A stretch of 64,000 nucleotides of DNA from an uncultured Gammaproteobacteria bacterium. GTDB taxonomy: Bacteria > Patescibacteriota > Microgenomatia > JAMCZE01. Of this stretch, positions 1 through 64,000 are shown one piece after another. Both the position numbers and the translations under genes were made by a program. The stretch is from contig CAZXMM010000001.1 of assembly GCA_964641255.1 (NCBI GenBank), forward strand, positions 246,973-310,972, written 5' to 3'. Within the stretch, counting starts at the first letter, position 1, and each line of letters opens with the position of its first letter. The notes below the pieces were generated by a model. It was given only the letters and a program-made list of their open reading frames with translations. It searched no databases and had not been told where the DNA came from.

Positions 1-1266
1 AAGTGTTGGGTTTGTTTGCCACGCGTCTCGCAGTTGAGTTTTATTAGTTCCTCCAGAATATTTTGGGAAATAGTCCCATTGCATAAATACTGTAGACAAA
101 ATATGAGTTCCGATACTGGCCAAAAAAAAGATAAAGAAAGTAAATTTGAAGAGTTGGTTTTTAGAAAACCGAATATACACAATTGACAGATATATTATAA
201 AAATTGGCAACGCTTCCAAAAGGTAGCGAGCCTCTAAAGAAGTCCCCCCTACCCAGTAGTGCCAAGTGCTAGCCAGAAGAATAAACAGTCCAAGGGTGCT
301 AAGTAAACTCAAGCTTAGCTGCTTTTCGCTCGGTGAAATTTTGTCGCGAATAGTAAACATTAGTAAGGTTAACAGAAGGATTGGACTGAAAGTAAAAAGA
401 CCCACATTAGGGCTGATAAACAGAGAAATAAACGCCAAGAAAACGTGTGGCCCCAGTCTTTGGATAGATAGAATTATTTCCTCGTGATAACCAAATGGGA
501 TATCAAAAAACCTGAATGTGAGGAAAAAAGGAACATAAGTTAGTAATATTCCAATTGCAAAAAGGGTGGCTTTACTGGTAAAGTTTTTGGATTTTTTTGT
601 TTCTAAGTATAAGTAAATTAACCCAAATGCTCCGTAAAAAATATTGGTCATTCGTATTTGGGCCAATACTCCTAATACTAATCCGCTGATCAAAACCGAG
701 CGCTTGGTTTTTTCTTTGAGAAAAACCCAGAGGAAAAGATTAATAAAAAATACAGAAATGGCGTGTTGCCAATTTGCCTGAGCGGCTGTACTCAAAATAC
801 TTGTAGCGAAAAGATAAACACAGGTAAGGAGTGTGGAGATCGAGCGGCTTTTAGTGAGCTTTAAAATTGAGAAAAATAACAATACCCCAGAAAATGAAGC
901 ATAAAATGCTGCATTTATTTTTCCCACGTATTGAGAGTAATTACTAAAAACCATCGCGTTATCACTAATCTGGGCAACTCCAAAGTAAGCATTTAGGACA
1001 ACGAATAGGGGAACTGAAATGATACCCAAAAGTGGTGACATCTTGGAAAATGCCTGACCAGAGGAGTTGTAAACCAGAATCCCAGAAATGTGGCGCTCGT
1101 TTATGAAATCTCTAAGATTGGTTAAATCTAATCGTTGGTTAAAAATAAGATTGAGAGCGGTGAGATTGGTGGGATAAGAATCAACCGTATCGAAATAGCG
1201 AACCGAAAAGGTAAAGATAAAGAAGGACAAGAAAAATAGGCAACAGGAAATAAGAAAGTTTTTCAT
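1..1266 (-). CDS. Partial polytopic membrane protein, candidate GT-C (ArnT/PMT-like) glycosyltransferase; C-terminus lies beyond window start
   Basis: Minus-strand frame is open from the ATG at 1264-1266 (MKNFLISCCLFFLSFFIFTFSV...) to position 1 with no stop; many hydrophobic segments; absent from the ORF track presumably because it is edge-truncated. Confidence 0.5.
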   Translation of the reverse strand, partial: MKNFLISCCLFFLSFFIFTFSVRYFDTVDSYPTNLTALNLIFNQRLDLTNLRDFINERHISGILVYNSSGQAFSKMSPLLGIISVPLFVVLNAYFGVAQISDNAMVFSNYSQYVGKINAAFYASFSGVLLFFSILKLTKSRSISTLLTCVYLFATSILSTAAQANWQHAISVFFINLFLWVFLKEKTKRSVLISGLVLGVLAQIRMTNIFYGAFGLIYLYLETKKSKNFTSKATLFAIGILLTYVPFFLTFRFFDIPFGYHEEIILSIQRLGPHVFLAFISLFISPNVGLFTFSPILLLTLLMFTIRDKISPSEKQLSLSLLSTLGLFILLASTWHYWVGGTSLEARYLLEALPIFIIYLSIVYIRFSKNQLFKFTFFIFFLASIGTHILSTVFMQWDYFPKYSGGTNKTQLRDAWQTNPTL

Positions 1267-2102
1267 CAGTTGCTAAAATTATCCAGTTTAAAAAGTAATT
1301 TGGTGAACAAGCTTTGGTGCCAAATAAAACCCGGCGGATAATTGATCTCTTTTCCTCCCCACCTTAATTTAAATTCCGTAAATCCTTTCCAGTCTTTTCT
1401 AAGCCTTGGATACCGTTCATCATAAACTCCCTCAAAGTCAAGAAATGTGTACCCATTTTTCTTGAGAACTTTTATTGCGTCGCCCAGACACTGATATGCT
1501 GCCCACTTCTTTCTCCCCTCGGGTGTCGAGAAAGCATAAAAGTAGTGCGCGGTCTTTTTAAAGCCAGTAATCAAAATTCCTGAGACGATACGGTCTTTAT
1601 CATAAGTGAGGAAAATAAAGCTATCGTTACCAAAGGCACTATAAAGGCCACGTATGTCATTGCCCAGTGGCGCCCAAAACTTTCTAGTCCTCGCGTTTTG
1701 TTCCCAATACTGAATAAAAGTTTCAATATCACTTGAGACTGCAGTGCGAAGATTGTATTTCCTTGCCCTTTGAACACTAGTGGGGATGTGCGGCTTTTTA
1801 AGATCTAGAATGAGTGTCTTTGTGGGCAGAAGCGGCCACAGATCGGCAGACCATGGGAGAGCAATACTTTTAGCATTATTTGCTAAGTCTGGTTCGAGTT
1901 TCACAAACAAGGCACGATACTTTTTTGCCATCGCTCTAACACTCTTTTGATCAAGGCTGCTACAGCGTTGTACTTTTATGACACTAAGAAAAGAAAGCAG
2001 GGGGAGTGGTTTAATAAAAACATTAGTAGATCCGATCCTTTCCACCTTCCAACCGATTTGTTCCATGAATTTTGCATACTGTGGAGATTGGCGAATGTCC
2101 AT
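1266..2102 (-). CDS. FemAB-family (FemX-like) aminoacyl-tRNA-dependent peptidoglycan peptidyltransferase, paralog 1
   Basis: 278 aa; shares the FemAB-family pattern (QIGW..., LEPD, KARYNLR, HYFYAFSTPEG...FLDFEGV) by comparison with FemX from memory; sits directly tandem to a second paralog. Confidence 0.65.
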   Translation of the reverse strand: MDIRQSPQYAKFMEQIGWKVERIGSTNVFIKPLPLLSFLSVIKVQRCSSLDQKSVRAMAKKYRALFVKLEPDLANNAKSIALPWSADLWPLLPTKTLILDLKKPHIPTSVQRARKYNLRTAVSSDIETFIQYWEQNARTRKFWAPLGNDIRGLYSAFGNDSFIFLTYDKDRIVSGILITGFKKTAHYFYAFSTPEGRKKWAAYQCLGDAIKVLKKNGYTFLDFEGVYDERYPRLRKDWKGFTEFKLRWGGKEINYPPGFIWHQSLFTKLLFKLDNFSN

Positions 2103-2103
2103 T

Positions 2104-3168
2104 TTAGATATGAATCATTCTCTTAAGTTTAAGAAGCTGCCAACGAAGAGCGTTGCCCATGACAAATAGAGGATAGAGTGGGGAAAGAGGGATATCAATA
2201 GTTACGGGATAGTGAATTTCTTCTCCGCCAAAGCCCTGTTTCACACGGTAGACTCCCCACCACGGGTCACTTTCACTGGGGGTTTCTTTATAGCTACTCC
2301 AGAGATCAAATATTTCACAATCTAGTTTTTTCCCCAGCCTCATGGTTGCAAAATAGAGCAGTTGTGGTGCCATATAAGACCTAAAGGACATATCAAAGCC
2401 GGCGTAGGCATAATAAATAGTGTTTTTGAATTTCAGTAGCATGGCTCCGGCAATTGGCTTGTCTTTGTTTTCCGGGATGTAGGCATTTAATAAATACACT
2501 TGATGAGCAGGACGCAGTGTGTCCCAAAGCGTGGTGTAATAGTTTCTTGAGTGGGCATAGAATCCTTGCCGAGCCTCAGAAGCTTCTAAAAGAATAACAA
2601 ACTTTTCGACTGCTTCTTTTGAGCTCTCCTCCTTAACGATGACCCCTTTTTTAGTAGCTAGTCTGACGTTATAGCGAGTTTTTTCGTGCATTTGTTTAAG
2701 GAGTTCTTCCTCGCTCTTAGTTAAATCAATGACGATTGTATGGCGAGGTAATAACGGAATTACCTCTTGTGCGCCGGGCAGGGTTAGGGGGTTTGTTTTA
2801 GTAAAGTCGGGTTCAATTTGTAAAAAAAGCGCCCTCTCGGCTTTACATACCGCAACAATTTCTCGCAGCTCCCCAGGAGTAGGAAGCGGACTCCTGGGAA
2901 GATACGCAATCGTAAAACTAACTTTGGGGAGTTTGTGAATAGTGATTTGGAAAGCACGTTTACTATTTCCCATCCGGATGACTTTTTTGACGGAGGGAGT
3001 TTTACTGCGAAACTCTCCCCACTGCCACGATTGAGTAATGTGGTGAGACAGAGTGTTGTAATGGTCTTTGTTTTCAAGATGGGAAAGCGTAGGTGTAACT
3101 TTTGGCATACCTATATTATATATGTTTACAAAGACGAGTTTGTGAAATGGACGTTTTTTAAAAACCAA
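2104..3168 (-). CDS. FemAB-family (FemX-like) peptidyltransferase, paralog 2
   Basis: 354 aa; QWGEF, LQIEPDF, TRYNVRLATKKG, YYAYAGFD...FDLWS motifs parallel the paralog 1 and FemX pattern. Confidence 0.65.
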   Translation of the reverse strand: MVFKKRPFHKLVFVNIYNIGMPKVTPTLSHLENKDHYNTLSHHITQSWQWGEFRSKTPSVKKVIRMGNSKRAFQITIHKLPKVSFTIAYLPRSPLPTPGELREIVAVCKAERALFLQIEPDFTKTNPLTLPGAQEVIPLLPRHTIVIDLTKSEEELLKQMHEKTRYNVRLATKKGVIVKEESSKEAVEKFVILLEASEARQGFYAHSRNYYTTLWDTLRPAHQVYLLNAYIPENKDKPIAGAMLLKFKNTIYYAYAGFDMSFRSYMAPQLLYFATMRLGKKLDCEIFDLWSSYKETPSESDPWWGVYRVKQGFGGEEIHYPVTIDIPLSPLYPLFVMGNALRWQLLKLKRMIHI

Positions 3169-3228
3169 AGCTAATTTGCGTGAAAGGATGATTGCAGGGC
3201 CAAAGCAGTTGTGCTAGTCTGATAGGTA

Positions 3229-5571
3229 ATGAGCCTGCAGGATCTTGTGTCATCCGTTGCGGGAAAGTTTACTGCCCAGAAAAACACAGGCCGTGGCTAT
3301 TTAGCAGTTAAAATTTCCTCAACTTCAGTTTTATCAACGACATGGTCGGTGGCAGCTGGTGATGTTAAACTGGGGGCAGTAGCTTATGCTGCTCTAACCG
3401 ATGGTTCCTTTGAAAACCTTCTCCAAACGAGCGACAAAGCTGTCTCTGAATCCCTCTCTAATTCTAGTGTCGAAATTAGTCAGGTCGTGTTTGCGGTGCC
3501 TTTTCACTGGATTAGTGAAGGGAAAATTAGCTCAGTAAAGCTCAAGGATCTTAGGGCAATTTGTAAAGAGCTTGATCTTGTCCCCCTTGGGTATGTTTCT
3601 CTAACCGAGGCACTAGAGAGCTACTATAAAGAAGTAGAAGGGGCGCCGTTAACTGCTATTCTCGTAGGTATTGAGGGGCAAAATTCAACGCTGACAATTT
3701 ACCGAGCGGGTAAGCATTTGGGTACACATTTTTTGGGACTCACTGATTACCACGAGGATGTCTTACCGGAAGGCATTGAACGGGCTCTTAAAAAACTAAA
3801 TGTGGGAGATATTCTTCCCTCTCGGATCATTCTTTATGATGGAAAATCGGATCTAACAGCGGCTGTGGCAAAGGTAACTGCCTATCCTTGGACAGCTAAA
3901 CTACCGTTTCTACATTTTCCTAAGGTAGAAACGGCCTCAGCAGAATTTGTAGTTAAAGCTGTGGCTGTAGCAGGTGCCATGCAGCAGGGGGGAAGGTTTG
4001 TAGCTTTTGATCGAGATGGGGAATCGACTGTTGTTGATGTCCCTGTGGTTTCTGACACACCCCCTGTGGCCGCCAGTGCCTTTGAATCAGTAGAAGTTCC
4101 CTCCTTAAAACAAGTGCTTAAAGAACAGGAAGATGAACTGCTGGAAGTGTCTCCGGAGGAAGCGGGGTTTATGTCAGGTAGCGATCTTAATAATGTTATT
4201 GTTTCAGTCGCTTCACCGACTCCTCTGGCGACGACCTCTAGTTTTACTGAGTTTGCCCCACCGACCCCGAGTCCTAAGATTGCTGGGGAATATACAGCTA
4301 GTAATCATAAAGGAGGATTAAATCTTATGACGAGCTTGAGTGGACTTACCAAAAAAATACCATCATTCTCATTTAAAAAGAAAGCTCTCGACTCCGGAGC
4401 ACGAACGACGCCAGAGATTGGTGGTATCTCTAAGGGTAGAAAGTTCCCCCTCATTGCTTTCCCTATTATTTTTGTTGTGCTGCTCATCGGAGCTACCGGA
4501 GCTCTTGCATACTTTGTACCAAAAGCGGAAATTTTTGTCACTGTGGCGACCGAAAGCTTCTCTCATGATCTTGATGTTACAGTAGTTACGGATCGCGATT
4601 CTACATCTTCTGGCCAGATTCTATTGGGTAGTTACGTGACTACCAGCGAGGTCGGTAGTCGAAGAGCAGTAGCGACGGGAAACAAGCTGGTCGGTGATAG
4701 AGCTAAAGGCACTGTTACGATCTATAATTCAGCGTCGGCTCGGACTTTTCCGGCAGGAACAGTCCTGACGGGCAACGGTTTAAAATTTACTACTGATACC
4801 GAAGTAAGTGTAGCTTCCAGTTCTGGCATTGCTGACCAGATTACGGTGAAAGTGGGGGTGACCGCTGCTGATATTGGCGAAAAATACAATCTTCCCCCAG
4901 GAGTAACGTTCTCGGTTGGTTCCTTACCAACGAGTTCTTATCAAGGGAAAAATGAAGCGGCGTTAGCTGGGGGAAATAGTCACCAGGCAACTGTAGTTAC
5001 TAAAGGGGATCAGGATAGACTTCTTACTACCCTTTCGGGGGAACTGACGGAGCAAGCGCAAAAAGCTCTGGAAGCGAAGCTAGGGGCTAGCGATACCCTT
5101 CTTCCCAAAGCTATTACATCAGCGACAATCAAGAAGAAATTCACTCATGATATTGATGCCGAAGCAGATACCTTTGGTCTTGATTTGACTCTCGACTTTA
5201 AAGGGGTAACCTTTGCTAAGGACGATCTAGTCGAGCTCTTTAAACAAAATTTTCAATCAGCTATTGCAGAAGGGTTTGAACTCTCGAGCGACTCTGTCCA
5301 GTTTGAAGTCAAAGAAGCAAAAACTGACAAAGCCGGGAATATTGTTCTTAAGGTGCATCTTGATGGACAAATTGTCCCCAAGATCGCGGTTGAGCAAATT
5401 GTGACTGATTCTGCAGGAAAAAGCCTGGGCCAGGCAACTAGCTCCATTGCCAAGCTTCCTGGAGTAACTGGAGTTAGAGTAGAAATCAATCCTAAGATCG
5501 CCTCCCCCCTCGCCACTTTTGCGCTTCCCTGGAATAAAAAACACATTTCGGTAGATATTGTCAGAGAATAA
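3229..5571 (+). CDS. Hypothetical 780-aa membrane protein: N-terminal degenerate actin-like (PilM/FtsA-like) domain, central TM helix, large extracytoplasmic C-terminal domain
   Basis: N-terminal ~250 aa has phosphate-1/phosphate-2-like motifs of the actin/Hsp70 fold (YLAVKISSTSV...; AILVGIEGQNSTLTI); TM segment FPLIAFPIIFVVLLIGATGALAYFV around residue 420; Thr/Ser/Val-rich C-terminus; no LPXTG. Confidence 0.4.
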   Translation: MSLQDLVSSVAGKFTAQKNTGRGYLAVKISSTSVLSTTWSVAAGDVKLGAVAYAALTDGSFENLLQTSDKAVSESLSNSSVEISQVVFAVPFHWISEGKISSVKLKDLRAICKELDLVPLGYVSLTEALESYYKEVEGAPLTAILVGIEGQNSTLTIYRAGKHLGTHFLGLTDYHEDVLPEGIERALKKLNVGDILPSRIILYDGKSDLTAAVAKVTAYPWTAKLPFLHFPKVETASAEFVVKAVAVAGAMQQGGRFVAFDRDGESTVVDVPVVSDTPPVAASAFESVEVPSLKQVLKEQEDELLEVSPEEAGFMSGSDLNNVIVSVASPTPLATTSSFTEFAPPTPSPKIAGEYTASNHKGGLNLMTSLSGLTKKIPSFSFKKKALDSGARTTPEIGGISKGRKFPLIAFPIIFVVLLIGATGALAYFVPKAEIFVTVATESFSHDLDVTVVTDRDSTSSGQILLGSYVTTSEVGSRRAVATGNKLVGDRAKGTVTIYNSASARTFPAGTVLTGNGLKFTTDTEVSVASSSGIADQITVKVGVTAADIGEKYNLPPGVTFSVGSLPTSSYQGKNEAALAGGNSHQATVVTKGDQDRLLTTLSGELTEQAQKALEAKLGASDTLLPKAITSATIKKKFTHDIDAEADTFGLDLTLDFKGVTFAKDDLVELFKQNFQSAIAEGFELSSDSVQFEVKEAKTDKAGNIVLKVHLDGQIVPKIAVEQIVTDSAGKSLGQATSSIAKLPGVTGVRVEINPKIASPLATFALPWNKKHISVDIVRE

Positions 5572-5572
5572 T

Positions 5573-6343
5573 ATGGCGCTCTATGTTTATGTTAAGGGCC
5601 AACCCGGCAAATTTAAATTAAAGGCTCCCAAGAGAGTCTCGGCTCGTTCGCGCAAAGTCATGCGTCTTATTTCAGGAACCTGTTTAACACTAGGGCTTCT
5701 TATTGTGGCCCAGGTTGTTTATCCTATTGTGGGTTGGTATCTCTTTGTAGTTCCAAGTGTTGGTTCGGGAATCACTTCGCCTTTGGCGACTACTTTTAGG
5801 CCAGAAACCTCTCCACTTTTCCCAACTTTAGTACGGGCATCAGAGACTCTAGCTGGCGAAACCAATGCGACTCTTTATCAGCCCTCAAGTTGGTTTGTGG
5901 GGACTAAGGTGGTTAAAGCGGTTAATACGTCTCTTAAAGATTACACACTCAGTATTCCCAGGCTAAAGATTAAAGATGCCCATGTGGTAAATGGGGGTGA
6001 AGATCTAAAAAAGAATCTTATCGCTTGGCCAACCTCAGTTATTCCTGGAGCTTACGGTAGCATTATCATCTTTGGTCATTCTTCTCTTCCCCAGCTTAGC
6101 AATCCCGCTAGTTACTCCAGTATGTTTACTCATTTAATGTCTCTTGAAGAAGATGACGAGATTATAGTCAATTATGATGGGCTAACTTATATCTATCGAG
6201 TTGTAGACAAAAAGATCGTAAGTCCTACGGATTTATCCGTACTGGAACAACGTTTTGACGCGCCCTATATTGAACTGATTACGTGCGAACCTCCTGGGAC
6301 TGTTTGGATGAGAGGTGTAGTAAGAGCCCGACTTGTAGACTAA
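5573..6343 (+). CDS. Sortase (transpeptidase)
   Basis: N-terminal TM anchor; catalytic His context IIIFGHSS; TLxTC-type Cys motif ELITCEP; conserved Arg downstream. ATG at 5573 preferred over the TTG at 5558 to avoid overlapping the upstream stop at 5569-5571. Confidence 0.75.
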   Translation: MALYVYVKGQPGKFKLKAPKRVSARSRKVMRLISGTCLTLGLLIVAQVVYPIVGWYLFVVPSVGSGITSPLATTFRPETSPLFPTLVRASETLAGETNATLYQPSSWFVGTKVVKAVNTSLKDYTLSIPRLKIKDAHVVNGGEDLKKNLIAWPTSVIPGAYGSIIIFGHSSLPQLSNPASYSSMFTHLMSLEEDDEIIVNYDGLTYIYRVVDKKIVSPTDLSVLEQRFDAPYIELITCEPPGTVWMRGVVRARLVD

Positions 6344-6345
6344 GT

Positions 6346-6708
6346 ATGATTGTTGGTGTTGATTATGGTCTTAAGCATATAGGACTCGCAACTTCGGAAG
6401 GAGACTTTGCGAGCCCATTAACTGAGTTTGATACTGACACACCAGGGGGAGCAATTACAAAAATTAAAGCAGTGACCCAAGCTTTAGATGTGGAAAAATT
6501 CGTTGTGGGAATTTCCGAAGGAAAAAGCAAGGATCAAGCGCAAAGCTTCGGAAAAACACTTTCCAATATGCTACAATTACCAGTAGAGTTTGTAGATGAA
6601 ACGCTAACAACTTTTGAGGCGGAACGCACTCACAATCGGCGCCAAAACGAAAGTGGGTCACACGCCAGAGCAGCAGCTTTCATCCTGCAACGTTATTTAG
6701 ACAAGTAA
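6346..6708 (+). CDS. ruvX: Holliday-junction resolvase-like YqgF/RuvX (pre-16S rRNA nuclease)
   Basis: MIVGVDYGLKHIGLA N-terminus, DETLTT(F)EA, AAAFILQRYL C-terminus; ATG at 6346 lies after the sortase stop at 6341-6343. Confidence 0.85.
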   Translation: MIVGVDYGLKHIGLATSEGDFASPLTEFDTDTPGGAITKIKAVTQALDVEKFVVGISEGKSKDQAQSFGKTLSNMLQLPVEFVDETLTTFEAERTHNRRQNESGSHARAAAFILQRYLDK

Positions 6709-6715
6709 AGCTAGC

Positions 6716-6901
6716 ATGGCAATTTTTAAACAAGTTATTTCCCCTTTGCAGGCCTGGTTACTTTCCCAAGGGAAATGTGTGGGGTGTGGTATGTCTCTGT
6801 CCAAGGGGATAAAATCAGAAAACAAAGTAACCTGTAAATGTGGTCGAATTTATATTGCCGAGGGACAGTCGTTCAGACGGGCTAGGTTTGAGGAGGTATG
6901 A
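6716..6901 (+). CDS. Small zinc-ribbon protein (CxxC...CxC), hypothetical
   Basis: 61 aa with CVGCG...CKCG; 4-nt ATGA overlap with mltG suggests translational coupling. Confidence 0.4.
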   Translation: MAIFKQVISPLQAWLLSQGKCVGCGMSLSKGIKSENKVTCKCGRIYIAEGQSFRRARFEEV

Positions 6902-7872
6902 AGCTCCGCCCGATAGTTTTCGTAATCGGTGTCGTTATTGTGTTTTGTGGCATAAGTTTGTTGTGGTGGCGTCTTAGTCTGGCTCCGGCTAATGAACGAG
7001 ACACCAAAACAGTAAATTTTTCAGTTGACCGGGGCGATGGGGTTAGAGAAATTGCCAATAAACTTCACGAGGCCGGGTTAATTAAAGATTCTGTAGGTTT
7101 TTTTCTTCTGGTCAAAAAATTGGGAATTGAAAAGAATATTCAAGCTGGGGATTTCCAGCTCTCTCCCTCTTGGGGAGCTAATGATATTGCTCGTGCCTTA
7201 ACAATTGGAACTGAGGACTTGTGGATTACTATTCCAGAAGGCTTACGAAGCGAAGAAATCTTAGCATACCTGCAAAAAACCAATCCTGACCAATGGGAAA
7301 GTACCCTTAGTACCCAAATGGCTTGGAAAAAAGATGAGGGGAGATTGTTCCCAGAAACGTACCGGGTTCCAGCAGGGCACACCCTTGATGAAATTCGAGA
7401 GCTCTTGGTTACGACTTTTGATAAGAGTGTGTCTGAACAAATGAGGACGGACGCCCAAAAAGGTGGTTTCACACTTAAAGACCGTCTGATTGTTGCCTCC
7501 CTTATTGAGCGTGAAGTTAAACACGCTGAGGATCGACCCATTGTAGCGGGGATAATATATAACCGGCTTAAAGAAGATATGCGCCTAGATATTGACGCGA
7601 CGGTTCAGTATGCAATAGGAAATTCTCAGAATGGCTGGTGGAAAAAAAATCTCACTCAGCAGGATTTAGAAGTTGATTCCCCTTACAATACGCGTTTACA
7701 CGGAGGACTACCGCCTACACCGATTTGTAATCCTGGGGTAGCTTCCATTCGGGCGGCTATTTATCCCGCCGAAACAGACTTTCTCTATTATGTTTCCGAT
7801 GCTAACGGGGTTAACCATTATGCCAAAACTCTGGAGGAACACAACAGAAATGTTGCTAAATACCTAAGATAG
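6898..7872 (+). CDS. mltG: Endolytic murein transglycosylase MltG (YceG-like)
   Basis: N-terminal TM; YceG-like signature YNTRLHGGLPPTPICNPG; conserved ruvX-mltG adjacency. Confidence 0.85.
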   Translation: MKLRPIVFVIGVVIVFCGISLLWWRLSLAPANERDTKTVNFSVDRGDGVREIANKLHEAGLIKDSVGFFLLVKKLGIEKNIQAGDFQLSPSWGANDIARALTIGTEDLWITIPEGLRSEEILAYLQKTNPDQWESTLSTQMAWKKDEGRLFPETYRVPAGHTLDEIRELLVTTFDKSVSEQMRTDAQKGGFTLKDRLIVASLIEREVKHAEDRPIVAGIIYNRLKEDMRLDIDATVQYAIGNSQNGWWKKNLTQQDLEVDSPYNTRLHGGLPPTPICNPGVASIRAAIYPAETDFLYYVSDANGVNHYAKTLEEHNRNVAKYLR

Positions 7873-7896
7873 TAGCTAAGTACACAAGGTTGATAA

Positions 7897-9357
7897 ATGA
7901 CTGTTTTTAGGTGCAAAAAACTTGGAAGTTTACTTATTCTGGTTTTAATTATTCTCCTTGGGGCTATCCTTAGACTTTACCGCCTTCCGGAACTGTCAAC
8001 ATTTCGGAGCGATCAGGTAATTGAGCTCACTAGTACTGCAGATATTCTACGGGGTGATTTCACCCTGATTGGGATTAAAACCTCCAACTCAGAAGTAAGA
8101 AATGGAGCAGTGATGTACTACCTGATGGCCCCATTTCTTTTAGCCATGAAGTTTAGCCCACTTGCGGGAGCTCTGGTTCAGATACTGTTGTCGCTGGGAA
8201 CTATCGTCCTAGTGTATGCCACTGCCAAAAAGTTCTTCGTTTCTCATCTTGCTCTCCTTGCCGCTTTTTCCATTGCTACTTCATCACTTCTTGTCCAGTT
8301 TTCAAGGCAAACACTTCTTGCTTATTATCCCTTATTTTTTAGCGCGCTTTTTTTGTGTTTTGCGTTAAAGGTCATTAAAAAAAGCAGTTTACTGACGGTT
8401 GGAATCTTGGGGACACTTTGTGGATTCTCATTACAAGTCCACTATGCCACCCTGGCTCTTTTTGTTTGTGCACTGTTCCTTCCTGCTTTGTTTAAAGCAG
8501 AAAGCCTTAAAGAAACTTTTATCTATTGGGGGAGTCTATTTTTGGGCCTTTTCTTAGGACTAGCACCGATGCTTTTATTTGAAATTCGCAATGAGTTTTT
8601 TAATTCCAAGATGCTGTGGAACTATGTGACTGAATCAGGAGGGGGTCACGAGGGGTTTAACCTGCTTAACTATCTCGTTAATTCTCTGGCTCAATACTTC
8701 TTTGGGGGCTCAGTGATTCTTACCTGTGTTGCAATTATAGTTTTAGTCTATACATTAATGAGGGTACGAAAGAGCTTGGGAACGTTAGAAAAACTTTGTC
8801 TACTTCAGCTCGGCTGTGTTTTCCTTTTTATTATCTTTCTGGTTCACGAAGATATCCCGCACTATCTATTACCAGCCGTCCCCAGTTTGGTGCTCCTAAC
8901 TGGGAGAATATTAGCCAAAACTAAAAATCCCATGCTAAGTAAATTTCTCGCCGTTGGTCTCGCTGTGGTATTTTTTCTTATTAATATTCCTCACTACCGT
9001 TTAGCCGACAGTCACGGCTGGACTATGGCTGAGGGGTGGAATCTAGTAGGAGTGGAGAAAGCGGCAAGAATTATTGCTAGTGATCTTACCGGCGACCCAT
9101 TTAATGTGGCCATGATTGTTGATCAAGAAAATCAAGGACTGCCCCTGCGCTATTTTTTGCACGTTTGGGGGTATAGTCCTCTTCCCGTTGAGTCCTATGA
9201 CAAGGCGCATTATCTTTATGTTCTTGCTGAGCCGGGGACAGTTCTTTCCCAGGTTACGATGTGGGAAGTAACTGCCTTTGGGTCGTATGAAGTGAGTAAA
9301 AGTTGGCCCATTCAAAACGGCTTTATCCTTTATAAACTTGAAAAAGCAGATGACTAG
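7897..9357 (+). CDS. Polytopic membrane protein, GT-C family (ArnT/PMT-like) glycosyltransferase candidate
   Basis: 486 aa, more than 10 predicted TM helices; LRLYRL motif after the first TM helix is typical of GT39/GT83 enzymes. Confidence 0.5.
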   Translation: MTVFRCKKLGSLLILVLIILLGAILRLYRLPELSTFRSDQVIELTSTADILRGDFTLIGIKTSNSEVRNGAVMYYLMAPFLLAMKFSPLAGALVQILLSLGTIVLVYATAKKFFVSHLALLAAFSIATSSLLVQFSRQTLLAYYPLFFSALFLCFALKVIKKSSLLTVGILGTLCGFSLQVHYATLALFVCALFLPALFKAESLKETFIYWGSLFLGLFLGLAPMLLFEIRNEFFNSKMLWNYVTESGGGHEGFNLLNYLVNSLAQYFFGGSVILTCVAIIVLVYTLMRVRKSLGTLEKLCLLQLGCVFLFIIFLVHEDIPHYLLPAVPSLVLLTGRILAKTKNPMLSKFLAVGLAVVFFLINIPHYRLADSHGWTMAEGWNLVGVEKAARIIASDLTGDPFNVAMIVDQENQGLPLRYFLHVWGYSPLPVESYDKAHYLYVLAEPGTVLSQVTMWEVTAFGSYEVSKSWPIQNGFILYKLEKADD

Positions 9358-10084
9358 CAGTAAGGACCTTACATTAAAAAGAGTAATTGCCCTCCATAAA
9401 CTTTTTAAGGAAGGGATGATTCCTACTCTATCCCAACATGAGGTAAATCCAGGTCACGAAAAGGGTAGTAGAGAAAATTACCTCTACTTCACACTGGCCT
9501 CCTGTATTAACTTTCAGCGAAACTCTCCTGCCATGTGGGCTTCGGCCCTTAAAACATATAACGATCCAGAAACTCGTTACCTTTTTTTGCCTGAAGAAGT
9601 GGTGAAAAAAGATCGAGAGCAGATTCAACGAGATTTACTAAAACATAAATTGGGACTGCAGAAAAACAAACATACTGATATTTGGATTATTATTTCAAGA
9701 GCTCTTCACGAACTCTTTAATGATGATCCAAGAGAACTTCTCAAAAAAGGTGACTGGGATGTAATAAAGATTCAGGAGCTGTTACAAAAAACCCACCGCA
9801 AAGAACTTCCATATATTAGTGGTCCCAAGCTTAGTAACTATTGGCTCTATATTCTTACCCACTATACCGATGCAAAGTTTACTAATATGGAAGCGATCTC
9901 CATTATTCCCGATACACATGTGTTGCAGGGAACATTAAAATTGGGATTATCAACAGATGCTGTGTCTCCGTTAATTGCTGCAGAACTTTGGAGAGAACTT
10001 CTTGAAGGAAGTGGCGTTTCGCCAGTCGAGATGCACCCGGTACTTTGGAATTGGAGCCGCAATAACTTTCAACCAGAAGTATGA
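9338..10084 (+). CDS. Hypothetical protein, possibly a helix-hairpin-helix DNA-binding/glycosylase-like protein
   Basis: 248 aa; PYISGPKLSNYWLYIL resembles an HhH-GPD element; sits next to a clear HhH-GPD glycosylase. Confidence 0.35.
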   Translation: MKKQMTSSKDLTLKRVIALHKLFKEGMIPTLSQHEVNPGHEKGSRENYLYFTLASCINFQRNSPAMWASALKTYNDPETRYLFLPEEVVKKDREQIQRDLLKHKLGLQKNKHTDIWIIISRALHELFNDDPRELLKKGDWDVIKIQELLQKTHRKELPYISGPKLSNYWLYILTHYTDAKFTNMEAISIIPDTHVLQGTLKLGLSTDAVSPLIAAELWRELLEGSGVSPVEMHPVLWNWSRNNFQPEV

Positions 10085-11061
10085 AAAACCCTAAGAGGCT
10101 AACGCTCGCTAACACTATCACCATTGTTCCGACTGCACCGTTTGATTTCGATTCTACTTTTCATAAACCCGACCATTTCACTACAGGTGACAATGTTTGG
10201 GAGCTGGGAATAAAATGGCAGACATGGAATGTTGATAAACAAAATTTGGGAATAAAGTTTGTTAACAAAGGAACTAGGATTGACCCTAAAATAACTATGG
10301 CTATATATAGTGCGAGCCAGCTCTCTGGTAGTTTCCTTGATCAATTGTCTACAGAAGTTATTTATCGCTATAATCTCAAGCTCGATCTTACGGACTTCTA
10401 CGAACAATCAGAAAAGGATTCAGTACTATCTCCAATCATTAAACGTCTGGAGGGCATGAGACCGGGACATCCGAGTTCGCTCTACGAATACTTGATCATT
10501 GGCATTATGCTCCAGAATGCTAGCATCAGACGGTCAATCCAAATGTTTAAGAACCTTTTAGAACAGTACGGCACTCCAGTGGAATTTGATGGTAAACAGT
10601 TGTGGTCATTTTGGGACATTGGAAGGCTACAGGAGGTGAGTGAAGATGAACTCAGAGCGTTAAAAGTCGGGTACCGTGCCAAGTCAATTAAAAAAGTTGA
10701 TGACCAGTTTGCCCAAGGATTGCTTGATGAGATGAAACTTAGAAAAGAGGCACGAGAAGTTCAAATGGCTGAACTGCTTAAACTGTACGGGGTGGGACCC
10801 GCCACAGTGTGGTACTTATTATTTGATGTTTTTCATCACTGGGATTTCTTCAACCACATTTCTCCTTGGGAACAAAAAATTTATTCGAAAGTATTTTTTG
10901 ATGTAGATCCCGAAACTCCTGTTCCAGTAGAAAAACTTCTTAAACTCTTTGACAAATACGGGAGCTATAAACAGCTCGCCGTCCACTATATTTGGGAAGA
11001 TTTATGGTGGCGACGTAAAACTGAATCAATTCCGTGGTTAGAAAAACAAATTCGGGTGTAA
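10081..11061 (+). CDS. HhH-GPD superfamily DNA glycosylase (Ogg/AlkA-like)
   Basis: LLKLYGVGPATVWYLLFD helix-hairpin-helix/Gly-Val-Gly motif followed by an Asp; 326 aa. Confidence 0.55.
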   Translation: MKNPKRLTLANTITIVPTAPFDFDSTFHKPDHFTTGDNVWELGIKWQTWNVDKQNLGIKFVNKGTRIDPKITMAIYSASQLSGSFLDQLSTEVIYRYNLKLDLTDFYEQSEKDSVLSPIIKRLEGMRPGHPSSLYEYLIIGIMLQNASIRRSIQMFKNLLEQYGTPVEFDGKQLWSFWDIGRLQEVSEDELRALKVGYRAKSIKKVDDQFAQGLLDEMKLRKEAREVQMAELLKLYGVGPATVWYLLFDVFHHWDFFNHISPWEQKIYSKVFFDVDPETPVPVEKLLKLFDKYGSYKQLAVHYIWEDLWWRRKTESIPWLEKQIRV

Positions 11062-11069
11062 ATTATCCT

Positions 11070-11693
11070 ATGGCTAAACAAAGACCGGGGTTTGCCGCCC
11101 CAGATGATCCTATTTTAACAATCCGGGCCGAAGAAATTCCTGCTGTGCAAATTACCCTTCCAGCGACTCAGGCCATTGTGACGCAGTTGTTAACTTATGC
11201 TCTTGGGGAGCAGCTAGATAGCCAGAAGCCCCTATTGGTGGGCCTAGCCGCTCCTCAAGTTAAAATATCCAAGCGCATTATTCTCGTCGACGTCTTGGCC
11301 AATGGTAAGGGCTTAGTTGGTGATCTGCGACTCTATATTAATCCGGAGATTATCTGGCGTTCGGAAGAAAAAAACGAATGGTACGAAGGTTGCTTTAGCA
11401 CTGATCGGGTGTGCGGTATTGTCTCTAGACCGACAAAAATAAAAATTCGGGCTTATACTAAGGAGGGAAAACAGGTTGAGGAGTCATACGAAGGTTATAC
11501 CGCCCGAATTTTCCAGCACGAGATTGATCATCTGGATGGCAAAGAATTCACGACCCATATTACAAATGATAGTAATCTGCACTGGGTAGAAGACGAGGAA
11601 TTTCCGCTGTATCGTAACAATGGGGGCTGGCGTGCCTGGCCCAATAAGTGTCCCAGAGAAAAATGGGAGAAGATTAAAGGAATTAAAATATAG
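11070..11693 (+). CDS. def: Peptide deformylase
   Basis: GLAAPQV, EGCFS, QHEIDHLDG motifs; start taken at MAKQRPG (ATG at 11070). Confidence 0.85.
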   Translation: MAKQRPGFAAPDDPILTIRAEEIPAVQITLPATQAIVTQLLTYALGEQLDSQKPLLVGLAAPQVKISKRIILVDVLANGKGLVGDLRLYINPEIIWRSEEKNEWYEGCFSTDRVCGIVSRPTKIKIRAYTKEGKQVEESYEGYTARIFQHEIDHLDGKEFTTHITNDSNLHWVEDEEFPLYRNNGGWRAWPNKCPREKWEKIKGIKI

Positions 11694-11695
11694 TC

Positions 11696-12121
11696 ATGGA
11701 TATAACTAAAAACATTAGAAAATCAGCTGCCATTCTTCTAAAAGACCGTAAACTGCTAGTGGTAAAGGAGAAGGACAAGGAGTTTTTCATTTCTCCAGGG
11801 GGCAAACCAGAACCGGGCGAAAGCCTGGAAGAAACGCTGATTCGAGAGCTAAGAGAGGAGCTAGGGCTTGAGACAACCCCTGAGCAGTTTGAGCTCTTTG
11901 GAACTTTTACTGCCACAGCAGCTGGCCACGATAATGTGATAGTTGAGATAACGGCTTTTCTTGTAAACAATTGGAATCCCGAGAGTATCAAACTTAATCC
12001 GCACGATAAGGTGAACGAATACTGCTGGGTCGATACTAGCTCCGCCACGAGTATTGAACTCGGTTCCATTTTTAAACACGAAGTCGTGCCCAAACTTAAA
12101 AACCTAGATTTACTAGATTAG
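11696..12121 (+). CDS. Nudix hydrolase
   Basis: Nudix box GGKPEPGESLEETLIRELREELG. Confidence 0.8.
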   Translation: MDITKNIRKSAAILLKDRKLLVVKEKDKEFFISPGGKPEPGESLEETLIRELREELGLETTPEQFELFGTFTATAAGHDNVIVEITAFLVNNWNPESIKLNPHDKVNEYCWVDTSSATSIELGSIFKHEVVPKLKNLDLLD

Positions 12122-12128
12122 TCTCACT

Positions 12129-12147
12129 CAAATCTCCCCCCTTGCAT
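12129..12147 (+). promoter_or_regulatory. 17-nt motif CAAATCTCCCCCCTTGC ending in a -35-like TTGCAT, upstream of rpoB; second copy upstream of tuf
   Basis: Exact 17-nt identity with 24720-24736; each is about 130-150 nt upstream of the ORF. Confidence 0.45.
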
Positions 12148-12221
12148 CCATTTAAACTTGTGTTAAACTTATTCTCAGCTCAATAGATTTTTTAGGCGTA
12201 CATATTGTGGGTACGCTTCTT

Positions 12222-12248
12222 ATTGTCGTGCAAAACGACAATGTTTTT
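12222..12248 (+). terminator. Perfect 8-bp hairpin (ATTGTCGT-gcaaa-ACGACAAT) plus GTTTTTG, 29 nt upstream of rpoB ATG; candidate attenuator
   Basis: Inverted repeat read directly; lies downstream of the putative promoter motif and upstream of rpoB. Confidence 0.5.
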
Positions 12249-12276
12249 GTACACCCTGCCAGCTAGACGTTACTGA

Positions 12277-15200
12277 ATGGCTAAACAAACTCAAAAATCA
12301 TCTGTTACTCCTCCTGCTTATAATGCGAAGCCGCGTTTGTATTGGGGTCGAACCTACCCGTCACTTCCGGAAATGGATTTTGTCTCCATCCAAAGAGAAT
12401 CCTACGAGCAGTTTCTTAAAGAAGGAATGCGTAGTCTCATTGACGAAGTGTCTCCTATTTCAGATTTTACTGGCAAAAACTGGGAGCTTACTCTAGGAGA
12501 ATATACTTTTGGTAAGCCCAAATATACGGCAGAGTCGTCTGAGCTGAAAGGCGTCACCTATGATATGCCGGTTCGCATCGAGGCTAGGCTTCTTAACAAA
12601 CAAACCGGCGAGGTGACGACTCAAGAAGTTTTCTTTGGCGAGCTTCCAGTAATGACTCCCCAGGGAACCTTTGTTATTAATGGTATTGAGCGGGTGGTCG
12701 TGAACCAACTCGTGCGCTCGGCCGGAGTATATTTTTTGGGCGATGTTGATACGGTATCGGGTCGATTACTCTATTTTGCCGAAATTCGGCCCTCCTTCAA
12801 GGGGAGCTGGTTAGAGTTTAATATTTCCCGTAATAATGTCATTTCGGTTCGGATTGACCGTCGTCGCAAGTTTCCTGTAACTACGTTTTTACGATCAATT
12901 GGTTATGGATCAGATGAGGAAATCAGAAAACTTTTTGCTGAAGTTGATACTGGGGCAGAATCTTTTATCGAGGCTACTCTCAAAAAAGACGTGACTCATG
13001 GGTCGTCTGAGGGAGCAATGGAGATTTACAAGAAAATGCGTCCTGGAGAGCCAGTGGTAGCCGAAACTGCCATGGCTTTTATTAACGATATGTTCTTTAA
13101 CCTCAGACGTTACAACTTGGGTAAAGTGGGTCGCTATAAGCTTAATAAACGTTTAAATTTGGACATCCCCAACACCCCGGAATTTGGGGTACTTCGTCCC
13201 GAAGATATTGTCGAAACGATCAAATATTTAATTCGTTTACAAAAGAATGACCCAAATGTTTACACTGATGATATTGATCATCTAGCAAACCGGCGGTTGC
13301 GTCGAGTTGGAGAATTAGTAGGGACAATTTCGTTCCGGCTGGGGCTGGCTCGATTAGAGAAAGCTGTAAAGGAGCGAATGAGTCTCCTCGATCCCAAAAC
13401 TCGGGTTATGCCCAATCAGGTGATCAATGCCCGTCCCCTTATTTCTGCAGTTAATGAATTTTTCCGGACTTCCCAATTATCTTCTATTCTTGATCAGACT
13501 AACCCTTTGTCAGAAGTTGATACTTTAAGAAAATTGACAGTAATGGGTATGGGAGGGATTTCTAGAGAACGGGCCAGTTTTTCCATTCGCGACATTAACG
13601 CTTCTCAGTACAGTCGTATCTGTCCAGTCCGCTCCCCTGAGGGGCCAAATATTGGACTGGTAACTTATATGAGTCTATACGCAAGAGTAGACGAATTTGG
13701 TTTTTTGCTTGCCCCTTACCGCAAGGTTCGTCACAGTGGTGACCAAGTACAGTTAACGGAAGAAATTGTTTATCTCTCAGCCGATGATGAGCGAGAATTG
13801 AGGATAACTCACGCTGGGGTCACCGTTGATGACCGGGGTTATATTTTGGATAAGCGCGTGCCGGTTCGTTTCCGAGACGACTTTTTAGAAGTAAGTATTG
13901 GGGAGGTCGATCTGATTGACGTATTGCCACGCCAGGTAGTGGGAACCGCCGCTGCACTTATTCCCTTCCTGCAACATGATGATGGTATTCGTGCTTTGAT
14001 GGCTGCCAATATGCAAGCTCAGGCAGTGCCATTAGTCAAAGCGGAAGCTCCGGTGGTAGGAACCGGTGTAGAAAAAGAAGTAGCCGGGGCGATGGGCTGG
14101 GTACTACGGGCTAGGCACGATGGCGAAGTTATTTTTAGTGATGGTTCAAAAGTAACTTTAAAACTAACTAAGACACCTGATAAGGAAGAGCAGAAACAAT
14201 CACAAAACCCCAATATCAAACTAACCGGAGGAACAGAGACCTATTTTACCACCAAGTTTAAAAGAACTAATCCCAATGGTTCGTGTTACAACCAACGGGT
14301 AGTTGTCAATGTAGGGGACAATATCAAAGCTGGAGATATTCTAATTGATGGACCAGCCGCTGTTGGTGGAGAACTCGCCCTTGGTATCAATCTTACCATT
14401 GCTTACGCTCATTTTGAGGGCTTTGGTTACGAAGATGCCATTATTATCTCTGAACGCCTGGTTCGCGAAGATCTCTTAACCAGCATCCACATTGAAGAAT
14501 ACGAGTGTGAAGTGGTTGATACTAAATTGGGGGTCGAGGAACTAACTCGAGATATTCCTAATGTAGGCGAGTCTGATTTGGCTATGCTCGATGAGGAGGG
14601 TATTGTTGTCGTGGGTGCAGAAGTCGGTCCTAACGACATTTTGGTAGGCAAGATTGCTCCCAAAGGCGAAACCGAACTGTCCGCAGAAGAGCGACTACTG
14701 CGAGCTATATTTGGAGAGAAGGCCAGAGAAGTTAGAGATACTTCGCTGCGGATGCCACACGGGGAGCGAGGAACAGTAATTGGGATCAATATTTTATCAA
14801 AGGCTAACGGGGACGAACTTACACCCGGAACAAACCAGTTGATTAAAGTTAAGGTGGCCCAAATGCGCAAAATTTCCGTCGGAGATAAGGTTAAAGGCCG
14901 CCACGGCAACAAAGGAGTCATTAGTCGAATTGTGGCTATGGCAGACATGCCCTATCTAGCCGATGGTCGACCAGTTGACATTATCATTTCTTCTTTGTCA
15001 GTCCTTAGCCGAATGAATTTAGGCCAACTGTTGGAAGCCCATCTTGGTTGGGCAATGACTGAGTTGACTGATAAGGTTACCGTGCCCGTATTTGAAAATA
15101 TAGCCGAAGAGTTAATTGCCGGTGCTCTTAGGAAAGCCAATCTGCCAATTGATGGCAAAGCTATAGTCTATGACGGTCGAACCGGTGAAGCCTTTGCTAA

Positions 15201-15762
15201 CCCAATCGTTGTGGGCACAACCTATATTCTCAAACTACATCACATGGTCGAGGATAAGACCCACGCTCGCTCGACTGGGCCTTATTCTTTGGTAACTCAG
15301 CAGCCCCTGGGTGGTAAAGCTCAAATGGGAGGTCAGCGCGTTGGAGAAATGGAAGTGTGGGCTCTTGAGGCCCACCGTGCTGCCTACACTCTGCAAGAAA
15401 TGTTGACCATTAAATCTGATGATGTAGTCGGAAGAGCTAAGGCTTTTGAAGCCATTGTCAAAGGTACGGATATTCCCCAGTCGACTATTCCAGAATCGTT
15501 TAAAGTTTTAGTTAAAGAGCTGCAGAGCCTCGGACTATCCATTAAACCCGTGGGTGTGATAACATCAGCCCAAGCAGCTGATGATACCGCTTCCCCAACA
15601 CCAACAGCGTCTAGCACTGATGACACAGTCCAAAAAGAAGTCGCCGAGTTGGAAAAGGTCTTGGATGCCGATGTTTTAGAGGCTACTGACAGCGAACTAC
15701 CTGCGGCGGGTATGGAAATCGAAACAACTGACGAGGTTAAAGTAGAGAGCAAAGACGAGTAA
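12277..15762 (+). CDS. rpoB: DNA-directed RNA polymerase beta subunit
   Basis: 1161 aa; RpoB-like sequence throughout, typical length. Confidence 0.97.
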   Translation: MAKQTQKSSVTPPAYNAKPRLYWGRTYPSLPEMDFVSIQRESYEQFLKEGMRSLIDEVSPISDFTGKNWELTLGEYTFGKPKYTAESSELKGVTYDMPVRIEARLLNKQTGEVTTQEVFFGELPVMTPQGTFVINGIERVVVNQLVRSAGVYFLGDVDTVSGRLLYFAEIRPSFKGSWLEFNISRNNVISVRIDRRRKFPVTTFLRSIGYGSDEEIRKLFAEVDTGAESFIEATLKKDVTHGSSEGAMEIYKKMRPGEPVVAETAMAFINDMFFNLRRYNLGKVGRYKLNKRLNLDIPNTPEFGVLRPEDIVETIKYLIRLQKNDPNVYTDDIDHLANRRLRRVGELVGTISFRLGLARLEKAVKERMSLLDPKTRVMPNQVINARPLISAVNEFFRTSQLSSILDQTNPLSEVDTLRKLTVMGMGGISRERASFSIRDINASQYSRICPVRSPEGPNIGLVTYMSLYARVDEFGFLLAPYRKVRHSGDQVQLTEEIVYLSADDERELRITHAGVTVDDRGYILDKRVPVRFRDDFLEVSIGEVDLIDVLPRQVVGTAAALIPFLQHDDGIRALMAANMQAQAVPLVKAEAPVVGTGVEKEVAGAMGWVLRARHDGEVIFSDGSKVTLKLTKTPDKEEQKQSQNPNIKLTGGTETYFTTKFKRTNPNGSCYNQRVVVNVGDNIKAGDILIDGPAAVGGELALGINLTIAYAHFEGFGYEDAIIISERLVREDLLTSIHIEEYECEVVDTKLGVEELTRDIPNVGESDLAMLDEEGIVVVGAEVGPNDILVGKIAPKGETELSAEERLLRAIFGEKAREVRDTSLRMPHGERGTVIGINILSKANGDELTPGTNQLIKVKVAQMRKISVGDKVKGRHGNKGVISRIVAMADMPYLADGRPVDIIISSLSVLSRMNLGQLLEAHLGWAMTELTDKVTVPVFENIAEELIAGALRKANLPIDGKAIVYDGRTGEAFANPIVVGTTYILKLHHMVEDKTHARSTGPYSLVTQQPLGGKAQMGGQRVGEMEVWALEAHRAAYTLQEMLTIKSDDVVGRAKAFEAIVKGTDIPQSTIPESFKVLVKELQSLGLSIKPVGVITSAQAADDTASPTPTASSTDDTVQKEVAELEKVLDADVLEATDSELPAAGMEIETTDEVKVESKDE

Positions 15763-15765
15763 GCT

Positions 15766-18700
15766 ATGCAAAAACCACAAGACAACATCGCTCATATTGT
15801 TGACTTTAAGGGTCTTAAGGTTTCTCTGGCTTCGGCGGCCGAAATGCTGTCTTGGTCTCATGGAGAGGTTACTAAGCCGGAGACAATCAATTACCGGACC
15901 CTAAAACCAGAAAAAGACGGGTTGTTCTCTGAAAACATCTTCGGTCCAACCAAAGACTGGGAGTGTTATTGTGGCAAATATAAACGGATTCGCTACCGTG
16001 GCATTATTTGTGACAAATGTGGGGTTGAGGTGACTCAATCAAAAGTTCGCCGTGAGCGGATGGGACACATTACGTTGGCTGTTCCAGTAGTTCATGTCTG
16101 GTATTTTAAAGGAGCGCCGTCAAAAATTTCTCTTTTATTAGATATTCCTCCCCGGGCCTTAGAAAATGTCATCTATTTTGCTTCTTATCTAGTTCTGGGG
16201 GTCAATGAGAACGAACGAGATACAGTAGTAAGCAATTTAAAGAAGACCATGGAAGAGCGTCAAAAAGCGCTAGAAGCGGCTTTTAACGAGAAAATTACTG
16301 AGGAGAAAAAAGTAGCTCTAGAAAAGGAAACGGAACAAAAAGCCAAGGTCCATCACGACAAAGCCCAGTTTGACCTGATTCTCAGTGAGATTGAGTTGTC
16401 CCGAAAACAAAAAATCGCCAAACTCGAAGAAGAATATGCTCTTGAGAAAAATCGTTTGGGTGAGATTTATCGTGCTCTTTCCGATTTGGTTAAAAGTGTT
16501 AAACCCCTCGCCCAGCTTACTGAAGAAGAATATCTCAAGCTGGATGAGTATGGAGCTGCTCAATTTTTGCAGGTGGGTATGGGAGCCGAAGCAGTCTTAG
16601 AAGCTCTCAAACTTATTAATTTAGACAAGATGGCGGCAGAATTACGTGAAGAACTAGTTGATGCTAGCACCCAACGCCGGGTGAAGGCCATTAAGCAGTT
16701 ACGTATTGTTGATGGGCTAAGAAAAGCCAACATTCGTCCCGAGTGGATGGTTCTTGAGATTCTACCAGTAATTCCCCCAGATCTAAGACCGATGGTGCAG
16801 CTTTCTGGAGGCAGATTCGCCACTTCCGACCTTAACGATTTGTATCGTCGAGTCATTAATCGTAATAATCGTCTGAAGCATCTTATCGACTTGGGAGCTC
16901 CAGAAATTATTCTGCGTAACGAAAAGCGAATGCTCCAGGAGGCAGTCGATTCTCTAATCGATACCGCTCAAAGACCAAGTACTCGCTCTAATGCCGCTGA
17001 ATTAAAAAGTCTATCTGAGATGCTACGTGGTAAGCAAGGACGTTTCCGCCAAAATCTTCTCGGCAAACGGGTTGACTATTCTGGTCGGTCAGTTATTGTC
17101 GCTGGTCCTCACTTAAGACTAAATCAATGCGGTATTCCCAAGGAGATGGCTCTGGAAATGTTCAAACCCTTTGTACTACGGGAGCTAATCGTTCGGGGCT
17201 TCGCTCCCAATGTCAGATCGGCTAAATACATTTTGGATCGGCGCACTCCGGAAGTTTTTGATATTTTGGAAGAAATTACCAAAAATCATCCCGTACTTCT
17301 CAATCGGGCGCCCACTCTTCATAAACTAAGTATTCAAGCCTTTTATCCAATTCTTATTGAAGGGTCCGCTATTCAGGTTCACCCCCTCGTGTGCAGTGGT
17401 TTTAACGCTGATTTTGACGGTGATCAAATGGCGGTTCACGTACCGCTAAGCAGCGCTGCTCGAGCTGAGGCCGCTAATCTTATGATGGCCGAACACAACC
17501 TTCTTAAACCCTCAGATGGGTCGCCAGTTGGGTTGCCTAATAAAGAGATGATTCTAGGACTCTATTTCTTCACCTCTATCGATGAGCGTCTTACACCCCC
17601 ACCCACCATTTTTGCTGACTTTTCTGAGGCCGTTGTAGCTTATCAAGAGAGAAAGATTCAATTGCGACAGGTGATTAAGATCATGATTGGAAAGAATATT
17701 GTCGAGACCACGGTGGGTCGGGTTTTACTCAACGAATTTATTCCCACTCAACTTGGCTTTATCAACGAAACCATTAATTCTAGTAGGATCAAGTCTCTCA
17801 TGTCTCGGGCGATGGATTTGTGCTCAAGAGAAGAAGTAGCCACTCTTCTTGATAATGTTAAAGCGGTGGGTTTCCAAGGAGCCACTATTTCTGGAGTCTC
17901 GGTCGGAATGTTTGATTTAGTCATGATTGGCAATAAGGGGGAGATGATCGGCGAAGCGGAGTTACAGGCTACTGAAATTGAGGAAAATTATCGATCGGGA
18001 CTAATTACTGCTGAGGAAATGCACCGTCTCCAAAATGATGTCTGGATGGACGCTACGGACGAAATTGCTGAACTCACTTGGAATGCTTATACCAAAGATA
18101 ATCCCGTTAAGGTGATTTTGGAAGCAGGAGCCGGACGATCTAGTCGAGATAATCTTAAGCAGATCTCGGGTATGCGGGGGTTGATGGTTGATCCTATGGG
18201 TCGGCTGATTCCGATGCCGACCAAATCCAATTTCCGCCAGGGACTAAATGTTTTTGAATACATCACTGGAACGCGAGGCACACGCAAGTCTCTTGCTGAT
18301 ACGGCTCTACGCACCGCCGATGCTGGCTATCTGACTCGTCGTCTCGTCGATGTGTCTCATGACGCGATTATCCGCATGGTTGATTGTGGTACCAAGCAGG
18401 GTATTGAAATTTCTCGCGAAGAACACCGTCAAGCCACTTTTGCGCAGCGAATTTTGGGTCGTTTTCTGGCTGCAGATGTCAAAGATAACAAGCGGGTTAT
18501 AGCGAGGGCGGGGGACAATATTGATGAATTGGTTTTAGCAGAAATCGAAGCTGCTAAAGTAGCTAGTGTATTTGTTAGGTCACCACTTACCTGCCAAGCC
18601 CATTATGGTCTATGCCAAACTTGCTATGGTCGCGATATTGCTACTCGGGTTTTAGTCGAACTTGGTACACCAGTTGGTGTCATCGCCGCGCAATCAATTG

Positions 18701-19497
18701 GAGAGCAAGGGATTCAGCTGACTTTACGTACTAAACACTCGGGCGGGATTGTCGTTGCTCAGGATGTAACTCAGGGTTTACCTCGGGTTGAGGAGCTCTT
18801 TGAAGCGCGGTCTCCCAAGATTCTTTCGCCGATTGCCGAGATCGCCGGTAAAGTAGAGGTGGCCGAAATGGTCGACGGCTTTAAGGTCAGAGTTCGTACG
18901 ACCACCAAACCAGTTGAAGAACGGGAATATTTAATTCCCTTAACCGCTCAGTTAAAGGTCAGTGATGGTGACTTGGTGGTCGCTGGAACGCAACTGTCGA
19001 CCGGGTCCCTAGATCTTAAAGACGTCCTAGCGGTGCGGGGATTAGCTGGTGCTCAGCGCTATCTCATTGATCAGCTGCAGGAGGTGTATGAATCACAGGG
19101 AATTGGTATCAACGACAAGCACTTTGAAACCATTGTGAGAAAGATGTCTGACAAGGTCAGAATTGAGACCTCGGGTGATACGATTTTCCTTCCCGGCGAA
19201 TTTATTGATCGCACTAGATTTGAGGATGAGAATGCTAGGGTGTTGGCTGCCGGAGGAGAGCCATCCTCTGCCGAACTGACTATTTTGGGCGTAACTAGAG
19301 CCTCACTCTATACTCCTTCGTGGTTATCGGCGGCTTCGTTCGAACGGGTGACTCAAGTCTTAACGGATGCCGCTCTTCGTGGAGCTGAAGATTCATTGCT
19401 AGGGTTAAAAGAAAATGTTATTATTGGGCGCCTTATCCCCACCTCTGCTGAACGAGCCAGGTTGGAGGGTAATGAGCCAGTAGTTCTAGAAGCCTAA
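15766..19497 (+). CDS. rpoC: DNA-directed RNA polymerase beta-prime subunit
   Basis: 1243 aa; NADFDGDQMAVH catalytic motif; zinc-binding Cys near the N-terminus. Confidence 0.97.
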   Translation: MQKPQDNIAHIVDFKGLKVSLASAAEMLSWSHGEVTKPETINYRTLKPEKDGLFSENIFGPTKDWECYCGKYKRIRYRGIICDKCGVEVTQSKVRRERMGHITLAVPVVHVWYFKGAPSKISLLLDIPPRALENVIYFASYLVLGVNENERDTVVSNLKKTMEERQKALEAAFNEKITEEKKVALEKETEQKAKVHHDKAQFDLILSEIELSRKQKIAKLEEEYALEKNRLGEIYRALSDLVKSVKPLAQLTEEEYLKLDEYGAAQFLQVGMGAEAVLEALKLINLDKMAAELREELVDASTQRRVKAIKQLRIVDGLRKANIRPEWMVLEILPVIPPDLRPMVQLSGGRFATSDLNDLYRRVINRNNRLKHLIDLGAPEIILRNEKRMLQEAVDSLIDTAQRPSTRSNAAELKSLSEMLRGKQGRFRQNLLGKRVDYSGRSVIVAGPHLRLNQCGIPKEMALEMFKPFVLRELIVRGFAPNVRSAKYILDRRTPEVFDILEEITKNHPVLLNRAPTLHKLSIQAFYPILIEGSAIQVHPLVCSGFNADFDGDQMAVHVPLSSAARAEAANLMMAEHNLLKPSDGSPVGLPNKEMILGLYFFTSIDERLTPPPTIFADFSEAVVAYQERKIQLRQVIKIMIGKNIVETTVGRVLLNEFIPTQLGFINETINSSRIKSLMSRAMDLCSREEVATLLDNVKAVGFQGATISGVSVGMFDLVMIGNKGEMIGEAELQATEIEENYRSGLITAEEMHRLQNDVWMDATDEIAELTWNAYTKDNPVKVILEAGAGRSSRDNLKQISGMRGLMVDPMGRLIPMPTKSNFRQGLNVFEYITGTRGTRKSLADTALRTADAGYLTRRLVDVSHDAIIRMVDCGTKQGIEISREEHRQATFAQRILGRFLAADVKDNKRVIARAGDNIDELVLAEIEAAKVASVFVRSPLTCQAHYGLCQTCYGRDIATRVLVELGTPVGVIAAQSIGEQGIQLTLRTKHSGGIVVAQDVTQGLPRVEELFEARSPKILSPIAEIAGKVEVAEMVDGFKVRVRTTTKPVEEREYLIPLTAQLKVSDGDLVVAGTQLSTGSLDLKDVLAVRGLAGAQRYLIDQLQEVYESQGIGINDKHFETIVRKMSDKVRIETSGDTIFLPGEFIDRTRFEDENARVLAAGGEPSSAELTILGVTRASLYTPSWLSAASFERVTQVLTDAALRGAEDSLLGLKENVIIGRLIPTSAERARLEGNEPVVLEA

Positions 19498-19500
19498 TTT

Positions 19501-19959
19501 ATGCCCACAATCAACCAACTAGTTAAACGCGGTCGCAAAAGCAAGAGTCGAAAAATTCGTGCTACTGCCCTGCATAAGTTTTTTAATTCTAAAGACCGCT
19601 CAAGCAAAATGATTGCCTCGCCTTTTAAGCGGGGAGTCTGTACGGTGGTCAAAACTATGACTCCTAAGAAACCTAACTCGGCCCTGCGTAAAGTAGCTCG
19701 AGTCCGTCTAAGTAATCGCCAGGAAGTGACAGCTTATATTCAAGGAATTGGCCACGAGCTAGCCGAACACTCGATTGTAATGGTGCGGGGCGGGCGGGTA
19801 CGGGATCTCGTTGGTATTAAATACCATATTATTCGCGGTAAATTTGATACCACAGGAGTTAAGGGTCGCAAGCAGTCCAGAAGTAAGTATGGTACTAAAA
19901 AGGGTGATGGTGGAGGAACTGCAGCGGTAGTTAAGCCGTCTGCTACTCCGGCCGCTTAA
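19501..19959 (+). CDS. rpsL: 30S ribosomal protein S12, with Gly-rich C-terminal extension
   Basis: [13 protein letters not shown]...[11 protein letters not shown]; 152 aa versus about 124 typical. Confidence 0.95.
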
Positions 19960-19968
19960 TCAAAGACT

Positions 19969-20451
19969 ATGCCAAGATCAAAAAAAATCATTAAAAAAAT
20001 CACTCCCTTGGACCCGGTCTATAGTAACCGGTTGGTGACTAAGCTTATCAACAAAACCATGCACGATGGGAAAAAGAGTACCGCTGCCAAGCAAGTCTAT
20101 CGAGCCTTAGAAATTGTTAAGGAAAAAATGCCTGAGAGTGATCCTGTTAAGACCTTTGAGTTAGTTATCAATACCATTGGACCGAAGATGGAAGTGCGCT
20201 CCAGGAGAGTGGGTGGAGCTTCTTACCAAGTTCCCTCTGAAGTTCGGGGTGATAGAAAAGTTCACCTAGCCATTATTTGGCTTTTGGACGCGGCTCGAAA
20301 AAGATCGAACAAGGAATATCATACCTTTGCTGAGAAATTAGCTGCAGAAATGATTGATTCGACAAATGGGTTGGGAAATGCCATCAAGAAACGCGACATG
20401 GTTCATAAAATGGCCGAAGCGAATCGCGCCTTTGCCCACCTTCGGTGGTAG
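19969..20451 (+). CDS. rpsG: 30S ribosomal protein S7
   Basis: MPRSKKIIKK...; S7-like throughout; follows rpsL. Confidence 0.95.
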   Translation: MPRSKKIIKKITPLDPVYSNRLVTKLINKTMHDGKKSTAAKQVYRALEIVKEKMPESDPVKTFELVINTIGPKMEVRSRRVGGASYQVPSEVRGDRKVHLAIIWLLDAARKRSNKEYHTFAEKLAAEMIDSTNGLGNAIKKRDMVHKMAEANRAFAHLRW

Positions 20452-20961
20452 TTAGTCTGTCTTCGCCAGCCACTCCTTAGTAGCCTCAAGACATAATTCT
20501 AAACGGTGGGGAAAATCCTTGTCGGTTAAGTGAATATCAATTGTGTCTTTATGATTAGCCACAAACTTATTGTGGTCGACAATCCAGTCGTCAAGGTATT
20601 GAAACTGATCATATTTTTTGGCTTTCCAGATTTTCACTAACAGTTCTTTAGTAAAATCTAAGCTAATGACAAAGTGCCGGTAGCCAAACTTCTTAAGATT
20701 TTCTTTAGTTTCCGACCAATTACGATCAACACTGATATCTAAGATAAAGCTGCGACTAGAGTTAAGGAGCGCACTAATTCGGGTGTGAGCTCGGCTGTGG
20801 GTTTCCTCCTCGCTGCTAACTAGTAAATCTTCTTTGACCTCGGTACGAATAGCATCTTTATTAAAGATAGGTAGGTTTAGTTGGCAACTCAAGTACGTGG
20901 CAATGGGGGTTTTGGAACTGCCAGGCGGACCAGCAAAAGTGATGCAAAATTTATTTTTCAT
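20452..20961 (-). CDS. Small P-loop NTPase, nucleoside/nucleotide kinase-like (zeta-toxin/AAA_33-like fold), substrate unknown
   Basis: Walker A FAGPPGSSKT; Walker B-like hhhD (FILDIS); 169 aa; encoded antisense, inserted between rpsG and fusA. Confidence 0.5.
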   Translation of the reverse strand: MKNKFCITFAGPPGSSKTPIATYLSCQLNLPIFNKDAIRTEVKEDLLVSSEEETHSRAHTRISALLNSSRSFILDISVDRNWSETKENLKKFGYRHFVISLDFTKELLVKIWKAKKYDQFQYLDDWIVDHNKFVANHKDTIDIHLTDKDFPHRLELCLEATKEWLAKTD

Positions 20962-20976
20962 TTATACTTGTTTTAG

Positions 20977-22536
20977 ATGAAATATCTAACTGCACTTTTC
21001 TTTCCTGCGGCAATTTTACTTTTTTTTACCCTGTCTTTCCACACGGTGACTGACTTTAGTCAAGATTTGGGAAGACATTTACTGATTGGGAAAATAATTA
21101 GAGCTACTGGGGCGATCCCCCAGACTAATTTGCTCTCTTTTACCCACCCCAATTTTCCCTTCACCAATAGTCATTGGTTAGCCGAGGTTGTCTTTTATCT
21201 GCTTAGTAGTCCTCTAAATCTTTTAGGACTCAAGGTAATTATTTTTGTGAGTGCAATGACGCTGACACTTATGACTGCCTGGCAATATTCCAAAAGTCTG
21301 CTAGCAACGGCAGTAGCTTTTTGCCTTCTTGTGCCAGTGCTTTTGGAGCGGACCGATATTCGACCAGAAATATTTTCCTTTCTTTTTGTAGCGGTTTTTA
21401 TGCACCTCTTACTACTTAATAGGACTAAGCTTCTTTTCCTTTTGCCACTTATCGAAATTATTTGGGTCAATACCCACATCTATTTTATTTTAGGGCCAAT
21501 CCTCTGTTTGATCTTTTTTCAAAAGAAATACTGGTATGTTACCTTCCTTACCTGTTTAGCCACAGTGGTTAACCCGAATTTTTTAACCGGAGCGCTGTTC
21601 CCAATTTTCGTGCTGCAAAATTATGGCTACTCGATTGTGGAGAACCAGCAAATTTTCTTTTTACAGCAAGTCACCAGCAACCCAAACATTTGGTACTTTG
21701 AAACAGCCGTGGTTGGCTTAGTGTTAAGCAGCCTTTTTGTGGAATTAAAAAAAATTACGTACCATCACCTCTTACTGGGAGGGTTAATCATTCTCCCTAT
21801 AATCGCCATTCGTAACTTTCCCTTATTTTTTCTCCTGGAACTACCCTTGTTTGCATATATTCTCGCCCACTCTGCTTTACCACTCCGAAGATATGAGAAA
21901 TTTATTTTTTGCTTGGTTCTGGCCCTAACCTTACTTCGGGCTGGCCGGCTTTGGACCAACCAATACTACTTAAGCATCGATTCGGCAAAGCGCTTTGGCT
22001 TCTTCGTCGAAGAGCCCGGAAAAAAAGCTCTAGATTTTATTACTGATCATAAGCTTTTGGGACCGATCCTTAATAATTTTGACATGGGTAGCTATATTGC
22101 CTACCGCTTGTATCCGAGAGAGAAAGTTTTTGTAGATGGCCGACCGGAGGCCTATCCCAAAGAATTTTTCCAAGAAGTCTATATTCCACTCCAGCAAAGC
22201 CCAGAGAATTTTGCTGTGGCTAAGGAACACTTTAAATTTTCTACCATTATTTTTTCCCACCGTGATGGTACCCCTTGGGCGCAACAGTTTCTCTCTTTTA
22301 TTGTTGCCGATCCCGATTTTCGCCTAGTCTATCTCGATAGCTACGCGGTGGTATTTGCTAAAGATACCAATCTCAAAACGGTGGACCCTGATAGTTTATT
22401 AGCAACTAGTGTTAACTATCTAGATAGTTACTATTTGGCTCGTGTGGCTGCAATTTTTGGCTGGGAAGAAATATCGACCAAGCTGGCGGCTCAGTCAATT
22501 AGTAATCGACCAACTAGATCACTGGTTTTTTTCTAG
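20977..22536 (+). CDS. Polytopic membrane protein with C-terminal soluble domain, GT-C-like glycosyltransferase candidate
   Basis: 519 aa; about 12 TM segments in the first ~330 aa, then a hydrophilic domain. Confidence 0.45.
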   Translation: MKYLTALFFPAAILLFFTLSFHTVTDFSQDLGRHLLIGKIIRATGAIPQTNLLSFTHPNFPFTNSHWLAEVVFYLLSSPLNLLGLKVIIFVSAMTLTLMTAWQYSKSLLATAVAFCLLVPVLLERTDIRPEIFSFLFVAVFMHLLLLNRTKLLFLLPLIEIIWVNTHIYFILGPILCLIFFQKKYWYVTFLTCLATVVNPNFLTGALFPIFVLQNYGYSIVENQQIFFLQQVTSNPNIWYFETAVVGLVLSSLFVELKKITYHHLLLGGLIILPIIAIRNFPLFFLLELPLFAYILAHSALPLRRYEKFIFCLVLALTLLRAGRLWTNQYYLSIDSAKRFGFFVEEPGKKALDFITDHKLLGPILNNFDMGSYIAYRLYPREKVFVDGRPEAYPKEFFQEVYIPLQQSPENFAVAKEHFKFSTIIFSHRDGTPWAQQFLSFIVADPDFRLVYLDSYAVVFAKDTNLKTVDPDSLLATSVNYLDSYYLARVAAIFGWEEISTKLAAQSISNRPTRSLVFF

Positions 22537-22559
22537 TCCTTTCTAGTATAATGGGGTGC

Positions 22560-22585
22560 GTGCCGAAAATCGGCACTCGTTTTTT
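22560..22585 (+). terminator. Hairpin GTGCCG-aaaat-CGGCAC plus TCGTTTTTT, 25 nt upstream of fusA; terminator of the upstream gene and/or fusA leader attenuator
   Basis: Inverted repeat plus T-run; preceded by TATAAT at 22547-22552. Confidence 0.5.
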
Positions 22586-22610
22586 GCAATGATTCCAACA
22601 ATAGAATTTT

Positions 22611-24710
22611 ATGTCTGATGCCAAATCCCGTCTTTATCCTCTAGATCGTATCCGTAACATCGGTATTATTGCTCATATTGATGCTGGTAAGACCACTACT
22701 ACTGAGCGGATCCTTTTTTATACCGGAAAAACCTACAAAATTGGCGATATTGATGATGGTAATACCGTGATGGACTGGATGCCTCAAGAGCGGGAGCGGG
22801 GTATAACTATTGTCTCGGCAGCAACTACGACTTTTTGGAAAGACGTTCGCATCAATATTATTGATACTCCCGGGCACGTGGATTTTACTGCCGAAGTGGA
22901 GCGTTCACTTCGGGTTCTTGATGGGGCAGTAATGGTTTTTGACGGCAAGATGGGGGTGGAGGCCCAGTCAGAAACTGTCTGGCGTCAGGCTGACAAATAT
23001 GACGTTCCTCGAATTTGTTCGGTTAACAAAATCAACGGTATTGGCGGGAGCTTTATCAACTCTTTGAAAGATATTCAAGAAAAGCTCAGCCCCAATGCTG
23101 TAGCCATGATTCTCCCTATTGGACTAGAACACGATCATCGTGGTGTGGTGGATTTACTCACACGCAAGGCCTATACCTACAAAGGCCCAGAAACGGTGGA
23201 ACTGATTGAAGAAGAAATTCCAGCAGACATGAAGACTGAGGTAGAACTTTACCGTACCATGTTGGTTGAAAAAGCTGTCGAAGTCGATGACAAGTTATTG
23301 GAAAAATACCTCGAAGGAAAAGAGCCAACAATTGAAGAGCTTAAGGCTGCTATTCGCAAGGGAACCATCGAAAAGAAATTATTTCCGGTATTCGGTGGGG
23401 ACAATCGGATGTGTACAGTGCGCTTACTTCTTGACGCAATCGTTGACTATCTGCCCACTCCGCTTGACCGCCCAGCTATTACTGGAGTTAACCCTAAAAG
23501 TGGGGAGAGTGAGACGAGAGAACAAAAAACCGATGCTCCTTTTTCTGGACTAGCTTTTAAGATTCAGCTCGATCCTCACGTAGGGAAGCTCTATTATGTT
23601 CGTGTTTATTCGGGAACGATTAAAGCTGGCTCTTATGTTTACAATGCTACTAAAGGTCAACAAGAACGTGTGGGCCGGCTACTATTTATGCACGCTAACG
23701 ATCGAGAAGAGATCCAGGAGGCTTACCCTGGAGAAATCGTGGCTGTTGTGGGGCTTAAAGAAACAAGAACCGGAGATACACTTTCAAACCCTGATCATCC
23801 TATAATTCTTGAAGGGATTTCTTTTGCTGAGCCAGTTATCTCGTTTGCTATCGAGCCAAAGACTAAATCAGACCAAGAAAAAATGGGGTATGCCCTGCAG
23901 CGGGTGATGGAGGAGGACCCCACGATTAGACTTCGGTCCAACAAAGAAACCAATCAGACAATCATTTCTGGTATGGGCGAGTTACATCTTGAAGTCTGGG
24001 TCCGCCGCATGAAAGAAGAAATGGGAGTAGATACGAACGTTGGAGCCCCCCAAGTAGCTTATAAAGAAACAATTACTATGCCAGCCGAGGGTGAAGGGAA
24101 ATATATTCGCCAAACCGGAGGCCGTGGTCAGTATGGTCACGCCATGATTAAGATTGAACCTAAACCCAGGGGCGAGGGGTGGGAATTTATTAATGCCATT
24201 AAAGGTGGGACTGTTCCCGCTGAGTACATTCCCTCAGTAGAAAAGGGGACTAAAGAGTGTGCTAACAATGGGATTCTGGCTGGGTTCCCATTAACTGATA
24301 TTAAAGTTACGTTTTATGACGGCTCTTATCATGATGTGGACTCCAGTGATGTAGCGTTCCAAATTGCCGGATCCATGGCGCTTCAGGATGCCACCAAGAA
24401 AGCCGGACTGGTGCTCCTAGAGCCGATCATGAAGGTGGAAGTAACCACCCCGGACGAATTTATGGGAGATGTCATTGGTGATTTATCCAGCAAGCGGGCC
24501 CAGATTCTCGGTTCCACTAAAAGAGGCAGCGCCACCATTATTATGGCTCTGGTTCCCCTCGCTGAACTGTCGGGATACGCTACCAAACTGCGAAGTATTT
24601 CCCAAGGTCGCGCCAGTTATTACATGGAACCCAGTCATTACGAAGAAACGCCCAGAAATGTCCAGGAGGGAATTGTCGCCAAGTATAGTACTGCTAAAGC
24701 GGGGTCGTAG
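22611..24710 (+). CDS. fusA: Elongation factor G
   Basis: [21 protein letters not shown] GTPase motifs; 699 aa. Confidence 0.97.
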
Positions 24711-24732
24711 TTCTATCACCAAATCTCCCCCC

Positions 24733-24762
24733 TTGCTAAAGAGAGTAAGCACAGTTTATAAT
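24733..24762 (+). promoter_or_regulatory. Sigma70-like promoter for tuf: -35 TTGCTA, 18-nt spacer, -10 TATAAT
   Basis: Hexamers read directly; the -35 is the 3' end of the repeated CAAATCTCCCCCCTTGC motif. Confidence 0.55.
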
Positions 24763-24858
24763 CATTACTAGCCTTACATCGAGGCAGGTCTTTTTTGCCA
24801 AAAAGGCAATCTAGGGAGCAAGAGTTAATTACTTAATTTTTATTAATCTAAAAACAAT

Positions 24859-26046
24859 ATGGCAGACGCAGCAAAATTCAATCGTTCCAAGCCTCACGTT
24901 AATATTGGTACCATGGGTCACGTTGATCATGGAAAAACCACCCTGACCTCAGCGATTACCACGGTACTCGCCAAAAAGGGTTTGTCCAAGGCGATGGCCT
25001 ACGATCAAATCGATAATTCCCCCGAAGAAAAGGCTCGTGGTGTCACTATCAACATTACTCACGTCGAATATGAGACGGAGAATCGGCACTATGCTCATAT
25101 CGATATGCCGGGTCACGCCGACTATATCAAAAACATGATTACCGGAGCCGCCCAGGTTGACGGCGCGATTTTAGTAGTTTCTGCTCCTGATGGCCCGATG
25201 GCCCAGACCAGAGAGCATTTACTACTTGCTAAGCAAGTTAACGTCCCGGCTATTGTAGTCTTCTTAAATAAAGTCGATATGGTTAGCGATCCTGAACTGC
25301 TTGATTTAGTCGAAGAAGAGGTTCGTGAGCTACTGGACAAATACGGGTTCCATGGTAAAGACGTTCCGATTATTCGTGGCTCTGCCCTTAAGGCTACCGA
25401 GGGGGATGCAGAGAATGAGCAGAAGATTATGGACCTAATGGCAGCGGTTGATTCCTATATTCCCACTCCAGTGCGTGAATTAGATAAACCCTTCCTGATG
25501 CCAGTTGAAGACGTTTTCTCAATTAAAGGTCGAGGAACAGTGGTAACGGGGAAAATTGATCGTGGCGTTATTAAAGTCAACGAAGAAGTGGAGATTGTGG
25601 GTCTTAAGGCTACCCAAAAAAGTGTGGTGACCGGAGTAGAAATGTTCCGCAAACAACTTGATGAGGGCCAAGCCGGGGATAACGTTGGGCTGCTTCTAAG
25701 AGGGATCGAAAAAGATCAGGTGGAACGTGGACAAGTACTCGCTAAACCTGGATCAATTACTCCCCACACGGAGTTTGAGGCCGAAGTCTACATTCTTTCT
25801 AAGGAGGAAGGCGGACGTCATACACCATTCTTTACAGGCTATCGTCCCCAGTTCTACATTAGAACTACGGATGTTACCGGTGAAGTTACTCTAAATGAGG
25901 GAGTAGAAATGGTCATGCCGGGAGATAATGCCAAGATGAAAGTGAAGCTGATTCAACCGGTAGCTCTTGAGGATGGAATGCGTTTTGCCATCCGTGAAGG
26001 CGGCCACACCGTAGGAGCCGGAGTGGTTAGTAAAATTATTGCTTAA
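24859..26046 (+). CDS. tuf: Elongation factor Tu
   Basis: [22 protein letters not shown] motifs; 395 aa. Confidence 0.97.
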
Positions 26047-26065
26047 GGATTAGAGCCTTATTTAC

Positions 26066-26092
26066 ACGCCCCGAAAACTTCGGGGCGTTTTT
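26066..26092 (+). terminator. Rho-independent terminator after tuf (ACGCCCCG-aaaactt-CGGGGCGT plus TTTTT)
   Basis: 8-bp GC-rich stem plus U-tract, 20 nt after the tuf stop; only ~40 nt before rpsJ, so rpsJ is probably expressed by read-through. Confidence 0.8.
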
Positions 26093-26132
26093 AGACACTA
26101 AAGCTGTTGGGGACTTTAGTTAATTTAAAAAA

Positions 26133-26441
26133 ATGCCCAAAGGCAGAATTCGTGTACGTTTAAAAGCTTATGACGGGAGAGTGCTTGACTCTACCTGTCA
26201 GTCAATTCTTGACGCAGCCATTCGCACTGGTGCGAGTGTTATTGGTCCCGTCCCTCTTCCCACCGATAAAAGTATGATTACTGTCAACCAGTCTCCCTTT
26301 GTTGATAAAAACTCCCAAGAACACTTCTGGATCAAAGTTCACAAAAGACTGATTGATATCATGGAACCAACCGATAAGACTATTGATTCGCTCATGCATC
26401 TGGAACTGCCGGCGGGAGTAGACATTGAAATTAAGATGTAA
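26133..26441 (+). CDS. rpsJ: 30S ribosomal protein S10
   Basis: MPKGRIRVRLKAYD...; 102 aa. Confidence 0.95.
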   Translation: MPKGRIRVRLKAYDGRVLDSTCQSILDAAIRTGASVIGPVPLPTDKSMITVNQSPFVDKNSQEHFWIKVHKRLIDIMEPTDKTIDSLMHLELPAGVDIEIKM

Positions 26442-26583
26442 CCCCGGAGCCCGAGAAGTGTATATGCTTCAACCTACAAATATTGGACAGTGTTTCCAAC
26501 TACTCATTGTCGCCTCTTGTTTTTGATCGCGTGTTGATTACTATGGATTATTGCAAAAGTAATCCGTTACAAACAAATAATTT

Positions 26584-27687
26584 ATGGAGAGCAAGCATCA
26601 CTACGTTTTAATCATGGCGGGGGGATCAGGAACGAGACTGTATCCTAAATCTCGGGAGAATGCTCCAAAACATCTTTCAAAAATTGTTGGAGACCAGACT
26701 CTTCTTCAACAAACCTTTAAAAGAGTCTCCCAAATAGTCTCAGTAGAAAATATCTATATCTCCACCAATTACAAATACGTTAATCAAATTCTCGAGCAAG
26801 TACCGAAGTTAAAAAAACATCAACTTATTTGTGAACCTGAAAAGAGAAATACCGCCCCAGCGTTAGCTCTAGGAACAAGTGTTATTGCAAGAAGTGACCC
26901 TAAGGCTGTTATTGCTGCAATCTCTTGTGACCACTATGTCCTTAAAGAAAAAAATTTTGTCAATGCGTTTAAACTAGCCTTAGCAGTAATTGAGTCCCAC
27001 CCGGATCGCATTCTAGTACTGGGAATTGAACCAAGCTCCCCCCACACTGGGTACGAATATATTGAGAAAGATGGAATCTTTTGGAAAAAAAATCAAGATC
27101 ACGTTTTTAATGTTAAGCGCTTTGTTGAACGCCCTGCGCATAGGGATATTGCTCAAAAATTTATTGATCAAGGTTACTTATGGAATGCGGGTTATTTCAT
27201 TTTTAGTGCCGAGTGTTTTATGAGTAAGATTAAAGAATTTTTACCAGAAGTCCATGCCGGGTTAGAAGCTATTACTGTCGCTGCAGAGAAAAAAAATTAC
27301 GAGGACGTGCTCAAGGAAGAGTTTTTGAAGTTTTCTGATGCCCAGATTGATAAGGCGGTAATGACTAAAATTGATAATTTAGTCGTGTTACCTGCTGATC
27401 TTGGCTGGTGCGATGTAGGCTCTTGGGATGTGGTCCGGAGTTTAATCGAAGAAAAGAAAAAAGATGAAAACAGCAATTATGCCGATGAAGAATTTATCGC
27501 GGTTGACTCCCACAATGTTACTGTTTTAGGCGATAATAAAGGACAGCTAGTAGCAACCATTGGATTGAGTAATATTACTATCATAAATACAGGAGATGCC
27601 ATTGTGGTAATGGAAAACGGCCGAGGACAGGAAGTTAAAAAGATCGTTGATGAAATTAAAAAAAGAAAGCTAGATTTTCTCTTATAA
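26584..27687 (+). CDS. manC: NDP-sugar pyrophosphorylase, mannose-1-phosphate guanylyltransferase-like
   Basis: LIMAGGSGTRLYPKSR nucleotidyltransferase motif; 367 aa with no C-terminal isomerase domain. Confidence 0.75.
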   Translation: MESKHHYVLIMAGGSGTRLYPKSRENAPKHLSKIVGDQTLLQQTFKRVSQIVSVENIYISTNYKYVNQILEQVPKLKKHQLICEPEKRNTAPALALGTSVIARSDPKAVIAAISCDHYVLKEKNFVNAFKLALAVIESHPDRILVLGIEPSSPHTGYEYIEKDGIFWKKNQDHVFNVKRFVERPAHRDIAQKFIDQGYLWNAGYFIFSAECFMSKIKEFLPEVHAGLEAITVAAEKKNYEDVLKEEFLKFSDAQIDKAVMTKIDNLVVLPADLGWCDVGSWDVVRSLIEEKKKDENSNYADEEFIAVDSHNVTVLGDNKGQLVATIGLSNITIINTGDAIVVMENGRGQEVKKIVDEIKKRKLDFLL

Positions 27688-27692
27688 AGATT

Positions 27693-29051
27693 ATGATTGT
27701 TGACCAAAGTATTTTTAAGGCTTACGACATTCGGGGGATCTATCCCGAGCAAATTAACGCTGAAATGGCCTATGCTATTGGACAGGGATACGCTAGTTAT
27801 GTTAAACCCACGAAACCTGTGGCAGTAGGCTACGATGTTCGCCTTCATTCTCACGAGCTTCAAAAAGAGGTAATCAGGGGATTGATTGACGCTGGTGTCA
27901 GCGTCATTGATGTTGGACTTATCTCAACAGAAATGGTTTATTTTGCTGTGGGCCATTTTGGTTTTGGCGGAGGAATACAGGTTACTGCTTCTCACAATCC
28001 CAAAGAATGGCACGGAATGAAATTCGTCAGAGAGAGTGTTATTCCCCTTTCTGGTGATAATGGAATCAAAGAAATTAAAGAGTTTGTTTTAAAAGGAGAG
28101 AGGATAGTTCTAGGAAAGAAAGGGACTGTAGAGCACCAAAATATTTTGGGAGACTTTTGTAATTATTTGCTCACCTGGATTGATCCAAAGAAACTAAAGC
28201 CGCTAACCATTGTCTATAATCCTAACTTTGGCTTTGCAGGTAAAGTTTTGGAACAACTAGTGGGACTCGGTAAACTTCCTGCAGCAATGATTCCCTTAAA
28301 CGCTGAACCTGATGGAAACTTTCCCAAAGGTAGGCCAGACCCTTTTATCCCAGAAAATAGAGTGGAATTTGCAGCATTAGTAAAAGAGAAGAAAGCCGAC
28401 TTGGGAGTAACATGGGATGCTGATGCTGACCGAGTATTTTTTTGCAGCGATGGAGGAACTTTTATTGAACCATATTTTACTAACGCGATCCTAATCAAGG
28501 CGCTTCTTGCGAAGTATCCAGGAGAAAAGGTTCTATACGATCCCCGCTATGCCTGGGCCCTAATAGATGCTACAGCTGCAGCCGGGGGAAGTTCCTACCT
28601 TGATCGGGTAGGCTATGTTTACATCAAAAGACGGATGCGCCAAGACAATATGGTTTTTTCCGGCGAGTCTAGTGGGCATACCTATTTTCGAGATTTTTGG
28701 TTTTCAGACTCGGGGATGATCCCACTGCTTTTGGTTTGGGAATTGCTGTCGGTAGAAAATAAGACACTCTCACAGTTGGTTAAACCTATTATGCAAAAAT
28801 ATTTTATTTCTGGCGAATTAAATTTTAAGACCGATAAAAAGACAGAAATTATGGCCGAACTCGAAAAAGCCTATTCCAGCACAAAAATTGATCATACAGA
28901 TGGAATTACGCTCGAAAGTACCGACTGGCGAGCTAATGTGCGGGCTTCCAATACCGAGCCTCTCCTGCGATTAAATGTAGAGGCAAGATCCCAAGTAAAA
29001 ATGGAGGAGAAACGTGACGAATTAGTTAGTTTTATCAATCAGAAATCCTAA
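27693..29051 (+). CDS. manB: Phosphomannomutase/phosphoglucomutase
   Basis: Active-site TASHNP; GVTWDADADR metal-binding loop; 452 aa. Confidence 0.8.
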   Translation: MIVDQSIFKAYDIRGIYPEQINAEMAYAIGQGYASYVKPTKPVAVGYDVRLHSHELQKEVIRGLIDAGVSVIDVGLISTEMVYFAVGHFGFGGGIQVTASHNPKEWHGMKFVRESVIPLSGDNGIKEIKEFVLKGERIVLGKKGTVEHQNILGDFCNYLLTWIDPKKLKPLTIVYNPNFGFAGKVLEQLVGLGKLPAAMIPLNAEPDGNFPKGRPDPFIPENRVEFAALVKEKKADLGVTWDADADRVFFCSDGGTFIEPYFTNAILIKALLAKYPGEKVLYDPRYAWALIDATAAAGGSSYLDRVGYVYIKRRMRQDNMVFSGESSGHTYFRDFWFSDSGMIPLLLVWELLSVENKTLSQLVKPIMQKYFISGELNFKTDKKTEIMAELEKAYSSTKIDHTDGITLESTDWRANVRASNTEPLLRLNVEARSQVKMEEKRDELVSFINQKS

Positions 29052-29061
29052 ACGCCAGCTC

Positions 29062-29091
29062 TTGCTTTTGCGCTTGCCTCGATGGTACAAT
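29062..29091 (+). promoter_or_regulatory. Sigma70-like promoter for the rplC-led operon: -35 TTGCTT, 18-nt spacer, extended -10 TGgTACAAT
   Basis: Hexamers read directly, downstream of the manB stop. Confidence 0.5.
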
Positions 29092-29147
29092 ACGCAGGAA
29101 TGCTAGAGTTCTCTAAACTCACTATAGCGTAGTTGGATGTAGAGAGA

Positions 29148-29186
29148 CTTTTACCTTGTAAAAGTCCCGTATCCGGGACTTTTTTT
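29148..29186 (+). promoter_or_regulatory. Leader attenuator candidate: two mutually exclusive hairpins, the second an intrinsic terminator 20 nt upstream of rplC
   Basis: Hairpin A is CTTTTAC-ctt-GTAAAAG (29148-29164); hairpin B is AAGTCCCG-tatc-CGGGACTT plus TTTTTTTG (29162-29186); the arms overlap at 29162-29164. Confidence 0.5.
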
Positions 29187-29206
29187 GTGCTTAACCGAGC
29201 TCAACT

Positions 29207-29848
29207 ATGAATACCTATTTCGGCTATAAAAAAGGACAGTCGCACGCTTTTGACGAGGCGGGTATCCGGGTGCCGGTAACCATGGTTCATATGCCTCCAA
29301 CCATGGTGGTTGGGAAACGTACCCTGGAAAAAAATGGCTATACCTCCTGGCAAATTGCTCTAGGAACCAAAAAGAACCTCACTAAACCAATGCTTGGACT
29401 CCTAAAAAATCTTCAAGAAAAAATTTCTCCCCAACATATCCGCGAAATTGAAATCACCGACCAAGATACTAAAAGCGTTGGAGAAAAAATTTCAGTTGAC
29501 GAAGTTTTTACTGCGGGAGACACTATTAATGTCAGTGGAGTAAGCACTGGAAAAGGATTTGCGGGAGTAGTCAAGCGCTGGGGCTTTCATGGTAGTCCCA
29601 TGACCCATGGAACTTCTAATCGTCAGCGTCATGCTGGATCAATTGGCCAAACCACTACTCCGGGGCGGGTTTATAAAGGCAAGAAAATGGCCGGACACAT
29701 GGGATCAGAAATGATTACCATTCGCAATCTTCGGGTTTTTGCTGTCAAACCAGAAGAAAATATCTTAGTGATTCGTGGGCTGGTTCCTGGAAAAGTAGCC
29801 GGACTGTTAAAGATTACTAAAGTGCCCGCTAAAGCCAAAAAATCATGA
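29207..29848 (+). CDS. rplC: 50S ribosomal protein L3
   Basis: GKGFAGVVKRWGFHG motif. Confidence 0.95.
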   Translation: MNTYFGYKKGQSHAFDEAGIRVPVTMVHMPPTMVVGKRTLEKNGYTSWQIALGTKKNLTKPMLGLLKNLQEKISPQHIREIEITDQDTKSVGEKISVDEVFTAGDTINVSGVSTGKGFAGVVKRWGFHGSPMTHGTSNRQRHAGSIGQTTTPGRVYKGKKMAGHMGSEMITIRNLRVFAVKPEENILVIRGLVPGKVAGLLKITKVPAKAKKS

Positions 29849-30540
29849 AAGTAATTGCTACCAACTTACCAAAAGAATTGTTCGCTCAAAAAGCAGCCCC
29901 GGCTCTAATTTCCCAGGCAGTTCGAGTGTACCTGGCTAACCAGCGCCAAGGCACCCAAAGTGCTCTGACTCGGGCCGAGGTTAATCGCACTGGTAAAAAG
30001 GTTTATAAACAAAAAGGAACCGGTGGAGCTCGCCATGGTTCGAGGAGAGCCCCTATTTACGTTGGGGGTGGAGCCACTTTTGCTCCCAAACCGCGCGACC
30101 ACTCTTTGTCGATGAATATTCGTATGAAGAGAAAAGCACTTTTGGGAGCTCTAAGTGTTCGCGCTGCCGAAAAAAACGTTCTGGTGGTTTCAGGATTAGT
30201 AAGCGCTAGTGGCAAAACTAAAGAACTGGCCCAGTTTATAGCGACCGTTTTGCCAACACCAGTTAGTAATGTACTCATCATCACAGACATTTTAAGAAAT
30301 AACGTGCACCGCGCGGGGAAAAATCTTAGAGGAGTCACAGTGACAACTCTTGAACATTTAACCACGCATGCTGTTGTTCGTTCTAATAAAATTTTAATCA
30401 TGGAAGAAGCTTTAACTCTGACTACTCCCGCTGTCAAGACAGCAGTAAAAGCAGAAGTCAAAGAAAAAAAAGTCGTAAAGGCAGAAAAGAAAGTCGTAAA
30501 AGCGAAGGCTACAGTTAAAAAAGTAGCAGCTAAAAAATAA
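29845..30540 (+). CDS. rplD: 50S ribosomal protein L4, with Lys/Val-rich C-terminal tail
   Basis: KGTGGARHGSRRAPIYVGGG; 4-nt overlap with rplC. Confidence 0.93.
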   Translation: MKVIATNLPKELFAQKAAPALISQAVRVYLANQRQGTQSALTRAEVNRTGKKVYKQKGTGGARHGSRRAPIYVGGGATFAPKPRDHSLSMNIRMKRKALLGALSVRAAEKNVLVVSGLVSASGKTKELAQFIATVLPTPVSNVLIITDILRNNVHRAGKNLRGVTVTTLEHLTTHAVVRSNKILIMEEALTLTTPAVKTAVKAEVKEKKVVKAEKKVVKAKATVKKVAAKK

Positions 30541-30845
30541 TGCATACAATTATTAAAAAACCAGTTATCACCGAACAGTCCATGAGAGAGGCTGCGCTGG
30601 GGCGCTTTACTTTTGTGGTTGAAAAAAGTGCTAATAAAGCTGAAATTGCTCAAGCTATTAAAGAAGCTTTTTCGGTCACCCCCGTCAGGGTACAAACCCA
30701 AATTGTTAAGGGGAAAAGCCAGCGCTCCCGCAAAAGCCGGACTGTAGCAGTGAGCGCTGCCTGGAAGAAAGCCATTATCACTTTAGTCTCTGGGCAAAAA
30801 ATTGATCTCTTTGAGATTGGTGAACAGGCGGCAGTAACAAAGTAA
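30540..30845 (+). CDS. rplW: 50S ribosomal protein L23
   Basis: L23-like 101-aa protein in the expected position after rplD. Confidence 0.9.
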   Translation: MHTIIKKPVITEQSMREAALGRFTFVVEKSANKAEIAQAIKEAFSVTPVRVQTQIVKGKSQRSRKSRTVAVSAAWKKAIITLVSGQKIDLFEIGEQAAVTK

Positions 30846-30873
30846 CCATATGTTAAAACAGAGAAAAGGTGCC

Positions 30874-31680
30874 ATGAGTAATAGATTTATGACCGGACTC
30901 AACTACCGGGCTATTCTCACGGCTACTACACCCGAAGAGTCGTTAATTGAGCTCTTACCTAAGAATTCTGGCCGCAATGCTACCGGCAAGATTACTGTGC
31001 GTCACCAAGGTGGGCGGAACAAACGCATGTACCGGCGTATTGATTTTAAGCGCGACAAGCTAGATATCACTGCTACTGTAGTATCGATTGAATATGATCC
31101 AAACCGGTCTGCCAACATTTCTTTGCTTAAGTATGCCGATGGTGAAAAACGCTACATTATTCACCCTGAAGGTCTAAAAGTCGGAGATAAGGTGATAGCG
31201 TCAAAAACCGCCGAGGCTCGCTTAGGGAATGCTGTGCCGCTAGCTAAACTGCAGATTGGTACCGTTATTCACAATATTGAGCTGGCAGCTGGTCGCGGTG
31301 GTCAAATAGTCAGAGGAGCAGGAACCGGGGCGTCTGTGTTGGCAAAAGAAGGGGACTATGTTACGATTAAGCTCCCTTCAGGGGAACTTCGTCTGATTCA
31401 CAAAGATTGTTTTGCAACAGTTGGAGTCATTGATAACGGCGAGTGGAAAAATGTGGTTTTTGGCAAAGCGGGACGAAATCGCCATATTGGCGTCAGACCG
31501 ACCGTTCGTGGTACTGCCCAAAATCCTCGGACTCATCCACATGGGGGTGGAGAAGGTAGATCAGGAGAGGGTCTTAAGCAGGCCAAAACTCCTTGGGGGA
31601 AGCCCGCTCGTGGGCTACGAACTCGCAACAAAGCGAAGTTTAGTAACCAATATATAGTGGAGCGTAGAAAGAAGCGGTAA
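30874..31680 (+). CDS. rplB: 50S ribosomal protein L2
   Basis: [41 protein letters not shown]; start moved to the ATG at 30874 because AGAAAAGGTG lies 4 nt upstream (ORF track starts at 30850). Confidence 0.93.
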
Positions 31681-31684
31681 TTTT

Positions 31685-31969
31685 ATGGCACGTTCATCCA
31701 AAAAAGGACCATATGTGGACCCCAAGCTACTGATTAAGGCTAATAAGGCCAGGGCAATGGGGGATAAAACGCCCATTAAGACTTGGGCAAGACACAGTCA
31801 GATTCCGCCAGAGTTTGTTGGTCTTAATTTTGGTATCCATAATGGCCGAGTACATGTGCCGGTATTTATAACTGAGGCTATGGTCGGCCATCGGTTAGGA
31901 GAATTCGCTCCGACCCGAACTTTTAGAGGTCATGGTCGGATTGTAGCTCGCATTCTTAGTAAAACTTAA
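31685..31969 (+). CDS. rpsS: 30S ribosomal protein S19
   Basis: [12 protein letters not shown]...[16 protein letters not shown]. Confidence 0.95.
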
Positions 31970-31973
31970 AAAT

Positions 31974-32318
31974 ATGATCGAAGTTAGTGCTATTTCTAAA
32001 TATGTTCGGGTGGCACCACGAAAATTGCGTCTGTTGGCAGACGCCCTGAAAAATAAAGAAGTAGATGCCGCTTTAACAAAACTTAGCTTTTTGCCCAAAA
32101 GTGGTACCGTACCGATGGTGAAAGCCCTGAAATCGGCAGTAGCTAATGCGGTAAACGTTAAGGGTCTTACACGAGCCAATCTTAAAATTAAGAATATTTT
32201 GATTGATGAAGGGTTTAAGATGAAACGTCGAGGCAAAGGACGAAAAGCAACGTCAGGATACGGCGGTGGGGTTATTCAAAAAAGAACCAGTCATATCACA
32301 GTTATTTTACAGGGCTAA
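31974..32318 (+). CDS. rplV: 50S ribosomal protein L22
   Basis: SPRKLRLLADAL...; 114 aa. Confidence 0.92.
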   Translation: MIEVSAISKYVRVAPRKLRLLADALKNKEVDAALTKLSFLPKSGTVPMVKALKSAVANAVNVKGLTRANLKIKNILIDEGFKMKRRGKGRKATSGYGGGVIQKRTSHITVILQG

Positions 32319-32324
32319 AACAGT

Positions 32325-33041
32325 ATGGGAAAAAAGATTCATCCGATCGGATTCAGATTAGGGCCAGTTTATACTTGGACCTCGCGCTGGTTTGCTACTA
32401 AGAATCGTTATAAGACGCTAGTCTTGGAAGACGCCAAGATCCGTAAAGCGCTGATGGCCAAGCTAAAAGCTGCGGGAATCGCGAGGATAGAAATTGAACG
32501 TTCCATTAATAAAATTAGTCTGACATTGTTTGTCTCTCGTCCGGGAGTAGTAATTGGTCGCGGTGGAGCAGGAATGGACGATCTGAAGAAACATATTATC
32601 AGTAACCTACTAACACTTAATCCTGAGGATAAAAATGCCCAAAAAGTTGACATTAAAGTTGAGGCTGTCAAAGAACCTAACCTTGACGCCTATCTAGTGG
32701 CGGTTAATATTGCTGACCAACTAGCCAAGCGTCTTCCCGCCAAGCGGGTAATGAAGCAGAGCGTGGAAAAGGCTATGGTAGCCGGAGCTAAAGGAATTAA
32801 AATTCGCCTTGGAGGACGTATTAATGGAGCGGAAATTGCTCGGGTAGAAAAGGCCAAAGACGGAGTGGTTCCTCTTAGCTCCATTAAAGAGCGTATCGAC
32901 TTTGCTGCGTATCCGGCTTACACCAGGTCGGGCTATATTGGAGTTAAGGTCTGGATTTGTCTGCCTGAGAATGCCGGAATTTTAGGAGGACGAAGTGAAG
33001 CCCAGCCAGTAGTTAACAATAATTCACCTGTAACAAACTAA
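32325..33041 (+). CDS. rpsC: 30S ribosomal protein S3
   Basis: MGKKIHPIGFRLG...KH domain...GRGGAG. Confidence 0.95.
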   Translation: MGKKIHPIGFRLGPVYTWTSRWFATKNRYKTLVLEDAKIRKALMAKLKAAGIARIEIERSINKISLTLFVSRPGVVIGRGGAGMDDLKKHIISNLLTLNPEDKNAQKVDIKVEAVKEPNLDAYLVAVNIADQLAKRLPAKRVMKQSVEKAMVAGAKGIKIRLGGRINGAEIARVEKAKDGVVPLSSIKERIDFAAYPAYTRSGYIGVKVWICLPENAGILGGRSEAQPVVNNNSPVTN

Positions 33042-33042
33042 C

Positions 33043-33462
33043 ATGCCAGTACTTGCACCACGTCGAGTAAAATACCGTCGCACTTTTAAAGGACAGCGTC
33101 CCGGTCTTGCTCAGCGGGGTAACACGGTAAATTTCGGTGACTACGCAATAATTGCTCAGAGTAGGGGTTGGGTCAGCGCTAGACAGATAGAGTCGGCTCG
33201 GAAAACCTTGACCCATTTTACTGCTAAAGGTGGACGAGTGTGGATTAGAATTTTTCCTGATAAGCCGATTACCAAAAAACCGCTGGATGTAAAGTGTGGT
33301 GGTGGTAAAGGTGATTTACTGGAGTATGTAGCGGTAATTAAGCCTGGACATATTCTTTTTGAAATGGCAGGTTTACCTAAAGATCAGGCTCAGGAAGCTA
33401 TTCGCCGAGCAGGACATAAATTAGCAGTCAAAACCAAATTTATCGAGAAAAACGTTAGCTAA
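33043..33462 (+). CDS. rplP: 50S ribosomal protein L16
   Basis: MPVLAPRRVKYRR...VWIRIFPDKP. Confidence 0.95.
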   Translation: MPVLAPRRVKYRRTFKGQRPGLAQRGNTVNFGDYAIIAQSRGWVSARQIESARKTLTHFTAKGGRVWIRIFPDKPITKKPLDVKCGGGKGDLLEYVAVIKPGHILFEMAGLPKDQAQEAIRRAGHKLAVKTKFIEKNVS

Positions 33463-33466
33463 AAAT

Positions 33467-33676
33467 ATGAAACCAAAAGATATTGCTAGTCTAAGAACTA
33501 AAAGTGTTGCCGAGCTTACTAAACGAGCTAGGGAACTTAATGTACAGATGGCTAAGCTTAAGGGGGAAATGACCCTCAGGAGACTTAAAAACGTCAATGC
33601 GGTCAAGAACGTAAAGCGGGAGTTAGCTGTAGTAATGACTATTGTAAGGGCCAATCAATTAAGTAAGCAGAAGTAG
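33467..33676 (+). CDS. rpmC: 50S ribosomal protein L29
   Basis: 69 aa, helical, Lys-rich, between rplP and rpsQ. Confidence 0.9.
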   Translation: MKPKDIASLRTKSVAELTKRARELNVQMAKLKGEMTLRRLKNVNAVKNVKRELAVVMTIVRANQLSKQK

Positions 33677-33677
33677 T

Positions 33678-33908
33678 ATGAAAACATTTACCGCCAAAGT
33701 AGTTGCTAATAAATCAAATCAGACTGTCGCTGTTGAGACAGACGTGTTTCGCGCTCACGCCAAGTATCATAAAATATTGCGTCACACAATTAAGGTCCTA
33801 GCTCACAACACTCTTGAGGGAATTAATGAAGGAGATATGGTAGAAGTTGCCGCTTGTGCACCCAAAAGTGCCAAGAAGCATTTTAGTGTAGTAGCCAAAG
33901 TCAAATAA
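33678..33908 (+). CDS. rpsQ: 30S ribosomal protein S17
   Basis: 76 aa, OB-fold-like, in the expected position. Confidence 0.9.
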
Positions 33909-33909
33909 T

Positions 33910-34284
33910 ATGATTCAGACACATACTGTTTTAAAACCAGCCGACAACACAGGGGCCCATAAGCTCAGGGTGATCCATCTCTATGGTGGTTCCAAGCGGA
34001 AATTTTCTTACGTTGGCGATATTGTCCGCTGCGTTGTGGACGGTGCTAATCCTAATGGGGCAGTCAAAGATTCAGAGATGGTATTTGCAGTTGTGGTCAG
34101 ATGTAAAAAAGAACAGCGTCGTAGTGATGGGAGCTATATTCGTTTTAGCGATAACGCCGGAGTCGTTATTACGGCTAGAGACAACCTGGATCCACTGGGT
34201 AGTCGCGTTTTTGGCCCAATAGCCAGAGAGCTTAAGGAAAAAGGTTTTAACAAAATAGTCTCAATGGCCACCGAAGTAATTTAA
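33910..34284 (+). CDS. rplN: 50S ribosomal protein L14
   Basis: [16 protein letters not shown]... Confidence 0.95.
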
Positions 34285-34295
34285 GTCTAACAACT

Positions 34296-34607
34296 ATGAA
34301 AATGAAACTTAAAAAAGGAGATAAAGTGGTAGTCACGGTCGGTAAAGATCGGGGCAAAGAAGGGGCCGTGGAAAAGGTATGGCTTAAGTCAGGTCGGGTA
34401 AGTGTTGGCGGAGTGAATATTTTTAAACGCCACAGGAAAGCCCGGGGTGAGGGACAAAAGAGCGGCATTATCGATATGGTCAGACCCCTAGCTGTAACCA
34501 GTATAGCCCTAATCTGTCCCAAATGTAAAAAACCAACCCGGATCGGCTACAAAGTAACTAGCAAAGATAAAGTACGTGTCTGTAAAAAATGTGGAGAGGA
34601 AATCTAA
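34296..34607 (+). CDS. rplX: 50S ribosomal protein L24 (KOW) with C-terminal zinc-ribbon extension
   Basis: KKGDKVVVTVGKDRGKEG KOW motif; C-terminal CPKC...CKKC. Confidence 0.9.
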   Translation: MKMKLKKGDKVVVTVGKDRGKEGAVEKVWLKSGRVSVGGVNIFKRHRKARGEGQKSGIIDMVRPLAVTSIALICPKCKKPTRIGYKVTSKDKVRVCKKCGEEI

Positions 34608-34610
34608 ATT

Positions 34611-35156
34611 ATGACTTTAAGAGATAAATACCAAAAGGAATTTGTTACTCGGCTTAAGGAAGAACTACAGCTTGATAATGTAATGTCGGTGCCAAAACTT
34701 ACCAAGATAGTTATCAATGTAGGCGCTAAAGAAGCCTTAACCGACAAAAAGGTTCTAGCTGAGATTAGTGATCAGATTGGACTTATTGCTGGGCAAAAAC
34801 CATCAGTTCGTATCGCTACTAAATCTATTGCCGCTTTTAAGTTGCGAGAGGGTCAAGAAGTTGGGGTGGCCGTGACTCTAAGAGGACAACGCATGTATGA
34901 ATTTTTTGAAAAGCTTGTTAATATCGTCTTTCCTAGAGTTAGGGATTTCCGCGGAGTCAGTGTTAGTGGTTTCGATGGTCGAGGCAATTTCAGTGTTGGA
35001 TTCAAAGAGCAGATTGTGTTTTCTGAGATAGAATACGGAAAAATTGATAGAATACGGGGCCTACAGGTAACAATAGTGACGACAGCAAGAAACGATAAAG
35101 AAGGTAAGGCTCTATTAACAATCCTTGGCATGCCTTTTGAAAAGGCAACTAAATAA
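34611..35156 (+). CDS. rplE: 50S ribosomal protein L5
   Basis: L5-like 181 aa in the expected position. Confidence 0.95.
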   Translation: MTLRDKYQKEFVTRLKEELQLDNVMSVPKLTKIVINVGAKEALTDKKVLAEISDQIGLIAGQKPSVRIATKSIAAFKLREGQEVGVAVTLRGQRMYEFFEKLVNIVFPRVRDFRGVSVSGFDGRGNFSVGFKEQIVFSEIEYGKIDRIRGLQVTIVTTARNDKEGKALLTILGMPFEKATK

Positions 35157-35172
35157 TACAGTTTTTTAACCT

Positions 35173-35358
35173 ATGGCTAGAGTTGGATCAGTAGTAAAAG
35201 CAAATAAAACGCCAAAATTTTCAGTCCGGAGCCACAGCCGTTGTCAGTTGTGTGGCCGTAGTCGGGCTTATATTAGACGATTTGGGTTATGTAGACTTTG
35301 CTTCCGTGAGCTCGCTCATAAAGGAGAGCTTCCTGGAGTTATTCGTGCAACATGGTAA
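35173..35358 (+). CDS. rpsN: 30S ribosomal protein S14 type Z (zinc-binding)
   Basis: 61 aa, CQLCGR...CRLC. Confidence 0.92.
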
Positions 35359-35741
35359 ACGATCCTATCTCTGACATGCTAACTCGTATAAAAAATGGCT
35401 ACATGGCCAAGAGATCTGTCGTGGAAATTCCGTACACCAAAGTAGTCGGGGTGATCGCTAAGGTTCTAGTTGAGAACAAGTATTTAAATTCTATGGAAGT
35501 GACAGGAGATCTTAAAAAAACCCTCGTGGTTACTCTAAGATATGAAGCCAAAGAGCCAGCTATCACCGAGATTCGCCGCGTCAGTCGACCAAGTCTTAGG
35601 GTGTATGCTGGTAATAAGAAGTTACCCAAGGTACTGGGGGGGATGGGTAAGGCCCTTATTTCAACACCGGCGGGAGTCATGACCGATCATCAGGCCAGGA
35701 AAGCCAATTTGGGTGGTGAAGTAATTTGTGAAGTATGGTAG
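35352..35741 (+). CDS. rpsH: 30S ribosomal protein S8
   Basis: [13 protein letters not shown]... Confidence 0.95.
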
Positions 35742-35750
35742 CCAAATTAT

Positions 35751-36302
35751 ATGAGTAGAATCGGAAAAAAACCAGTTAAAATTCCCGAAGGAGTGACCAT
35801 TAGTCAAGAGGGAGCAGTGATAACCGTAATTGGTCCGAAGGGAACACTGACCCAATCTTTTAGACCAGAAATTGAACTAGTGATTGAGAATGGCAAAGTT
35901 CTTGTCAATCGGGTAGCGGAGACTCCTAAGGCCAAGTCTTTACATGGTTTGTCCCGAACACTTTTAGAAAACATGATGCAGGGAGTAAGTAGTGGTTGGA
36001 ATAAGGGGTTGGAATTAGTTGGGGTGGGGTACCGAGCCTCGCTAGAGGGAACTACCCTAGTTTTAACTCTAGGTTTTTCCCATCCGGTTAAAGTGGTGCC
36101 ACCGCCAGGGATTGTTTTTGAGGTCATGGAGAACGTGAGAATAAATGTTAAAGGTGTAGATAAACAGCAGGTTGGCGAAATAGCTGCTCAAATTAGGCGT
36201 GTCAAGCCACCAGAGCCCTACAAAGGCAAGGGAATCAGATATATTGGCGAAGTCGTTAGGCGTAAGGCTGGAAAAGCGGCAAAAGCCGCAGGGACAAAGT
36301 AA
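35751..36302 (+). CDS. rplF: 50S ribosomal protein L6
   Basis: MSRIGKKPVKIPEGVT... Confidence 0.95.
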   Translation: MSRIGKKPVKIPEGVTISQEGAVITVIGPKGTLTQSFRPEIELVIENGKVLVNRVAETPKAKSLHGLSRTLLENMMQGVSSGWNKGLELVGVGYRASLEGTTLVLTLGFSHPVKVVPPPGIVFEVMENVRINVKGVDKQQVGEIAAQIRRVKPPEPYKGKGIRYIGEVVRRKAGKAAKAAGTK

Positions 36303-36315
36303 TTCATAGAAACCT

Positions 36316-36621
36316 ATGAACAAGATTGACAAAAGACGAGCACAAACCAGAAAAACCATCCGTGGTACGGCAGAGAAGCCAAGACTAGTAGTTTTTGCTT
36401 CCAACCGCTATTTCTATGGGCAAATTATTGACGATGACAAACGAGTTACTTTGGTTTCGGTTAATAAGATGACTGACGCCACGGAAGCGGGCAAAGCCTT
36501 GGCAGAGGCGGCAAAAATTAAAAAAATTACTACAATTGTTTTTGACCGAGCGGGAATGCGTTATCACGGCAATATCAAAAAGTTTGCTGAAGGTGCTCGT
36601 GAGGCCGGGCTTGTTTTTTAA
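36316..36621 (+). CDS. rplR: 50S ribosomal protein L18
   Basis: PRLVVFASNRYFYGQIIDD... Confidence 0.92.
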   Translation: MNKIDKRRAQTRKTIRGTAEKPRLVVFASNRYFYGQIIDDDKRVTLVSVNKMTDATEAGKALAEAAKIKKITTIVFDRAGMRYHGNIKKFAEGAREAGLVF

Positions 36622-36634
36622 CTATTAAAACATT

Positions 36635-37219
36635 ATGGCACAATACTCAACTGAACCAAAAGAATTTGAAGAAAAAGTTGTCCAAGTAAATCGAGTGTCT
36701 AAAAAGACTGCCGGTGGCAGTGTGATGCGTTTTAGTGTCCTGGTAGTGGTTGGAGACCGTAAAAGTCGAGTGGGAGTAGGTTTGGGCCAGGCCCTAGAAG
36801 TTCAAAGTGCGGTTCGTAAGGCAGTGGCCTATGCTAAAAAGCATCTTTTTACAGTCCCTATGAAAGGGACGACTATTCCTCATGAAGTGTTGGCCAAGTT
36901 TGGAGCAGCTAAAGTTTTACTTAGACCGGCCCCCCCAGGCTCTGGTGTTATTGCCGGCGGGGCAGTCAGGGCGGTAGTAGAGGCGGCGGGGATTCGTGAT
37001 ATCAGTAGTAAGGTACTTGGTACCGACAACCAAGCTAACAATGTGTATGCGACTCTGGAGGGGCTGAAAAAACTCAAGGTTGGGAGGCTTGGCCAAGCAC
37101 CCCAGGGTCAGAAGTTAGCAGTTACTGAGGCTGGTGTTCCCGAGACCGAGGTCCTTCCCGTGGTAAAGATTCCAGTAGAGCCAGCGAAGAAGCCCAAGAA
37201 GTTTAAGAAGCACTTATGA
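36635..37219 (+). CDS. rpsE: 30S ribosomal protein S5, with C-terminal extension
   Basis: dsRBD plus S5 domain 2-like motifs; 194 aa; 4-nt overlap with rplO leaves no room for rpmD. Confidence 0.95.
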
Positions 37220-37656
37220 ATCTAGCTACTCTTTCCAAAATAGTACAAAAATCTTACCGTCGAGTGGGTAGGGGGCACGGTTCTGGTCGAGTTAAAACCT
37301 CTGGTCGTGGTACCAAGGGACAAAAAGCTCGGGGAACGATTCCGGTAGCATTTGCTGGTTCATCCCTCCAAGCCTCTTGGTTAAAGCGCCTTCCTTTAAT
37401 GCGGGGCAAGGGGAAGAACAAATCTTTTCAAAAAGACGTGGAAGTCCTAAATCTCAACCGTCTTAACAAATTTAAGGCGGGGTCCACTATTACTCTAGTC
37501 ACTCTCATCGAAGCCGGGGTTATAAATAAACTCGCCACCAGAGTTAAGATTGTTGACAACGGCGAAATCACCGTTGCCCTACGGGTCAAAGTTCCTGCTT
37601 CAGCGGGAGCTGCTAAGAAAATTGAGAAAGCTGGTGGTAGCGTGGAGCCTATTTAG
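37216..37656 (+). CDS. rplO: 50S ribosomal protein L15
   Basis: [23 protein letters not shown]. Confidence 0.95.
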
Positions 37657-38057
37657 TTCTTTTCTTTGTCTTTTTCCAGTTGCGAAGTACACTGTGGACA
37701 CCTAATTGCCTTAACTGCAACTAAGGATTGACAATAAGGACAGATTTTCTGCTCGGGTGGTTTTTCAGACTCGCTTCTAGATCTATTCATTTGTTTTACT
37801 ACCAGAAAGATCACAAAACTGACAATCAGAAAATTGACTACCGTATTAATAAAGGTGCCGTAGTTGATGCTGGCAGTTCCTACTTGAAACTTTAAGTCTG
37901 TGAAATCCACTCGACCCAAGACGATGCCAAATGGCGGCATTAAAATATCATCTACCAAAGAAGAGACGATCTTACCGAAGGCCGTTCCAATTATGACCCC
38001 AATTGCGAGGTCGACGACATTGCCTTTTAGAGCAAACTTCTTGAATTCTTCTAGCAT
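37653..38057 (-). CDS. mscL: Large-conductance mechanosensitive channel MscL with C-terminal zinc-ribbon extension
   Basis: MLEEFKKFALKGNVVDLAIGVIIGTAFGKIV MscL TM1 signature; second TM; C-terminal CPYC...CPQC; start moved to the ATG at 38055-38057 (ORF track starts at a TTG at 38099). Confidence 0.8.
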   Translation of the reverse strand: MLEEFKKFALKGNVVDLAIGVIIGTAFGKIVSSLVDDILMPPFGIVLGRVDFTDLKFQVGTASINYGTFINTVVNFLIVSFVIFLVVKQMNRSRSESEKPPEQKICPYCQSLVAVKAIRCPQCTSQLEKDKEKN

Positions 38058-38080
38058 GATAGTGATTGTACCATTTTGCT

Positions 38081-38110
38081 TTCTTGCAATATCTTGCAAT
38101 ATCTTGCAAT
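38081..38110. repeat. Three tandem 10-bp direct repeats (tTCTTGCAAT / ATCTTGCAAT x2), each containing the palindromic hexamer TTGCAA; divergent mscL/fic intergenic region
   Basis: Read directly; extended -10 TGgTACAAT for mscL just beyond on the minus strand; fic ATG 12 nt downstream. Confidence 0.8.
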
Positions 38111-38121
38111 ATTAATGAATA

Positions 38122-39141
38122 ATGAAGATTCTCCAAATTCCCCCATCTTACCGTCTTTCCAAGACCGCTATCCGATTGCTCTCGGAGATTGAGTCTAATA
38201 GTGCCGTTATCAGTGAAATTTCTCTTCCTCTCGAAGTAGAAAGAAATATTCGTCGTCAATCAGTATTAGGCAGTGCTTTGTTCTCAGCTCGTATAGAAGG
38301 AAACACCCTGACGAGAGCCGAGGTAGAAAATTTCACTAAGCTACCTAGAAAAGATCAGCAACAGGTTGAAGTGGAAAATCTTAGTCGGGTAATAGAGAGA
38401 ATTCTATCTCAATGGGCTAATCCCAACAAGAAAATAACCAAGACGGATCTTTTGGATTGGCAGGGGCAGGCGATGCGAAACATTTTGGATACAGAATTCT
38501 CAAGTAGCTTTAGAACTGGCCATGAAGGACTTTTTGATAGAGCCGGGACTCTTTATTATCATGCTCCCCCGCCAGCCTACATCCCCGCTCTTGTTGACGA
38601 GTTACTCCTCTTTGTAAATAGTAAAAAAGAAAAACTCGTTCCCGTTCGAGCTATTCTTGCCCATTTAGTCTTTGAAAAGATTCACCCTTTTGTTGATGGT
38701 AATGGTCGGGTAGGAAGACTTTTACAGCTCGCGATATTAACTAGGGGTGGCTATGCGATGAAAGGACTGGCAGTTATCGAAGAGGAAATTGAGAAACAGC
38801 GCCAGTTATACTACAGAGCTATTGAACGGAGCAATAATTCTGATGCGACCCCCTTTGTTATGCTAATGCTTGAGCTTATTCGTGACGCCTCCCTAAAAGC
38901 AAAGAAGACTCTTCTTGCCAAGAAAAATAATCCTTCCCAACTTGATGTCTTATCTCCCAGGCGTCAAGAGATTGTCCAAATGGTTTACGACCAACGACTT
39001 ATCTCGTTTGATTCTATTCATAGACGTTTTATCAGGATGAGTTCTCGGCAAATTGCCTACGATCTGGAGTTCTTAATAAAACGTGGCTATCTCACCAAGG
39101 TTGGCACTACCCGGGGAGCTCTCTATGCTCCAAAAGAATAA
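38122..39141 (+). CDS. fic: Fic-family adenylyltransferase (AMPylase), class II (internal inhibitory helix), with C-terminal winged-HTH-like domain
   Basis: Canonical Fic motif HPFVDGNGRVGR; inhibitory motif (S/T)xxxE(G/N) = SARIEGN about 140 aa upstream; C-terminal ~70 aa wHTH-like. Confidence 0.85.
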   Translation: MKILQIPPSYRLSKTAIRLLSEIESNSAVISEISLPLEVERNIRRQSVLGSALFSARIEGNTLTRAEVENFTKLPRKDQQQVEVENLSRVIERILSQWANPNKKITKTDLLDWQGQAMRNILDTEFSSSFRTGHEGLFDRAGTLYYHAPPPAYIPALVDELLLFVNSKKEKLVPVRAILAHLVFEKIHPFVDGNGRVGRLLQLAILTRGGYAMKGLAVIEEEIEKQRQLYYRAIERSNNSDATPFVMLMLELIRDASLKAKKTLLAKKNNPSQLDVLSPRRQEIVQMVYDQRLISFDSIHRRFIRMSSRQIAYDLEFLIKRGYLTKVGTTRGALYAPKE

Positions 39142-39159
39142 GTGTGCTAAGATAAGGGC

Positions 39160-40446
39160 GTGAATCGAGTAGTAAATACCCTAATCCAAACCTGGAACAC
39201 TCCAGAGCTGAGAAAGAAGATTATCTTCACTTTGGTCATCTTTTTTGTTTTTCGGCTGTTTGCTCATATTCCCGTTCCGGGAGTTGATTTGGTCAGTCTT
39301 AAAAATCTGTTTGCCCAAAATCAGTTTTTGGGTTTACTTGACATTTTTTCCGGGGGTACTTTGGCTAATTTTTCTGTCATGGCCTTAGGACTTAATCCGT
39401 ACATTAATGCCACCATTATTATGCAGCTCCTACAGATGGTAGTTCCAGAACTTGAGGCTCTGGCTAAAGAGGGAGAATCAGGGCGAATGAAAATTAATCA
39501 GTATTCTCGAATGATTACCGTGCCTTTGGCCGCCCTTCAGGCGCTAGGAACCTACGCTTTATTAAAAAATCAAAATATAATTGGGGCACTTGACCCACTG
39601 ACTCTAGTCTCTCTTATTCTTACATTGACAGCAGGAACACTGCTACTTATGTGGCTGGGTGAGCTCATTACTGAATACGGGATTGGTAACGGTATTTCTA
39701 TGTTGATCTTTGGTGGTATCGTCGGAAGGTTTCCGGTGCTTTTCGGTCAAACGGTATCTATCATTACTGGCGATCAACTCTTTAACATTATTATTTTTGG
39801 AGGGGTAGCACTGCTCGTTATAGCGGGAATTGTTATGGTCAATGAAGCCGCTAGACAAATTCCGGTAGTTTACGCTAGGCGGGTACGAGGCAACAAGATG
39901 TACGGTGGTCAGTCGACTTTTCTTCCCCTTCGGGTAAATCAAGCGGGAGTGATTCCGATTATCTTTGCTGTTTCTTTAGTTCTCTTACCTTCTCTCCTTG
40001 GTCAATATTTGGGGCAAATTCCCAATCCACTGGTGTCCCGAGTAGCTTTGGGACTAAGTAGTGCTTTCGATCCAAGAAGCTGGGTCTATAATGTCTTTTA
40101 TTTTCTACTGGTGATTGGTTTTACCTATTTTTATACAGCTATAACTTTTAACCCGGCCAAAATTGCAGAAGAAGTGCAAAAGCATGGTGGCTTTATTCCT
40201 GGTATTCGTCCAGGAACACCCACTACTCAGTATCTTAACTATATCTTGACCAGGATTACTCTAGCTGGAGCCGTCTTTTTAGGATTGGTGGCTGTTTTAC
40301 CCTCTCTTGTCCAGGGGGTCAGTAGTGTAGCTACACTAACTGTTGGTGGCACAGGAGTGTTAATTGTAGTTTCGGTGGTTTTAGAAACCACTAGACAATT
40401 TGAAACCATGCTAGTTACACGCAACTACGACAATTTTGCTCGATGA
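39160..40446 (+). CDS. secY: Preprotein translocase SecY
   Basis: 10 TM segments, SecY-like; conserved position after rplO. Confidence 0.95.
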
Positions 40447-41006
40447 ACCTAATAGTTCTTGGTCCTCCCGGCTCTGGTAAATCCACTCAGTCAAAGCTTC
40501 TTAGTGAATTCTTATCAGTTACCCATATTGTTTCTGGAGATATCGCTCGAGAGATAGCGACAGCCGATAACCCTCTTGGCTCTAAAGTTAAAAAAGATAT
40601 TAAAGACGGGCAGCTGATTCCCACCGAACTGTTGTTTCCCAAAATCAGTGGGGCAATTTTAGAAGCGGTTAAGAAGGGGGGCTTTGTCCTTGATGGCTAC
40701 CCCAGGGACCAAAAAGAAGCCCAAAGGCTGAGTTCTTTTTTGCAAGAAAAGAACATCGAGATTAAAAGTGTGATCGTTATAGTGGTAAGCGCGGCAAATA
40801 TTTTGGCCAGACTAGCCAAGCGGGCAGCGGTGGAAATGAGAAGTGATGACACCCCCTCGGCTATTAATGAACGCCTGGCAATTTATAACAACCAAACCCA
40901 AGAAGTGATTAGCAGCTTTAGGGGTCAGGGGTTAGTCAGAGAAGTAAACGGAGATGGGACAATTGCCAATGTTTGGACACAGGTAATTAGCCTAATTACT
41001 CCATGA
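40443..41006 (+). CDS. adk: Adenylate kinase (short form)
   Basis: [11 protein letters not shown]; 187 aa. Confidence 0.9.
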
Positions 41007-41779
41007 TCGCTATTTATTCCCCAAGTGACCACGACAAAATTCGCCTCTGTGGCAAAACTACGGCTGAGGCGATGCAAGCGGTTATAGCCGCCGCTAAAGC
41101 GGGGGTAACAACTTTGGAGCTCGATGCTTTAGCCGAGAAAGTGATTGTTGCTAGAGGGGCTAAGCCGTCTTTTAAAATGGAAAAGGATTATCTCTTTACC
41201 ACCTGTCTATGTGTTAACGATGCGGTAGTACACGCCATTCCCACTAACCGACCGCTAGAAGTTGGGGACAGGCTAGGAATTGATCTGGGTAGTTACCAGG
41301 GAGGCTTCCACACCGATGCTAGTTGGTCGATTATTGTAGGCTCAAAGACCAGCAGTAATCTTCCCCCCCCTCCCCAGCTAGTAAAGTTTCTAAGTGTCGG
41401 TGAGAGGGCTCTTAAAAAGGCAATTACTGCCTGCAGAGTGGGCAACCATATTGGAGATATTTCAGCAGCGATCCAAGAAACTATCGAGGGTGCGGGTTAT
41501 AGCTGTGTCAAACAGTTAGTAGGTCACGGGGTAGGAAGAATGCTTCACGAGGATCCAGAAATCCCCTGCTATGTGCGGGGGAAGATTGCGCAGACTCCGG
41601 AGATTAAAGCGGGAATGGTGTTAGCTCTCGAAGCTATCTATAATGCAGGAAGCTCACCCGTAGTTTACGATGACAGTGGAGACGGCTGGACGATCGTTAG
41701 TCGCGATGGCTCGGTTTCCGGACTCTTTGAACATACTGTGATCGTGACTGCCCGGGGGGCAGAAGTAGTCACAGCCTAA
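41003..41779 (+). CDS. map: Methionine aminopeptidase type I
   Basis: Metal-ligand pattern (D...D...H...E...E) and position after adk. Confidence 0.9.
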   Translation: MIAIYSPSDHDKIRLCGKTTAEAMQAVIAAAKAGVTTLELDALAEKVIVARGAKPSFKMEKDYLFTTCLCVNDAVVHAIPTNRPLEVGDRLGIDLGSYQGGFHTDASWSIIVGSKTSSNLPPPPQLVKFLSVGERALKKAITACRVGNHIGDISAAIQETIEGAGYSCVKQLVGHGVGRMLHEDPEIPCYVRGKIAQTPEIKAGMVLALEAIYNAGSSPVVYDDSGDGWTIVSRDGSVSGLFEHTVIVTARGAEVVTA

Positions 41780-41785
41780 GAAGGC

Positions 41786-41814
41786 TTGCGTGATCGCGCT
41801 CTCTCGCGTATAAT
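41786..41814 (+). promoter_or_regulatory. Sigma70-like promoter for infA: -35 TTGCGT, 17-nt spacer, -10 TATAAT
   Basis: Hexamers read directly. Confidence 0.55.
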
Positions 41815-41868
41815 AGTAATTAGTCTCAAGAACAACTCTTGGGTGGTCGTTTTGGCCACTTTTTCTTT

Positions 41869-42087
41869 ATGGCACATCAAGGAACAACAGAATTCGAGGG
41901 ACAAGTTCTTGAAAACTTGCCCAACGCGATGTTTAAAATTCAGCTGTCCGACGGACGAGTTGTACTGTGTGCTTTATCGGGGAAAATGCGACTACATTAT
42001 ATTAAGATTTTCCCCGGAGATAAGGTGAGAGTTGAGATGACAGCTTACGATGATAATCGAGGAAGAATAGTTTATCGAATGAAATAA
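41869..42087 (+). CDS. infA: Translation initiation factor IF-1
   Basis: S1-like OB fold [24 protein letters not shown]...; start at MAHQG (ATG at 41869). Confidence 0.9.
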
Positions 42088-42088
42088 C

Positions 42089-42202
42089 ATGAAAGTTCAA
42101 GCTAGTGTTAAGCCCAGATGTGCCAAATGCAAAACCATTCGTCGAAAGGGACGAGTTTATGTAATTTGCGATAACCCTCGACATAAGCAGAGGCAGGGAT
42201 AA
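42089..42202 (+). CDS. rpmJ: 50S ribosomal protein L36 (zinc ribbon)
   Basis: Translated by hand: [37 protein letters not shown]; below the ORF-track size cutoff. Confidence 0.9.
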
Positions 42203-42216
42203 ATTTAAGATTTTAT

Positions 42217-42630
42217 ATGCCACGTATTGCTGGACTAGATTTAGATAATAACAAGCGAGTGGATATTGCTCTTACCAAGCTCTACGGTGTTGGTCGACAC
42301 AACGTAGTGTCTTTATTAGTCAAAGCTGAAGTGATGGCTGCCAAAAGAGTTAAAGATTTGACCGATGAAGAAATCAACCGGATACAAAAGATCGTGGATA
42401 CCTCTCCGGTGGAGGGGGAGCTAAGATCTGTTGTTCACGGTAACATCGCGGTTTTAAAACAAATTGGTAGTTATCGAGGAAACCGTCACACTAGAGGTTT
42501 GCCAGTCCGTGGTCAGCGAACCAAATCAAACGCCAGGACCAAAAGAGGTAAGCGCGTTACTATCGGCGCTATTCGCAAAGAGTTAGCTGATAAAACCGCC
42601 GGAACACCCAAGGTAGAAGAAAAAAAGTAG
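42217..42630 (+). CDS. rpsM: 30S ribosomal protein S13
   Basis: MPRIAGLDLDNNKRVDIALTKLYGVG... Confidence 0.95.
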   Translation: MPRIAGLDLDNNKRVDIALTKLYGVGRHNVVSLLVKAEVMAAKRVKDLTDEEINRIQKIVDTSPVEGELRSVVHGNIAVLKQIGSYRGNRHTRGLPVRGQRTKSNARTKRGKRVTIGAIRKELADKTAGTPKVEEKK

Positions 42631-42646
42631 TTAGCAAATTTGATTT

Positions 42647-43045
42647 ATGCCAGAAGAAGCAAAACCCGCCGCGGTAAAAAAAATTCGCAATAAACGCGAT
42701 GTGAGTAATGGTCGGGTGTATGTTACGGCAACCTTTAATAACACCTTAGTAACAATCACCGATGCAGTTGGTAATACACTTTTAACTAGTAGTTCTGGTG
42801 CTGCTGGCTTTAAAGGAGCGAGAAAATCTACTCCTTTTGCTGCTACAACTGCAGTGGAAATTGTTGGCCGGAAAGCGATGGAACTGGGTATGCGGGATGT
42901 TGAAATTTACATTAAGGGTCCGGGGGCCGGGAGAGATGCTACCTTAAGAGCCTTAAAGACACTAGGCTTTAACATAACTCTCATTGCTGATGTGACTCCC
43001 ATCCCTCACAATGGGCCTCGTCCCAAGAAGAAGAGGCGAGTTTAA
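42647..43045 (+). CDS. rpsK: 30S ribosomal protein S11
   Basis: S11-like 132 aa. Confidence 0.95.
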
Positions 43046-43058
43046 CAAGGAGAAGTTT

Positions 43059-43667
43059 ATGGCAAAATACAATGGACCAAAACATCGTTTAGCTCGCCGC
43101 GAAGCGACTAATATCTTTGAAAAAGGCAGCAGCGCTTTACAGAGGAGACTTAATGTCCCCCCTGGTGTTCATGGGCCAAAAGGTAGAAAAGGTAAAGTAT
43201 CTGACTTTGGTCGAGAGTTGCGAGAGAAACAAAAAGCCAAGCGGTCTTATGGATTACTCGAGAAGCAGTTCCGTCGCTATTTTGATAAAGCTACTAAAGT
43301 TCGGGGCAAAACTGGCGAGGCCTTGCTTCAGGCGCTGGAAAGGCGCTTAGATAATACCGTCTATCGACTCGGTTTTACCACCTCTCGAACCATGGCTAGA
43401 CAATTAGTTTCTCATGGACATGTACAAGTTAATGGTCATAAGGTAACTATTCCCTCGTATGCTTTAAAGATTGATGAGGTAGTGAGTCTGTCTACGAAGG
43501 CCATGGAAATTCCAGCAGTCAAAAAATTATTATCGCAAGAAGAAACCAAGATCCCTAGCTATTATGAGCGCAAAGCGGCAGCAGGTAGACTAATTAGGAT
43601 TCCTGTACGGGAAGAAATTCCCACCGAAGTCAACGAACAGTTAATTATTGAATATTATTCAAGATAG
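43059..43667 (+). CDS. rpsD: 30S ribosomal protein S4
   Basis: MAKYNGPKHRLARRE...; start at ATG 43059 rather than 43011. Confidence 0.93.
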   Translation: MAKYNGPKHRLARREATNIFEKGSSALQRRLNVPPGVHGPKGRKGKVSDFGRELREKQKAKRSYGLLEKQFRRYFDKATKVRGKTGEALLQALERRLDNTVYRLGFTTSRTMARQLVSHGHVQVNGHKVTIPSYALKIDEVVSLSTKAMEIPAVKKLLSQEETKIPSYYERKAAAGRLIRIPVREEIPTEVNEQLIIEYYSR

Positions 43668-43728
43668 CGTTAACTTTTTAAAAAAACCAGACGGCCTTTT
43701 TTTAAAGAGTTAAGCAAGAAAGAATTAT

Positions 43729-44652
43729 ATGTTTGAACCAAGTTTCAAGGTCAAGGTGGACCAACAGACAGAAACCTACGGAAGGTTTGTTATTGAACCA
43801 CTAGAGACGGGCTATGCTCACACTCTAGGTAACGCTCTGAGGCGAGTGTTGTTGTCCTCATTTCCTGGGGCAGCAGTAACTAGCATTACAATCGACGGTG
43901 TTAAACACCAGTTTCAAACCCTGGAAGGTTTAAGAGAGGATGTAGTCGAGTTTGTTCTCAATGTTAAAAAGCTACGGGTACGACTTCTCTCTGGTGATAC
44001 AGCCGTAATTACTCTAAAAGCTAGTGGACCGGGAGCTGTCACCGCTGCTTCTATTGAAGAGAGTTCTGACGTGGAAGTGGTTAACAAAGATCTCTACTTG
44101 GGGACACTAGCTGACAAAAAGTCGACTATTACCGCCCAGCTGACCGTAGGAAAGGGCTACGGCTATAGCTTTGGAGAAGAGCGGAAAAATGATTCTGCGG
44201 TGGGAATTATCCCCCTAGATGCGGTTTTTACACCAATAGTACGAGTCAATTTCAGTCAGGAGGCAACTCGGGTGGGGCGACAGACTAATTTCGACCGATT
44301 AATTATGGAAATTTGGACTGACGGAACGATTAGTCCGGCAGATAGTCTGAAAATGGCGGCTAGGACGCTTGTTAGCTATTTTGCTCAAGTTTATGAGCCA
44401 AAAGCTGAAGAGGGAGGAGTAAGTGTTAGTATAAGTTCATCCGTTTCGGACGATGTCTTAAAAATGTTGGTCGAGGAGTTGGATTTGCCAACTCGTTTGG
44501 AGAATGCGCTAAAAAATGGCAATATCGAAACTGTGGGCCAGTTACTTTCTACTCCGCGCAAGGAATTGATGAAAATCAAAAACCTTGGTGGTAAGTCTCT
44601 CTCAATCGTCGAAGACAAACTTCGCGAAAAGGGCGTGACTTTAACAATCTAA
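43729..44652 (+). CDS. rpoA: DNA-directed RNA polymerase alpha subunit
   Basis: N-terminal dimerisation domain plus C-terminal alpha-CTD-like domain; 307 aa. Confidence 0.95.
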   Translation: MFEPSFKVKVDQQTETYGRFVIEPLETGYAHTLGNALRRVLLSSFPGAAVTSITIDGVKHQFQTLEGLREDVVEFVLNVKKLRVRLLSGDTAVITLKASGPGAVTAASIEESSDVEVVNKDLYLGTLADKKSTITAQLTVGKGYGYSFGEERKNDSAVGIIPLDAVFTPIVRVNFSQEATRVGRQTNFDRLIMEIWTDGTISPADSLKMAARTLVSYFAQVYEPKAEEGGVSVSISSSVSDDVLKMLVEELDLPTRLENALKNGNIETVGQLLSTPRKELMKIKNLGGKSLSIVEDKLREKGVTLTI

Positions 44653-44656
44653 TAGT

Positions 44657-45133
44657 ATGCGTCACCGTGTTGCCGGTAATAAATTAGGCAGACGAACCAA
44701 CGTCGTTAAGGCGCTCTATAGAAGTATTGTCTTTGAGTTGTTCGAACATGGTCGGATTGAAACTACCGTTGCTAAGGCGAAAGCGATTCGTGGAATGGTT
44801 GATAAACTGGTGACTCTTGGTAAAAGTGATTCACCAAACAACCGCAGAATGATTGCAAAGATCATGGGCCACGAACATCTTTTAGATCGTATCTTTAAGG
44901 AAGTATCACCCGCTCTTATTAGCAGAAATTCTGGCTTTACTCGCATCATTCGGACTGGGAAGAGACTGTCAGATACTGCCGAGATGGGGATTCTCGAGTT
45001 TGTTGAACCTATTGCTACCAAAGCACCGGCGGTTAAGGCCGAAGTGGTTAACACTGAAGTAGAACCAGCAGTAGAAACCAAGAAGGTAGTACCAAAGGCA
45101 AAGAAGAAGATAGCAGCTAAAAAGAAAGCCTAG
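44657..45133 (+). CDS. rplQ: 50S ribosomal protein L17, with Lys/Ala-rich C-terminal tail
   Basis: MRHRVAGNKLGRRTN... Confidence 0.93.
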   Translation: MRHRVAGNKLGRRTNVVKALYRSIVFELFEHGRIETTVAKAKAIRGMVDKLVTLGKSDSPNNRRMIAKIMGHEHLLDRIFKEVSPALISRNSGFTRIIRTGKRLSDTAEMGILEFVEPIATKAPAVKAEVVNTEVEPAVETKKVVPKAKKKIAAKKKA

Positions 45134-45147
45134 TTTAAAGAAGCTAT

Positions 45148-45522
45148 ATGAAGAGTACTAAAGTATCTGACATCGCTCACAACAAACACCAGCTTGACGC
45201 TAAAGGCGCTATCTTGGGTCGTCTTGCGAGTAAGGCTGCCCAGCTATTAGTAGGCAAAAGTAAGCCGTATTTCGTCCGCCATCTTGACTGTGGGGATTTT
45301 GTCACGATAATAAACGCTAAAGACATTAAGGTTACTGGCAACAAAGAAAGTCAAAAAACCTACGGACACTATTCTGGATATCCAGGAGGACTCAAAGTTA
45401 AACCCCTGAAAAAGATTCGTGAGGAGAATCCTGCCGAAATACTAACACACGCGATTTCGGGAATGCTTCCTAATAACAAACTGCGCGATCAATGGATGAA
45501 AAGACTTATTGTGATAGCTTAA
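45148..45522 (+). CDS. rplM: 50S ribosomal protein L13
   Basis: LGRLASKAAQLL...; placed directly after rplQ. Confidence 0.9.
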   Translation: MKSTKVSDIAHNKHQLDAKGAILGRLASKAAQLLVGKSKPYFVRHLDCGDFVTIINAKDIKVTGNKESQKTYGHYSGYPGGLKVKPLKKIREENPAEILTHAISGMLPNNKLRDQWMKRLIVIA

Positions 45523-45529
45523 AAAATCT

Positions 45530-46057
45530 ATGGCAAAAGAAAAAAAGACCATTGTTAAAAAAGAAAAAAAGGAAACTCCTGTCGTCACCGAAGAAATGGC
45601 AGTAGCTCCCGCCACCGAAAACAAAGCCAATAATAAAGGATTCTTTTATGGTTTTGGACGCAGGAAAACAGCTACAGCTAGAGCTCGACTCTATCTTCCC
45701 ACAGAAGAAATCGTTATTAATGGCACTAAATTAAATCGCGGAGATATCTACGTCAATAATCAACCAATTGATGTGTATTTCAATGATCGTTTCACCAAAG
45801 CTATCTACACGGAAGTCTACAGAACTACGAATACTGTAGGACGTTTCATCACTACGATCGTGGTCAGTGGATCTGGAGCCACCGGACAAAGTGGAGCGGC
45901 AGTACTGGCTATCTCTCGGGCTCTTTGTGCTGTTGATCCTAAATTTAAAGCTACTCTTCGTAAAAAAGGATTCATGACCCGCGATCCCCGAATGAAGGAG
46001 CGCAAAAAGCCCGGTCTGATGGGCGCGCGCAAGCAGAAATCTTCACCAAAGCGCTAA
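45530..46057 (+). CDS. rpsI: 30S ribosomal protein S9, with Lys/Glu-rich N-terminal extension
   Basis: GFGRRKTATARARL ... KKPGLMGARKQKSSPKR. Confidence 0.93.
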   Translation: MAKEKKTIVKKEKKETPVVTEEMAVAPATENKANNKGFFYGFGRRKTATARARLYLPTEEIVINGTKLNRGDIYVNNQPIDVYFNDRFTKAIYTEVYRTTNTVGRFITTIVVSGSGATGQSGAAVLAISRALCAVDPKFKATLRKKGFMTRDPRMKERKKPGLMGARKQKSSPKR

Positions 46058-46065
46058 GCCGATAC

Positions 46066-46722
46066 TTAACTGAGTGAGAGTTTTGCATGTGCAAAGATTC
46101 TATTCAATAAGTTATAGCCAGCAACCATTGAAGGGATCACATTTGAATTCTCTTCGTCAACCTTATCTGTGTCTACCCCATAGTGATGGGCTTCAGCTGT
46201 TCGACAGGCATTGTTAAGATCCTCCACTATTTGTAAATCATTTTTAGGGAATATATTTTCTATGCTCACATTGATCCGCTTTCTAAAAGCATTCAATTTC
46301 TTATCGGATTTGTCGAAGGAATCGTATTGGGGATTATTAAAAAGATAAATTAATAAATGAAAAATCTTGTCATAGTCTGCCCTTATTCTAAGGGAAAGAT
46401 TAAATAATAATTCTTTACGCTTCAGAATGAGCCAACATCGACTACTTGCCTTGAGTTTGGAAAACTCAGGGCTATTAATGAGTTGGTTACTAGCACTGAA
46501 TAAAACAATGTCTTTTCTTATAAGGTAAAAGTTTATAACACTATCAAAAAATATATTAGCGAGCCTCCTATCGGTCGCTAAATATTGACTGTATGTAGCT
46601 TGAGTTTTATTAGAAAAGAAATCGTCAATTACTGGATTAAAACCGAATTCGGGGTATTTTATAACGGTTTCAGTCTTAAGAAACTCTGCAAGATTACTTA
46701 GTAGAAGCTCTTTATCAATCAT
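46066..46722 (-). CDS. Hypothetical AT-rich orphan protein with a possible HEPN-like Rx4H motif; candidate Abi/defence-type RNase
   Basis: 218 aa; conspicuously lower GC than its neighbours; CRTAEAHHYG fits R-x4-H; starts 21 nt downstream of tRNA-Pro on the same strand; convergent with rpsI (8-nt gap). Confidence 0.35.
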   Translation of the reverse strand: MIDKELLLSNLAEFLKTETVIKYPEFGFNPVIDDFFSNKTQATYSQYLATDRRLANIFFDSVINFYLIRKDIVLFSASNQLINSPEFSKLKASSRCWLILKRKELLFNLSLRIRADYDKIFHLLIYLFNNPQYDSFDKSDKKLNAFRKRINVSIENIFPKNDLQIVEDLNNACRTAEAHHYGVDTDKVDEENSNVIPSMVAGYNLLNRIFAHAKLSLS

Positions 46723-46743
46723 TTATGAATTTGTTTCAAAACT

Positions 46744-46818
46744 TGGTCGGGGCGAGAGGAATTGAACCTCCCACTTCTCGGACCCCATCCGAGCGGTCTA
46801 CCGATGACCTACGCCCCG
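46744..46818 (-). tRNA. tRNA-Pro (anticodon GGG), CCA encoded
   Basis: Hand-folded 75-nt cloverleaf: acceptor CGGGGCG/CGCCCCG with C1:G72, D-stem GGTC/GACC, anticodon stem CTCGG/CCGAG, loop AUGGGGU, G37, T-loop TTCAATT, discriminator A plus CCA. Confidence 0.85.
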
Positions 46819-46832
46819 TAACACAGTAATTT

Positions 46833-46845
46833 TATCATAATGATA
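46833..46845. promoter_or_regulatory. Inverted repeat TATCAT-a-ATGATA in the divergent tRNA-Pro/recA promoter region; extra TTATCAT half-site at 46863-46869; candidate operator
   Basis: Read directly; lies between the -35 and -10 of the minus-strand tRNA promoter and about 25 nt upstream of the recA -35. Confidence 0.35.
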
Positions 46846-46868
46846 GTGTATTGATACAGTTTTTATCA

Positions 46869-46897
46869 TTGACACGTTATCCCATAAAAGGTTTAAT
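46869..46897 (+). promoter_or_regulatory. Sigma70-like promoter for recA: -35 TTGACA, 17-nt spacer, -10 TTTAAT
   Basis: Hexamers read directly. Confidence 0.5.
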
Positions 46898-46907
46898 GCG
46901 GCTATCT

Positions 46908-47996
46908 ATGGCAAAGCAAAAAGTCACAACAGATACTGCTCCCGCCCCATCTTCTGATAATAGTCCTAAGACATCCGCGATTCGGCTGGCGATGGAACAG
47001 ATTGAAAAACAATACGGCAAAGGTTCGATCATGAAGATGAACGAAGCCGCCTCTCGCATGAATACTGAAGTTATTTCCACCGGGGTTCTTCCTCTCGATC
47101 TTGCCTTGGGAGTCGGAGGTCTGCCAAGGGGAAGAATCATCGAAATTTACGGGCCGGAAGCCTCTGGGAAAACCAGTGTCATGCTTTCGGTCATTGCCCA
47201 GGCACAAAAAGCGGGAGGGGTAGCCGCCTTTATTGATGCGGAGCACGCACTTGACCCGGTATGGGCAGCGAAGCTGGGAGTGGATCTTAATGAGCTGCTC
47301 ATCTCGCAACCAGATACGGGAGAACAGGCGTTAGAGATTGCTGAACGTTTGATTAGTTCAGCAGCTATTGATGTTATTGTCATCGACTCTGTTGCAGCCC
47401 TTGTTCCTAAAGCGGAAATTGAAGGGGAAATGGGTGATTCCATGATGGGACTACAAGCCAGACTCATGTCTCAAGCCTTGCGCAAATTAACTGGGGTCAT
47501 TAACAAATCCAAAACAGTAGTGATCTTTACCAATCAACTCCGCCAAAAAATTGGGGTGATGTTTGGTAATCCCGAAACTACCCCTGGGGGTCTGGCAATG
47601 AAATTTTATGCATCAGTTCGTTTGGACATTCGCAAGATCGAACAACTTAAAGATGGAGATGTTTCCATTGGGAGTCGGCACCGCGTTAAAGTAGTGAAGA
47701 ACAAAGTGGCCCCACCTTTCCGGGTAGCTGAATTTAACATTTATTCTGCTACCGGCATTTCCTACGAAGACGGTCTGATTGACGTCGGAGTGGAACTGGG
47801 TGTCATTACCAAATCAGGAGCGTTCCTGCGCTATAAAGAAGAGATGTTAGGCCAAGGTAGAGAAGCCGCCAGGCAATATTTGCAGGAAAACCCCAGTACC
47901 GCCAAATTAATTGAAAAAGAGATCATGGCAATGGCCAAGGCAGGAGAAACTGCGGAAAAAGTAGTGCTAGGGGAAGAAGAGGATAAAGAAGAATAG
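46908..47996 (+). CDS. recA: Recombinase RecA
   Basis: GPEASGKTS Walker A, RecA-like throughout; start at MAKQKV (ATG 46908). Confidence 0.95.
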
Positions 47997-48040
47997 TCCT
48001 TCCTTGCACAAGGCATAATATCTCACTACAATCTTCGGTA

Positions 48041-48706
48041 ATGACAATAACAGATCAACTCCTGGCTAATTCGCGGTTTCTTGAATTAATGAGGCTCAAC
48101 GAAGAAGTTGATGAGGCTCATGATTTGAGTCATTTTAAGCGGGTAACAAAGTATGCTTTAGAGATTGGCCAAGAAGAGGGTGCGGATTTAGAAATACTAG
48201 AAGCGGCCGGAATGTTGCACGATATAGCGAGAGGGCTAGAGACTTCAGGAAAGGTTACTGACCATCTTGTTGCTGGTGCAGAATTGACCACAGAAATACT
48301 TAGCGAATTAGAGTTCCCGCCAGAAAAAATTACCAGCGTTGCCTACGCGGTTTCAATTCATCAAAGAAGAGTAGGAACTGAGGCTAAAACTCTTGAGGCT
48401 AAGATTATTCAAGATGCTGATCTTCTAGATACTTTTGGTTTAATCTACGCCACGCGCTCTTTGGTCTGGGGGGTGCAATCAAAAAAATATAGGCGTCCTG
48501 TTTTTGTCGACGAACACCTTGAAAATTGGGACGACCGATACAAAAATCTCTCTACCATACATTATCTTTTGTACCGACTTAATGACCCACTCTACGATCC
48601 CAAAACACTTCACACTTCAAAGGCACAATCGTTGGCTACAGAGAAGAAGAAACTACTTCATGAATTTGTATCAAATTTTATTAAAGAAGCCAGGGGACAA
48701 ATTTAA
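48041..48706 (+). CDS. HD-domain phosphohydrolase
   Basis: H...HDIAR...D pattern; 221 aa. Confidence 0.7.
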   Translation: MTITDQLLANSRFLELMRLNEEVDEAHDLSHFKRVTKYALEIGQEEGADLEILEAAGMLHDIARGLETSGKVTDHLVAGAELTTEILSELEFPPEKITSVAYAVSIHQRRVGTEAKTLEAKIIQDADLLDTFGLIYATRSLVWGVQSKKYRRPVFVDEHLENWDDRYKNLSTIHYLLYRLNDPLYDPKTLHTSKAQSLATEKKKLLHEFVSNFIKEARGQI

Positions 48707-48715
48707 CTTTTAGTT

Positions 48716-49288
48716 ATGGATAGTAAATATGTATCTCGTGGTGGAACCAAACTTGAGCACGCCCTAAGGGAATTTAACCTAAAGTGTACGGGACTCATTT
48801 GCTTTGATATTGGCAGTTCCACCGGCGGATTTGTTGATTGTCTCCTCCAACAGGGGGCTATAAAAGTTTACAGTCTAGATACTGCTTACGGAGAACTTGC
48901 CTGGAAACTTCGCCAAGACGAACGAGTGGTAGTAATGGAGAAAACAAATATTCTTCACTTTACTGATTTTCCAGCTCCAGTTGATTTGGTAACTATTGAT
49001 GTAACCTTTACTCCTCTTAAAAAGATCCTTCCGGTAGCCAAAAACTTTCTTAAGGAGGGGGGGAAAGTGGTTGCCCTTCTTAAGCCCCAGTATGAAGATC
49101 AAAAAGTTGCCATGAAGCACAAAAATAGAGGAGTAGTACCGAGCGAAGATCGTGATAAGATACTAGCTGATAGCCTTAAAGCTATTGCTGCTTTAGGATG
49201 GGTAATTGAAAACCAAACTACCTCACCTATTACTGGAACTGGAGGAAACACTGAGTACCTTGTACTGCTTAGTCAAGTGTCACCATGA
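48716..49288 (+). CDS. tlyA: TlyA-like FtsJ-type rRNA 2'-O-methyltransferase (no S4 domain)
   Basis: YVSRGGTKLEHAL...CFDIGSSTGGFVDCLLQQGA...VYSLD. Confidence 0.75.
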   Translation: MDSKYVSRGGTKLEHALREFNLKCTGLICFDIGSSTGGFVDCLLQQGAIKVYSLDTAYGELAWKLRQDERVVVMEKTNILHFTDFPAPVDLVTIDVTFTPLKKILPVAKNFLKEGGKVVALLKPQYEDQKVAMKHKNRGVVPSEDRDKILADSLKAIAALGWVIENQTTSPITGTGGNTEYLVLLSQVSP

Positions 49289-49953
49289 GAATAACAAAGC
49301 TTGAGTATCAAAAAGACGACCCTAGTAGAGTCAGTGTTTTCATTGATGGTAAGTTTGCCGTGGGGCTTAACACCAATGACGTTTTGACTTTAAAAATTTA
49401 TCAGAATAAGGAAATTACTCCCGAAGAATTCACTGCTCTACTCTCCGTCAGCGAATTGGGGAGACTTTTTAATGACGCTCTTAGTTTTCTTAGTTTCCGG
49501 CCCAGAAGCGAATGGGAAATCCGAAATCATTTAAGTAAAAAGAATCAAGTGGCTAAAGCAAAGGGCAAAGGTAAAGAAGATGGGGCGTTAAATGCGTACA
49601 TTGACCAAATTATTGACAAACTGACCGCCATGGGGCAGGTAAATGACAAAGCCTTCACCGAGTGGTTTCTGGATCAGCGCCAGAGTTTTAAGCCCAAAGG
49701 CAAAAGAGCGCTTGTTTTTGAACTCAGTCAAAAGGGCGTAGCTAGGCGAATTGTTGAAGAGGTGTTAGAAGACCGGGAAACCTTGGGTACAGCTGTCTCC
49801 GAGCTGTCACAGGCCACCATTTTGGCAGAAAAGAAGTTTGGGGGTAAGCTACTGGTAGAACAAAAAGCGAAATTGGCGCGTTTTTTGAGTAGCCGGGGAT
49901 ACGGCTGGGATGTGATTTCTGAAGTGATAGCAAAACTTGCTAAAAAGGAGTAG
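49285..49953 (+). CDS. recX: Regulatory protein RecX
   Basis: RecX-like three-repeat helical protein; 4-nt overlap with upstream gene; near recA. Confidence 0.7.
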   Translation: MRITKLEYQKDDPSRVSVFIDGKFAVGLNTNDVLTLKIYQNKEITPEEFTALLSVSELGRLFNDALSFLSFRPRSEWEIRNHLSKKNQVAKAKGKGKEDGALNAYIDQIIDKLTAMGQVNDKAFTEWFLDQRQSFKPKGKRALVFELSQKGVARRIVEEVLEDRETLGTAVSELSQATILAEKKFGGKLLVEQKAKLARFLSSRGYGWDVISEVIAKLAKKE

Positions 49954-50107
49954 AATAATCACTAGAAACATTATTATATTTTTAATTTTTTCGCAGGTAA
50001 ATGAGAAATTATCGTGAAGGATTTCTAGGCTACGTGATCCAGCTCCCCAGCTAGTGCTCGGGTAGTTTTTCCTTCTCTTTTTCCCACTTCTCTGCAGACT
50101 GACTCAT

Positions 50108-51646
50108 ATGTCCTTTTTTTCACGGATTACTAGAACCATTAATAAAAAGCCGAGTAGTTTCCAGGCGAAGAGGCCACCGGTTAACGAACCCAGCCTCAAA
50201 GTTACTAAAGCAGCTAAAGGAGGGGCCCCAACTCCTCAAGTTGATCAGGTAGAAGCGCAGCGACTTATTTTTGAAGCTCAAACTCAGGCTAGAGACATCG
50301 TCTTTAGTGCTAAAGAAGAAGCGATTAAGCTTAAGACTGCAGCTGAGCAGGAAAGTCGCCACTTAAGAGAAGAAGTAGTCGCGTTAGAAAAACGTATTGT
50401 TCAAAAAGAAGAGACACTTGATACACGTTTGAAAGCGACTCTCGCAAAAGAGGCGGAACTTACTACGCTGGGTGAAGAACTAGAAAAACTCAAACAAGAA
50501 CAACTAGTAAAGCTGCAAAAAATTGCCAATCTTTCCCTTGAGGAAGCCAAAGAAAAGATTCTTGCTGCAGTAGAGGAGAAAAGTCGTAACGAGGCTGGGA
50601 AAATTATTCGAGATGTTTTAGATGCAGCTAAAGTTGAAGCGGCCAAAAAAGCCAGAGAGATCCTGGTTTCCGAAATGTTGCATGGGGCGACTGATTACGT
50701 TGCTGAATACACCGTTTCCACAATTAATGTCGCTAGCGAAGAGGTCAAGGGACGGATCATTGGTAAGGAGGGACGCAATATTAGAGCGTTCGAGCAAGCG
50801 ACCGGAGTCGATGTCAACTTTGATGAAGAGGGAGTCATTAGGCTTTCTTGCTTTGATTCAGTAAGACGCGAAATCGCCCGAGTGGCTTTAGAGCGACTTA
50901 TTAAGGACTCTCGTATCCAGCCTAGCCGTATCGAAGAGGTGGTAAATCAAGTTAAAAAAGAAGTAGAACGGATCATGTTTGAAGAAGGGGAAAAGCTCTG
51001 TCATATGGTGGGTGTTTACAATCTTCCCAGGCCTATCATGGAGGTTTTGGGTAAATTTAAGTACCGTTTCTCCTATGGTCAAAATATGATTGTTCATACC
51101 CTCGAAGAGACCAAACTGGGTATTGCTCTTGCCCAAGAAGTAGGAGCTGATGTTAATGTGGTGAGACTGGGTTGTCTGCTTCATGACATTGGGAAAGTCA
51201 TTGAGTCAGAAGAGGGGTCTCATGTTACTCTCGGTGCGCAATATTTGCGCAAGATGGGACTACCCGAAAATGTCGTGGCGTGTGTTGAAGAGCACCATGA
51301 AGATAGACCTTTCTCTTCAGTGGAGTCCATGCTTGTTTATCTTGGTGACGCCATTTCTGGTAGCCGGCCAGGGGCCCGCTACGAGGATGTGGGAAAATAT
51401 CTGGAGCGCATGAAGCAGCTCGAAGATCTTTGCCGCAGTTTTGACGGAGTCAATGAGGCTTGGGTATTCCAAGCCGGTCGCGAAATTAGGGTCCTAACGA
51501 GTCCTGAAAAGATGACTGACAACGAGACGGCAGTTCTAGCACAGAAGATTCGGGAAAAGATCGAACTAGAAGTCAAAGATTTTCCTGGTCAGATAAAAGT
51601 GACTGTCATTCGTGAGCTTCGAGTCACTCAAACGACTCGGAGTTAG
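50108..51646 (+). CDS. rny: Ribonuclease Y (KH plus HD domains), apparently lacking the N-terminal TM anchor
   Basis: Coiled-coil region, KH motif IIGKEGRNIRAFEQATGV, HD motif LLHDIGK; N-terminus is basic and hydrophilic rather than hydrophobic. Confidence 0.85.
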   Translation: MSFFSRITRTINKKPSSFQAKRPPVNEPSLKVTKAAKGGAPTPQVDQVEAQRLIFEAQTQARDIVFSAKEEAIKLKTAAEQESRHLREEVVALEKRIVQKEETLDTRLKATLAKEAELTTLGEELEKLKQEQLVKLQKIANLSLEEAKEKILAAVEEKSRNEAGKIIRDVLDAAKVEAAKKAREILVSEMLHGATDYVAEYTVSTINVASEEVKGRIIGKEGRNIRAFEQATGVDVNFDEEGVIRLSCFDSVRREIARVALERLIKDSRIQPSRIEEVVNQVKKEVERIMFEEGEKLCHMVGVYNLPRPIMEVLGKFKYRFSYGQNMIVHTLEETKLGIALAQEVGADVNVVRLGCLLHDIGKVIESEEGSHVTLGAQYLRKMGLPENVVACVEEHHEDRPFSSVESMLVYLGDAISGSRPGARYEDVGKYLERMKQLEDLCRSFDGVNEAWVFQAGREIRVLTSPEKMTDNETAVLAQKIREKIELEVKDFPGQIKVTVIRELRVTQTTRS

Positions 51647-51659
51647 TTTTTAAAACCCT

Positions 51660-52541
51660 ATGCGCATTCTTGGGAAAAAAATCGCTTTGGTTTTTAGTGT
51701 GGTTTTATTACTTATCTTGAGTGTTTTTGTTGTCAAACTTTCATTTTTTGATAAAGAGCCAACACTAGCGGCGATACAGGTTGACTCGTTCCCCAGGGCT
51801 GAAGTTCTCATAAACGGCCGTAAAGTAGGGACTACCCCGTACACTCAAGAAAAAATGACGGTGGGAGAATATCATGTTCGGTTAATTCCCATTGGCAGCG
51901 GTGGGACTTTTTACATCTGGGAAGGAAAAGTACCACTGTTTGGCGGGGGACTTACTTACATCAGTCGTGATTTAGGCAGCACTCCTAGTAACGGTGCTGG
52001 TCAAATGCTTTACCAGCGGCGGGGAGTAAACTCTTCGACGGGCGAACTAATCGTGGTCTCTACTCCGGATGGGGCACAGGTGGCGGTTGATGGGATAGTC
52101 AAAGGTAAAGCTTCAACGATAATTAAAAACCTTGACCGAGGCAATCACGACATCACTATCACGTTGACCGGTTTTGCCGACCAGATAGTGCCAGCTAAGA
52201 TCGAGCCCGGTTACCGCTTACATGTTTTTGTTGATCTGGCCCCCCTCCAGCTTGATTTTTTAGCTGCTGACGGTTCAGCCTCAGCTAGGCCTACAGCTGA
52301 TTTGCTTGACCCGTCTATTGCTACCTCTGGTGGTCTAGTTAAACCGTACGTAGTAATACTGGATACCCCACTGGGATTTCTTAGGCTTCGAAAGGACCCC
52401 TTCATCACTAGTCCGGAAATTGGCCAGGTGCTTCCCAAGGAACAGTTTCCACTTTTAAATGAGGAGTCTGGTTGGGTAAGGATTAAGCGGGCGAGTGATT
52501 CTGGTTGGGTGAGTGATCAATATGTAGAAGTGATCAAGTAG
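51660..52541 (+). CDS. Membrane-anchored PEGA-domain protein with C-terminal SH3b-like domain
   Basis: N-terminal TM; two PEGA-like repeats (VLINGRKVGTTPY; VAVDGIVKGKAST); C-terminal GWVRIKRASDSGWV. Confidence 0.55.
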   Translation: MRILGKKIALVFSVVLLLILSVFVVKLSFFDKEPTLAAIQVDSFPRAEVLINGRKVGTTPYTQEKMTVGEYHVRLIPIGSGGTFYIWEGKVPLFGGGLTYISRDLGSTPSNGAGQMLYQRRGVNSSTGELIVVSTPDGAQVAVDGIVKGKASTIIKNLDRGNHDITITLTGFADQIVPAKIEPGYRLHVFVDLAPLQLDFLAADGSASARPTADLLDPSIATSGGLVKPYVVILDTPLGFLRLRKDPFITSPEIGQVLPKEQFPLLNEESGWVRIKRASDSGWVSDQYVEVIK

Positions 52542-52568
52542 GTAGGAAGAAGACGGGGAGGCTGCTAA

Positions 52569-53519
52569 CTACTTTCCAATCACGTACACAATGAGAAACA
52601 GAGCCACACCCAAGACCAACGCGGTAATGACTAGGGGTCTATCACTCAGGAGTACTTTCTCGGGAGACTCGCCCTCATTTTTCTCATAGATCAGTTGCAG
52701 GTAACGCATAATGCCGTAAATGACTATAGGAATTGTAAGCATCAGCCATTTACGTTCCTGAAAAAGATAGAGGGTACTTTCATCAAAGAGTAGATCGCCG
52801 ATAGTTTTTCTCAGAACTGGAGGTTGTTGCAGGAAACTGTAAAAAGCGTAAGTTAACCAAGTAGAATTAGCAAACATCGAGATATAGACGTCTAGCATTT
52901 TTTCACTATAGTGATTAAGAGTAGTTCGCGTTTTTGAAGGGATAGCTCCGTGCCAACCAGAGAGGAGAGTTAATTCCGAGCGGCGTTTGCCAATGGCAAT
53001 GAAAAGTGCTCCGGAAATGACGGTGTAGAACAGCCAGATATCGATATGATAGCCAGTGGCCACTTCTCCCGCGAAGACTCTCAGCAGAAATCCGGCGGCA
53101 ATAGCAAAAATATCTAAGAGAATGATATTTTTGAGATAGAAGGAATAAGAGACCTGGAGGGCAAAATAAACAAGGACAATGATCACAAACGATGACGAAA
53201 CTAATGTTCCCAAAAAAAGGGCCAGTGCAGTCAGAATAACGGTAGCTAAAATTCCGGTCCGGCGGGATAGTTTCCCTGACGCTAGTGGCCGATTTTTTTT
53301 AAAGGGATGGAGTCGGTCCTTATCAATATCAGCCAGGTCGTTAACAATGTAAATTGCTGATGAAGTGGCACAAAAGGAAAGGAAGGCCAAGATAGTACTT
53401 CCCAGGAGAGTAAGATCAAGGAGTTGGCCGCTGAAAAAAATTGCCGCGAAAACTGCCCCATTCTTTATCCATTGCCGCGGTCTAATTTCTTTAAAAAGGT
53501 AGAAGAGTGTTTGAGCCAT
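52569..53519 (-). CDS. UbiA-family prenyltransferase (decaprenyl-phosphate phosphoribosyltransferase-like)
   Basis: NDLADIDKDRLHP Asp-rich motif; 8-9 TM segments. Confidence 0.7.
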   Translation of the reverse strand: MAQTLFYLFKEIRPRQWIKNGAVFAAIFFSGQLLDLTLLGSTILAFLSFCATSSAIYIVNDLADIDKDRLHPFKKNRPLASGKLSRRTGILATVILTALALFLGTLVSSSFVIIVLVYFALQVSYSFYLKNIILLDIFAIAAGFLLRVFAGEVATGYHIDIWLFYTVISGALFIAIGKRRSELTLLSGWHGAIPSKTRTTLNHYSEKMLDVYISMFANSTWLTYAFYSFLQQPPVLRKTIGDLLFDESTLYLFQERKWLMLTIPIVIYGIMRYLQLIYEKNEGESPEKVLLSDRPLVITALVLGVALFLIVYVIGK

Positions 53520-54580
53520 AATATCAGGGCGACCACCGCGACCGCAACGACAACAATGGCAAAGAATTTTTGCGTTGCGTTCACCGAGAGTGCGATCACT
53601 GCTAATATAGCAGATACTCCCCAGTAGAACAAGGCAATATGAGCTTTACTGACTCCAACTGCCAATAGTCGGTGATGGAGAAAACTTCTTGTCCCTAGGG
53701 TAGGATTCTTACCTTGGAGAATTTGCCCGAGTTTAACGTAGAGCGAATCAACGATAGGTATACCAAGGACCAAGATTGCCGTGCCAATTTTGGCAGTGGA
53801 TAATATGGCTAGGGTTGCCAGTAAATAACCGGCTAAGGACTTGCCTCCATAGCCAGGCATGATTTTTTGGGGAAAAAAGTTCCAGGGCATAAAGCCGAAA
53901 TAGATTCCCGCAGTGATGAAGGCTAAAGTTGTACCGGTCCAAGCAGGAAAGTTGGCGATAGAGATTTGGGTAAAGGAGAGGAGCCCAATGGTAAAGGCGG
54001 CTATAGTGACGAACCCAGGTAGTTGGCCGTCAACTCCCCCACTCCAGCCGACCATGTTCATGGTCCAGCTGATCCAGAGAATAGCTATTAAGTCAGCAAT
54101 CGGTAAAATGCTGTGTTCTCCCATAAAGACAAAAGTCCACCGGATACTATCGAGATGGATAACTCCACCGGTTAGGGGATTAGTGATAAACGGTATCCCA
54201 GCCCCTCCAGCTACTGCGAGGCTAGCGGCAATGATATTGGTGGCTAGTCGAAGATAGGGGTGGACATCGTGGTAGTCATCAATTAATCCAACAATAGCCA
54301 GAATAAGGGCCCCGAGCAAAATTCCCGCCAGTTCCTTAGTAATGGGAATAAAAATTAAACAGGTGACAACTAGCCCGGAGATAAGTGCCAATCCTCCCGC
54401 TCGAGGAACAACCCGAGTTTCTGTGTGTGCTGGATGGGGTCTAATGGCTGGGTCGTCGACGAGTCGGAAATACTTGGCGATTTCGATAACCGCCGGTAGT
54501 GTTATGGTGGTGATTAGTGCAGCTACTACAAAAGGTATCAAAGCTATGTTGCGAAAAATTGGGAAAATTAGCTCAAACAT
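53465..54580 (-). CDS. Polyprenyl-phosphate N-acetylhexosamine-1-phosphate transferase (MraY/WecA family, GT4)
   Basis: Multi-TM; VGLIDDYHDV motif; 371 aa; 55-nt overlap with the downstream UbiA-like gene. Confidence 0.7.
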   Translation of the reverse strand: MFELIFPIFRNIALIPFVVAALITTITLPAVIEIAKYFRLVDDPAIRPHPAHTETRVVPRAGGLALISGLVVTCLIFIPITKELAGILLGALILAIVGLIDDYHDVHPYLRLATNIIAASLAVAGGAGIPFITNPLTGGVIHLDSIRWTFVFMGEHSILPIADLIAILWISWTMNMVGWSGGVDGQLPGFVTIAAFTIGLLSFTQISIANFPAWTGTTLAFITAGIYFGFMPWNFFPQKIMPGYGGKSLAGYLLATLAILSTAKIGTAILVLGIPIVDSLYVKLGQILQGKNPTLGTRSFLHHRLLAVGVSKAHIALFYWGVSAILAVIALSVNATQKFFAIVVVAVAVVALILWLKHSSTFLKKLDRGNG

Positions 54581-55035
54581 TAACTCATTAAGTTAACAAT
54601 TCTAAACGTGGTGATAGCGGCTAAAATGGCGACTAACGAGGCGATGCCCACCAAAATATAGGCAGCGATTTTATCTCGGCTATGTAATGACGTAGCCAGT
54701 CCAAAGTTTATAAGTCCAATAGTCAGGGCTCCGCCAAGAGGAAGATAAATTAATTGATTTCTGGCCACCTGCAGTTCTCCCCAGGGCCGGCTGTAAAAAA
54801 GGGGAATTTCCAGGGGGAGATTGGTTTGGGCGAGAGCTGTAAAGATAACTACTGTTGCTAGAGGGAGAATCCAGCCAACAAAGGCACTGATCATTAACCG
54901 ATCTTTAGTAGCGCTTTCTGACCAACTGGAAAATCGCTCTCGCGTCTTATTGAGAGAGTAAAATTGTTTAGGTATCTCCGTTTTGGGAGTAATGATTTCG
55001 AACCGGAAAGTGTCTTTTCGATTGGAAGTGGCCAT
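54580..55035 (-). CDS. Small hypothetical membrane protein
   Basis: 151 aa, 3-4 TM segments. Confidence 0.4.
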   Translation of the reverse strand: MATSNRKDTFRFEIITPKTEIPKQFYSLNKTRERFSSWSESATKDRLMISAFVGWILPLATVVIFTALAQTNLPLEIPLFYSRPWGELQVARNQLIYLPLGGALTIGLINFGLATSLHSRDKIAAYILVGIASLVAILAAITTFRIVNLMS

Positions 55036-55041
55036 AGTGCT

Positions 55042-57192
55042 TTAGTCCAATTTACCGTAAATTCGCCGAATCCCGGCAGCCACAGATTCCTCTTTAATTA
55101 TATGAAACTTCCCCATATGTAAGGTATATTCAACGTGAGGGCCACCGCAAATTTCTCTACTCACTACATTACCACCACTATCGCTAAAGGTGTAAACCGT
55201 GACTTTGTCAGGATACCTTTCTTTAAAGAAAGCCAGCGCTCCCTTTTTAAGAGCCTCATTGTAGTCCATTGTTTCAACGGTGCGAACGAGATTTTTCTCA
55301 ATTTGCTCATTCACAAAATCCTCCACTGCTTTTACTTGTTCAGGCGTTAGTTTTTCTCCATGAGAGAAGTCAAAACGAAGCCGCTCGGCAGTAAGATTGG
55401 ACCCTTCTTGACGAATGTGGGGTCCCAGCACTTTCCTTAGTCCAGCTTGCAAAAGGTGAGTAGCACTGTGGTACCTAGTAACAATTTCGGAATGATCAGC
55501 TAGCCCTCCTTTAAATTTACCTTCAGTGGCTGATCTTGAAAGAAGTCGATGTTCATTAATCAGTTTTTCTAATCCGGCAGTATCAATGGCCAATCCTTTA
55601 TCATTCATTATTTCTTGAAGTATTTCGATAGGTACTCCATAAGTTGTTATAAATTTAAATGCCCAATATGAATTGAGCGTAATTTTATGATATCGAAAGC
55701 TGTTGATAAGTTCACGAAATCTTGTTTCATCATCTTTTGAAATTATAATTGGTTTTTTTATCTCTTCGAGATTGGTTGAGTAGGGTTTCCCTCCGTTTTT
55801 CGTATATAGCTGGTACAATTCTATTAGACGGTCACGTTGTTCCTCCACAATAAAAGTGTTAATGACGCCCTCTTTAGTGGCAAGTAACGAAAGATTGGAA
55901 AAAAAGGAATTTTTTGTCAGAAAATCGACTGTTTTTTGAACTTCGTATACTTCTTCGATTTCCTTCATTATCACTGAGGGAATATCTTTTGGAGTTTTAT
56001 TTATTGCCGCGATTAGAGGAGTGATTTTTTCAATTTCGTTCATGCCTTTGGCTAATGAATTCCTGAACTTATCTTCTTCCTCCCTTAATATATTTTTAAT
56101 CAGTTCTTGGTTATTAAGTAACTCAGGATACACGACTTTGTAAATAGCAATATTGCTGTCGGCAATAATTGGAGTGAATGAGTCTTGAATTTGTAGCTCT
56201 CTTGCAAAACGGATCGAACGCCTGATTAGTCTTCGTAAAATGTAGCCACGGTCCACGTTAGAGGGTCTTACGCCTTCTGAAATAAGAAATACTGATGATT
56301 TAATATGGTCGGCAATAACACGAAACATAAGGGTGACTCTTTCATCTTTACCATATTTTTTACCAGATATTCTTTCTAACTCTTGAATGTTTTTATAGTG
56401 GATGTCAGTGAGATAGAAATCCGGATTGTCATTTAAGACAGATAGGGTTCGTTCAAATCCACCACCAAAGTCAACATTTTTCTGAGAGAGTTCGGTCAAA
56501 TCTCCGTTTTCTTGTTTTTGATATTGTATGAAGACTGAATTACCAATTTCTAAAAACCTACCACAGTCACAATTAGGATGACATTCGTCATTAGAGAACT
56601 TTGACGTTTCATGTATCTTTCTATCTTGGCCAAAGTCATAAAAAACTTCTGAATCAGGACCACCTATTTCTCCTACGGGCATTTCCGATGGGGTTCCACT
56701 TCTAGACCACCAATTTTTTCTAAAATCATAATAATGAATCCGATTTTCTGGGATTCCTAGAGATTTCCATATTTTTTCGGATTCCTCATCTTTTGGAACG
56801 CTAGCGCTCCCTTTGAAACAAGATACATGCAACTTCTTTAAGGGGATACTGAGGACTTTAGTCAAATACTCTAGATACCAACTGAGTTGTTCATTTTTAA
56901 AATAATCTCCTAACGACCAGTTACCATACATTTCGAAAAAAGTATCATGGCGATTGTCTCCCACCTCTTCAATGTCTTGTCCTCGGAAGCATTTCTGAAT
57001 ATCTACCAGTCTAGTGCCTAGCGGATGGGGTTGGCCAAGAAGATACGGAATCAAAGGCTGCATGCCCGAGCCGGTAAAAAGTGTGGTAGGGTCGTTGTCA
57101 GGAACCAGTGAACTCGAATGAATATGCACGTGGTTTCTGGGGGCCTCCTGCCAAAACTTGAAATATTTATCGCGCAATTCTAAATGTGTCAT
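55042..57192 (-). CDS. alaS: Alanine--tRNA ligase, short form lacking C-terminal C-Ala domain
   Basis: Catalytic core (FTGSGMQPLIPY, FEMYGNWSLGDYF); editing domain HSATHLL...HxxxH...CGGPHV; start moved to the ATG at 57190-57192 (ORF track starts at a TTG at 57222). Confidence 0.9.
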   Translation of the reverse strand: MTHLELRDKYFKFWQEAPRNHVHIHSSSLVPDNDPTTLFTGSGMQPLIPYLLGQPHPLGTRLVDIQKCFRGQDIEEVGDNRHDTFFEMYGNWSLGDYFKNEQLSWYLEYLTKVLSIPLKKLHVSCFKGSASVPKDEESEKIWKSLGIPENRIHYYDFRKNWWSRSGTPSEMPVGEIGGPDSEVFYDFGQDRKIHETSKFSNDECHPNCDCGRFLEIGNSVFIQYQKQENGDLTELSQKNVDFGGGFERTLSVLNDNPDFYLTDIHYKNIQELERISGKKYGKDERVTLMFRVIADHIKSSVFLISEGVRPSNVDRGYILRRLIRRSIRFARELQIQDSFTPIIADSNIAIYKVVYPELLNNQELIKNILREEEDKFRNSLAKGMNEIEKITPLIAAINKTPKDIPSVIMKEIEEVYEVQKTVDFLTKNSFFSNLSLLATKEGVINTFIVEEQRDRLIELYQLYTKNGGKPYSTNLEEIKKPIIISKDDETRFRELINSFRYHKITLNSYWAFKFITTYGVPIEILQEIMNDKGLAIDTAGLEKLINEHRLLSRSATEGKFKGGLADHSEIVTRYHSATHLLQAGLRKVLGPHIRQEGSNLTAERLRFDFSHGEKLTPEQVKAVEDFVNEQIEKNLVRTVETMDYNEALKKGALAFFKERYPDKVTVYTFSDSGGNVVSREICGGPHVEYTLHMGKFHIIKEESVAAGIRRIYGKLD

Positions 57193-57388
57193 ACCAACAA
57201 AAAAACTCGTCTGTGTAACCAAATACTCACTTTGGGTTACAAGGACGAGTCAAACTCGTGGTACCACCTTGTTTTACCCTCCAAAGCCTTGGCGACGGAG
57301 GGCCTCTCTTGTCTAATTTATACAGTAGACCTCTGTAAAGCTCCCGGGGTGGCCTTTCCTGACAGGAATTCTTCCCGATCAACGCTCA
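57193..57388 (-). promoter_or_regulatory. T-box riboswitch leader upstream of alaS (candidate Ala specifier GCC)
   Basis: Minus strand reads ...CAAGG-UGGUACC-ACGAG-UUUGA-CUCGU-CCUUG..., the canonical antiterminator with 7-nt UGGNACC bulge (+57255..57270); overlapping long terminator hairpin plus U7 (+57199..57250); upstream stem GGAGGG/CCCUCC; possible specifier ...GAAAG-GCC-A. Confidence 0.7.
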
Positions 57389-57394
57389 CCCTGT

Positions 57395-57423
57395 ATTGTA
57401 CGCCCCCTGGGACCCGTGGTCAA
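57395..57423 (-). promoter_or_regulatory. Sigma70-like promoter for the alaS leader: -35 TTGACC, 17-nt spacer, -10 TACAAT
   Basis: Read on the minus strand; the -35 overlaps the stop of the upstream YtxH-like gene. Confidence 0.55.
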
Positions 57424-57424
57424 A

Positions 57425-57778
57425 TTATTTTGTTTTTTTACTGCTTGCCACCACCCGGGCTTTTTTGAGGGGGATAGTCTCAATCTGAGGGGGGAGGATT
57501 TTACCTTCCTGTACGTCAGTTGGCCTCGTTTGGGGAGCGGTAGCCTCTGAGATCAGCAGTTTGACGTCATCAAGGAGACTTGCTGGCAGGTCCTGCAAAA
57601 GACCTTTTGAGTTTTGCACCATATCATCGACGGTAGTAAAGACTCCGGGGAGCTTGTTACGCAAATCCCTGCGCACCTTTTTACCTTCTTCCGTTCCAAA
57701 AAGAAATGCGGCGGCAACACCAAGAGTAGCACCGGCAATTATTCCGCCTAACAGTGGGAGCCGTTTGTCTATTGCCAT
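57425..57778 (-). CDS. YtxH-like small membrane/stress protein
   Basis: N-terminal GGIIAGATLGVAAAFLF glycine-zipper TM followed by a charged helical region. Confidence 0.5.
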   Translation of the reverse strand: MAIDKRLPLLGGIIAGATLGVAAAFLFGTEEGKKVRRDLRNKLPGVFTTVDDMVQNSKGLLQDLPASLLDDVKLLISEATAPQTRPTDVQEGKILPPQIETIPLKKARVVASSKKTK

Positions 57779-57788
57779 AGGAGAAAGC

Positions 57789-58055
57789 CTACTTCTTATC
57801 TTTGGTAAGTAGCTTGATAATACTAGACCAGCCCTTTACTCCTGTTAGCATCGTTGAGATCATGCTGACTGGTTTACTGACCGATTCTGAGATTACTCCG
57901 GTATCATCTAAAACCTTGTTGGTTTTTGCTAAAGTAAGTCGGAACTCTTTGAGAACAAAATAAAGTTGCGTCGCCACCACTCCTAACATAATAGTAATTG
58001 CTACTAGAGCTGCAATAAAGATAACCTGAGTTAGATCCATACTTGTTTCCAGCAT
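57789..58055 (-). CDS. DUF948-like small membrane protein
   Basis: 88 aa; single N-terminal TM plus coiled region. Confidence 0.45.
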   Translation of the reverse strand: MLETSMDLTQVIFIAALVAITIMLGVVATQLYFVLKEFRLTLAKTNKVLDDTGVISESVSKPVSMISTMLTGVKGWSSIIKLLTKDKK

Positions 58056-58088
58056 AGTCTAAACAGAGCTTGAATGCAACCTTCAGAG

Positions 58089-58721
58089 CTACTGTTCCAG
58101 CCGAACTGTTCGTATAACAGTTGACTGCTTCTTAAATTTATTGGTGGCGACGATTTTTAGAGTGTTAATTCCTCGGCGAAGCGTCAGCTTCTGGCTAAAT
58201 GTTCCAGCTTCATTGACTCCGACCACTTCGTCATTAATTGTTAAGGCGGCTTCTGGATCAATTTTCCCCTTTATCTCTATAACTTCAGCTTTGGTAACGG
58301 TATTATTTTGCGGGGAGTCAACGTTTAAAACGGGTGCTCCTGCAAACTTAACGTAGGAATAGACCAAATAACCGAAGAAAAGTAGGAGAAGAATTGCTAT
58401 TGACGTAGAGGCGAAGAGTTGGGGGGTAAGGCTAAACGTAGGTTTTATTCTATCTTTTCTAGTGGGACTTAAAACCTCCGGTTGTTCGATTGTTGTTTGC
58501 CTTCGGTAAAAAGCTAAAGCGTCTTCCGGGGAGATTCCCAGAAATGTAGCGTAGTTTTTAATGAAACCGCGAACGAATGCACCCGGCGGCATGCTGGCAA
58601 AGTCGTTTTTTTCAATAGCCTCCAGAAATTTAGCTCTGATTTTAATGGCTACCTCTACCTGGGTAATTGACAGGTGTTTTTTTTCCCGAGCCAAGCGCAG
58701 AATTTCACCAACAGTGGTCAT
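58089..58721 (-). CDS. rodZ: RodZ-like cytoskeleton protein (N-terminal HTH, TM, C-terminal domain)
   Basis: XRE-type HTH LSITQVEVAIKIRAKFLEAIE, central TM, C-terminal beta-rich domain. Confidence 0.65.
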   Translation of the reverse strand: MTTVGEILRLAREKKHLSITQVEVAIKIRAKFLEAIEKNDFASMPPGAFVRGFIKNYATFLGISPEDALAFYRRQTTIEQPEVLSPTRKDRIKPTFSLTPQLFASTSIAILLLLFFGYLVYSYVKFAGAPVLNVDSPQNNTVTKAEVIEIKGKIDPEAALTINDEVVGVNEAGTFSQKLTLRRGINTLKIVATNKFKKQSTVIRTVRLEQ

Positions 58722-60904
58722 GAGGTTTGACTAGCTTCTGTTCGACTAGCAAAATATTCATCAGCGTTTCTAACCAGTACGTCTCGGGGTTTACTGCCCT
58801 CTCCTGGACCAACTATCCCTAGCTCCTCAAGCGTATCTAAGATCCGCGCGGCTCGAGCGTAACCAATTGACAACTTACGCTGAAGCAGGGAGGCTGAAGC
58901 TCGGTCAAATTGGCACAGAATTCTAATCGCCTCGTCAATAAGTTGGTCGCCACCACCGGCGGCTGTTCCTTTTTGACCGGGTCGTTGTTGTATTGTGTGC
59001 ATGCTGGTAACCTCCTCTGTGTATTGAACAGGTCCCCCTTTAGCTTTAAGAAAATCAACCAATCGATGAACCTCAGAGTCGGAGATGAATGCTCCTTGAA
59101 TACGACTGGGCCTGCTTTGGTCGGGGGGAATATAGAGCATGTCTCCCCTGCCTAAGAGTTTTTCCGCTCCCGGAGCATCAATGATTACTCGCGAATCAAT
59201 CATTGAAGTAACGTTAAAAGCGATTCGACAGGGAATGTTAGCTTTAATTAACCCGGTGATGACGTCAACGCTTGGTCTTTGGGTGGACAGGATTAGGTGA
59301 ATGCCAGTAGCCCGGGCCATTTGGGCTAGGCGACAAACGGCGTCTTCGACTTCAACGGGAGCAAACATCATTACGTCAGCCATCTCATCAATGACTATAA
59401 TCAAGTAGGGTAGGGCTTGAAAACCAGCCAGTTCGTTATACCCTTCCATATTGCGTACTCCCACCGAGGCAAATAATTTATATCTTCTTTCCATTTCCGT
59501 GATTGCCCATTTTAAGGCAGAGAGCACCTTGTCCACTTCAACAATCACTGGCGTTAGCAAGTGAGGAATCCCATTGTAAAGTGATAGTTCGACTCGTTTG
59601 GGATCGACAAGTATCAATTTTAGTTCTGCAGGTGAGTTGCGATACAACAGGGAGGCCAGTAACGCATTGATAGAAACGGACTTACCAGATCCGGTAGCTC
59701 CAGCAATAAGGGCGTGGGGCATTTTGGCAATGTCTGCCACTTGAGCTTGTCCTGAAACATTTAGTCCGAGAGCAATAGTCAGCTTGCTGGCGGACTGCGC
59801 AAAAGCGGGCGAATCAAGAATCTGCTTAACAGTAACAGATTCGGGAGTGCGATTGGGGATTTCAATTCCTACTAGTGACCGACCGGGGATGGGAGCTTCG
59901 ATGCGGATTTGACCAGGAGCAGCCAATGCTAAGGCCAGGTCGTTTTGTAAAGTCATGATTTTTGACAGTTTAGTCCCCACGGCAATTTCGAGAGCGTATT
60001 GGGTCACGGCTGGTCCTCTGTTGACTTCGGCTACCCGAGCGGTAATTCCAAAAGCTTCCAAGGTTTTTTCAATAATGGCAGCGTTTTGATTGACATCGCC
60101 CCGGTCAGCTTTCCCCCCAGGAGTATCAGAAAAAAGGTTGATTGGAGGGTACTCCCACAGCTTGGTTTCTTCCTGTGTGTTTTGTAGGCCATCACTAGTG
60201 GCAATACTGGCAGTAACACTGGCGGTGGATGGTGGTTGACCCGTTGACGGTTTTGGGTTAGCTTGGGAAGTGACGGGACTAACCGAGTTATCCGAAATTG
60301 CCCCCGCTGCCTGCTGAGAGAGAAAGTCAGTTCCCACCCCTTTTTGACTATTGCTGACTGTTGTCAAATTATCTTTGACAAAAACAGGTTTAGCTTTACT
60401 AGCAAAGTGAAAGTATTTTTGAAAAAATGCCTTAAGAGTAGCAGCTGTTTCCTGAATGATCTTGGCTGCTTCCCCAAGAGAAATGTTCAAAAATACTGTT
60501 AGGCCGAAAAGCGCTACTAAGAGAAAAACGAAAAAGACGGCAAACCCCACAGGGAGAAGAGAATAGAGTCCGGCAAACAGGCTTTCTCCAAAGCTTCCCG
60601 ATGTTGAGAGTGCCCAAAGTGACAAACTAACGAGCGACAGCCCAATAATACTATTGGCTTTAGCTATCGAAATTTTAAATTTGGCGAGGGCCAAAGCGAG
60701 TTGAACCATGATGATGGCGAGTAAGATTCTCCCCCAACCAAAATTACTACTAAAGAAATGGTTGATTCTACCAAGGAACTGACCATTAGGTATTACTACG
60801 GCGATGAGAAGTAGCCCGGCACTACCAAATAGCGCTAGGGAAAAAAGCGAATAAACTGTCTGTTTGCGGAGTTTGAGTTTAAAAAGAGATCTTCTTCTGG
60901 CCAT
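58718..60904 (-). CDS. ftsK: DNA translocase FtsK/SpoIIIE
   Basis: N-terminal TM segments, Pro/Ser-rich linker, motor domain AGATGSGKS, C-terminal gamma domain LLQRKLSIGYARAARILD. Confidence 0.92.
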   Translation of the reverse strand: MARRRSLFKLKLRKQTVYSLFSLALFGSAGLLLIAVVIPNGQFLGRINHFFSSNFGWGRILLAIIMVQLALALAKFKISIAKANSIIGLSLVSLSLWALSTSGSFGESLFAGLYSLLPVGFAVFFVFLLVALFGLTVFLNISLGEAAKIIQETAATLKAFFQKYFHFASKAKPVFVKDNLTTVSNSQKGVGTDFLSQQAAGAISDNSVSPVTSQANPKPSTGQPPSTASVTASIATSDGLQNTQEETKLWEYPPINLFSDTPGGKADRGDVNQNAAIIEKTLEAFGITARVAEVNRGPAVTQYALEIAVGTKLSKIMTLQNDLALALAAPGQIRIEAPIPGRSLVGIEIPNRTPESVTVKQILDSPAFAQSASKLTIALGLNVSGQAQVADIAKMPHALIAGATGSGKSVSINALLASLLYRNSPAELKLILVDPKRVELSLYNGIPHLLTPVIVEVDKVLSALKWAITEMERRYKLFASVGVRNMEGYNELAGFQALPYLIIVIDEMADVMMFAPVEVEDAVCRLAQMARATGIHLILSTQRPSVDVITGLIKANIPCRIAFNVTSMIDSRVIIDAPGAEKLLGRGDMLYIPPDQSRPSRIQGAFISDSEVHRLVDFLKAKGGPVQYTEEVTSMHTIQQRPGQKGTAAGGGDQLIDEAIRILCQFDRASASLLQRKLSIGYARAARILDTLEELGIVGPGEGSKPRDVLVRNADEYFASRTEASQTS

Positions 60905-60956
60905 GGCAGATTAAAATATACTCTTATTTTAGCAAGAAAACTGCATCTTTGCAGAA

Positions 60957-61313
60957 ATGAGTAGTTTGTATATGATCACTACTATGACAATCGGCAGATT
61001 ATTAACCTTTATCCACGCTGAAAACGATCGGTTGGATAAAAAGTATCGGTTTTCTACCAAGCTAGAAGCGCTTCTGGCTAAGACAGTTAAAATGGGCGAG
61101 GAATTGGGCGAGTTGTATGGTGAAATTCTTGGGACAAGTAAACTCGTTCGTAAAGAAAAGTTGGGAAGATACTCAAGAAGCACCATCGAAGATGAAATTG
61201 CCGACTGCATCATAACCACTCTCCTTGTGGCTGACAGTCTTGGAGTCGACGTAAGCAAGGCACTTGAGAAGAAAATAGAAAAGATAAACCAGCGTTATTC
61301 TAGACTTCCATAA
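60957..61313 (+). CDS. MazG-like nucleotide pyrophosphohydrolase (single domain)
   Basis: EELGELYGEIL...EDEIADCIITTL EExxE/D metal-binding helices. Confidence 0.6.
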   Translation: MSSLYMITTMTIGRLLTFIHAENDRLDKKYRFSTKLEALLAKTVKMGEELGELYGEILGTSKLVRKEKLGRYSRSTIEDEIADCIITTLLVADSLGVDVSKALEKKIEKINQRYSRLP

Positions 61314-62991
61314 TAACCGGAAGGATTAGAGGTCTTCGGTGAGTAGCTTCAAACAAAAACTTTTCCAGCGACTCGCTGATGCGGCGTCTTAGAAATCGCA
61401 TATCACTGTTTTGCGGTGGGTGCTTTTGCACCACCTCCCTAACTAGTTGTTTGGCTTCACCGATAAGTTCCTCAGATTCCTTCATATACACAAAACCCCT
61501 GGAAACAATATCAACGTCTCCCACCACTTCTCCAGTGGCTTTTTCAAAAGGTATTATAGCCATAACTACACCATCGGCAGACATTGTCAGTCGGTCGCGA
61601 AGGACTACGTTGCCAACGTCTCCAATACCCAGCCCGTCAATAAGAACGTTTTTAATTTCCGCTTTTCCAGCCAATCTTACTTTGCCATTTTGAAATTCGT
61701 GAATTGAACCCTCCTCGGGGTTAACAATTTGCTCCTCTGTATAGCCCATTCCCATAACCATTTTAGAATAGCGCTTAATCTGTCTTAAATTTCCCCCAAT
61801 CGGCCAGACAAATTTTGGTTTAGTCAAATTTAACATCAGCTTTAGCCCATCGGCAGCTTCGTGTCCAGAGACATGGAGATCGTCCAAGATTCCAGAATAG
61901 TAGACCTCAGCCCCAACTCTAAAGAGCGTGTTAATGAGTTCGTCAACTGCGTTTTCGCTTCCTGGAATTGGATCCTGGGAGAAGATAACCATATCGCCTT
62001 CAGTGATTCTGATTTTGTGTTCACCGTTGGCAATACGTGATAGGGCAGCGTTGTCTTGTCCTTGAGCTCCGGTAGCCAGCACCATAACCTGATTGGGAGG
62101 GAGAGCGTTTACTTGTTCAGCTTTAATAATAATTTGGCGCGGCAGGGTTAAAAATCCCAACTTCACTGCAGTTTCGGCATTTTGTTCCATACTGCGTCCA
62201 GCAAAGGCGACCTTTCGTCCGTGGCGCTGGGCAACATTGATCGCTTGTTGAATGCGACTAATGTTGGATGACGTCGTAGTCATAATAAATTTCCCTTTAC
62301 ACTTTTGAATTTGCTGTTCAAAGGTTTCTTCAATCATTCTTTCAGACAGTGTATAGCCTGATTTTTCCACCCGGAGACAATCACTAAGGAGACACAAGAT
62401 TCCTTGTTTTCCCACTTCTGCGATACGCTGAACATCGGTGGGAAAGTTGTCAACCGGAGTCCAGTCAAACTTGAAATCAGAGCCGTGGTAGATGACTCCC
62501 GCTGGGGTGGTAATGATTAAATTTGCCGCGTCAGGAATTGAATGAGTCACATGGACAAACTCGACTTTAAAATCCCCAGCCCCGATAGGTTGTCCATAGA
62601 GTCCCTCTCTAAAGTCTACTTTAAGCCCCGCCTCTTCGCATTTGTGTTTAGCAAGTCCGATCGTCAGTTTGGTGCCATAAACAGGAATACTCGGAAGTTC
62701 TGGCAAAATATAGGGCAGGGATCCGCGGTGATCCTCGTGGCCGTGGGTTAAAAAGATGCCTCTAATTTTGTCTTTTTTGTCAAGGAGGTAGGTAATATCA
62801 GGGATGATAAGGTCAATTCCCGGCATGTTCTCGTCAGGAAAAGCAATCCCACAATCGACAATAATAATGTCCCGCTCCGTCTCATAAACGTACATATTAC
62901 GGTTGACCTCCATCCCACCCAAAGAGAGGACGCGAACCTTACCTCCAAATGAAGCCTGTCGTTGATTTTGATTTGGTGTGAATAAATCCAT
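61300..62991 (-). CDS. rnj: Ribonuclease J (metallo-beta-lactamase/beta-CASP)
   Basis: HGHEDH motif; beta-CASP region; 563 aa. Confidence 0.9.
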   Translation of the reverse strand: MDLFTPNQNQRQASFGGKVRVLSLGGMEVNRNMYVYETERDIIIVDCGIAFPDENMPGIDLIIPDITYLLDKKDKIRGIFLTHGHEDHRGSLPYILPELPSIPVYGTKLTIGLAKHKCEEAGLKVDFREGLYGQPIGAGDFKVEFVHVTHSIPDAANLIITTPAGVIYHGSDFKFDWTPVDNFPTDVQRIAEVGKQGILCLLSDCLRVEKSGYTLSERMIEETFEQQIQKCKGKFIMTTTSSNISRIQQAINVAQRHGRKVAFAGRSMEQNAETAVKLGFLTLPRQIIIKAEQVNALPPNQVMVLATGAQGQDNAALSRIANGEHKIRITEGDMVIFSQDPIPGSENAVDELINTLFRVGAEVYYSGILDDLHVSGHEAADGLKLMLNLTKPKFVWPIGGNLRQIKRYSKMVMGMGYTEEQIVNPEEGSIHEFQNGKVRLAGKAEIKNVLIDGLGIGDVGNVVLRDRLTMSADGVVMAIIPFEKATGEVVGDVDIVSRGFVYMKESEELIGEAKQLVREVVQKHPPQNSDMRFLRRRISESLEKFLFEATHRRPLILPVIMEV

Positions 62992-62997
62992 ATGATT

Positions 62998-63639
62998 TTA
63001 GACTAATTGTAACTGTTCTCCGCCTTTTTTGCTGCTCGAGTTGGTCTCGGCTTCTTTGGGGGTAGGAGATAACAGTTCTTTGAGTTTGATAAAATCTTGC
63101 TCAAACGTATGTAACAGGTTGGTGGCTCTTAGTGCAGCGGCCGGATGATACATGGGATAGACCAGAAGGGGACGTCCATCCCATTCGATAGTATGGGGTT
63201 GGCCGTGAATCCTACTAATACTGACTCCCTCACCCAAGAATTTGTACATGGAAAACCTGCCTAGGGTCACTACTACCTTGGGGGCGATGGTTTTAATCTG
63301 CTTATCAAGAAATGGCTTAAAAAAAGCAATTTCTTCCGGAGTAGGATCCCTGTTCTCTGGCGGACGGAACTTAACGATGTTAGTAATATAAACTTCTCTT
63401 TCATCAAACCCATTCTTAGCGAGCTCTTTTCGCAGCAGTTTTCCGGCTTGTCCGACAAAGGGTCGCCCCTGCTGGTTTTCGTTAAATCCTGGGGCTTCTC
63501 CTATAAAGAGAATTTCTGCATCTGGATTACCCTCTCCTGGTACTGGATTAACATTGGGCCCTGCGAGAGGTCCCCCGTTAGTGGCGGCTATTTCTTTGGC
63601 AATGTCATTTAGCTGGGATAGTTTGCTCTTAGCGTCCAT
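62998..63639 (-). CDS. Uracil-DNA glycosylase, family 4/5 type
   Basis: GEGNPDAEILFIGEAPGFNE...GRPFVGQAG. Confidence 0.8.
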   Translation of the reverse strand: MDAKSKLSQLNDIAKEIAATNGGPLAGPNVNPVPGEGNPDAEILFIGEAPGFNENQQGRPFVGQAGKLLRKELAKNGFDEREVYITNIVKFRPPENRDPTPEEIAFFKPFLDKQIKTIAPKVVVTLGRFSMYKFLGEGVSISRIHGQPHTIEWDGRPLLVYPMYHPAAALRATNLLHTFEQDFIKLKELLSPTPKEAETNSSSKKGGEQLQLV

Positions 63640-63655
63640 AGTCCCATTCTAGCAA

Positions 63656-64000
63656 TTAAGAAGGAAGGAATTCCGACAAATTAGCCTCATTAATTACTAC
63701 CGCTTTATTGTTACTGGTCACAATTTTCTTGGCGGCTTTTCGCACCATTCCTCCAATTGTGCGCTCAAGAGTACGAATCCCCCCGTCAAAGCCCAACGGT
63801 CTAACAACTTTTGACCAGACTGTGGGATCAATCTGAAGAGAATCTGGGGGGAGACCAGAATCCTTCATAATTCTGGGAAGGACATAGTCTCTTGCGATGG
63901 TGGTTTTTTCCTCATCCGAGTAGGAGGGCATGGTAATAGGTTCGAGACGGTCAAGGACGGCGGTACTAATGTGGGAGGTGTTGTTACTGGTGGCAATAAA
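63656..64000 (-). CDS. lon: Lon protease, C-terminal end of the AAA+ region and following helical region only; gene runs off the window edge
   Basis: Frame open to position 64000: FIATSNNTSHISTAVLDRLEPITMPSYSDEEKTTIARDYVLPRI parallels Lon FIATAN...LLDRMEVI...EDEK..IAKRHLLPK. Confidence 0.75.
   Translation of the reverse strand, partial: FIATSNNTSHISTAVLDRLEPITMPSYSDEEKTTIARDYVLPRIMKDSGLPPDSLQIDPTVWSKVVRPLGFDGGIRTLERTIGGMVRKAAKKIVTSNNKAVVINEANLSEFLPS

What the first reader, a model, noticed from the sequence alone, without database searches (positions are those of the whole stretch)
20452..22536. str operon interrupted: divergent P-loop kinase-like gene and 519-aa GT-C-like membrane protein between rpsG and fusA
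rpsL-rpsG-fusA-tuf is near-universally contiguous. Here rpsG is followed immediately (zero intergenic nt) by a convergent 169-aa P-loop protein (FAGPPGSSKT) of the zeta-toxin/AAA_33 small-kinase type. A divergent 12-TM protein with a C-terminal soluble domain follows, and only then fusA. A small kinase of unknown substrate paired with a glycosyltransferase-like membrane protein in this position is unexplained. It could be a lipid- or sugar-phosphate kinase and transferase pair.
Basis: partly seen in the sequence, partly recalled or inferred. Interest (0 to 1): 0.5.

Follow-up and report, generated by a model that had tools for sequence, protein, structure and literature searches.

The report
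Glycosyltransferase and kinase inside str operon
In this candidate-phyla-radiation (Patescibacteria) bacterium, the usually unbroken rpsL-rpsG-fusA-tuf gene run really is split by a small P-loop kinase gene and a membrane glycosyltransferase gene. The two belong to separate uncharacterised families that are never neighbours elsewhere, so the pairing looks like a local accident of gene order, not a new two-enzyme system.

The parts
19501..19959 (+). rpsL (uS12), 152 aa, with an unusual G/A/P/T-rich C-terminal tail
   Evidence: Pfam Ribosom_S12_S23 2.9e-33; relatives are 141-146 aa
19969..20451 (+). rpsG (uS7), the last gene of the rpoB-rpoC-rpsL-rpsG run
   Evidence: Pfam Ribosomal_S7 3.6e-52; stop TAG at 20449-20451
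20452..20961 (-). 169-aa divergent AAA_33-type P-loop kinase, convergent with rpsG at 0 nt. Walker A is G11-T18. The candidate catalytic Asp is D36, with R39. The Walker B-like motif is D75-x-S-x-D79-R80.
   Evidence: family invariants K17, D36, E41, E44, D75, S77, D79, R80, H130, R153; pLDDT 96; fold matches to P-loop kinases
20962..20976 (.). 15-nt divergent spacer between the kinase and membrane-protein start codons. Both promoters must therefore lie inside the neighbouring coding sequence.
   Evidence: A minus-strand promoter-like site TGGAAA-17-TAAAAT at 21041-21013 is a consensus match only.
20977..22536 (+). 519-aa GT-C fold membrane glycosyltransferase of a Patescibacteria-wide family with no Pfam model. 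It has about 11 TM helices (N-in, C-out). Invariant motifs on the outer face: Q29-D30-x-G-R33-H34 (loop 1); E124-R-x-D-x-R129-P-E131 (loop 2); W163-x-N165-x-H167; N215-Y-G-Y-x-I-x-E222-N223. The C-terminal domain (about 335-480) carries N366-x-F-D369-x-G-x-Y373 and D387-G-R-P-E391. A TPR-like helical hairpin closes the protein.
22547..22586 (+). Conserved spacer element: a -10-like TATAAT (22547-22552), the invariant palindrome GTGCCG-loop-CGGCAC (22560-22576), and a T-run. It is a terminator of the membrane gene and/or a promoter-proximal hairpin of fusA.
   Evidence: Terminator scan; conserved in the three clade genomes; unique in the window (expected 0.02) and absent from 155 other loci; the hairpin is predicted to fold in all three
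22611..24710 (+). fusA (EF-G)
   Evidence: Pfam GTP_EFTU, EF-G_D2, EFG_III, EFG_IV, EFG_C
24859..26046 (+). tuf (EF-Tu)
   Evidence: 395-aa ORF; 91% identical to the gene called with GTP_EFTU/D2/D3 domains in L002

Best explanation
This is a lineage-specific insertion into the str operon of one Patescibacteria clade (probably Microgenomatia-like). It consists of two functionally independent genes. Stable part: a GT-C fold integral membrane glycosyltransferase. By analogy with all characterised GT-C enzymes, it should take a sugar or glycan from a polyprenyl-(pyro)phosphate carrier on the outer face of the membrane and transfer it to an extracytoplasmic acceptor. An invariant Asp (D30) in the first outer loop would be the catalytic or metal-binding residue. 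An AglB-like C-terminal domain, extended by TPRs in many homologues, would hold the acceptor, most likely a protein. Variable part: a small convergent slot between rpsG and that gene. Here it holds a soluble 169-aa AAA_33-type P-loop kinase. That kinase should transfer the ATP gamma-phosphate to a hydroxyl of an unknown substrate, with K17/T18 (Walker A), D36 as general base and R39. Consequence for transcription (inferred): rpoBC-rpsL-rpsG read-through would be antisense to the kinase and sense for the membrane gene. A conserved hairpin plus T-run then ends the transcript, and fusA-tuf would start from its own promoter. Shown: gene content, folds, conservation, lack of co-occurrence. Inferred: donor, acceptor, catalytic residues, kinase substrate, transcript structure.
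Against: The kinase and membrane genes are adjacent and divergent in two of the three clade genomes, and one of those adds the cell-wall enzyme VanY. A local functional link in this clade therefore cannot be excluded. Both locus scans used exact motif patterns and held only 7-8 kb flanks, so they sample rather than exhaust the families. Genome-wide co-occurrence was not tested. No sequence-level link to any GT-C family exists, so activity rests on fold and motif position only. The two structure-search methods rank kinase relatives differently, so the substrate class is open. No expression data are available.
Confidence: 0.72

Rival explanations
1. One reading: the kinase and the GT-C protein are a functional pair. 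For example, the kinase makes a phosphorylated lipid or sugar that the membrane enzyme uses, and both are expressed from a shared divergent control region.
For: Divergent arrangement with only 15 nt between the start codons. Adjacency is retained in L002, where VanY, a cell-wall enzyme, sits between them. GDP-mannose pathway genes (ManC, PMM) lie 4 kb downstream in the same super-operon.
Against: 0 of 73 and 0 of 80 independent loci show the pairing. In L157 the membrane gene is in the same place without the kinase. The kinase is a soluble 169-aa protein with no membrane segment. From general knowledge, known polyprenol kinases are integral membrane proteins. The kinase's operonic neighbours elsewhere are unrelated housekeeping genes.
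Confidence: 0.1
2. The kinase is a divergent housekeeping nucleotide or cofactor kinase (CMP kinase-like, dephospho-CoA kinase-like) that replaces a missing standard enzyme in reduced Patescibacteria genomes.
For: Weak hits to Cytidylate_kin2 in 15 of 34 family members (best E 1.4e-4). TIGR02173 (d)CMP kinase at E 0.003. In other genomes the kinase is usually co-directional with housekeeping genes at short gaps.
Confidence: 0.12
3. The kinase is a zeta-toxin-like toxin or another selfish or defence gene that landed in a variable hot spot next to rpsG.
For: The slot between rpsG and the membrane gene differs in all three clade genomes. More distant relatives pass the Pfam Zeta_toxin threshold at 28-30 bits against 22.3. 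PezT appears among the Foldseek hits.
Confidence: 0.04
4. Assembly chimera or contamination produced the interruption.
For: None found. GC is slightly lower (0.41-0.42) than in the flanking rpoC and fusA (0.45-0.49).
Against: The same low GC is seen in other non-ribosomal genes of the window. The arrangement is identical in a second assembly of run SRR14932608. The homologous arrangement occurs in three contigs from other samples. The genes abut at 0 and 15 nt with intact reading frames.
Confidence: 0.01

Closest known systems
STT3/AglB/PglB oligosaccharyltransferases (GT-C; Pfam STT3 / PF21436)
Protein O-mannosyltransferases and ArnT-type GT-C enzymes (PMT/PMT_2, GT39/GT83)
   Different: Only 305 residues align (membrane core only). 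There is no PMT/PMT_2 Pfam match. There is no profile similarity to the genuine PMT_2 protein in the same window, at 7897-9357. No MIR domain is present.
AAA_33 / polynucleotide-kinase-like P-loop kinases (T4 Pnk, bacterial Pnkp kinase domain, PSTK, KTI12)
   Different: The window protein is below the AAA_33 cut-off (17.5 against 27 bits). The lid has Lys residues (K-x-x-K-A-K-x-Y) where the second-tier relatives have R-x-K-E-R. There is no fused phosphatase, ligase or tRNA-binding domain. Foldseek ranks sugar-phosphate and nucleoside kinases as high or higher.
2rhm, putative kinase Caur_3907 of Chloroflexus aurantiacus (structural-genomics entry, function unknown)
   Different: The sequence match covers only residues 2-74. 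Its function is unknown, so it gives no annotation.
Zeta/PezT toxins (UDP-GlcNAc kinases)
   Same: P-loop kinase fold. Relatives of the family pass the Zeta_toxin threshold.

Membership tests
GT-C fold glycosyltransferases | Multi-pass membrane domain with the GT-C architecture | tested here: met
GT-C fold glycosyltransferases | Conserved acidic residue in the first extracytoplasmic loop | tested here: met
   D30 is invariant in 37 sequences and lies 10 residues after TM1. Its catalytic role is inferred.
GT-C fold glycosyltransferases | Uses a polyprenyl-phosphate-linked sugar donor | not testable with these tools
   Needs biochemistry.
STT3/AglB/PglB oligosaccharyltransferases | Sequence membership (Pfam STT3 / PF21436 core domain) | tested here: not met
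   No Pfam hit at E<=10 for 10 family members. No OST hit in PDB profile searches.
STT3/AglB/PglB oligosaccharyltransferases | 13 transmembrane helices | tested here: not met
   About 11 hydrophobic helices by hydropathy and model. The definition is from PMC8342417.
STT3/AglB/PglB oligosaccharyltransferases | [quoted passage not shown] | tested here: not met
   The family has N-N-F-D-x-G-S-Y; only the Asp and Gly are kept. The real OST sequences are shown.
STT3/AglB/PglB oligosaccharyltransferases | DGGK (or DNXT) motif shortly after WWDYG | tested here: inconclusive
   V-D387-G-R-P-E (some members V-D-N-R) lies 18 residues after the Asp, against 16 in PglB and STT3B. hhalign aligns this stretch to PglB with P = 0.008 but probability of only 5%.
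STT3/AglB/PglB oligosaccharyltransferases | TIXE/SVSE motif in a flexible external loop | tested here: inconclusive
   [S/T/A]-I-x-E222-N is invariant at the Glu. It lies in a lower-confidence outer loop (pLDDT 81-86). Equivalence of this loop to EL5 is not shown.
STT3/AglB/PglB oligosaccharyltransferases | C-terminal globular domain of the AglB/STT3 type | tested here: met
AAA_33 / PNK-like P-loop kinases | Walker A plus P-loop kinase fold | tested here: met
AAA_33 / PNK-like P-loop kinases | Pfam AAA_33 gathering score | tested here: not met
   17.5 bits against 27 for the window protein. 9 of 34 members hit at E<=0.01. More distant 185-210-aa relatives score 35-45 bits.
AAA_33 / PNK-like P-loop kinases | Arg-rich lid (R-x-x-x-R) | tested here: not met
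   The lid region has a conserved K115 and H130 but no conserved Arg. Second-tier relatives have R-x-K-E-R.
Zeta toxin | Pfam Zeta_toxin threshold, cognate antitoxin gene, protein of about 240-270 aa | tested here: not met
Housekeeping NMP kinases (Cmk, Adk) | NCBIfam equivalog cut-off | tested here: not met
   TIGR02173 scores 17.5 against 102.1 bits. Adenylate kinase models score 11.6-13.3 against 195-223 bits.

The most novel reading that the evidence does not exclude
The 519-aa protein may represent a Patescibacteria-wide, sequence-orphan branch of the STT3/AglB/PglB oligosaccharyltransferase lineage. It would have a trimmed 11-helix membrane domain and degenerate versions of all five OST motifs. 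If so, en-bloc glycosylation of surface proteins (N-linked or with altered acceptor specificity) would be a common, unrecognised trait of candidate-phyla-radiation bacteria. In this clade it would also be hard-wired into the translation-gene super-operon, alongside GDP-mannose synthesis genes.
Probability: 0.22. Interest if true: 0.7.

Novelty: new variant of a known kind. Interest (0 to 1): 0.36.

Why it matters
The operon interruption itself is a modest curiosity. [quoted passage not shown] Here the ribosomal gene run is broken at three places inside operons, in a genome of about 0.95 Mb. This shows that candidate-phyla-radiation genomes tolerate such breaks. The more useful outcome concerns the two inserted genes. 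They belong to families widespread in Patescibacteria that no sequence library recognises or names. One is a confidently predicted GT-C glycosyltransferase with an oligosaccharyltransferase-like C-terminal domain. Cell-surface glycans are central to the epibiotic lifestyle of these bacteria, and my searches of the held library found no paper that addresses protein glycosylation in them. A defined candidate enzyme with named catalytic residues makes that question testable. The work also removes a tempting but unsupported "kinase plus transferase system" from further consideration.

Tried and rejected
(1) Functional pair: rejected on synteny.
(2) Mobile-element insertion: no flanking direct or inverted repeats beyond chance 12-23-nt matches. 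No tRNA is nearby; the only tRNA is at 46744. No phage or defence family matches.
(3) Known RNA leader or riboswitch in 11000-30000: no Rfam match at E<=0.1.
(4) Sequence-level classification of the membrane protein failed. Pfam and NCBIfam gave nothing. PDB profile searches found only C-terminal TPRs in the longer homologues.
(5) Relation to the window's other GT-C (PMT_2, 7897-9357): none.
(6) Building a PglB profile for profile-profile comparison failed. The last homologue search, with a verified 58-aa PglB fragment, returned only four fragments. Only fragment-level hhalign could be run, and it was weak.
(7) The AlphaFold-database fold library was unavailable.
(9) Conserved gene neighbours of either family: none beyond lineage-specific blocks.
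(10) The organism name could not be recovered. The lineage is inferred from the names attached to homologues.
Full report
1. THE OBSERVATION

The ORF table and the raw sequence confirm the layout exactly. rpoB (12277-15762), rpoC (15766-19497), rpsL (19501-19959) and rpsG (19969-20451) run head to tail on the plus strand. The rpsG stop codon TAG ends at 20451. The next base starts TTA, the reverse complement of the stop codon of a 169-aa minus-strand ORF (20452-20961). That ORF begins MKNKFCITFAGPPGSSKT.

Fifteen bases beyond its start codon, a 519-aa plus-strand ORF begins (20977-22536). After a 74-nt spacer come fusA (22611-24710), tuf (24859-26046) and rpsJ (26133-26441). Pfam confirms S12, S7 and all EF-G domains.

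Composition shows no break. GC is 0.41-0.42 in the insert, the same as in other non-ribosomal genes of the window. There are no flanking repeats and no nearby tRNA.

2. THE GENES ARE REAL AND THE ARRANGEMENT IS NOT AN ARTEFACT

The small protein has 108 homologues of 160-180 aa at E<=1e-3, down to E 1e-60 for the closest. The large protein has at least 629 homologues. Where named, all are from Patescibacteria/CPR bins: Microgenomates, Roizman-, Woese-, Shapiro-, Falkow-, Uhr-, Gracili-, Saccharibacteria and others. Both give high-confidence AlphaFold models, with pLDDT 96 and 93.

A second assembly of run SRR14932608 reproduces the arrangement. More importantly, contigs from other samples show homologous arrangements.
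- A JGI contig (L002), plus a Logan contig from a further run (L003) with the same genes, carries rpsL-rpsG-[kinase, convergent, overlapping rpsG by 16 nt]-[VanY]-[membrane protein]-fusA-tuf-rpsJ.
- A Logan contig (L157) carries rpoB-rpoC-rpsL-rpsG-[199-aa minus-strand ORF]-[membrane protein]-fusA.

Both relatives are about 81% identical to the window in RpoC. They are 51-57% identical in the membrane protein, and L002 is 60% identical in the kinase.

3. ARE THE TWO GENES A PAIR? NO

The 199-aa ORF that occupies the kinase position in L157 has no similarity to the kinase and no Pfam, PADLOC or PHROGs match. Within the one clade that has the insertion, the membrane gene is therefore the constant part. 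The convergent slot next to rpsG is variable.

Outside the clade the two genes are never linked.
- A scan of one genome per GTDB species returned 73 kinase loci with up to 8 kb on each side. None contains the membrane gene. Only one (L007) has the str operon within reach, about 4 kb from the kinase, and there the operon is intact.
- A metagenome scan returned 80 membrane-protein loci with 7 kb flanks. None contains the kinase or rpsL/rpsG.

Clustering of neighbours shows no conserved partner for either gene. The kinase usually sits co-directionally, often at gaps under 20 nt, among unrelated housekeeping genes. A Pfam census of 82 such neighbours found 57 families, none in more than four loci (AHSA1, RRM_1 and Thioredoxin in 4 each; NUDIX in 3; Dus, an RsmD-like family and DNA_alkylation in 2 each). 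The membrane gene has lineage-specific neighbours: ComM-like ATPase plus P-type ATPase in one lineage, and Fic-like, TerC-like and S41 peptidase genes in another. In a few loci it lies in arrays of other GT-C paralogs.

4. THE MEMBRANE PROTEIN

No Pfam or NCBIfam model matches it, even at E<=10. PDB profile searches find only TPR repeats at the C-terminus of the longer homologues.

Hydropathy and the model's helices give about 11 membrane helices. Short K/R-rich loops lie at 147-151, 183-184, 258-259 and 304-308. Under the positive-inside rule, the N-terminus is inside and the C-terminal domain outside.

Every invariant polar motif of the family (blocks) then falls on the outer face:
- Q29-D30-L-G-R33-H34, just after TM1
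- E124-R-T-D-I-R129-P-E131
- W163-V-N165-x-H167
- N199-P
- N215-Y-G-Y-x-I-x-E222-N223, in a lower-confidence (flexible) loop
- R279
- in the soluble domain, N366-x-F-D369-x-G-x-Y373 and V-D387-G-R-P-E391

This is the expected picture for a GT-C enzyme whose active site faces outward. That reading is inference from the established GT-C mechanism.

5. HOW OLIGOSACCHARYLTRANSFERASE-LIKE IS IT?

PMC8342417 lists the defining OST motifs. They are DXD in external loops 1 and 2, TIXE/SVSE in loop 5, and WWDYG, DGGK (or DNXT...) and DK/MI in the C-terminal domain, with 13 TM helices.

Real sequences retrieved from the PDB read [23 protein letters not shown] (PglB) and [24 protein letters not shown] (STT3B). 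The family consensus is NNFDIGSYLxYRLYPKEKVFVDG(N)RPE. The same Asp-x-Gly is present, followed by the same hydrophobic-V-D-G/N 18 residues later (16 in the OSTs).

A regular expression covering both sequence types hits all 77 family members among 1,761 ORFs of the fetched loci, and none of the other ORFs. I wrote it after seeing both sequences, so it is partly fitted.

hhalign aligns exactly this stretch with PglB (27 columns, 30% identity) but at P = 0.008 and probability of only 5%. It finds nothing with the STT3B fragment.

The family therefore fails strict OST membership: no Pfam match, about 11 rather than 13 helices, and no tryptophans in the WWDYG position. It does resemble OSTs in architecture, C-terminal fold and motif order. 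I treat "divergent OST-like GT-C" as a lead (probability about 0.2-0.25) and "GT-C glycosyltransferase" as established.

The C-terminal TPRs in many homologues favour a protein acceptor. From general knowledge, protein-glycosylating TPR-bearing GT-C enzymes have the same feature. The window also encodes GDP-mannose pathway enzymes 4 kb downstream (ManC, PMM) and a separate PMT_2 enzyme. The PMT_2 enzyme shows no profile similarity to this family.

6. THE KINASE

Family invariants are K17 (Walker A), D36, E41, E44, D75, S77, D79, R80, H130 and R153. R39 and K115 are nearly invariant.

The window protein scores only 17.5 bits on AAA_33 against a cut-off of 27. NCBIfam nucleotide-kinase models score far below their cut-offs.

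An exhaustive profile search of 1.84 billion representatives finds a small family: 84 clusters at E<=1e-30 and 160 at E<=1e-10. A second tier consists of 185-210-aa proteins. They keep the family's F-S-G-x-P-G-S-G-K-T, D-x-x-R and I-L-D-x-S-x-D-R motifs. They pass the Pfam thresholds of AAA_33 (35-45 bits), Zeta_toxin (28-30) and KTI12 (27-30).

Structure search does not settle the substrate.
- Foldseek ranks the PFK-2 kinase domain, 2rhm, a deoxyadenosine kinase, PSTK, gluconate kinase and PezT within one order of magnitude of each other.

The D36-x-x-R39 motif about 19 residues after the Walker lysine matches the spacing I recall for the catalytic Asp/Arg of T4 polynucleotide kinase (memory, not tested). 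The lid lacks the Arg pair of its AAA_33 relatives.

My best guess is a hydroxyl kinase that uses D36 as general base. A polynucleotide or tRNA 5'-OH substrate is slightly favoured over a small-molecule substrate, at low confidence. A zeta-type toxin is unlikely: there is no antitoxin, the protein is too short, and there is no defence match. A housekeeping NMP kinase is also unlikely, given the thresholds and the patchy, small family.

7. TRANSCRIPTION (INFERRED)

With 0 nt between rpsG and the kinase, and 15 nt between the divergent starts, there is no room for intergenic signals. Read-through from rpsG would be antisense to the kinase and sense for the membrane gene.

The membrane-gene/fusA spacer carries a conserved element in all three clade genomes. 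It consists of a -10-like (T/C)ATAAT, then 7-8 nt later the invariant palindrome GTGCCG-loop-CGGCAC, then TC(G/A)TTTTT. The palindrome occurs once in the window (0.02 expected) and in no other fetched locus. It is predicted to fold in each case and was picked up by the terminator scan. It probably ends the upstream transcript. The conserved -10-like box suggests that fusA-tuf restarts there. No known RNA family matches.

8. CONTEXT AND VERDICT

The same window shows two more intra-operon insertions in the ribosomal super-cluster. ManC plus PMM lie between rpsJ and rplC; L002 has NUDIX plus ManC at that position. MscL (minus strand) plus a Fic protein lie between rplO and secY.

[quoted passage not shown] The tolerance seen here is notable, but it fits a general looseness of gene order in this genome rather than a special system at rpsG/fusA.

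The literature searches found nothing on GT-C or OST-like enzymes in Patescibacteria. A search on protein glycosylation in these bacteria returned four papers, none with either term in its title or abstract.

Overall:
- The "pair" interpretation is not supported.
- The residual value lies in two unannotated, structurally classifiable families. The more interesting one is the GT-C enzyme with an AglB-like C-terminal domain.

Noticed in passing
window 22547-22586; L157 8612-8655; L002 about 5320-5365: A conserved element lies in the membrane-gene/fusA spacer of all three clade genomes. It is a -10-like (T/C)ATAAT, then the invariant palindrome GTGCCG-loop-CGGCAC with a variable loop, then a T-run. 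It is unique in the window and absent from 155 other loci. It could be a terminator, or a promoter-proximal hairpin (attenuator?) for fusA.
   Followed up: partly
window 26584-29051: ManC-like nucleotidyltransferase (26584-27687) and phosphomannomutase (27693-29051) are inserted between rpsJ and rplC (29207-29848). This is a second intra-operon interruption of the ribosomal super-cluster. The relative L002 has NUDIX plus ManC at the same place.
   Followed up: partly
window 37653-39141: MscL (minus strand, 37653-38099) and a Fic-domain protein (38122-39141) are inserted between rplO (37216-37656) and secY (39160-40446). This is a third interruption of the super-cluster.
   Followed up: partly
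window 19501-19959: rpsL encodes 152 aa with a G/A/P/T-rich C-terminal tail (...[20 protein letters not shown]). The orthologues in the two related genomes are 141 and 146 aa.
   Followed up: no
L002 8501-8516: In the relative, the kinase and rpsG genes overlap convergently by 16 nt. The window has 0 nt between them. No intergenic terminator is possible in either genome.
   Followed up: no
window 1266-9357: A cell-envelope gene cluster lies upstream of the rpoBC block. It holds two FemAB-like genes (1266-3168), a 780-aa protein with a Baseplate_J-like stretch (3229-5571), a sortase (5558-6343), YceG/MltG (6898-7872) and a PMT_2-type GT-C glycosyltransferase (7897-9357). The PMT_2 enzyme is unrelated at profile level to the 519-aa protein.
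   Followed up: partly
L100, L154, L155 (around position 7000): In some metagenome loci, the membrane-protein family member sits in arrays of two to four other large GT-C/TPR paralogs. L154 also holds a second, 29%-identical copy of the family.
   Followed up: no
L002 about 5370-5420 (minus strand): The spacer between the membrane gene and fusA in the relative contains a short tandem repeat (CCTAACCT, about 3 copies). The window lacks it.
   Followed up: no
proteins P0340-P0382: A second tier of 185-210-aa relatives of the kinase carries an N-terminal extension of about 25 aa and an R-x-K-E-R lid. These pass the AAA_33, Zeta_toxin and KTI12 thresholds. Their genomic context was not examined.
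   Followed up: partly

Follow-up and report, generated by a model that had tools for sequence, protein, structure and literature searches.

In the stretch of DNA analysed here (64,000 nucleotides, referred to as the window), the gene for ribosomal protein L3, rplC (29207-29848, plus strand; Pfam Ribosomal_L3), is followed by rplD (29845-30540; Pfam Ribosomal_L4) and further genes of the S10/spc cluster, and rpsJ (26133-26441) lies upstream. Between manB and rplC, directly upstream of the latter, there is a leader of about 90 nt, all elements of which are located on the plus strand. Shine-Dalgarno sequences were found neither at rplC nor at the other genes of the window. For this leader, a sequence-only reading had proposed a promoter and two mutually exclusive hairpins, A and B, the second of which would be an intrinsic terminator.

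The promoter is indeed present. It consists, as read from the sequence, of a -35-like box TTGCTT (29062-29067) and an extended -10 box TGgTACAAT (29083-29091), separated by a spacer of 18 nt. As the -35 box agrees with the consensus at only three of six positions, the promoter does not appear in the list obtained by a scan of 18 kb. Both boxes keep their positions in the relatives, all of which contain TTGnnn, a spacer of 17-18 nt and TAnAAT or TAnnAT at the same place (TAAGAT in L088), in most cases with TGn in front of the -10 box. An invariant R-AUG follows the -10 box at a distance of 6-9 nt in all but one of the 16 sequences, the exception being L098 with 16 nt. Transcription would begin about 7 nt past the conserved -10 box, roughly at 29099 (predicted range 29098-29100).

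A covariance model of the conserved 5' domain of the leader, R1, retrieved 19 copies with 16 distinct sequences, all directly upstream of rplC (53-74 bits, one match each). In 80 loci of other lineages it found no copy, in the window no second one, and a pattern scan of viral contigs gave no matches. All compared sequences derive from metagenome assemblies; one contig (L099) begins 53 nt before rplC and is uninformative for the leader. A search of genome contigs with the L3 protein was dominated by generic L3 patterns, its best match being only 47% identical (Daviesbacteria). In one relative the 91-nt leader is 100% identical to that of the window, although the rplC DNA shares only 83% identity and the gene upstream is unrelated. 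This identity and the recurrence before rplC in 19 related loci lift the feature beyond chance, and the comparison suggests that the leader is under purifying selection. The genes preceding it vary: manB, a hypothetical gene, an insert containing a toxin-antitoxin system, or rpsJ. In L089, L091, L092, L096, L098 and L100 the leader directly follows rpsJ, elsewhere it comes after unrelated genes, and its own promoter is always present. In agreement with the sequence-only reading, the element thus belongs to rplC and is not a terminator of manB. The accompanying idea that the separation of rpsJ left rplC as the first gene of the operon must be given up, since leader and promoter are found between rpsJ and rplC even where there is no insert.

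MAFFT and RNAalifold misaligned the variable 3' half of the full leaders and were replaced by a hand-made, N-padded structural alignment. In this alignment 95% of the cells are paired and seven pairs are changed on both sides; having been drawn up to suit the structure, it agrees with it by design. Covariation, for which an alignment of upstream regions had been suggested, amounts to three compensatory pairs in the 5' domain and four of five pairs in the terminator.

The terminator corresponds to hairpin B and is followed by U7, 20 nt before the rplC start codon, exactly as had been described. The stem originally given (AAGTCCCG/CGGGACTT) can be extended to AAAAGTCCCG (29160-29169) and CGGGACTTTT (29174-29183), with the loop UAUC and the U-run at 29180-29186, such that the whole element covers 29160-29186. 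Among the terminator-like sites of the 18-kb scan it is listed second (10 pairs, five of them GC, loop of 4), and it has an energy of -13.3 to -13.8 kcal/mol. A terminator is present in all 16 relatives. The five innermost base pairs are intact throughout the 16 sequences (100% paired) and four of them are changed on both sides, which on comparative grounds indicates that the terminator is maintained by compensatory changes. Among the relatives the gap between terminator and rplC start measures 0-30 nt, which is too short for another promoter; the U7 run of L088 and L090 touches the rplC AUG directly (0 nt). At the 3' end of its loop the terminator has AUCC (29171-29174), which is complementary to GGAU at 29135-29138, and in the relatives, too, loop and GGAUG segment are complementary, in several registers (AUCC, GUCCA, CGUUC, CAUUCG, GCAgCC). 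As a functional pairing this complementarity is suggestive only. Elements composed of a hairpin and a U-run also occur in front of fusA (22560-22586) and between tuf and rpsJ (26066-26092).

The sequence-only reading had captured hairpins A and B correctly and had overlooked the most conserved part of the leader, an irregular hairpin that we call P1/P2 (29110-29145). It lies within the conserved 5' domain (29099-29147), which is the sole significant match of R1 in the 64-kb window (61.9 bits, E = 1.7e-12). The 5' strand of P1, UCUCUA (29110-29115), pairs with 29140-29145; P1 is 98.8% paired in the 16 sequences and shows a C-G to U-A double change in the window and in L084. It is followed by an internal loop in which AAC (29116-29118) is opposed to AUG (29137-29139), in columns that are invariant in the 16 sequences, and to which a U.G pair and a bulged pyrimidine are added; the AAC/AUG loop is a candidate site for ligand contact. 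The P2 hairpin (29119-29136) contains the bulged pyrimidine and a tip that differs in length and sequence, is paired in 90% of cells and carries an A-U to G-C compensatory change in L098. Overall, P1/P2 is 93-95% paired around its invariant internal loop. Covariation is thin because the domain is so highly conserved: there are three compensatory pairs, and each of them rests on a single sequence or a closely related pair. In the window, an outer extension of P1 is formed by AGAGU (29105-29109) and 29147-29151 in the terminator (OFF) fold, which is the minimum-free-energy fold of the full leader; this extension is restricted to the subfamily of the window. On the 3' side, the segment GGAUGU together with the P1 3' strand UAGAGA (29135-29145) can change its partner, and GGAUGUAG is nearly invariant among the 16 sequences. 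It is likely that the part of the leader that senses a signal is this upstream domain rather than hairpin A alone.

When folded, as had been proposed earlier, the region 29090-29206 proved to be structured and folded better than 200 of 200 dinucleotide shuffles (z = -2.9). Hairpin A was found where it had been predicted, with CTTTTAC (29148-29154) and GTAAAAG (29158-29164) enclosing the loop CTT. The AAG said to be common to both hairpins is located at 29162-29164 and, if the full terminator stem is considered, the overlap grows to AAAAG (29160-29164). Mutual exclusion depends on the length of hairpin A: the 7-bp version is compatible with the 5-bp core of the terminator (-20.0 kcal/mol), and only extension to 9 bp (29146-29154/29158-29166; GACUUUUAC / GUAAAAGUC, loop CUU, -8.5 kcal/mol) abolishes the terminator; this form occupies seven of the ten bases of the terminator's 5' arm. 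The two states of the window have energies of -25.7 (terminator, OFF) and -17.6 kcal/mol (antiterminator, ON).

In the relatives, hairpins of different sequence are found at the place of hairpin A, and in most members their 3' arm overlaps or adjoins the 5' arm of the terminator. This overlap is kept in most cases, and in five members the hairpin is lost once the terminator core is reserved; hairpin A is absent from L088-L091, L098 and L100. In most relatives the 3' strand of P1/P2 can pair instead with the 5' arm of the terminator, with hairpin A as the tip of this antiterminator; the partners are GGAUGUAGGG and the 5' arm or loop of the terminator. For transcripts that end before the 3' arm of the terminator, 12 of 16 sequences have the antiterminator as their minimum-free-energy fold, and in the other four, among them the window, it comes within 0.5 kcal/mol of the P1 state. 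Subtracting the energy of the P1 state from that of the antiterminator gives values between -4.1 and +0.5 kcal/mol. When the 5' arm and loop of the terminator were permuted, 0-64% of the permutations paired equally well or better (median about 0.1). The modelled antiterminator pairing is compatible with thermodynamics, but the permutations do not separate it statistically from base composition, and the 16 sequences share descent. An alternative hairpin on the 5' side is weak (-3 to -5 kcal/mol; permutation p about 0.1).

Taken together, we consider it probable, with some reserve, that this cis-acting leader of about 90 nt represents a new family of ribosomal-protein leaders that works by transcription attenuation. 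From its conserved anatomy and position, its terminator and the near-equal energies of both folds, we infer a switch in which the leader RNA would set whether RNA polymerase passes the intrinsic terminator into rplC-rplD and the remaining S10/spc genes. The first 50 nt of the transcript would fold as the irregular P1/P2 hairpin with its invariant internal loop, the 3' side of which (GGAUGU-AGGG; AGAGAG in the window) could alternatively pair with the C-rich 5' arm and loop of the terminator, hairpin A being the tip of this alternative helix, the putative antiterminator. In the window, the 9-bp hairpin A would serve as the antiterminator and would be rivalled by the outer P1 extension (29105-29109 with 29147-29151). 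If P1/P2 is held closed, the terminator should form and transcription should halt 20 nt before rplC; if P1/P2 is free, the antiterminator may last long enough for the polymerase to pass. The agent that would hold P1/P2 is most likely one of the operon's own ribosomal proteins when present in excess, candidates being L4, by analogy with E. coli, or L3, the product of the adjacent gene.

The invariant AUG at the start of the predicted transcript allows another explanation. It may open a mini-ORF (29100-29132; MLEFSKLTIA*) that spans the P1 5' strand and the P2 5' arm in all 16 sequences. Leaderless translation of this mini-ORF could unwind P1/P2 and thereby set the balance of antiterminator and terminator, such that read-through would follow translation capacity and not free ribosomal protein. 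If this were true, a five-segment ribosome-sensing switch would gate more than 20 ribosomal-protein genes and tie their synthesis directly to translational capacity. We regard this as unlikely, even though the frame stays open for 8-11 codons and ends within P2 in 16 of 16 sequences, whereas in the other two frames stops appear after 0-5 codons in most sequences. The R-AUG is invariant in all 16 and comes 6-9 nt after the -10 box in all except L098, some of the changes are silent at the codon level (UUA/CUA/CUG, GUU/GUA, UUG/CUG, UUC/UUU), L098 differs through an in-frame 3-nt insertion, and non-canonical initiation would be normal in a genome without Shine-Dalgarno sequences. However, the mini-ORF overlaps bases that are constrained by structure, and its variable codon positions are the unpaired positions. 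In most members the predicted peptide resembles MLVSPKLTN, but a frameshift in L084 would give a different one; the 16 nt between -10 box and AUG in L098 would yield a transcript that is not leaderless; and the distance of 5-13 nt between stop codon and GGAUGU would make the effects of a ribosome footprint inconsistent. Moreover, codon runs and other obvious regulatory codons are absent, and a related leader of the Daviesbacteria type (L004) has no AUG at the corresponding position. The arrangement is reminiscent of the trp, his and pyrBI attenuators insofar as a short ORF covers the first segments of mutually exclusive pairings that are followed by an intrinsic terminator. It differs from them in the lack of regulatory codon runs, in the leaderless nature of the putative ORF, in the frameshift in one member and in an additional layer, in which pairing of segments 1:2 with 3:4 (antiterminator) stands against 2:3 with 4:5 (terminator).

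Other explanations concern what P1/P2 senses or whether it senses anything at all. A compact domain of 50 nt with invariant unpaired bases and an expression platform next to it could respond, in the manner of a riboswitch, to a small molecule such as an alarmone or a cation, or to a general transcription factor, for example NusB/S10 acting on a boxA-like sequence. S10 (NusE) is encoded just upstream, and the P1 5' strand of L092 (UGCUCUAAAC) loosely resembles boxA, UGCUCUUUAACAA. The boxA-like bases are not conserved, however (GCCCU in most members), and are buried in a helix, no riboswitch or other Rfam family matched even at E values up to 10, and the placement before a ribosomal-protein operon favours a ribosomal protein as the ligand by precedent (PMC7247131), which leaves a sensor of this kind quite unlikely. 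An equally low probability is assigned to a stand-alone small RNA gene of about 85-90 nt between rpsJ and rplC, with the operon being expressed through constitutive leak-through. Conserved promoter, structured body and an efficient-looking terminator would make a complete small transcription unit, but copies were found nowhere except before rplC, always on the same strand and 0-30 nt from its start, and near-degenerate alternative folds are not expected of a plain small RNA. As no promoter follows the leader, rplC depends on read-through in any case.

It is very unlikely that the leader is an unregulated 5' UTR module, in which the GC hairpin shields the mRNA, the U-run serves as a single-stranded landing site for ribosomes and termination is incidental. 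Shine-Dalgarno sequences are absent from the genes of the window, whose starts are preceded by A/U-rich stretches, and the contact between U7 and the rplC AUG in L088 and L090 would suit such a function. In addition, the similar elements before fusA and between tuf and rpsJ may reflect a general 5' UTR trait of this genome, which would count against a specific regulator. On the other hand, a GC stem of 6-10 bp and the U6-U7 after it make up a canonical intrinsic terminator, and a mere module would leave the conserved P1/P2 domain, its invariant loop and the complete identity of the 91-nt leader beside a diverged rplC unexplained. That hairpin B terminates the upstream manC-manB unit and that rplC possesses a separate, unrecognised promoter is extremely improbable. 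The hairpin does lie about 110 nt past the manB stop codon, yet the same element with its terminator follows rpsJ or unrelated genes in relatives, the promoter is located upstream of the terminator, and the space left before rplC amounts to 20 nt in the window and to 0 nt in L088 and L090.

We compared the proposed attenuator with known systems. A scan of the whole window with Rfam at gathering thresholds returned only a tRNA, and for 28950-29350 (plus strand, Rfam 15, E up to 10) there was no relevant match; the leaders of the relatives were likewise without a match. In this comparison, which the sequence-only reading had suggested, no ribosomal-protein leader family of Rfam matches the window or its relatives, and a tRNA and tmRNA search gave no match either. 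The likeness to the E. coli S10 leader that had been suggested does not extend to homology with its hairpins HD and HE, with R1 reaching at most 2.9 bits in the region upstream of E. coli rpsJ. Rfam cannot decide on this kinship because no Rfam 15 model matches the E. coli S10 leader itself. Resemblance to rRNA was considered as well. With filters off, R1 gave only an antisense chance match on the E. coli rrnB operon, and 23S positions 422-472 (GGCUAAAUACUC), a region considered for its similarity, scored 3.6 bits. Searches for GGATGTAGGG and CCCTAAACTCAC in E. coli rRNA gave counts at chance level. As R1 and the motif searches revealed no likeness to E. coli 16S, 23S or 5S rRNA, mimicry offers no means of naming the ligand.

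The E. coli S10 leader combines L4- and NusA-dependent attenuation with translational control; its mechanism is described as pausing stabilised by L4 and NusA, without an antiterminator, and the family is limited to Gammaproteobacteria (PMC3616713). Both leaders belong to an S10-type cluster and contain a conserved hairpin and then a terminator shortly before the first gene, and because the terminator precedes that gene, both operons are expressed only by read-through. In contrast, the E. coli leader is located before rpsJ and that of the window and all its relatives after rpsJ and before rplC, an antiterminator alternative is predicted here, and the hosts are Microgenomates-like bacteria of the candidate phyla radiation (CPR). 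In the infC-rpmI-rplT leader of Bacillus subtilis, binding of L20 provokes premature termination via an antiterminator/terminator switch (PMC1865079). The logic proposed here is the same, i.e., a conserved protein-binding domain would switch between antiterminator and terminator, with binding being only proposed in our case; operon, protein and structure differ, as do the lengths of about 200 nt there and about 90 nt here, and rRNA mimicry is documented for the L20 leader, whereas our comparison with E. coli rRNA yielded none. Eckert and Weinberg (2020) described a candidate L4 leader upstream of rplC-rplD in Archaeoglobi (PMC7247131). This motif and S10-Clostridia (RF03136) are, like the leader studied here, motifs from comparative genomics that precede genes of the S10 cluster and whose ligands are suggested by context or analogy; the former is archaeal and the latter is situated upstream of rpsJ in the Clostridia locus L006.

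Little is known about how ribosomal-protein balance is achieved outside E. coli and a few Firmicutes, and our literature search found no leader from CPR bacteria or Microgenomates. CPR bacteria have small genomes with few regulators, and the window is devoid of Shine-Dalgarno sequences. The leader would be the point at which this lineage controls its largest cluster of ribosomal-protein genes; it is compact, with about 90 nt, and makes a testable prediction, namely that closure of P1/P2 leads to termination. The rpsJ-rplC junction would then be a separately regulated boundary in these bacteria. At the same junction, related lineages carry a structurally unrelated leader, an observation that fits the view that leaders turn over fast and regulatory logic persists.

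The leader is found within the 155-nt spacer that separates the stop codon of the phosphomannomutase gene manB from the start of rplC, in a region where fusA (22611-24710), tuf (24859-26046), rpsJ (26133-26441), a ManC-type nucleotidyl-transferase gene (26584-27687), manB (27693-29051), rplC (29207-29848, start ATG at 29207) and rplD (29845-30540) all lie on the forward strand and the remaining S10/spc genes come after. The elements placed in this spacer by the sequence-only reading are all present: a promoter (TTGCTT at 29062-67, 18 nt, TGgTACAAT at 29083-91), hairpin A (CTTTTAC at 29148-54, GTAAAAG at 29158-64) and the intrinsic terminator, hairpin B, with a full stem of AAAAGTCCCG (29160-69) and CGGGACTTTT (29174-83) and then the T-run (29180-86). 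In a scan of 18 kb, the terminator was the second-listed terminator-like site, with 10 pairs, while the promoter went unlisted because its -35 box matches at just three of six positions. The leader region folds better than 200 of 200 shuffled sequences (z = -2.9). The missing Shine-Dalgarno sequence of rplC is normal for this genome, since such sequences are missing before almost all of the 21 genes whose start regions were inspected (22611-35751); A-rich runs precede these starts instead (e.g., aaaaaaATG or taaaaatATG).

Species representatives contain no close relative, the best L3 match being a protein of 47% identity from a Daviesbacteria genome. L3 proteins in a large protein collection form one level at 93% identity, followed by proteins at 68% or less, and the nearest named one is from Candidatus Microgenomates bacterium. 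As relatives we used the contigs encoding the matched L3 proteins together with hits of a metagenome scan with a conserved-core pattern, which added six loci. Apart from near-duplicates, the sequence upstream of rplC is represented in this set by 16 distinct versions, and all 16 share a common layout. A -35 box TTGnnn, a spacer of 17-18 nt and a -10 box TAnAAT (TAAGAT in locus L088), in most versions preceded by TGn, are followed after 6-9 nt (16 nt in L098) by an invariant R-AUG-YU. An irregular hairpin, conserved in all versions, comes next, and a variable region separates it from a GC-rich hairpin and a U-run, with rplC starting 0-30 nt further on. The U-run consists of six to seven uridines in 14 of the 16 sequences and is interrupted by an A in L087 and L092. 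It is preceded in every sequence by a perfect hairpin of 5-11 bp (-9.1 to -14.3 kcal/mol). A structural alignment was made by hand, with gaps written as N so that MAFFT left it unchanged, and is by its very construction a fit to the structure. In it, each of the inner five pairs of the terminator is 100% paired, and four of these pairs have changed on both sides.

The most conserved segment of the leader, overlooked in the initial reading, is its 5' domain (29099-29147), an irregular hairpin composed of P1 (29110-15 paired with 29140-45), an invariant 3x3 internal loop with AAC opposite AUG, and P2 (29119-25 paired with 29129-36), in which a pyrimidine is bulged, a U.G pair occurs and the tip varies in length and sequence. 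Most members have CCCUA/UAGGG as the P1 strands, whereas the window and L084 have CUCUA/UAGAG, so that both sides of a pair have changed in compensation; a further compensatory change, A-U to G-C, occurs in P2 of L098. In the core alignment, 93% of the cells are paired and three pairs have changed on both sides, a modest covariation support that is due to the very conservation of the domain. R1, a covariance model of the 5' domain, has a single match in the window, at 61.9 bits, and one in each related locus (53-74 bits), always with rplC downstream, and finds none in 80 loci of other lineages, including the Daviesbacteria locus. We regard the terminator and P1/P2 as established elements. The 5' tail of the leader (29099-29112) repeats pieces of the 3' half of P1/P2 (29129-29144); the two segments read AAUGUUAGUUAG and GUUAGUYGGAUGUAG in the relatives, with GUUAGU and AUGU(U)AG common to both. 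This repeat could act as a decoy for pairing or offer a further site for binding.

Could hairpin B simply be the terminator of manB? The gene upstream of the leader is of the manB type in the window, L081, L082, L084 and L093, hypothetical in L083, L085, L086 and L094, and rpsJ itself in L089, L091, L092, L096, L098 and L100, and in four of the latter (L089, L091, L092 and L096) the leader promoter even overlaps the last part of the coding sequence of rpsJ. In the closest relative, L081, rplC is 83% identical at the DNA level and the manB-type gene is unrelated in sequence to that of the window; the 91-nt leader is 100% identical, and the 17 nt from the terminator to the start codon contain three differences. 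The varied upstream genes and the identity of the L081 leader therefore rule out a mere manB terminator. It had also been proposed that the operon begins with rplC because rpsJ was separated from it, but the leader directly adjoins rpsJ in six loci and is thus not a consequence of that separation. The cargo between rpsJ and the leader promoter (26442-29061 in the window) differs among the relatives L082-L100: manC and manB in the window and L084, a NUDIX gene, manC and a long PGM-type gene in L082, PIN and ParE toxin genes with a PGM-type gene in L093, hypothetical genes in L083, L085, L086 and L094, and none in the six loci with adjoining rpsJ. The stretch just 5' of the promoter looks like a tolerated insertion site.

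A putative antiterminator is the link that fits best between the terminator and P1/P2. When the 16 transcripts were cut just 5' of the 3' arm of the terminator, mimicking the moment of decision, the minimum-free-energy folds of 12 had GGG in the 3' strand of P1 paired with CCC in the terminator 5' arm, hairpin A forming the tip of this alternative helix. In several registers (AUCC, GUCCA, CGUUC, CAUUCG, GCAgCC), the terminator loop supplies the partner of GGAU(G) from the conserved loop. In the remaining four, the window included, the P1 and alternative states differ by at most 0.5 kcal/mol; across the family, the alternative state lies between -4.1 and +0.5 kcal/mol relative to P1. Hairpin A has its 3' arm either directly next to the terminator 5' arm or within it. 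Reserving the inner five terminator pairs abolishes hairpin A in L082, L083, L085, L092 and L094, and a separate hairpin A is absent from L088-L091, L098 and L100. The overlap of the two hairpins by AAG, on which their mutual exclusion had been based, is real but insufficient alone, because in the window the 7-bp hairpin A coexists with a 5-bp terminator core at -20.0 kcal/mol. A 9-bp hairpin A (29146-54/29158-66) takes seven of the ten bases of the terminator arm and competes with an outer extension of P1 (29105-09 with 29147-51); P1, P2 and this hairpin together reach -17.6 kcal/mol, and the extended P1, P2 and terminator -25.7 kcal/mol. When the terminator 5' arm and loop were permuted, 0-64% of the permutations (median about 0.1 as a fraction) paired with the G-rich strand at least as well, so that much of the antiterminator potential is a matter of composition, the arm being rich in C and the strand opposite rich in G. 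An alternative 5' hairpin of GUUAGUnAG or GAGUU with AAACUCACUAAC (-3 to -5 kcal/mol) is present in all members; it is weak and not significant in the permutation test. Given these weak permutation controls and the shared descent of the 16 sequences, we grade the antiterminator, a modelled structure, below the terminator and P1/P2.

The main unconventional alternative, in which the leader is translated, appears improbable. The invariant AUG (29100) lies at the expected transcription start and opens a frame of 8-11 codons in all 16 sequences, with the stop inside P2, while the other two frames stop almost immediately in most of them; there are several synonymous differences, and the 3-nt insertion of L098 keeps the frame. 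However, the frame is shifted in L084, 16 nt separate the AUG of L098 from the -10 box, the stop codon stands at varying distances from the switch segment, and the bases concerned are already constrained by RNA structure.

The leader most plausibly represents a new family among the known ribosomal-protein leaders, one that would act by transcription attenuation, a result useful to the specialist and not very surprising. Of the original attenuation proposal, which is supported in part, the rplC-tied leader and the terminator are kept, and the role of rpsJ separation is not. The leader of the window and its relatives matches no Rfam family, a silence that is uninformative with regard to the S10 (L4) leader, as no model of Rfam release 15 detects that leader in the E. 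coli rpsJ upstream region (L103) even at E values up to 0.01. R1 does not match the E. coli S10 leader either, so the rplC leader, which sits on the other side of rpsJ, is analogous and not homologous to the L4 attenuator. No resemblance to E. coli rRNA was found; the window and the loci of the relatives contain no rRNA of the organism itself. On the precedent of L20 in B. subtilis (PMC1865079), of L4 in E. coli (PMC3616713) and of the gene-context rules applied to candidate leaders (PMC7247131), the ligand is most likely a ribosomal protein encoded in the operon, with L4 (by analogy) and L3 (by adjacency) as candidates. Ligand binding would close P1/P2 and free the terminator arm, whereupon transcription would stop, giving the negative feedback that is expected; this mechanism is plausible. 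Among 20 candidate ribosomal leaders assigned by gene-context rules, an rplC-proximal L4 candidate was reported for Archaeoglobi only (PMC7247131), and neither these candidates nor the literature searched include a leader from the candidate phyla radiation.

Other leader-like elements were seen at the same junction elsewhere. The Daviesbacteria-type loci L001 (2815-3003) and L004 (2800-3003) share a different, unrelated rplC leader with the core AAAUUUCAGUAGAUCGUGCGUC...GAUACGACGAUUGA...ACUGAGUGA, a promoter upstream and a hairpin plus U-run just 5' of rplC, and in L002 a hairpin with U8 stands about 45 nt 5' of rplC. The rpsJ/rplC junction therefore seems to be a regulated boundary whose leader structures turn over fast. 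The Clostridia-like loci L006, L008 and L010 contain a conserved hairpin, GGGUCAUGUUGGC-loop-GCCAACCAAUAACC, between rpsJ and rplC, about 60-90 nt 5' of rplC, which matched no Rfam family at the gathering threshold; the sole match in these loci was S10-Clostridia (RF03136), 5' of rpsJ in L006. In the 64-kb window, a tRNA (46747-46818, reverse strand) is the only RNA at the Rfam gathering level. In the tuf-rpsJ spacer (26066-26132), the strong terminator ACGCCCCGAAAACTTCGGGGCGTTTTT (26066-92) is accompanied by another hairpin (26097-26120), and no promoter-like site is visible before the rpsJ ATG at 26133; from this arrangement, read-through of a terminator seems to be required for rpsJ as well. 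Upstream of fusA (22544-22610), a -10-like box TAGTATAAT (22544-52) stands 7 nt ahead of a GC hairpin (22560-76), after which comes TCGTTTTTTG, 25 nt from the fusA ATG, a second promoter-hairpin-U-run-gene arrangement within the window. The promoter-like site ranked best in the scan, TTGCTA-18-TATAAT (24733-62), lies in the fusA-tuf spacer, with two small hairpins downstream, each with a U-run (24771-85 and 24795-809).

Follow-up and report, generated by a model that had tools for sequence, protein, structure and literature searches.

The window analysed here is a 64-kb stretch of DNA, to whose positions all coordinates below refer. Its source organism belongs to a clade of ultra-small groundwater bacteria within Candidatus Levybacteria (Patescibacteria), and has a genome of ~1 Mb. 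In the window, rplO (L15; 37216–37656, + strand; Pfam Ribosomal_L27A, 1.1e-13) is the final gene of the upstream ribosomal-protein run, and is separated by 1.5 kb from secY (39160–40446, + strand, GTG start; Pfam SecY, 5.7e-105). According to the ORF list, this interval is occupied by mscL on the minus strand (37653–38057) and fic on the plus strand (38122–39141), at the places given in a first-pass annotation of this DNA. The stop codons of rplO and mscL overlap tail to tail (37653–37656), and the fic stop lies 18 bp from the secY start. The gene table of the source contig places adk (40443–41006), map (41003–41779) and infA (41839–42087) in succession downstream of secY. The GC content of the insert (0.39–0.44) is similar to that of the flanks, and an Rfam scan of the window found no RNA elements in the insert region. 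The rplO–secY adjacency had been described as highly conserved, and is so: in all 72 loci examined outside the fic-bearing clade described below, rplO abuts secY, with an L15–SecY gap of at most 287 bp (median 8–21 bp).

The mscL gene encodes a protein of 134 amino acids (Pfam MscL, 1.3e-41), scoring 142.2 bits with PF01741 (cut-off 27.4) and 133.3 bits with TIGR00220 (cut-off 71), and ending in a C-terminal CPYC-x12-CPQC zinc ribbon. Its identification as an mscL with a zinc-ribbon tail, divergent from fic, was thus correct. The ribbon is an ordinary feature, present in 119 of the 120 best MscL homologs, from many phyla. A longer ORF (37653–38099, − strand) begins with TTG at 38099; the start is most likely the ATG at 38057, because the MscL HMM aligns with the long ORF from residue 15 onwards, and the gene is annotated publicly with 134 amino acids. 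An extended −10-like element, TGgTACAAT (38065–38073, − strand), was read from the sequence 7 nt before this ATG, and would give a leaderless-type promoter geometry. A two-hexamer promoter scan did not detect this element.

Fic protein and its relatives

The fic gene encodes a protein of 339 amino acids. An HMM search, proposed earlier as a check on the assignment, matched residues 105–206 to the Fic domain (Pfam PF02661, 1.9e-16), with a score of 61.1 bits that is well above the cut-off of 24. In class II Fic proteins (Engel et al. 2012), a helix that precedes the Fic core within the same polypeptide carries the motif (S/T)xxxE(G/N). In the window Fic, the inhibitory motif S55-ARI-E59-G-N (38284–38304, + strand) is located at the end of a helix spanning residues 37–58 in the AlphaFold2 model, and none of the residues S55, E59, G60 and N61 varies among the 48 members of the Fic family compared. 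The catalytic motif HPFVDGNGRVGR, H188-PFVDGNGRVG-R199 (38683–38718, + strand), fits the canonical AMPylation motif HxFx(D/E)GNGRxxR. Among the same 48 homologs, H188, F190, D192, G193, G195 and R196 are invariant, and every motif residue besides position 194 is invariant or nearly so; at position 194, 15 members have N, as does the window Fic, and the other 33 have S. The first-pass description of an intact catalytic motif and an upstream SARIEGN, and with it the assignment to class II, is borne out; both motifs are read directly from the sequence. Assignment to class I or class III was rejected, the inhibitory motif being N-terminal and in the same chain.

The AlphaFold2 model (pLDDT 92.4, pTM 0.88) contains an N-terminal helix at residues 14–32 (38161–38217, + strand) and a C-terminal winged helix-turn-helix (wHTH) domain at residues 273–339 (38938–39138, + strand). 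The latter consists of helices 279–291, 296–302 and 308–320, followed by a beta hairpin at 324–337, and holds 13 residues that are invariant in the family alignment; the recognition helix is likely S307-SRQIAYDL-315. Full-length Foldseek matches to Fic–wHTH crystal structures (4RGL, 7CB8, 7XUX, 3EQX/3ZEC and 8CIL; TM 0.61–0.70), which include SoFic and Coxiella Fic2, together with the model, uphold the C-terminal winged helix that had been proposed from the sequence. Sequence searches of the PDB returned 4RGL (3.8e-22), FICD (9e-16) and SoFic (4e-9). The PADLOC SoFic HMM, a model that has no curated threshold, matched residues 7–336 of 339 (1.8e-41, 140.8 bits), and the NCBIfam SoFic equivalog NF046030 scored 47.3 bits, far under its cut-off of 550. 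The window Fic thus has SoFic architecture, yet no orthologue-level match to the SoFic equivalog. Its gene identity, motifs and fold establish it as a SoFic/CccR-type class II Fic–wHTH protein.

Comparison of the window Fic with SoFic of Shewanella oneidensis (SO_4266/MloA; 3EQX, 3ZCN, 3ZEC) shows the same order of an N-terminal helix running into the inhibitory helix, Fic core and wHTH, and the shared inhibitory pattern (S/T)xxxE(G/N). Helix 14–32 corresponds in position to the helix by which SoFic dimerises and which leads into its inhibitory helix (bioRxiv 10.64898/2026.07.09.737422). The two proteins superpose over their full length with Foldseek TM 0.65–0.70, but share 17–18% identity in the structural alignment, and SoFic is longer (372 amino acids, compared with 339). 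SoFic AMPylates EF-Tu, mainly at Thr65, and deAMPylates it through the inhibitory Glu; it inhibits translation, and also binds the 100 bp of DNA upstream of its own start codon (bioRxiv 10.64898/2026.07.09.737422). Unlike the window fic, SoFic has no reported location in a ribosomal or secY operon.

A second relative, CccR of Yersinia pseudotuberculosis, shares with the window Fic the inhibitory motif (S59ARIEG) and the combination of a class II Fic domain with a C-terminal HTH (PMC9755527). It represses its own promoter in a dimer-dependent manner, by binding 10-bp palindromic boxes that form inverted repeats close to the −35 and −10 boxes (PMC9755527). CccR is also a T6SS-secreted effector, reported to AMPylate FtsZ, whereas no secretion system context was seen at the window fic.

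Among proteins characterised by experiment, human FICD/HYPE matches the Fic core and inhibitory helix most closely (9e-16 over residues 39–250, 26% identity, rmsd 2.7 Å); it is a class II bifunctional AMPylase/deAMPylase, whose regulatory E234 aligns with E59 of the window Fic. FICD dimerises through its Fic domain, and its substrate is the ER chaperone BiP; unlike the window Fic, it has an N-terminal membrane anchor and TPR repeats, and lacks a wHTH. Dde_2494 (PDB 4RGL, a structural genomics entry) is the top PDB match both by sequence (residues 7–262) and by structure (E 8.8e-14), and, being functionally uncharacterised, adds no mechanism.

Distribution and descent of the fic locus

In a SecY tree, eleven distinct genomes with the fic locus group as a single clade, surrounded by Levybacteria in which rplO abuts secY; sister Levybacteria lack the insert. 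In 10 of the 11, fic is directly upstream of secY, with a fic–secY gap of 13–85 bp in nine of these ten. The 11th genome (L012) has lost the Fic catalytic part and keeps the winged-helix part alone, as a stand-alone 70-aa gene upstream of secY with the repeat array retained. In another (L005), the fic block is still at secY although rplO is gone from upstream. The cargo of the rplO–fic interval varies, and includes mscL (full-length in 5 of the 11 genomes, truncated in one), an ASCH-like gene, a SpoU methyltransferase and others, with a Bro-N gene, of a type typical of phages, in L012. Such a changing set of genes, with Bro-N among them, would likewise be consistent with a hot-spot of mobile or defence genes.

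Within the clade, the mean pairwise identity of Fic (55%) lies between those of L15 (69%) and Adk (47%), which fits vertical descent. Correlations of pairwise identity between Fic and SecY, L15, S5 or Adk were uninformative in this star-like radiation, in which even S5 versus L15 gave 0.01, and mean divergence alone was therefore used for this purpose. A pseudogene or a recent insertion was rejected, given the GC content, the intact catalytic residues and the clade-wide conservation of the gene.

The first-pass annotation had treated the split junction as unusual, to be set aside if related genomes uniformly carried fic and mscL there. The uniformity holds for fic, which occupies the junction in 11 of 11 clade genomes (one with the wHTH only), and fails elsewhere: mscL and the other cargo vary, sister Levybacteria have no insert, and one genome has lost the catalytic part. 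Because all 11 genomes carry it, the insert is a lineage-specific syntenic block that has been kept vertically, and no singular event; the clade-wide synteny supports a single origin in the clade ancestor. Distant members of the same Fic family (44–48% identity) have a conserved context beside an FKBP-type isomerase gene, away from secY, and the Fic family as such is consequently not tied to secY. A metagenome-contig scan with the Fic alignment gave, among the matches listed, distant proteins alone, with at most 39% identity.

Typical defence genes turn over, and fic is kept at one fixed position in the 10 clade genomes that have it, with a wHTH remnant in the 11th. This speaks against the alternative of a stand-alone, SoFic-type anti-phage abortive-infection gene residing in a small variable hot-spot, for which the secY neighbourhood would have no functional meaning, and which we consider unlikely. 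Infection would, on this account, relieve autoinhibition, leading to the AMPylation of an essential host protein and an arrest of growth. The account draws support from the full-length PADLOC match, from the changing cargo with its phage-typical Bro-N gene, from EcSoFic, reported as an abortive-infection toxin (PMC12249575), and from groundwater MAGs, in which SoFIC is the second most prevalent 'defence' family (PMC12259885). In that aquifer study, however, neither mobile elements nor defence islands were enriched in SoFIC (PMC12259885), and the score of 141 bits for the window Fic, from a model without a curated threshold, is low for the SoFic family. A small downstream antitoxin gene, AS1, has been reported for EcSoFic; there is no room for an AS1-like antitoxin here, since the fic–secY spacing is just 18 bp, and no conserved small ORF was seen in related loci. 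A phage origin is likewise unsupported, as scans of viral contigs (IMG/VR) with the single protein and with the alignment, and a tblastn search of INPHARED phages, gave no relative above 31% identity among the matches listed. A defence role would share its enzymatic mechanism with the explanation that we prefer, an auto-repressed Fic whose promoter heads the secY operon, and the two are compatible.

Repeat array and candidate promoters

Three exact 10-bp tandem units TCTTGCAATA were found by TRF upstream of fic (38082–38112), forming the top tandem repeat of the window (score 62, 100% matches). Each 12-mer ATnTTGCAAnAT of the array is palindromic, and an imperfect palindrome of 26 bp lies inside it (38084–38109). 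The array overlaps the likely fic −10 box, TATTAA (38110–38115), and no further copies with one mismatch or fewer were found elsewhere in the 64-kb window. A 10-bp periodicity upstream of fic was present in 14 of 14 loci tested, with lag-10 self-matches, summed over the loci, of 424, compared with 198–253 at lags 7–13. Such phased arrays precede both the secY-linked and the FKBP-linked fic homologs. They also precede the wHTH-only genes in L012 and in L254, the single candidate from a wHTH-alone homology search, which has a context unrelated to secY and TCTTGCAA units upstream. The arrays therefore travel with the fic/wHTH gene.

The repeat unit tracks the recognition helix, RQ(I/L)A occurring with T(T/C)GCAA, and RLL(S/R) or RTLR with TGG(A/T/C)A; this co-variation stems from one phylogenetic transition, and L254 has TCTTGCAA units with a different helix. 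By analogy with the sites bound by CccR and SoFic, the Fic wHTH may use the array as its operator. SoFic binds within 100 bp upstream of its gene, and the window array lies within 40 bp of the fic start codon. The CccR operator consists of two inverted 10-mers 26 bp apart, whereas the fic arrays consist of three to nine contiguous 10-bp-phased units; as the CccR half-sites are not contiguous, the geometry of binding may differ. We infer DNA binding, autorepression, promoter use and enzymatic activity for the window Fic, the regulatory steps from sequence patterns and from two characterised relatives that share 17–21% identity with it.

Between fic and secY, a second extended −10-like element, TGTGCTAAGAT (39143–39153, + strand), ends 6 nt before the secY GTG. 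Similar elements, TGTG(C/A)TAA(G/T)AT, occur 6–9 nt before the secY start in the window and in five further genomes (L004, L005, L013, L014 and L015), and are absent before secY in Levybacteria without fic. The pattern TGTGnTAAnAT is not enriched over the whole window. The promoter calls are consensus matches, and the secY-proximal element is accordingly a putative promoter. On the + strand, no terminator-like sites were found in the rplO–fic and fic–secY intervals.

Discussion

The role of bacterial class II Fic–wHTH proteins is unsettled, members having been reported to act as defence toxin, as regulator of EF-Tu or as transcription factor. For the protein described here, we think it fairly probable that it is an auto-repressed AMPylase/deAMPylase, whose promoter is now the head of the secY operon following a single entry into the junction. 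A SoFic/CccR-type fic would have entered between rplO and secY a single time, in the common ancestor of one Candidatus Levybacteria sub-clade, and stayed attached to secY; the space between rplO and fic later gained and lost other genes, among them mscL, the ASCH-like gene and the SpoU methyltransferase. The encoded enzyme is most likely a dimer held in check by its inhibitory glutamate. Its wHTH most likely binds the 10-bp-phased palindromic repeats, which end a few bases before the fic start, and would thereby repress its own promoter; in the window, binding at the array would act on the divergent mscL promoter as well. Transcription coming from the upstream ribosomal genes would meet the convergent mscL head-on. 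Because of this encounter, and in the absence of a terminator between fic and secY, secY-adk-map-infA is probably supplied by the fic promoter and by the second −10-like element ahead of secY. Such a hand-over of promoters to the secY operon would lock the regulator–promoter module in place.

The first-pass annotation had further suggested that the insertion could tie AMPylation to translation or secretion. Its gene identifications stand; the insertion is a clade-wide block, not a singular one, and two observations weaken the proposed tie, the FKBP-linked relatives, which show that the family is not bound to secY, and the sequence of EF-Tu. In switch I of the EF-Tu encoded in the window, Thr62 is kept, position 65 is Ile and a Thr is found at 66, and the SoFic target residue Thr65 is thus absent. 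Nothing in the analysis pointed to SecY or to ribosomal proteins as the substrate; by analogy with SoFic, EF-Tu is the best candidate substrate of the window Fic, with the main SoFic site not conserved.

A stronger form of this tie is that the Fic–wHTH protein governs secY-adk-map-infA, or AMPylates SecY/SecA, IF1, a ribosomal protein or EF-Tu, which would link the energy or ATP state of the cell to protein export and synthesis. Several observations favour such a functional coupling: the fic–secY adjacency is constant in the clade, even where rplO has been lost nearby; L012 has lost the catalytic domain and keeps the wHTH and the candidate operator upstream of secY; SoFic modifies EF-Tu and is an inhibitor of translation; the Fic core is nearest in sequence to FICD, a modifier of BiP; and the other conserved context of the family adjoins an FKBP-type folding catalyst. 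We nevertheless regard the coupling as improbable, since the 64-kb window contains no other operator-like site, the wider Fic family is not linked to secY, Thr65 of EF-Tu is not conserved here, and promoter lock-in alone can explain the adjacency.

A more far-reaching version, to which we give little credence, is that a Fic AMPylase has been domesticated in this Levybacteria clade as a promoter-proximal regulator of secY-adk-map-infA. The wHTH, on its phased palindromes, would set the transcription of the translocon and translation-start genes, and the nucleotide-dependent Fic domain would sense or transmit the state of energy or stress, perhaps through modification of a translation or secretion factor. 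If true, a post-translational modifier in an ultra-reduced genome would have come to govern core machinery through one particular operon, and L012, with its wHTH-only derivative, would have kept the DNA-binding half of the same switch.

A genome of ~1 Mb has kept a Fic–wHTH gene fixed ahead of the secY operon through the divergence of a whole clade. A conserved chromosomal fic of this kind would be scored as a 'SoFic defence system', which calls for caution in surveys of defence systems. The locus offers a compact test system, with one protein, a 31-bp candidate operator and two or three candidate promoters. With these and the natural wHTH-only derivative, one can ask whether DNA binding can be separated from AMPylation, and whether these functions act on core gene expression.

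Gene order at the rplO–secY junction

Between 35 and 43 kb, the ORF map shows rpsH-rplF-rplR-rpsE-rplO on the plus strand in the usual bacterial order, ending at 37656, followed by a minus-strand ORF (37653–38099, mscL), a plus-strand ORF (38122–39141, fic), and plus-strand secY (39160–40446), adk, map, infA, rpsM and rpsK. Pfam matches were obtained for L15 (1.1e-13), MscL (1.3e-41, 142 bits), Fic (1.9e-16; 61.1 bits, cut-off 24) and SecY (5.7e-105). The first-pass annotation, which had read fic and mscL at this junction from sequence alone and had suggested an HMM search for Fic, thus identified both genes correctly, at the coordinates it gave. The stop codons of rplO and mscL overlap tail to tail (37653–37656), and the GC content of the insert (0.39–0.44) is near that of its flanks. 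The ATG at 38057 is the most likely start of mscL: the match to the MscL Pfam model covers the long ORF only from residue 15 onward, and the public annotation gives a protein of 134 aa. Just upstream (36635–37656), rpsE (S5) and rplO (L15) overlap by 4 nt without an intervening rpmD (L30), as is typical of CPR/Patescibacteria genomes, and the C-terminus of S5 is extended by ~45 aa rich in lysine.

Occurrence of fic beside secY

A search with the window SecY against one genome per GTDB species yielded 80 loci, the nearest labelled Candidatus Levybacteria/Levyibacteriota or Patescibacteria, and L15, MscL, Fic, SecY and Adk were placed on all of them by tblastn. Fic lies directly upstream of secY in every locus with a SecY at least 76% identical to that of the window, and separate look-ups of Fic homologues (50–61% identity) agree. 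L15 abuts SecY in all 41 other Levybacteria-like loci (SecY 62–69%) and all 31 outgroup loci, with median gaps of 21 bp and 8 bp, respectively, and a maximum of 287 bp in these loci lacking fic.

The fic-bearing loci fall into a single clade nested in Levybacteria when SecY is analysed by neighbour joining, and this clade comprises 11 distinct genomes. Full-length fic is present in 10 (the window, L002, L004, L005, L011, L013 (identical to L173), L014, L015, L171 and L172), and the eleventh, L012, contains the wHTH only. The fic–secY gap is 13–85 bp in nine of the 10, and 485 bp in L011. The linkage partner of fic is secY and not rplO, because L005, in which Nramp and VKOR genes take the place of the upstream ribosomal genes, retains an unbroken mscL/ASCH-like/fic/secY block. 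Our literature search, of incomplete coverage, found no description of AMPylation in Patescibacteria or of a spc/secY operon that includes a Fic gene, and the clade-fixed position of fic at the head of the secY operon is new.

Within the clade, pairwise identities average 81% for S5, 80% for SecY, 69% for L15, 55% for Fic and 47% for Adk. Since the Fic value falls among those of its housekeeping neighbours, the sequences indicate a divergence rate within their range, as judged from mean identities in a star-like radiation. The secY-linked Fic proteins are monophyletic relative to the next homologue group. Adk (adk, 40443–41006) is much more divergent in the clade than the adjoining SecY, and is 35–41% identical to the window protein in the other members.

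Motifs and predicted structure of the Fic protein

The protein contains an inhibitory motif, S55-ARI-E59-GN (38284–38304, plus strand), and a catalytic motif, H188-PFVDGNGRVG-R199 (38683–38718, plus strand). In an alignment of 48 homologues (43–64% identity), S55, E59, G60, N61, H188, F190, D192, G193, G195 and R196 are invariant, as are 13 of the last 65 residues. Residue 194 (38700–38702), the Asn of the GNGR part in the window, is Asn in 15/48 and Ser in 33/48 (HPFxDGSGRxGR).

The AlphaFold2 model built on this alignment is confident (pLDDT 92.4, pTM 0.88). It predicts an N-terminal helix (residues 14–32), a second helix ending in the inhibitory motif (37–58), a beta-hairpin flap of the Fic core (136–147), and a C-terminal three-helix bundle plus hairpin (279–337), in agreement with the inhibitory helix and winged-helix-like domain of the first-pass annotation. 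Foldseek against the PDB returned full-length Fic-wHTH matches to 4RGL, 7CB8, 7XUX, SoFic (3EQX/3ZCN/3ZEC) and Coxiella Fic2 (8CIL) with TM scores of 0.61–0.70, and tight core matches to human FICD (rmsd 2.7 Å, 26% identity). By sequence, 4RGL matches best (3.8e-22), followed by FICD (9e-16), the regulatory Glu of which aligns with E59, and SoFic (4e-9). The PADLOC SoFic model covers the protein end to end (1.8e-41); the cut-off of the NCBIfam SoFic equivalog model is 550 bits, and the protein reaches only 47. The motifs, the model and these profile scores identify the predicted product as a class II Fic of SoFic/CccR architecture, an already known kind of protein, and not as a SoFic orthologue.

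A phased repeat array accompanies the wHTH

In the 64-bp mscL–fic spacer, TCTTGCAATA is repeated in tandem, with three exact copies (38082–38112) that make up the top-scoring tandem repeat of the whole window. Every 12-mer ATnTTGCAAnAT of the array is palindromic, and 38084–38109 forms an imperfect 26-bp palindrome. No further copy with at most one mismatch was found within the 64-kb window. All related loci have 3–6 copies of an identical or related 10-bp unit just upstream of fic; this includes the FKBP-linked homologues, where the units are of type TCTGGCAAGA. Summed over 14 loci, the 70 nt before the start codon give 424 self-matches at lag 10, compared with 198–253 at lags 7–9 and 11–13, and single loci have z-scores of 1.7 to 7.0.

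In L012 (contig CAYHYP010000026.1), the catalytic part of Fic is missing, and a 70-aa wHTH-only ORF (333–545, region L012:200–1376), 46% identical to window residues 261–338, has about nine 10-bp units in front of it, with a Bro-N domain gene (558–1376) and then secY downstream. In this locus, the AMPylase half appears to have been lost by natural deletion. A second stand-alone wHTH protein, P0241 (75 aa, L254:3950–4228), shares 48% identity with the Fic C-terminus. Its gene has unrelated neighbours, and its start codon, too, is preceded by phased TTTTGCAACA/TCTTGCAATT units. Because arrays precede secY-linked fic, FKBP-linked fic and both wHTH-only genes, the repeats accompany the wHTH in any neighbourhood. 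The predicted recognition helix RQ(I/L)(A/S)YDL occurs with T(T/C)GCAA units, and RLL(S/R)YDL or RTLRYDL with TGG(A/T/C)A units; this one co-transition is only suggestive of helix and repeat unit changing together. The contiguous phased candidate-operator array conserved across the Fic family and the natural wHTH-only derivative are both new.

Promoter-like elements and proposed mechanism

Putative -10-like elements precede mscL (TGgTACAAT, minus strand, reverse complement of 38065–38073, 7 nt before ATG), fic (TATTAA, 38110–38115, plus strand, within the last repeat, 6 nt before ATG) and secY (TGTGCTAAGAT, 39143–39153, plus strand, 6 nt before GTG). All three starts (38057–38073, 38110–38124, 39143–39162) lack a Shine-Dalgarno sequence, with the hexamer 6–7 nt away, which suggests that the transcripts may be leaderless, including that of GTG-initiated secY. 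A secY-proximal element also lies 6–9 nt before secY in L004, L005, L013, L014 and L015. It is absent from the Levybacteria that lack fic, in which the stop codon of rplO almost reaches the ATG of secY, and the pattern is not enriched across the window. A consensus scan predicted no plus-strand terminator between rplO and fic or fic and secY, and an Rfam scan found no RNA element in the rplO–secY region.

The mechanistic framework comes from published work on CccR and SoFic, the two characterised proteins of this architecture. CccR, whose inhibitory motif SARIEG is identical in the window Fic, represses its own promoter in a dimer-dependent manner by binding inverted repeats of 10 bp next to the -35 and -10 boxes; separately, it AMPylates FtsZ (PMC9755527). 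SoFic binds the 100 bp that precede its own start codon; as a dimer it AMPylates EF-Tu at Thr65 and Thr62, and its inhibitory Glu serves to deAMPylate EF-Tu (bioRxiv 10.64898/2026.07.09.737422). By analogy, and because of the Fic motifs, the model and the wHTH-linked repeats, the most likely role of the Levybacteria protein is that of a Glu-inhibited AMPylase/deAMPylase that represses its own expression. An ancestral insertion would have put divergent or convergent genes between rplO and fic, and the fic promoter and the -10-like element before secY probably now feed secY-adk-map-infA. Such a hand-over would explain why fic is never lost from its place before secY, and why L012 kept operator and wHTH after loss of the enzyme.

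Functional coupling of Fic to secretion or translation, as raised by the first-pass annotation, is possible; this analysis gave no pointers to SecY or a ribosomal protein as substrate. In the switch-I region of the window EF-Tu (24859–26046), Thr62 is kept, position 65, the primary target of SoFic, is Ile, and the residue after it, 66, is Thr.

Variable neighbours and the wider Fic family

The rplO–fic interval varies within the clade. It is empty in L014, and contains mscL in the window, L002, L004, L005, L172 and, truncated, L015, which also has a SpoU methyltransferase; L002 carries HD-like and cupredoxin-like ORFs. The commonest gene divergent from fic, absent from the window, is a conserved ASCH-like ORF of ~130–145 aa (L004:4549–4935, L005:4447–4896, L013:4370–4891, L171:3510–3932) with the start MxH(V/L/I)A(I/F/Y)MK...KILSGEKTIESRWY and a weak ASCH-domain match (20 bits).

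Such changing cargo, like the PADLOC match, is consistent with a pure defence role of the SoFic type; a SoFic of E. coli is reported to act as an abortive-infection toxin, with a small antitoxin encoded downstream of it (PMC12249575). This role fits only in part, however: fic is fixed beside secY and retained clade-wide, its locus lacks an antitoxin ORF, and searches of phage genomes and IMG/VR contigs gave no relative above 31% identity among the matches listed. In a groundwater survey, too, SoFIC showed no enrichment on mobile elements or in defence islands (PMC12259885).

A homology search with Fic gave 2,436 proteins at E <= 1e-5, of which the best 120 are all about 325–340 aa and, where named, belong to Microgenomates, Woesebacteria or 'Patescibacteria group'. 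All three homologues examined at 44–48% identity, from other Patescibacteria, are divergent from an FKBP-type peptidyl-prolyl isomerase gene near an MFS transporter, with no secY nearby, and their shared spacers (L006:1050–1165, L008:4900–5000, L009:4900–5000) contain 4–5 10-bp units. FKBP/MFS is thus a second conserved context of the family.

The C-terminus of the window MscL (37653–37730) is a zinc ribbon, CPYC-x12-CPQC, in place of the usual helical bundle. This tail is present in 119 of the 120 best MscL homologues, from Firmicutes, Planctomycetes, Verrucomicrobia, Chloroflexi and CPR, and by sequence marks a widespread subfamily, apparently undescribed in Pfam and not peculiar to this locus.

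Follow-up and report, generated by a model that had tools for sequence, protein, structure and literature searches.

Genes at the fic locus

The window, i.e., the whole 64-kb stretch of DNA analysed here, has the gene order rpsH-rplF-rplR-rpsE-rplO, mscL (minus strand), fic and secY-adk-map. mscL (37653-38057, minus strand; Pfam MscL, E 1e-41) and fic (38122-39141, plus strand; a class II Fic enzyme of 339 aa, Pfam Fic, E 1.9e-16) are divergent, and the spacer between their start codons is 64 bp long. The closest Fic proteins are found in MAGs of Microgenomates and Patescibacteria, including Ca. Shapirobacteria and Woesebacteria. In all 14 distinct loci whose Fic proteins share at least 49% identity (the window and 13 others), fic lies directly upstream of secY in the spc ribosomal-protein cluster, and the rplO-fic gap is filled with variable genes: mscL, NUDIX, ASCH-like genes or ABC-2 permeases. 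The rplO-fic-secY synteny was read at 37216-40446 in the window and in L001-L003, L084-L086, L092-L096 and L099-L102; fic homologues with 48% identity or less are not near secY and keep the array described below. A literature search for Fic genes in CPR bacteria, for Fic genes next to secY and for this synteny found nothing. The records of three loci with the CPR-type rplO-fic-secY order, L093, L095 and L096, all from GTDB-representative MAGs, are titled 'uncultured Gammaproteobacteria bacterium', which is probably mislabelled taxonomy. The MscL C-terminus of the window (37653-37745, minus strand) carries a CxxC...CxxC zinc-ribbon-like tail, CPYCQSLVAVKAIRCPQCTSQL, which is unusual for MscL and gives weak Pfam DZR and HypA matches below the cut-off.

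Both signature motifs of class II Fic enzymes are present in the window protein. The catalytic motif HxFx(D/E)GNGRxxR appears as HPFVDGNGRVGR at residues 188-199 and is invariant in 57 homologues; the inhibitory motif (S/T)xxxE(G/N) appears as S55-ARIE-G60, with S55, E59, G60 and N61 invariant. An AlphaFold2 model based on the 57-sequence alignment (pLDDT 92.5, pTM 0.88) predicts a C-terminal wHTH at residues 279-337 (38956..39132, plus strand), in which three helices are followed by a two-strand wing (H279-291, H296-302, H308-320, E324-327, E334-337) and the recognition helix corresponds to residues 308-320 (SRQIAYDLEFLIK; 39043-39081, plus strand). Foldseek aligns the model with PDB entries over the full length (343-367 columns, E about 1e-11 to 1e-13): the matches are 4rgl (Dde_2494), 7cb8 (Mycobacterium marinum Fic), 3eqx and 3zcn (SoFic), 8cil (CbFic2) and 7xux, which we take to be CccR from its title, length and release date, the entry title lacking the name. 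In sequence searches, the C-terminal 74 residues of one clade member, P0101, score above the Pfam cut-offs for HTH_DeoR (23.7 bits vs 21) and HTH_12; the C-terminus of the window Fic gives weak Pfam HTH matches, none significant. A wHTH profile searched against PDB sequences yields weak generic wHTH matches only (Lrp/AsnC-type), and thus provides no sequence-level link to the CccR HTH. With its C-terminal wHTH predicted confidently, the class II Fic of the window has the architecture of CccR and SoFic.

A 10-bp direct repeat upstream of fic

On the fic strand, the region upstream of the gene reads gattgtaccattttgc TTTCTTGCAA TATCTTGCAA TATCTTGCAA tattaatgaata ATG, with the units at window positions 38080-38109. 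Unit 1 (TTTCTTGCAA; 38080..38089, plus strand), which aligns with unit 1 of seven orthologous arrays, has a T at unit position 2, where A is near-invariant, and holds the candidate -35 hexamer TTGCAA at 38084-38089. Unit 2 (TATCTTGCAA; 38090..38099, plus strand) lies within the promoter spacer, and the 3' end of unit 3 (TATCTTGCAA; 38100..38109, plus strand) forms a candidate -10 together with the next TAT. Rereading of the sequence confirms the framing in the preliminary description, three tandem units at 38081-38110 with one mismatch in the first copy, namely TTCTTGCAAT ATCTTGCAAT ATCTTGCAAT. Tandem Repeats Finder reports the array at 38082-38112 (period 10, 3.1 copies, 100% matches, score 62) as the top-scoring tandem repeat of the 64-kb window. 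As single words, TTGCAAT occurs 9 times in the window vs 12.3 expected and ATCTTGCAAT 5 times vs 5.4 expected; isolated words are no commoner than chance predicts, and what stands out is the phased array.

The array was followed through the window and 19 further distinct fic homologues from Microgenomates/CPR, with protein identities from 64% down to 33%; a genome-collection scan with a 16-sequence wHTH alignment gave seven loci. All 20 distinct fic loci carry a 10-bp-period array of 3-8 units of kATCTnGnAA directly upstream of the start codon. The arrays range from TATCTTGCAA three times over (L001), TATCTTGCAA TATCTTGCAA TATCTCGCAA (L093) and TATCTTGCAA TATCTTGCAC ATTCTTGCAT (L003) through TATCTGGCGA TATATGGCAA TATTTGGCAA GATCTGGTAG (L089) to eight units starting at -81, TATCTTGAAA ... 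GATCTGGAAA CATTTGGAAA (L085), and the 33% identical homologue, L005, still has TATTCGGCAA TATCTGGCAA TATTCGGCAA GATTTGGTAA. Unit number varies between lineages (3-8). Within group A it is constant, at three in each of the eight loci, and point substitutions are what sets the units apart. When the upstream regions of the eight group-A orthologues are aligned, 22 of the 24 invariant columns fall inside the 30-bp array, and the flanks are scrambled. The array is not a product of chance or slippage, given its conservation in 20 of 20 distinct loci; it is this conservation, not composition, that carries the argument.

The gene upstream of the array varies and may lie on either strand: mscL, NUDIX, ASCH-like, ABC-2 permease, FKBP and hypothetical genes all occur there. 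One type of neighbourhood has two ABC-2 permease genes upstream on the same strand as fic, and in L002 mscL is two genes away, with a start of its own that lacks repeats. Since the array is present whatever the upstream gene, and since the controls contain no comparable array apart from the second one in L096, it belongs to fic, not to mscL; the link to an mscL/fic divergent promoter, drawn initially, is incidental, as the upstream neighbour differs between genomes.

Two measures attest to the specificity of the array. A model-free test compares each base with the one 10 positions further along and counts the matches in 25-nt windows; by this lag-10 self-similarity, the region upstream of fic outscores every other part of its locus in 18 of the 20 loci, the 64-kb window among them, and lags 9 and 11 give background values there. 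A position weight matrix (PWM) built from 61 units of 16 loci was used to score three phased units, on both strands in related sequence. Every fic upstream region scores 25-45 bits; the best background is at most 14.8 in 200 kb of related sequence (16 loci), a second array in L096 excepted, and at most 16.4 in 462 kb around 78 distant Fic genes. The latter came from a metagenome scan with a full-length Fic alignment and are mostly at most 39% identical among the matches listed; the scan caught mainly distant Fic proteins because the motifs HPFxDGSG/FSARIEGN are universal. The preliminary description held that the same repeat at many unrelated loci would speak against an operator; across about 680 kb of control sequence, it recurs only in the second L096 array.

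The consensus over the 61 units is T1 A2 T3 C4 T5 (T/G)6 G7 C8 A9 A10, with A2 in 57, T3 in 59, T5 in 52, G7 in 54, A9 in 56 and A10 in 54. The array had been described as 10-bp-phased palindromic TTGCAA hexamers; the 10-bp direct repeat is found family-wide, but the palindrome is broken in relatives, where the counterparts of TTGCAA are TCGCAA, TGGCAA, TGGAAA and TTCCAA. The conserved element being a direct repeat, head-to-tail and not two-fold symmetric recognition is implied.

Three relatives show arrays or genes of unusual form. The second array of L096 (6379-6428) has five units, TATCTTGTAA TATCTCGAAA CTTCTCGAAA GACCTCGTAA TATCTGGAAG. It begins immediately past the stop codon of rplO, with fic 815 nt further downstream, and a small hairpin and a T run come after it; it could be a remnant of an earlier rplO-array-fic order, or an additional site for binding. 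Besides direct units, L095 has an inverted pair, ATATCTGGAAAA-N13-TTTTTCCAGATAT, at about 7155-7197, just before the fic ATG; it is the sole locus seen with units in both orientations, which recalls the inverted boxes of CccR. In L099, the first 20 fic codons (2438-2503; VKYLTIPPKYELTKK...) are out of frame, with the shift at an A6 run that is either an assembly error or the mark of a pseudogene; the three-unit array is intact despite the frame shift.

Bases of the repeat vary together with residues of the predicted recognition helix, R-x1-x2-x3-Y-D-L, in which R and Y were called invariant and x1 and x3 vary. Helix RQ(I/L)AYDL (window, L001, L002, L003, L092, L093, L099, L100) goes with TGC, occasionally CGC, at unit positions 6-8; RTLRYDL (L087, L089, L090, L005) with GGC or GGT; R(L/M/S)L(S/R)(Y/N)DL (L084, L085, L095, L096, L102) mostly with nGA; and (S/K)(S/T)LHYDI (L004, L098) with TCC or TCT. 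That variable helix positions track variable unit positions is suggestive, and shared ancestry could account for most of the pattern. The sole break in this phylogenetic confound is L005: its helix and its GGC units are those of group D (L087, L089, L090), yet its Fic core has just 36-38% identity to that group and is no nearer to it than to L004/L098. Such natural specificity variants, with helix Q..A and TTGC (TCTTGCAA units) or T..R and TGGC (TCTGGCAA units), make a recognition code testable with short oligonucleotides and a 70-residue domain.

Promoter geometry and probable leaderless genes

The candidate -10 region of fic (38107..38115, plus strand), read from the sequence, is CAATAT or an overlapping TATTAA. 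CAATAT (38107-38112) begins 17 bp after the unit-1 TTGCAA and ends 9 nt before the ATG; TATTAA (38110-38115) ends 6 nt before the ATG. The same geometry holds in all eight group-A loci, in which the unit-1 TTGCAA is followed, after exactly 17 bp, by a hexamer that spans the unit-3 end (CAATAT, CAAGAT, CATGCT or CATCAT, all with A2 and T6). The gap between this hexamer and the start codon is 6-7 nt in L093, L002, L003, L092, L099 and L100 and 9 nt in the window and L001, both of which have overlapping hexamers, TATTAA or TATGAT, 6 nt from the ATG. The candidate fic -10 hexamers are weak by E. coli standards. The fic mRNA is likely to be leaderless or near-leaderless, with a leader of at most 3 nt. 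The array would then span about -13 to -42 of the putative leaderless fic promoter, i.e., the -35 element and the spacer, and a protein bound over this region normally represses. The sole homologue with a long leader (25 nt), L090, carries a GAGG Shine-Dalgarno.

Two other promoter types were considered and set aside. An E. coli-type promoter scanner proposes TTGCAA-18-AATAAT, which ends inside the fic start codon, and was rejected because that start codon is conserved in all homologues. A sigma-54 promoter (-24 TGGCAC N5 TTGCA -12) does not fit either: the distance from one TTGCA to the next, start to start, is 10 bp where 11 bp would be required, this group shows TG in place of GG at -24, and arrays have 3-8 units, not 2.

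On the opposite strand, the mscL promoter has an extended -10 (TGGTACAAT; 38065..38073, minus strand) whose distance from the mscL ATG at 38057 is 7 nt, in the order TGgTACAAT, 7 nt, ATG. TnnTACAAT recurs before other divergent neighbour genes in L001, L003, L084, L092, L096 and L102. The array had been described as overlapping the likely mscL promoter with its extended -10; this element adjoins the array and lies outside it, and relative to mscL the repeats occupy about -22 to -52. Given this position, effects on mscL are possible in this genome, but in evolution they are incidental.

Downstream, secY has an extended -10 of its own, TGcTAAGAT (39145-39153), just after the fic stop codon and 6 nt before its GTG at 39160, which rules out the fic promoter as the driver of secY. 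TGnTAAGAT, TGnTAAAAT or TGaTAATAT is found 6-11 nt before secY in L096, L101, L092 and L003, and secY looks leaderless and independent of the fic promoter. The gene at 48041 has TTGCAC, 17 bp, TACAAT, 8 nt and ATG (region 48000-48043), and that at 63639 has TGcTAGAAT, 6 nt and ATG (promoter region 63640-63660, minus strand). In mscL, secY and these two genes, all probably leaderless, the distance between hexamer and start codon agrees with that proposed for fic. TANNAT is present 5-8 nt before the start codon in 6 of 73 window genes vs a background of about 0.4 per offset. Most window genes, including ribosomal-protein genes, have no visible Shine-Dalgarno, and several operon heads have TANNAT or TGnTANNAT 6-8 nt upstream. 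This pattern suggests that leaderless mRNAs are frequent in this CPR genome and adds to the evidence for common leaderless transcription from extended -10 promoters in CPR.

Candidate readers of the array

We consider it reasonably probable that the array serves the Fic wHTH as an iterated operator for autorepression, set within the core promoter of fic. TTGCAA in unit 1, which resembles a -35, and CAATAT/TATTAA at the end of unit 3, which resembles a -10, would direct fic transcription, which would start at the ATG or 2-3 nt before it and produce a leaderless mRNA. The DeoR-like winged helix at the C-terminus of Fic would recognise each 10-bp unit, so that several domains could form a head-to-tail row along one side of the double helix, over the -35 element and the spacer; the bound domains would exclude RNA polymerase and repress fic, i.e., act in negative autoregulation. 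Four elements of this scheme we infer: Fic as the binder, repression, the stoichiometry and the transcription start. Fic may activate instead of repressing, and there may be a wider regulon or an unlinked regulator that shares these sites; the scan covered about 220 kb of related genomes.

Self-regulation has been documented for a similar protein. CccR of Yersinia pseudotuberculosis, a class II Fic that has the SARIEG motif and an HTH at its C-terminus, represses its own promoter 3.3-fold (PMC9755527). Footprint, EMSA and reporter assays show that it protects AGATAATCAT-N26-ATGATAATCT over its own -35/-10, and its binding needs the HTH and dimerisation (PMC9755527). SoFic of Shewanella oneidensis, which AMPylates EF-Tu, also binds DNA just ahead of its own gene, in the first 100 upstream bp (bioRxiv 10.64898/2026.07.09.737422); with EF-Tu as its target, a link of fic to translation or secretion is worth considering here. 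CbFic2 of Coxiella burnetii binds DNA via a DeoR-type wHTH, apparently without sequence specificity, and switches from AMPylase to deAMPylase (PMC10628234).

The CPR protein shares with CccR the domain order, the SARIEG motif, a full-length structural match and 10-bp boxes over the -35/-10 of its own promoter, which here is a candidate one; the CccR box starts with AGATA, the complement of the TATCT unit start here, which is a lead only. The operators differ: CccR has two inverted 10-bp boxes 26 bp apart, read by a back-to-back dimer, whereas here 3-8 direct repeats are contiguous, and among our loci an inverted copy occurs in L095 only. The proteins are also remote, at 19-21% identity, with CccR being a T6SS effector and the Fic described here being part of a CPR ribosomal-protein cluster as read from sequence. 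SoFic (3eqx, 3zcn) and CbFic2 (8cil) are likewise class II Fic enzymes with a C-terminal wHTH and a full-length structural match, but are 17-18% identical and have an N-terminal dimerisation helix on a longer N-terminus. SoFic is described without a defined operator sequence, binding by CbFic2 appears non-specific, and neither was reported with tandem repeats. That known Fic-HTH proteins are dimers on inverted repeats (CccR) or non-specific binders (CbFic2) counts against the autorepressor reading.

OmpR/PhoB winged helices bind direct repeats phased by about one helical turn, do so cooperatively and are usually activators. A second precedent is CggR, a winged-helix repressor that reads tandem direct repeats cooperatively (PMC2943609). 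A winged helix and phased direct repeats over a promoter are common to these systems and the fic array, in functional analogy, not homology: the Fic described here has no receiver or sugar-binding domain, and CggR repeats are about 22 bp long, each with a small palindrome for a dimer, against units of 10 bp here.

The preliminary description proposed an iterated operator for the adjacent Fic wHTH, and this idea gains support from the wHTH model, the linkage in 20 of 20 loci, the specificity of the array, the covariation and the CccR/SoFic precedent; the binding itself we infer. The accompanying remark that Fic proteins with an HTH are often autoregulators rests on two studied proteins, CccR, for which autorepression is shown, and SoFic, for which the evidence is limited to binding of its upstream DNA. 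Self-regulating Fic-wHTH proteins are thus already known; what appears to be new is the use of contiguous direct 10-bp repeats as a candidate operator, together with the CPR clade and the rplO-secY position. The operator design is counted as new because it consists of tandem direct repeats, not of the two inverted boxes of CccR. Fic-HTH autoregulation has so far been shown for CccR and suggested for SoFic, both from cultured proteobacteria, and the sole defined operator is an inverted repeat. The window and the 19 related loci offer a candidate operator, defined in sequence and validated by evolution, whose contiguous direct repeats recur once per helical turn and vary in number. To our knowledge, CPR gene regulation is almost unknown, and a cis-regulatory site with its probable regulator is a rare proposal for this group.

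The array could also be a conserved fic promoter element that is read by something other than Fic: an unlinked direct-repeat factor, e.g., an OmpR/PhoB-type activator that makes up for a poor -35, or RNA polymerase itself using overlapping hexamers. Tandem 10-11 bp direct repeats over the -35 element are the classic layout of OmpR/PhoB sites, which the array resembles; each unit contains a -35-like TTGCAA or CTGGCA, each junction a -10-like nAAkAT, and units two apart give the canonical spacing of 17-18 bp. We nevertheless regard this reading as unlikely. A general factor should occupy other promoters, and there are none in 221 kb of related DNA besides the extra L096 copy next to fic; promoter function alone leaves the conserved middle (spacer) unit and the eight-unit arrays reaching to -81 unaccounted for. 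Furthermore, bases of the repeat change together with the recognition helix of Fic, and the sole DNA-binding domain consistently linked to the array is that of Fic. Should Fic binding fail, the array would still be a strongly conserved, fic-specific promoter element.

The autorepressor proposal can be extended, in a form that we hold to be distinctly doubtful, to a CPR Fic that forms a head-to-tail multimer on its 3-8-unit operator and couples promoter occupancy to its AMPylase/deAMPylase state, hence acting as a self-limiting regulator of translation or secretion in bacteria with reduced genomes. The latter role is suggested by the fixed position of fic between rplO and secY and by the targeting of EF-Tu by SoFic. 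If true, this would be among the first transcription factor/operator pairs defined for CPR.

It is very unlikely that the array mainly controls the enzyme, with a phased Fic oligomer switching AMPylation vs deAMPylation and transcription being secondary. Upon DNA binding via its wHTH, CbFic2 changes from a monomeric AMPylase to a dimeric deAMPylase (PMC10628234), SoFic activity depends on dimerisation (bioRxiv 10.64898/2026.07.09.737422), and the variable number of units (3-8) suggests multimer assembly. Yet CbFic2 binds DNA without sequence specificity, one site per genome could titrate few molecules, and the fixed position of the array over -35, spacer and -10 beside the start codon points to control of transcription. 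Control of the enzyme is in any case compatible with an autorepressor operator and is not an exclusive alternative to it.

It is highly improbable that the repeats work at the RNA level, as a platform or structure in a transcribed leader, or that they are slippage-prone and either phase-variable or functionless. In favour, the arrays of L100 and L099 and the second array of L096 start right after the stop codon of the same-strand upstream gene, so that read-through transcripts would contain the repeats, and copy number is 3-8 across lineages. Against it, the predicted RNA fold does not stand out from that of shuffled sequences (z = -0.57), the window has just 22 bp between the array and the divergent start of mscL, with little space for an upstream promoter, and conservation at 33-64% protein identity excludes recent neutral slippage. 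A search of the array against Rfam gave no match.

Other classes of iterated DNA were also compared. A phase-variable simple repeat does not fit the eight group-A loci, all of which have three units with substitutions between units. Plasmid or replicon iterons (17-22 bp, with a rep gene and an AT-rich origin) differ from the 10-bp units at a chromosomal rplO-secY locus that has no rep gene. A scan of viral contigs with the degenerate three-unit pattern ATCTnGnAAn x3 gave 10 stretches (L103-L112), about six of them distinct, that are other 10-bp tandem repeats, e.g., AAATCTCGCA, CATCTAGCAA and AGATCTTGTA. They were judged unrelated because a loose pattern will catch some of the many 10-bp tandem repeats in a large collection. 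No Fic homologue was found in the fetched flanks of these stretches, none of the L104 ORFs resembles a Fic or HTH protein, and no Fic relatives were found in viral contigs. Among these repeats, CATCTAGCAA occurs six times in L104/L108, and AAATCTCGCA three to six times in L103/L106, upstream of a possible tRNA gene; several of the viral and giant-virus arrays have the unit-to-unit substitutions typical of maintained repeats and are probably unrelated.

A second iterated repeat, with a 9-bp period, lies between fic and secY: CTTAAGnnn x4 (aaaCTTAAGtgcCTTAAGattCTTAAGcttCCTAAGcg), seen in the fic-secY spacers of L093 and L002 (4021-4074 in the latter). A similar run, CTCAAGcgaCCTAAGtctCCTAAGcgaCTTAAC, is found in L093 at about 7090-7130, upstream of the fic array.
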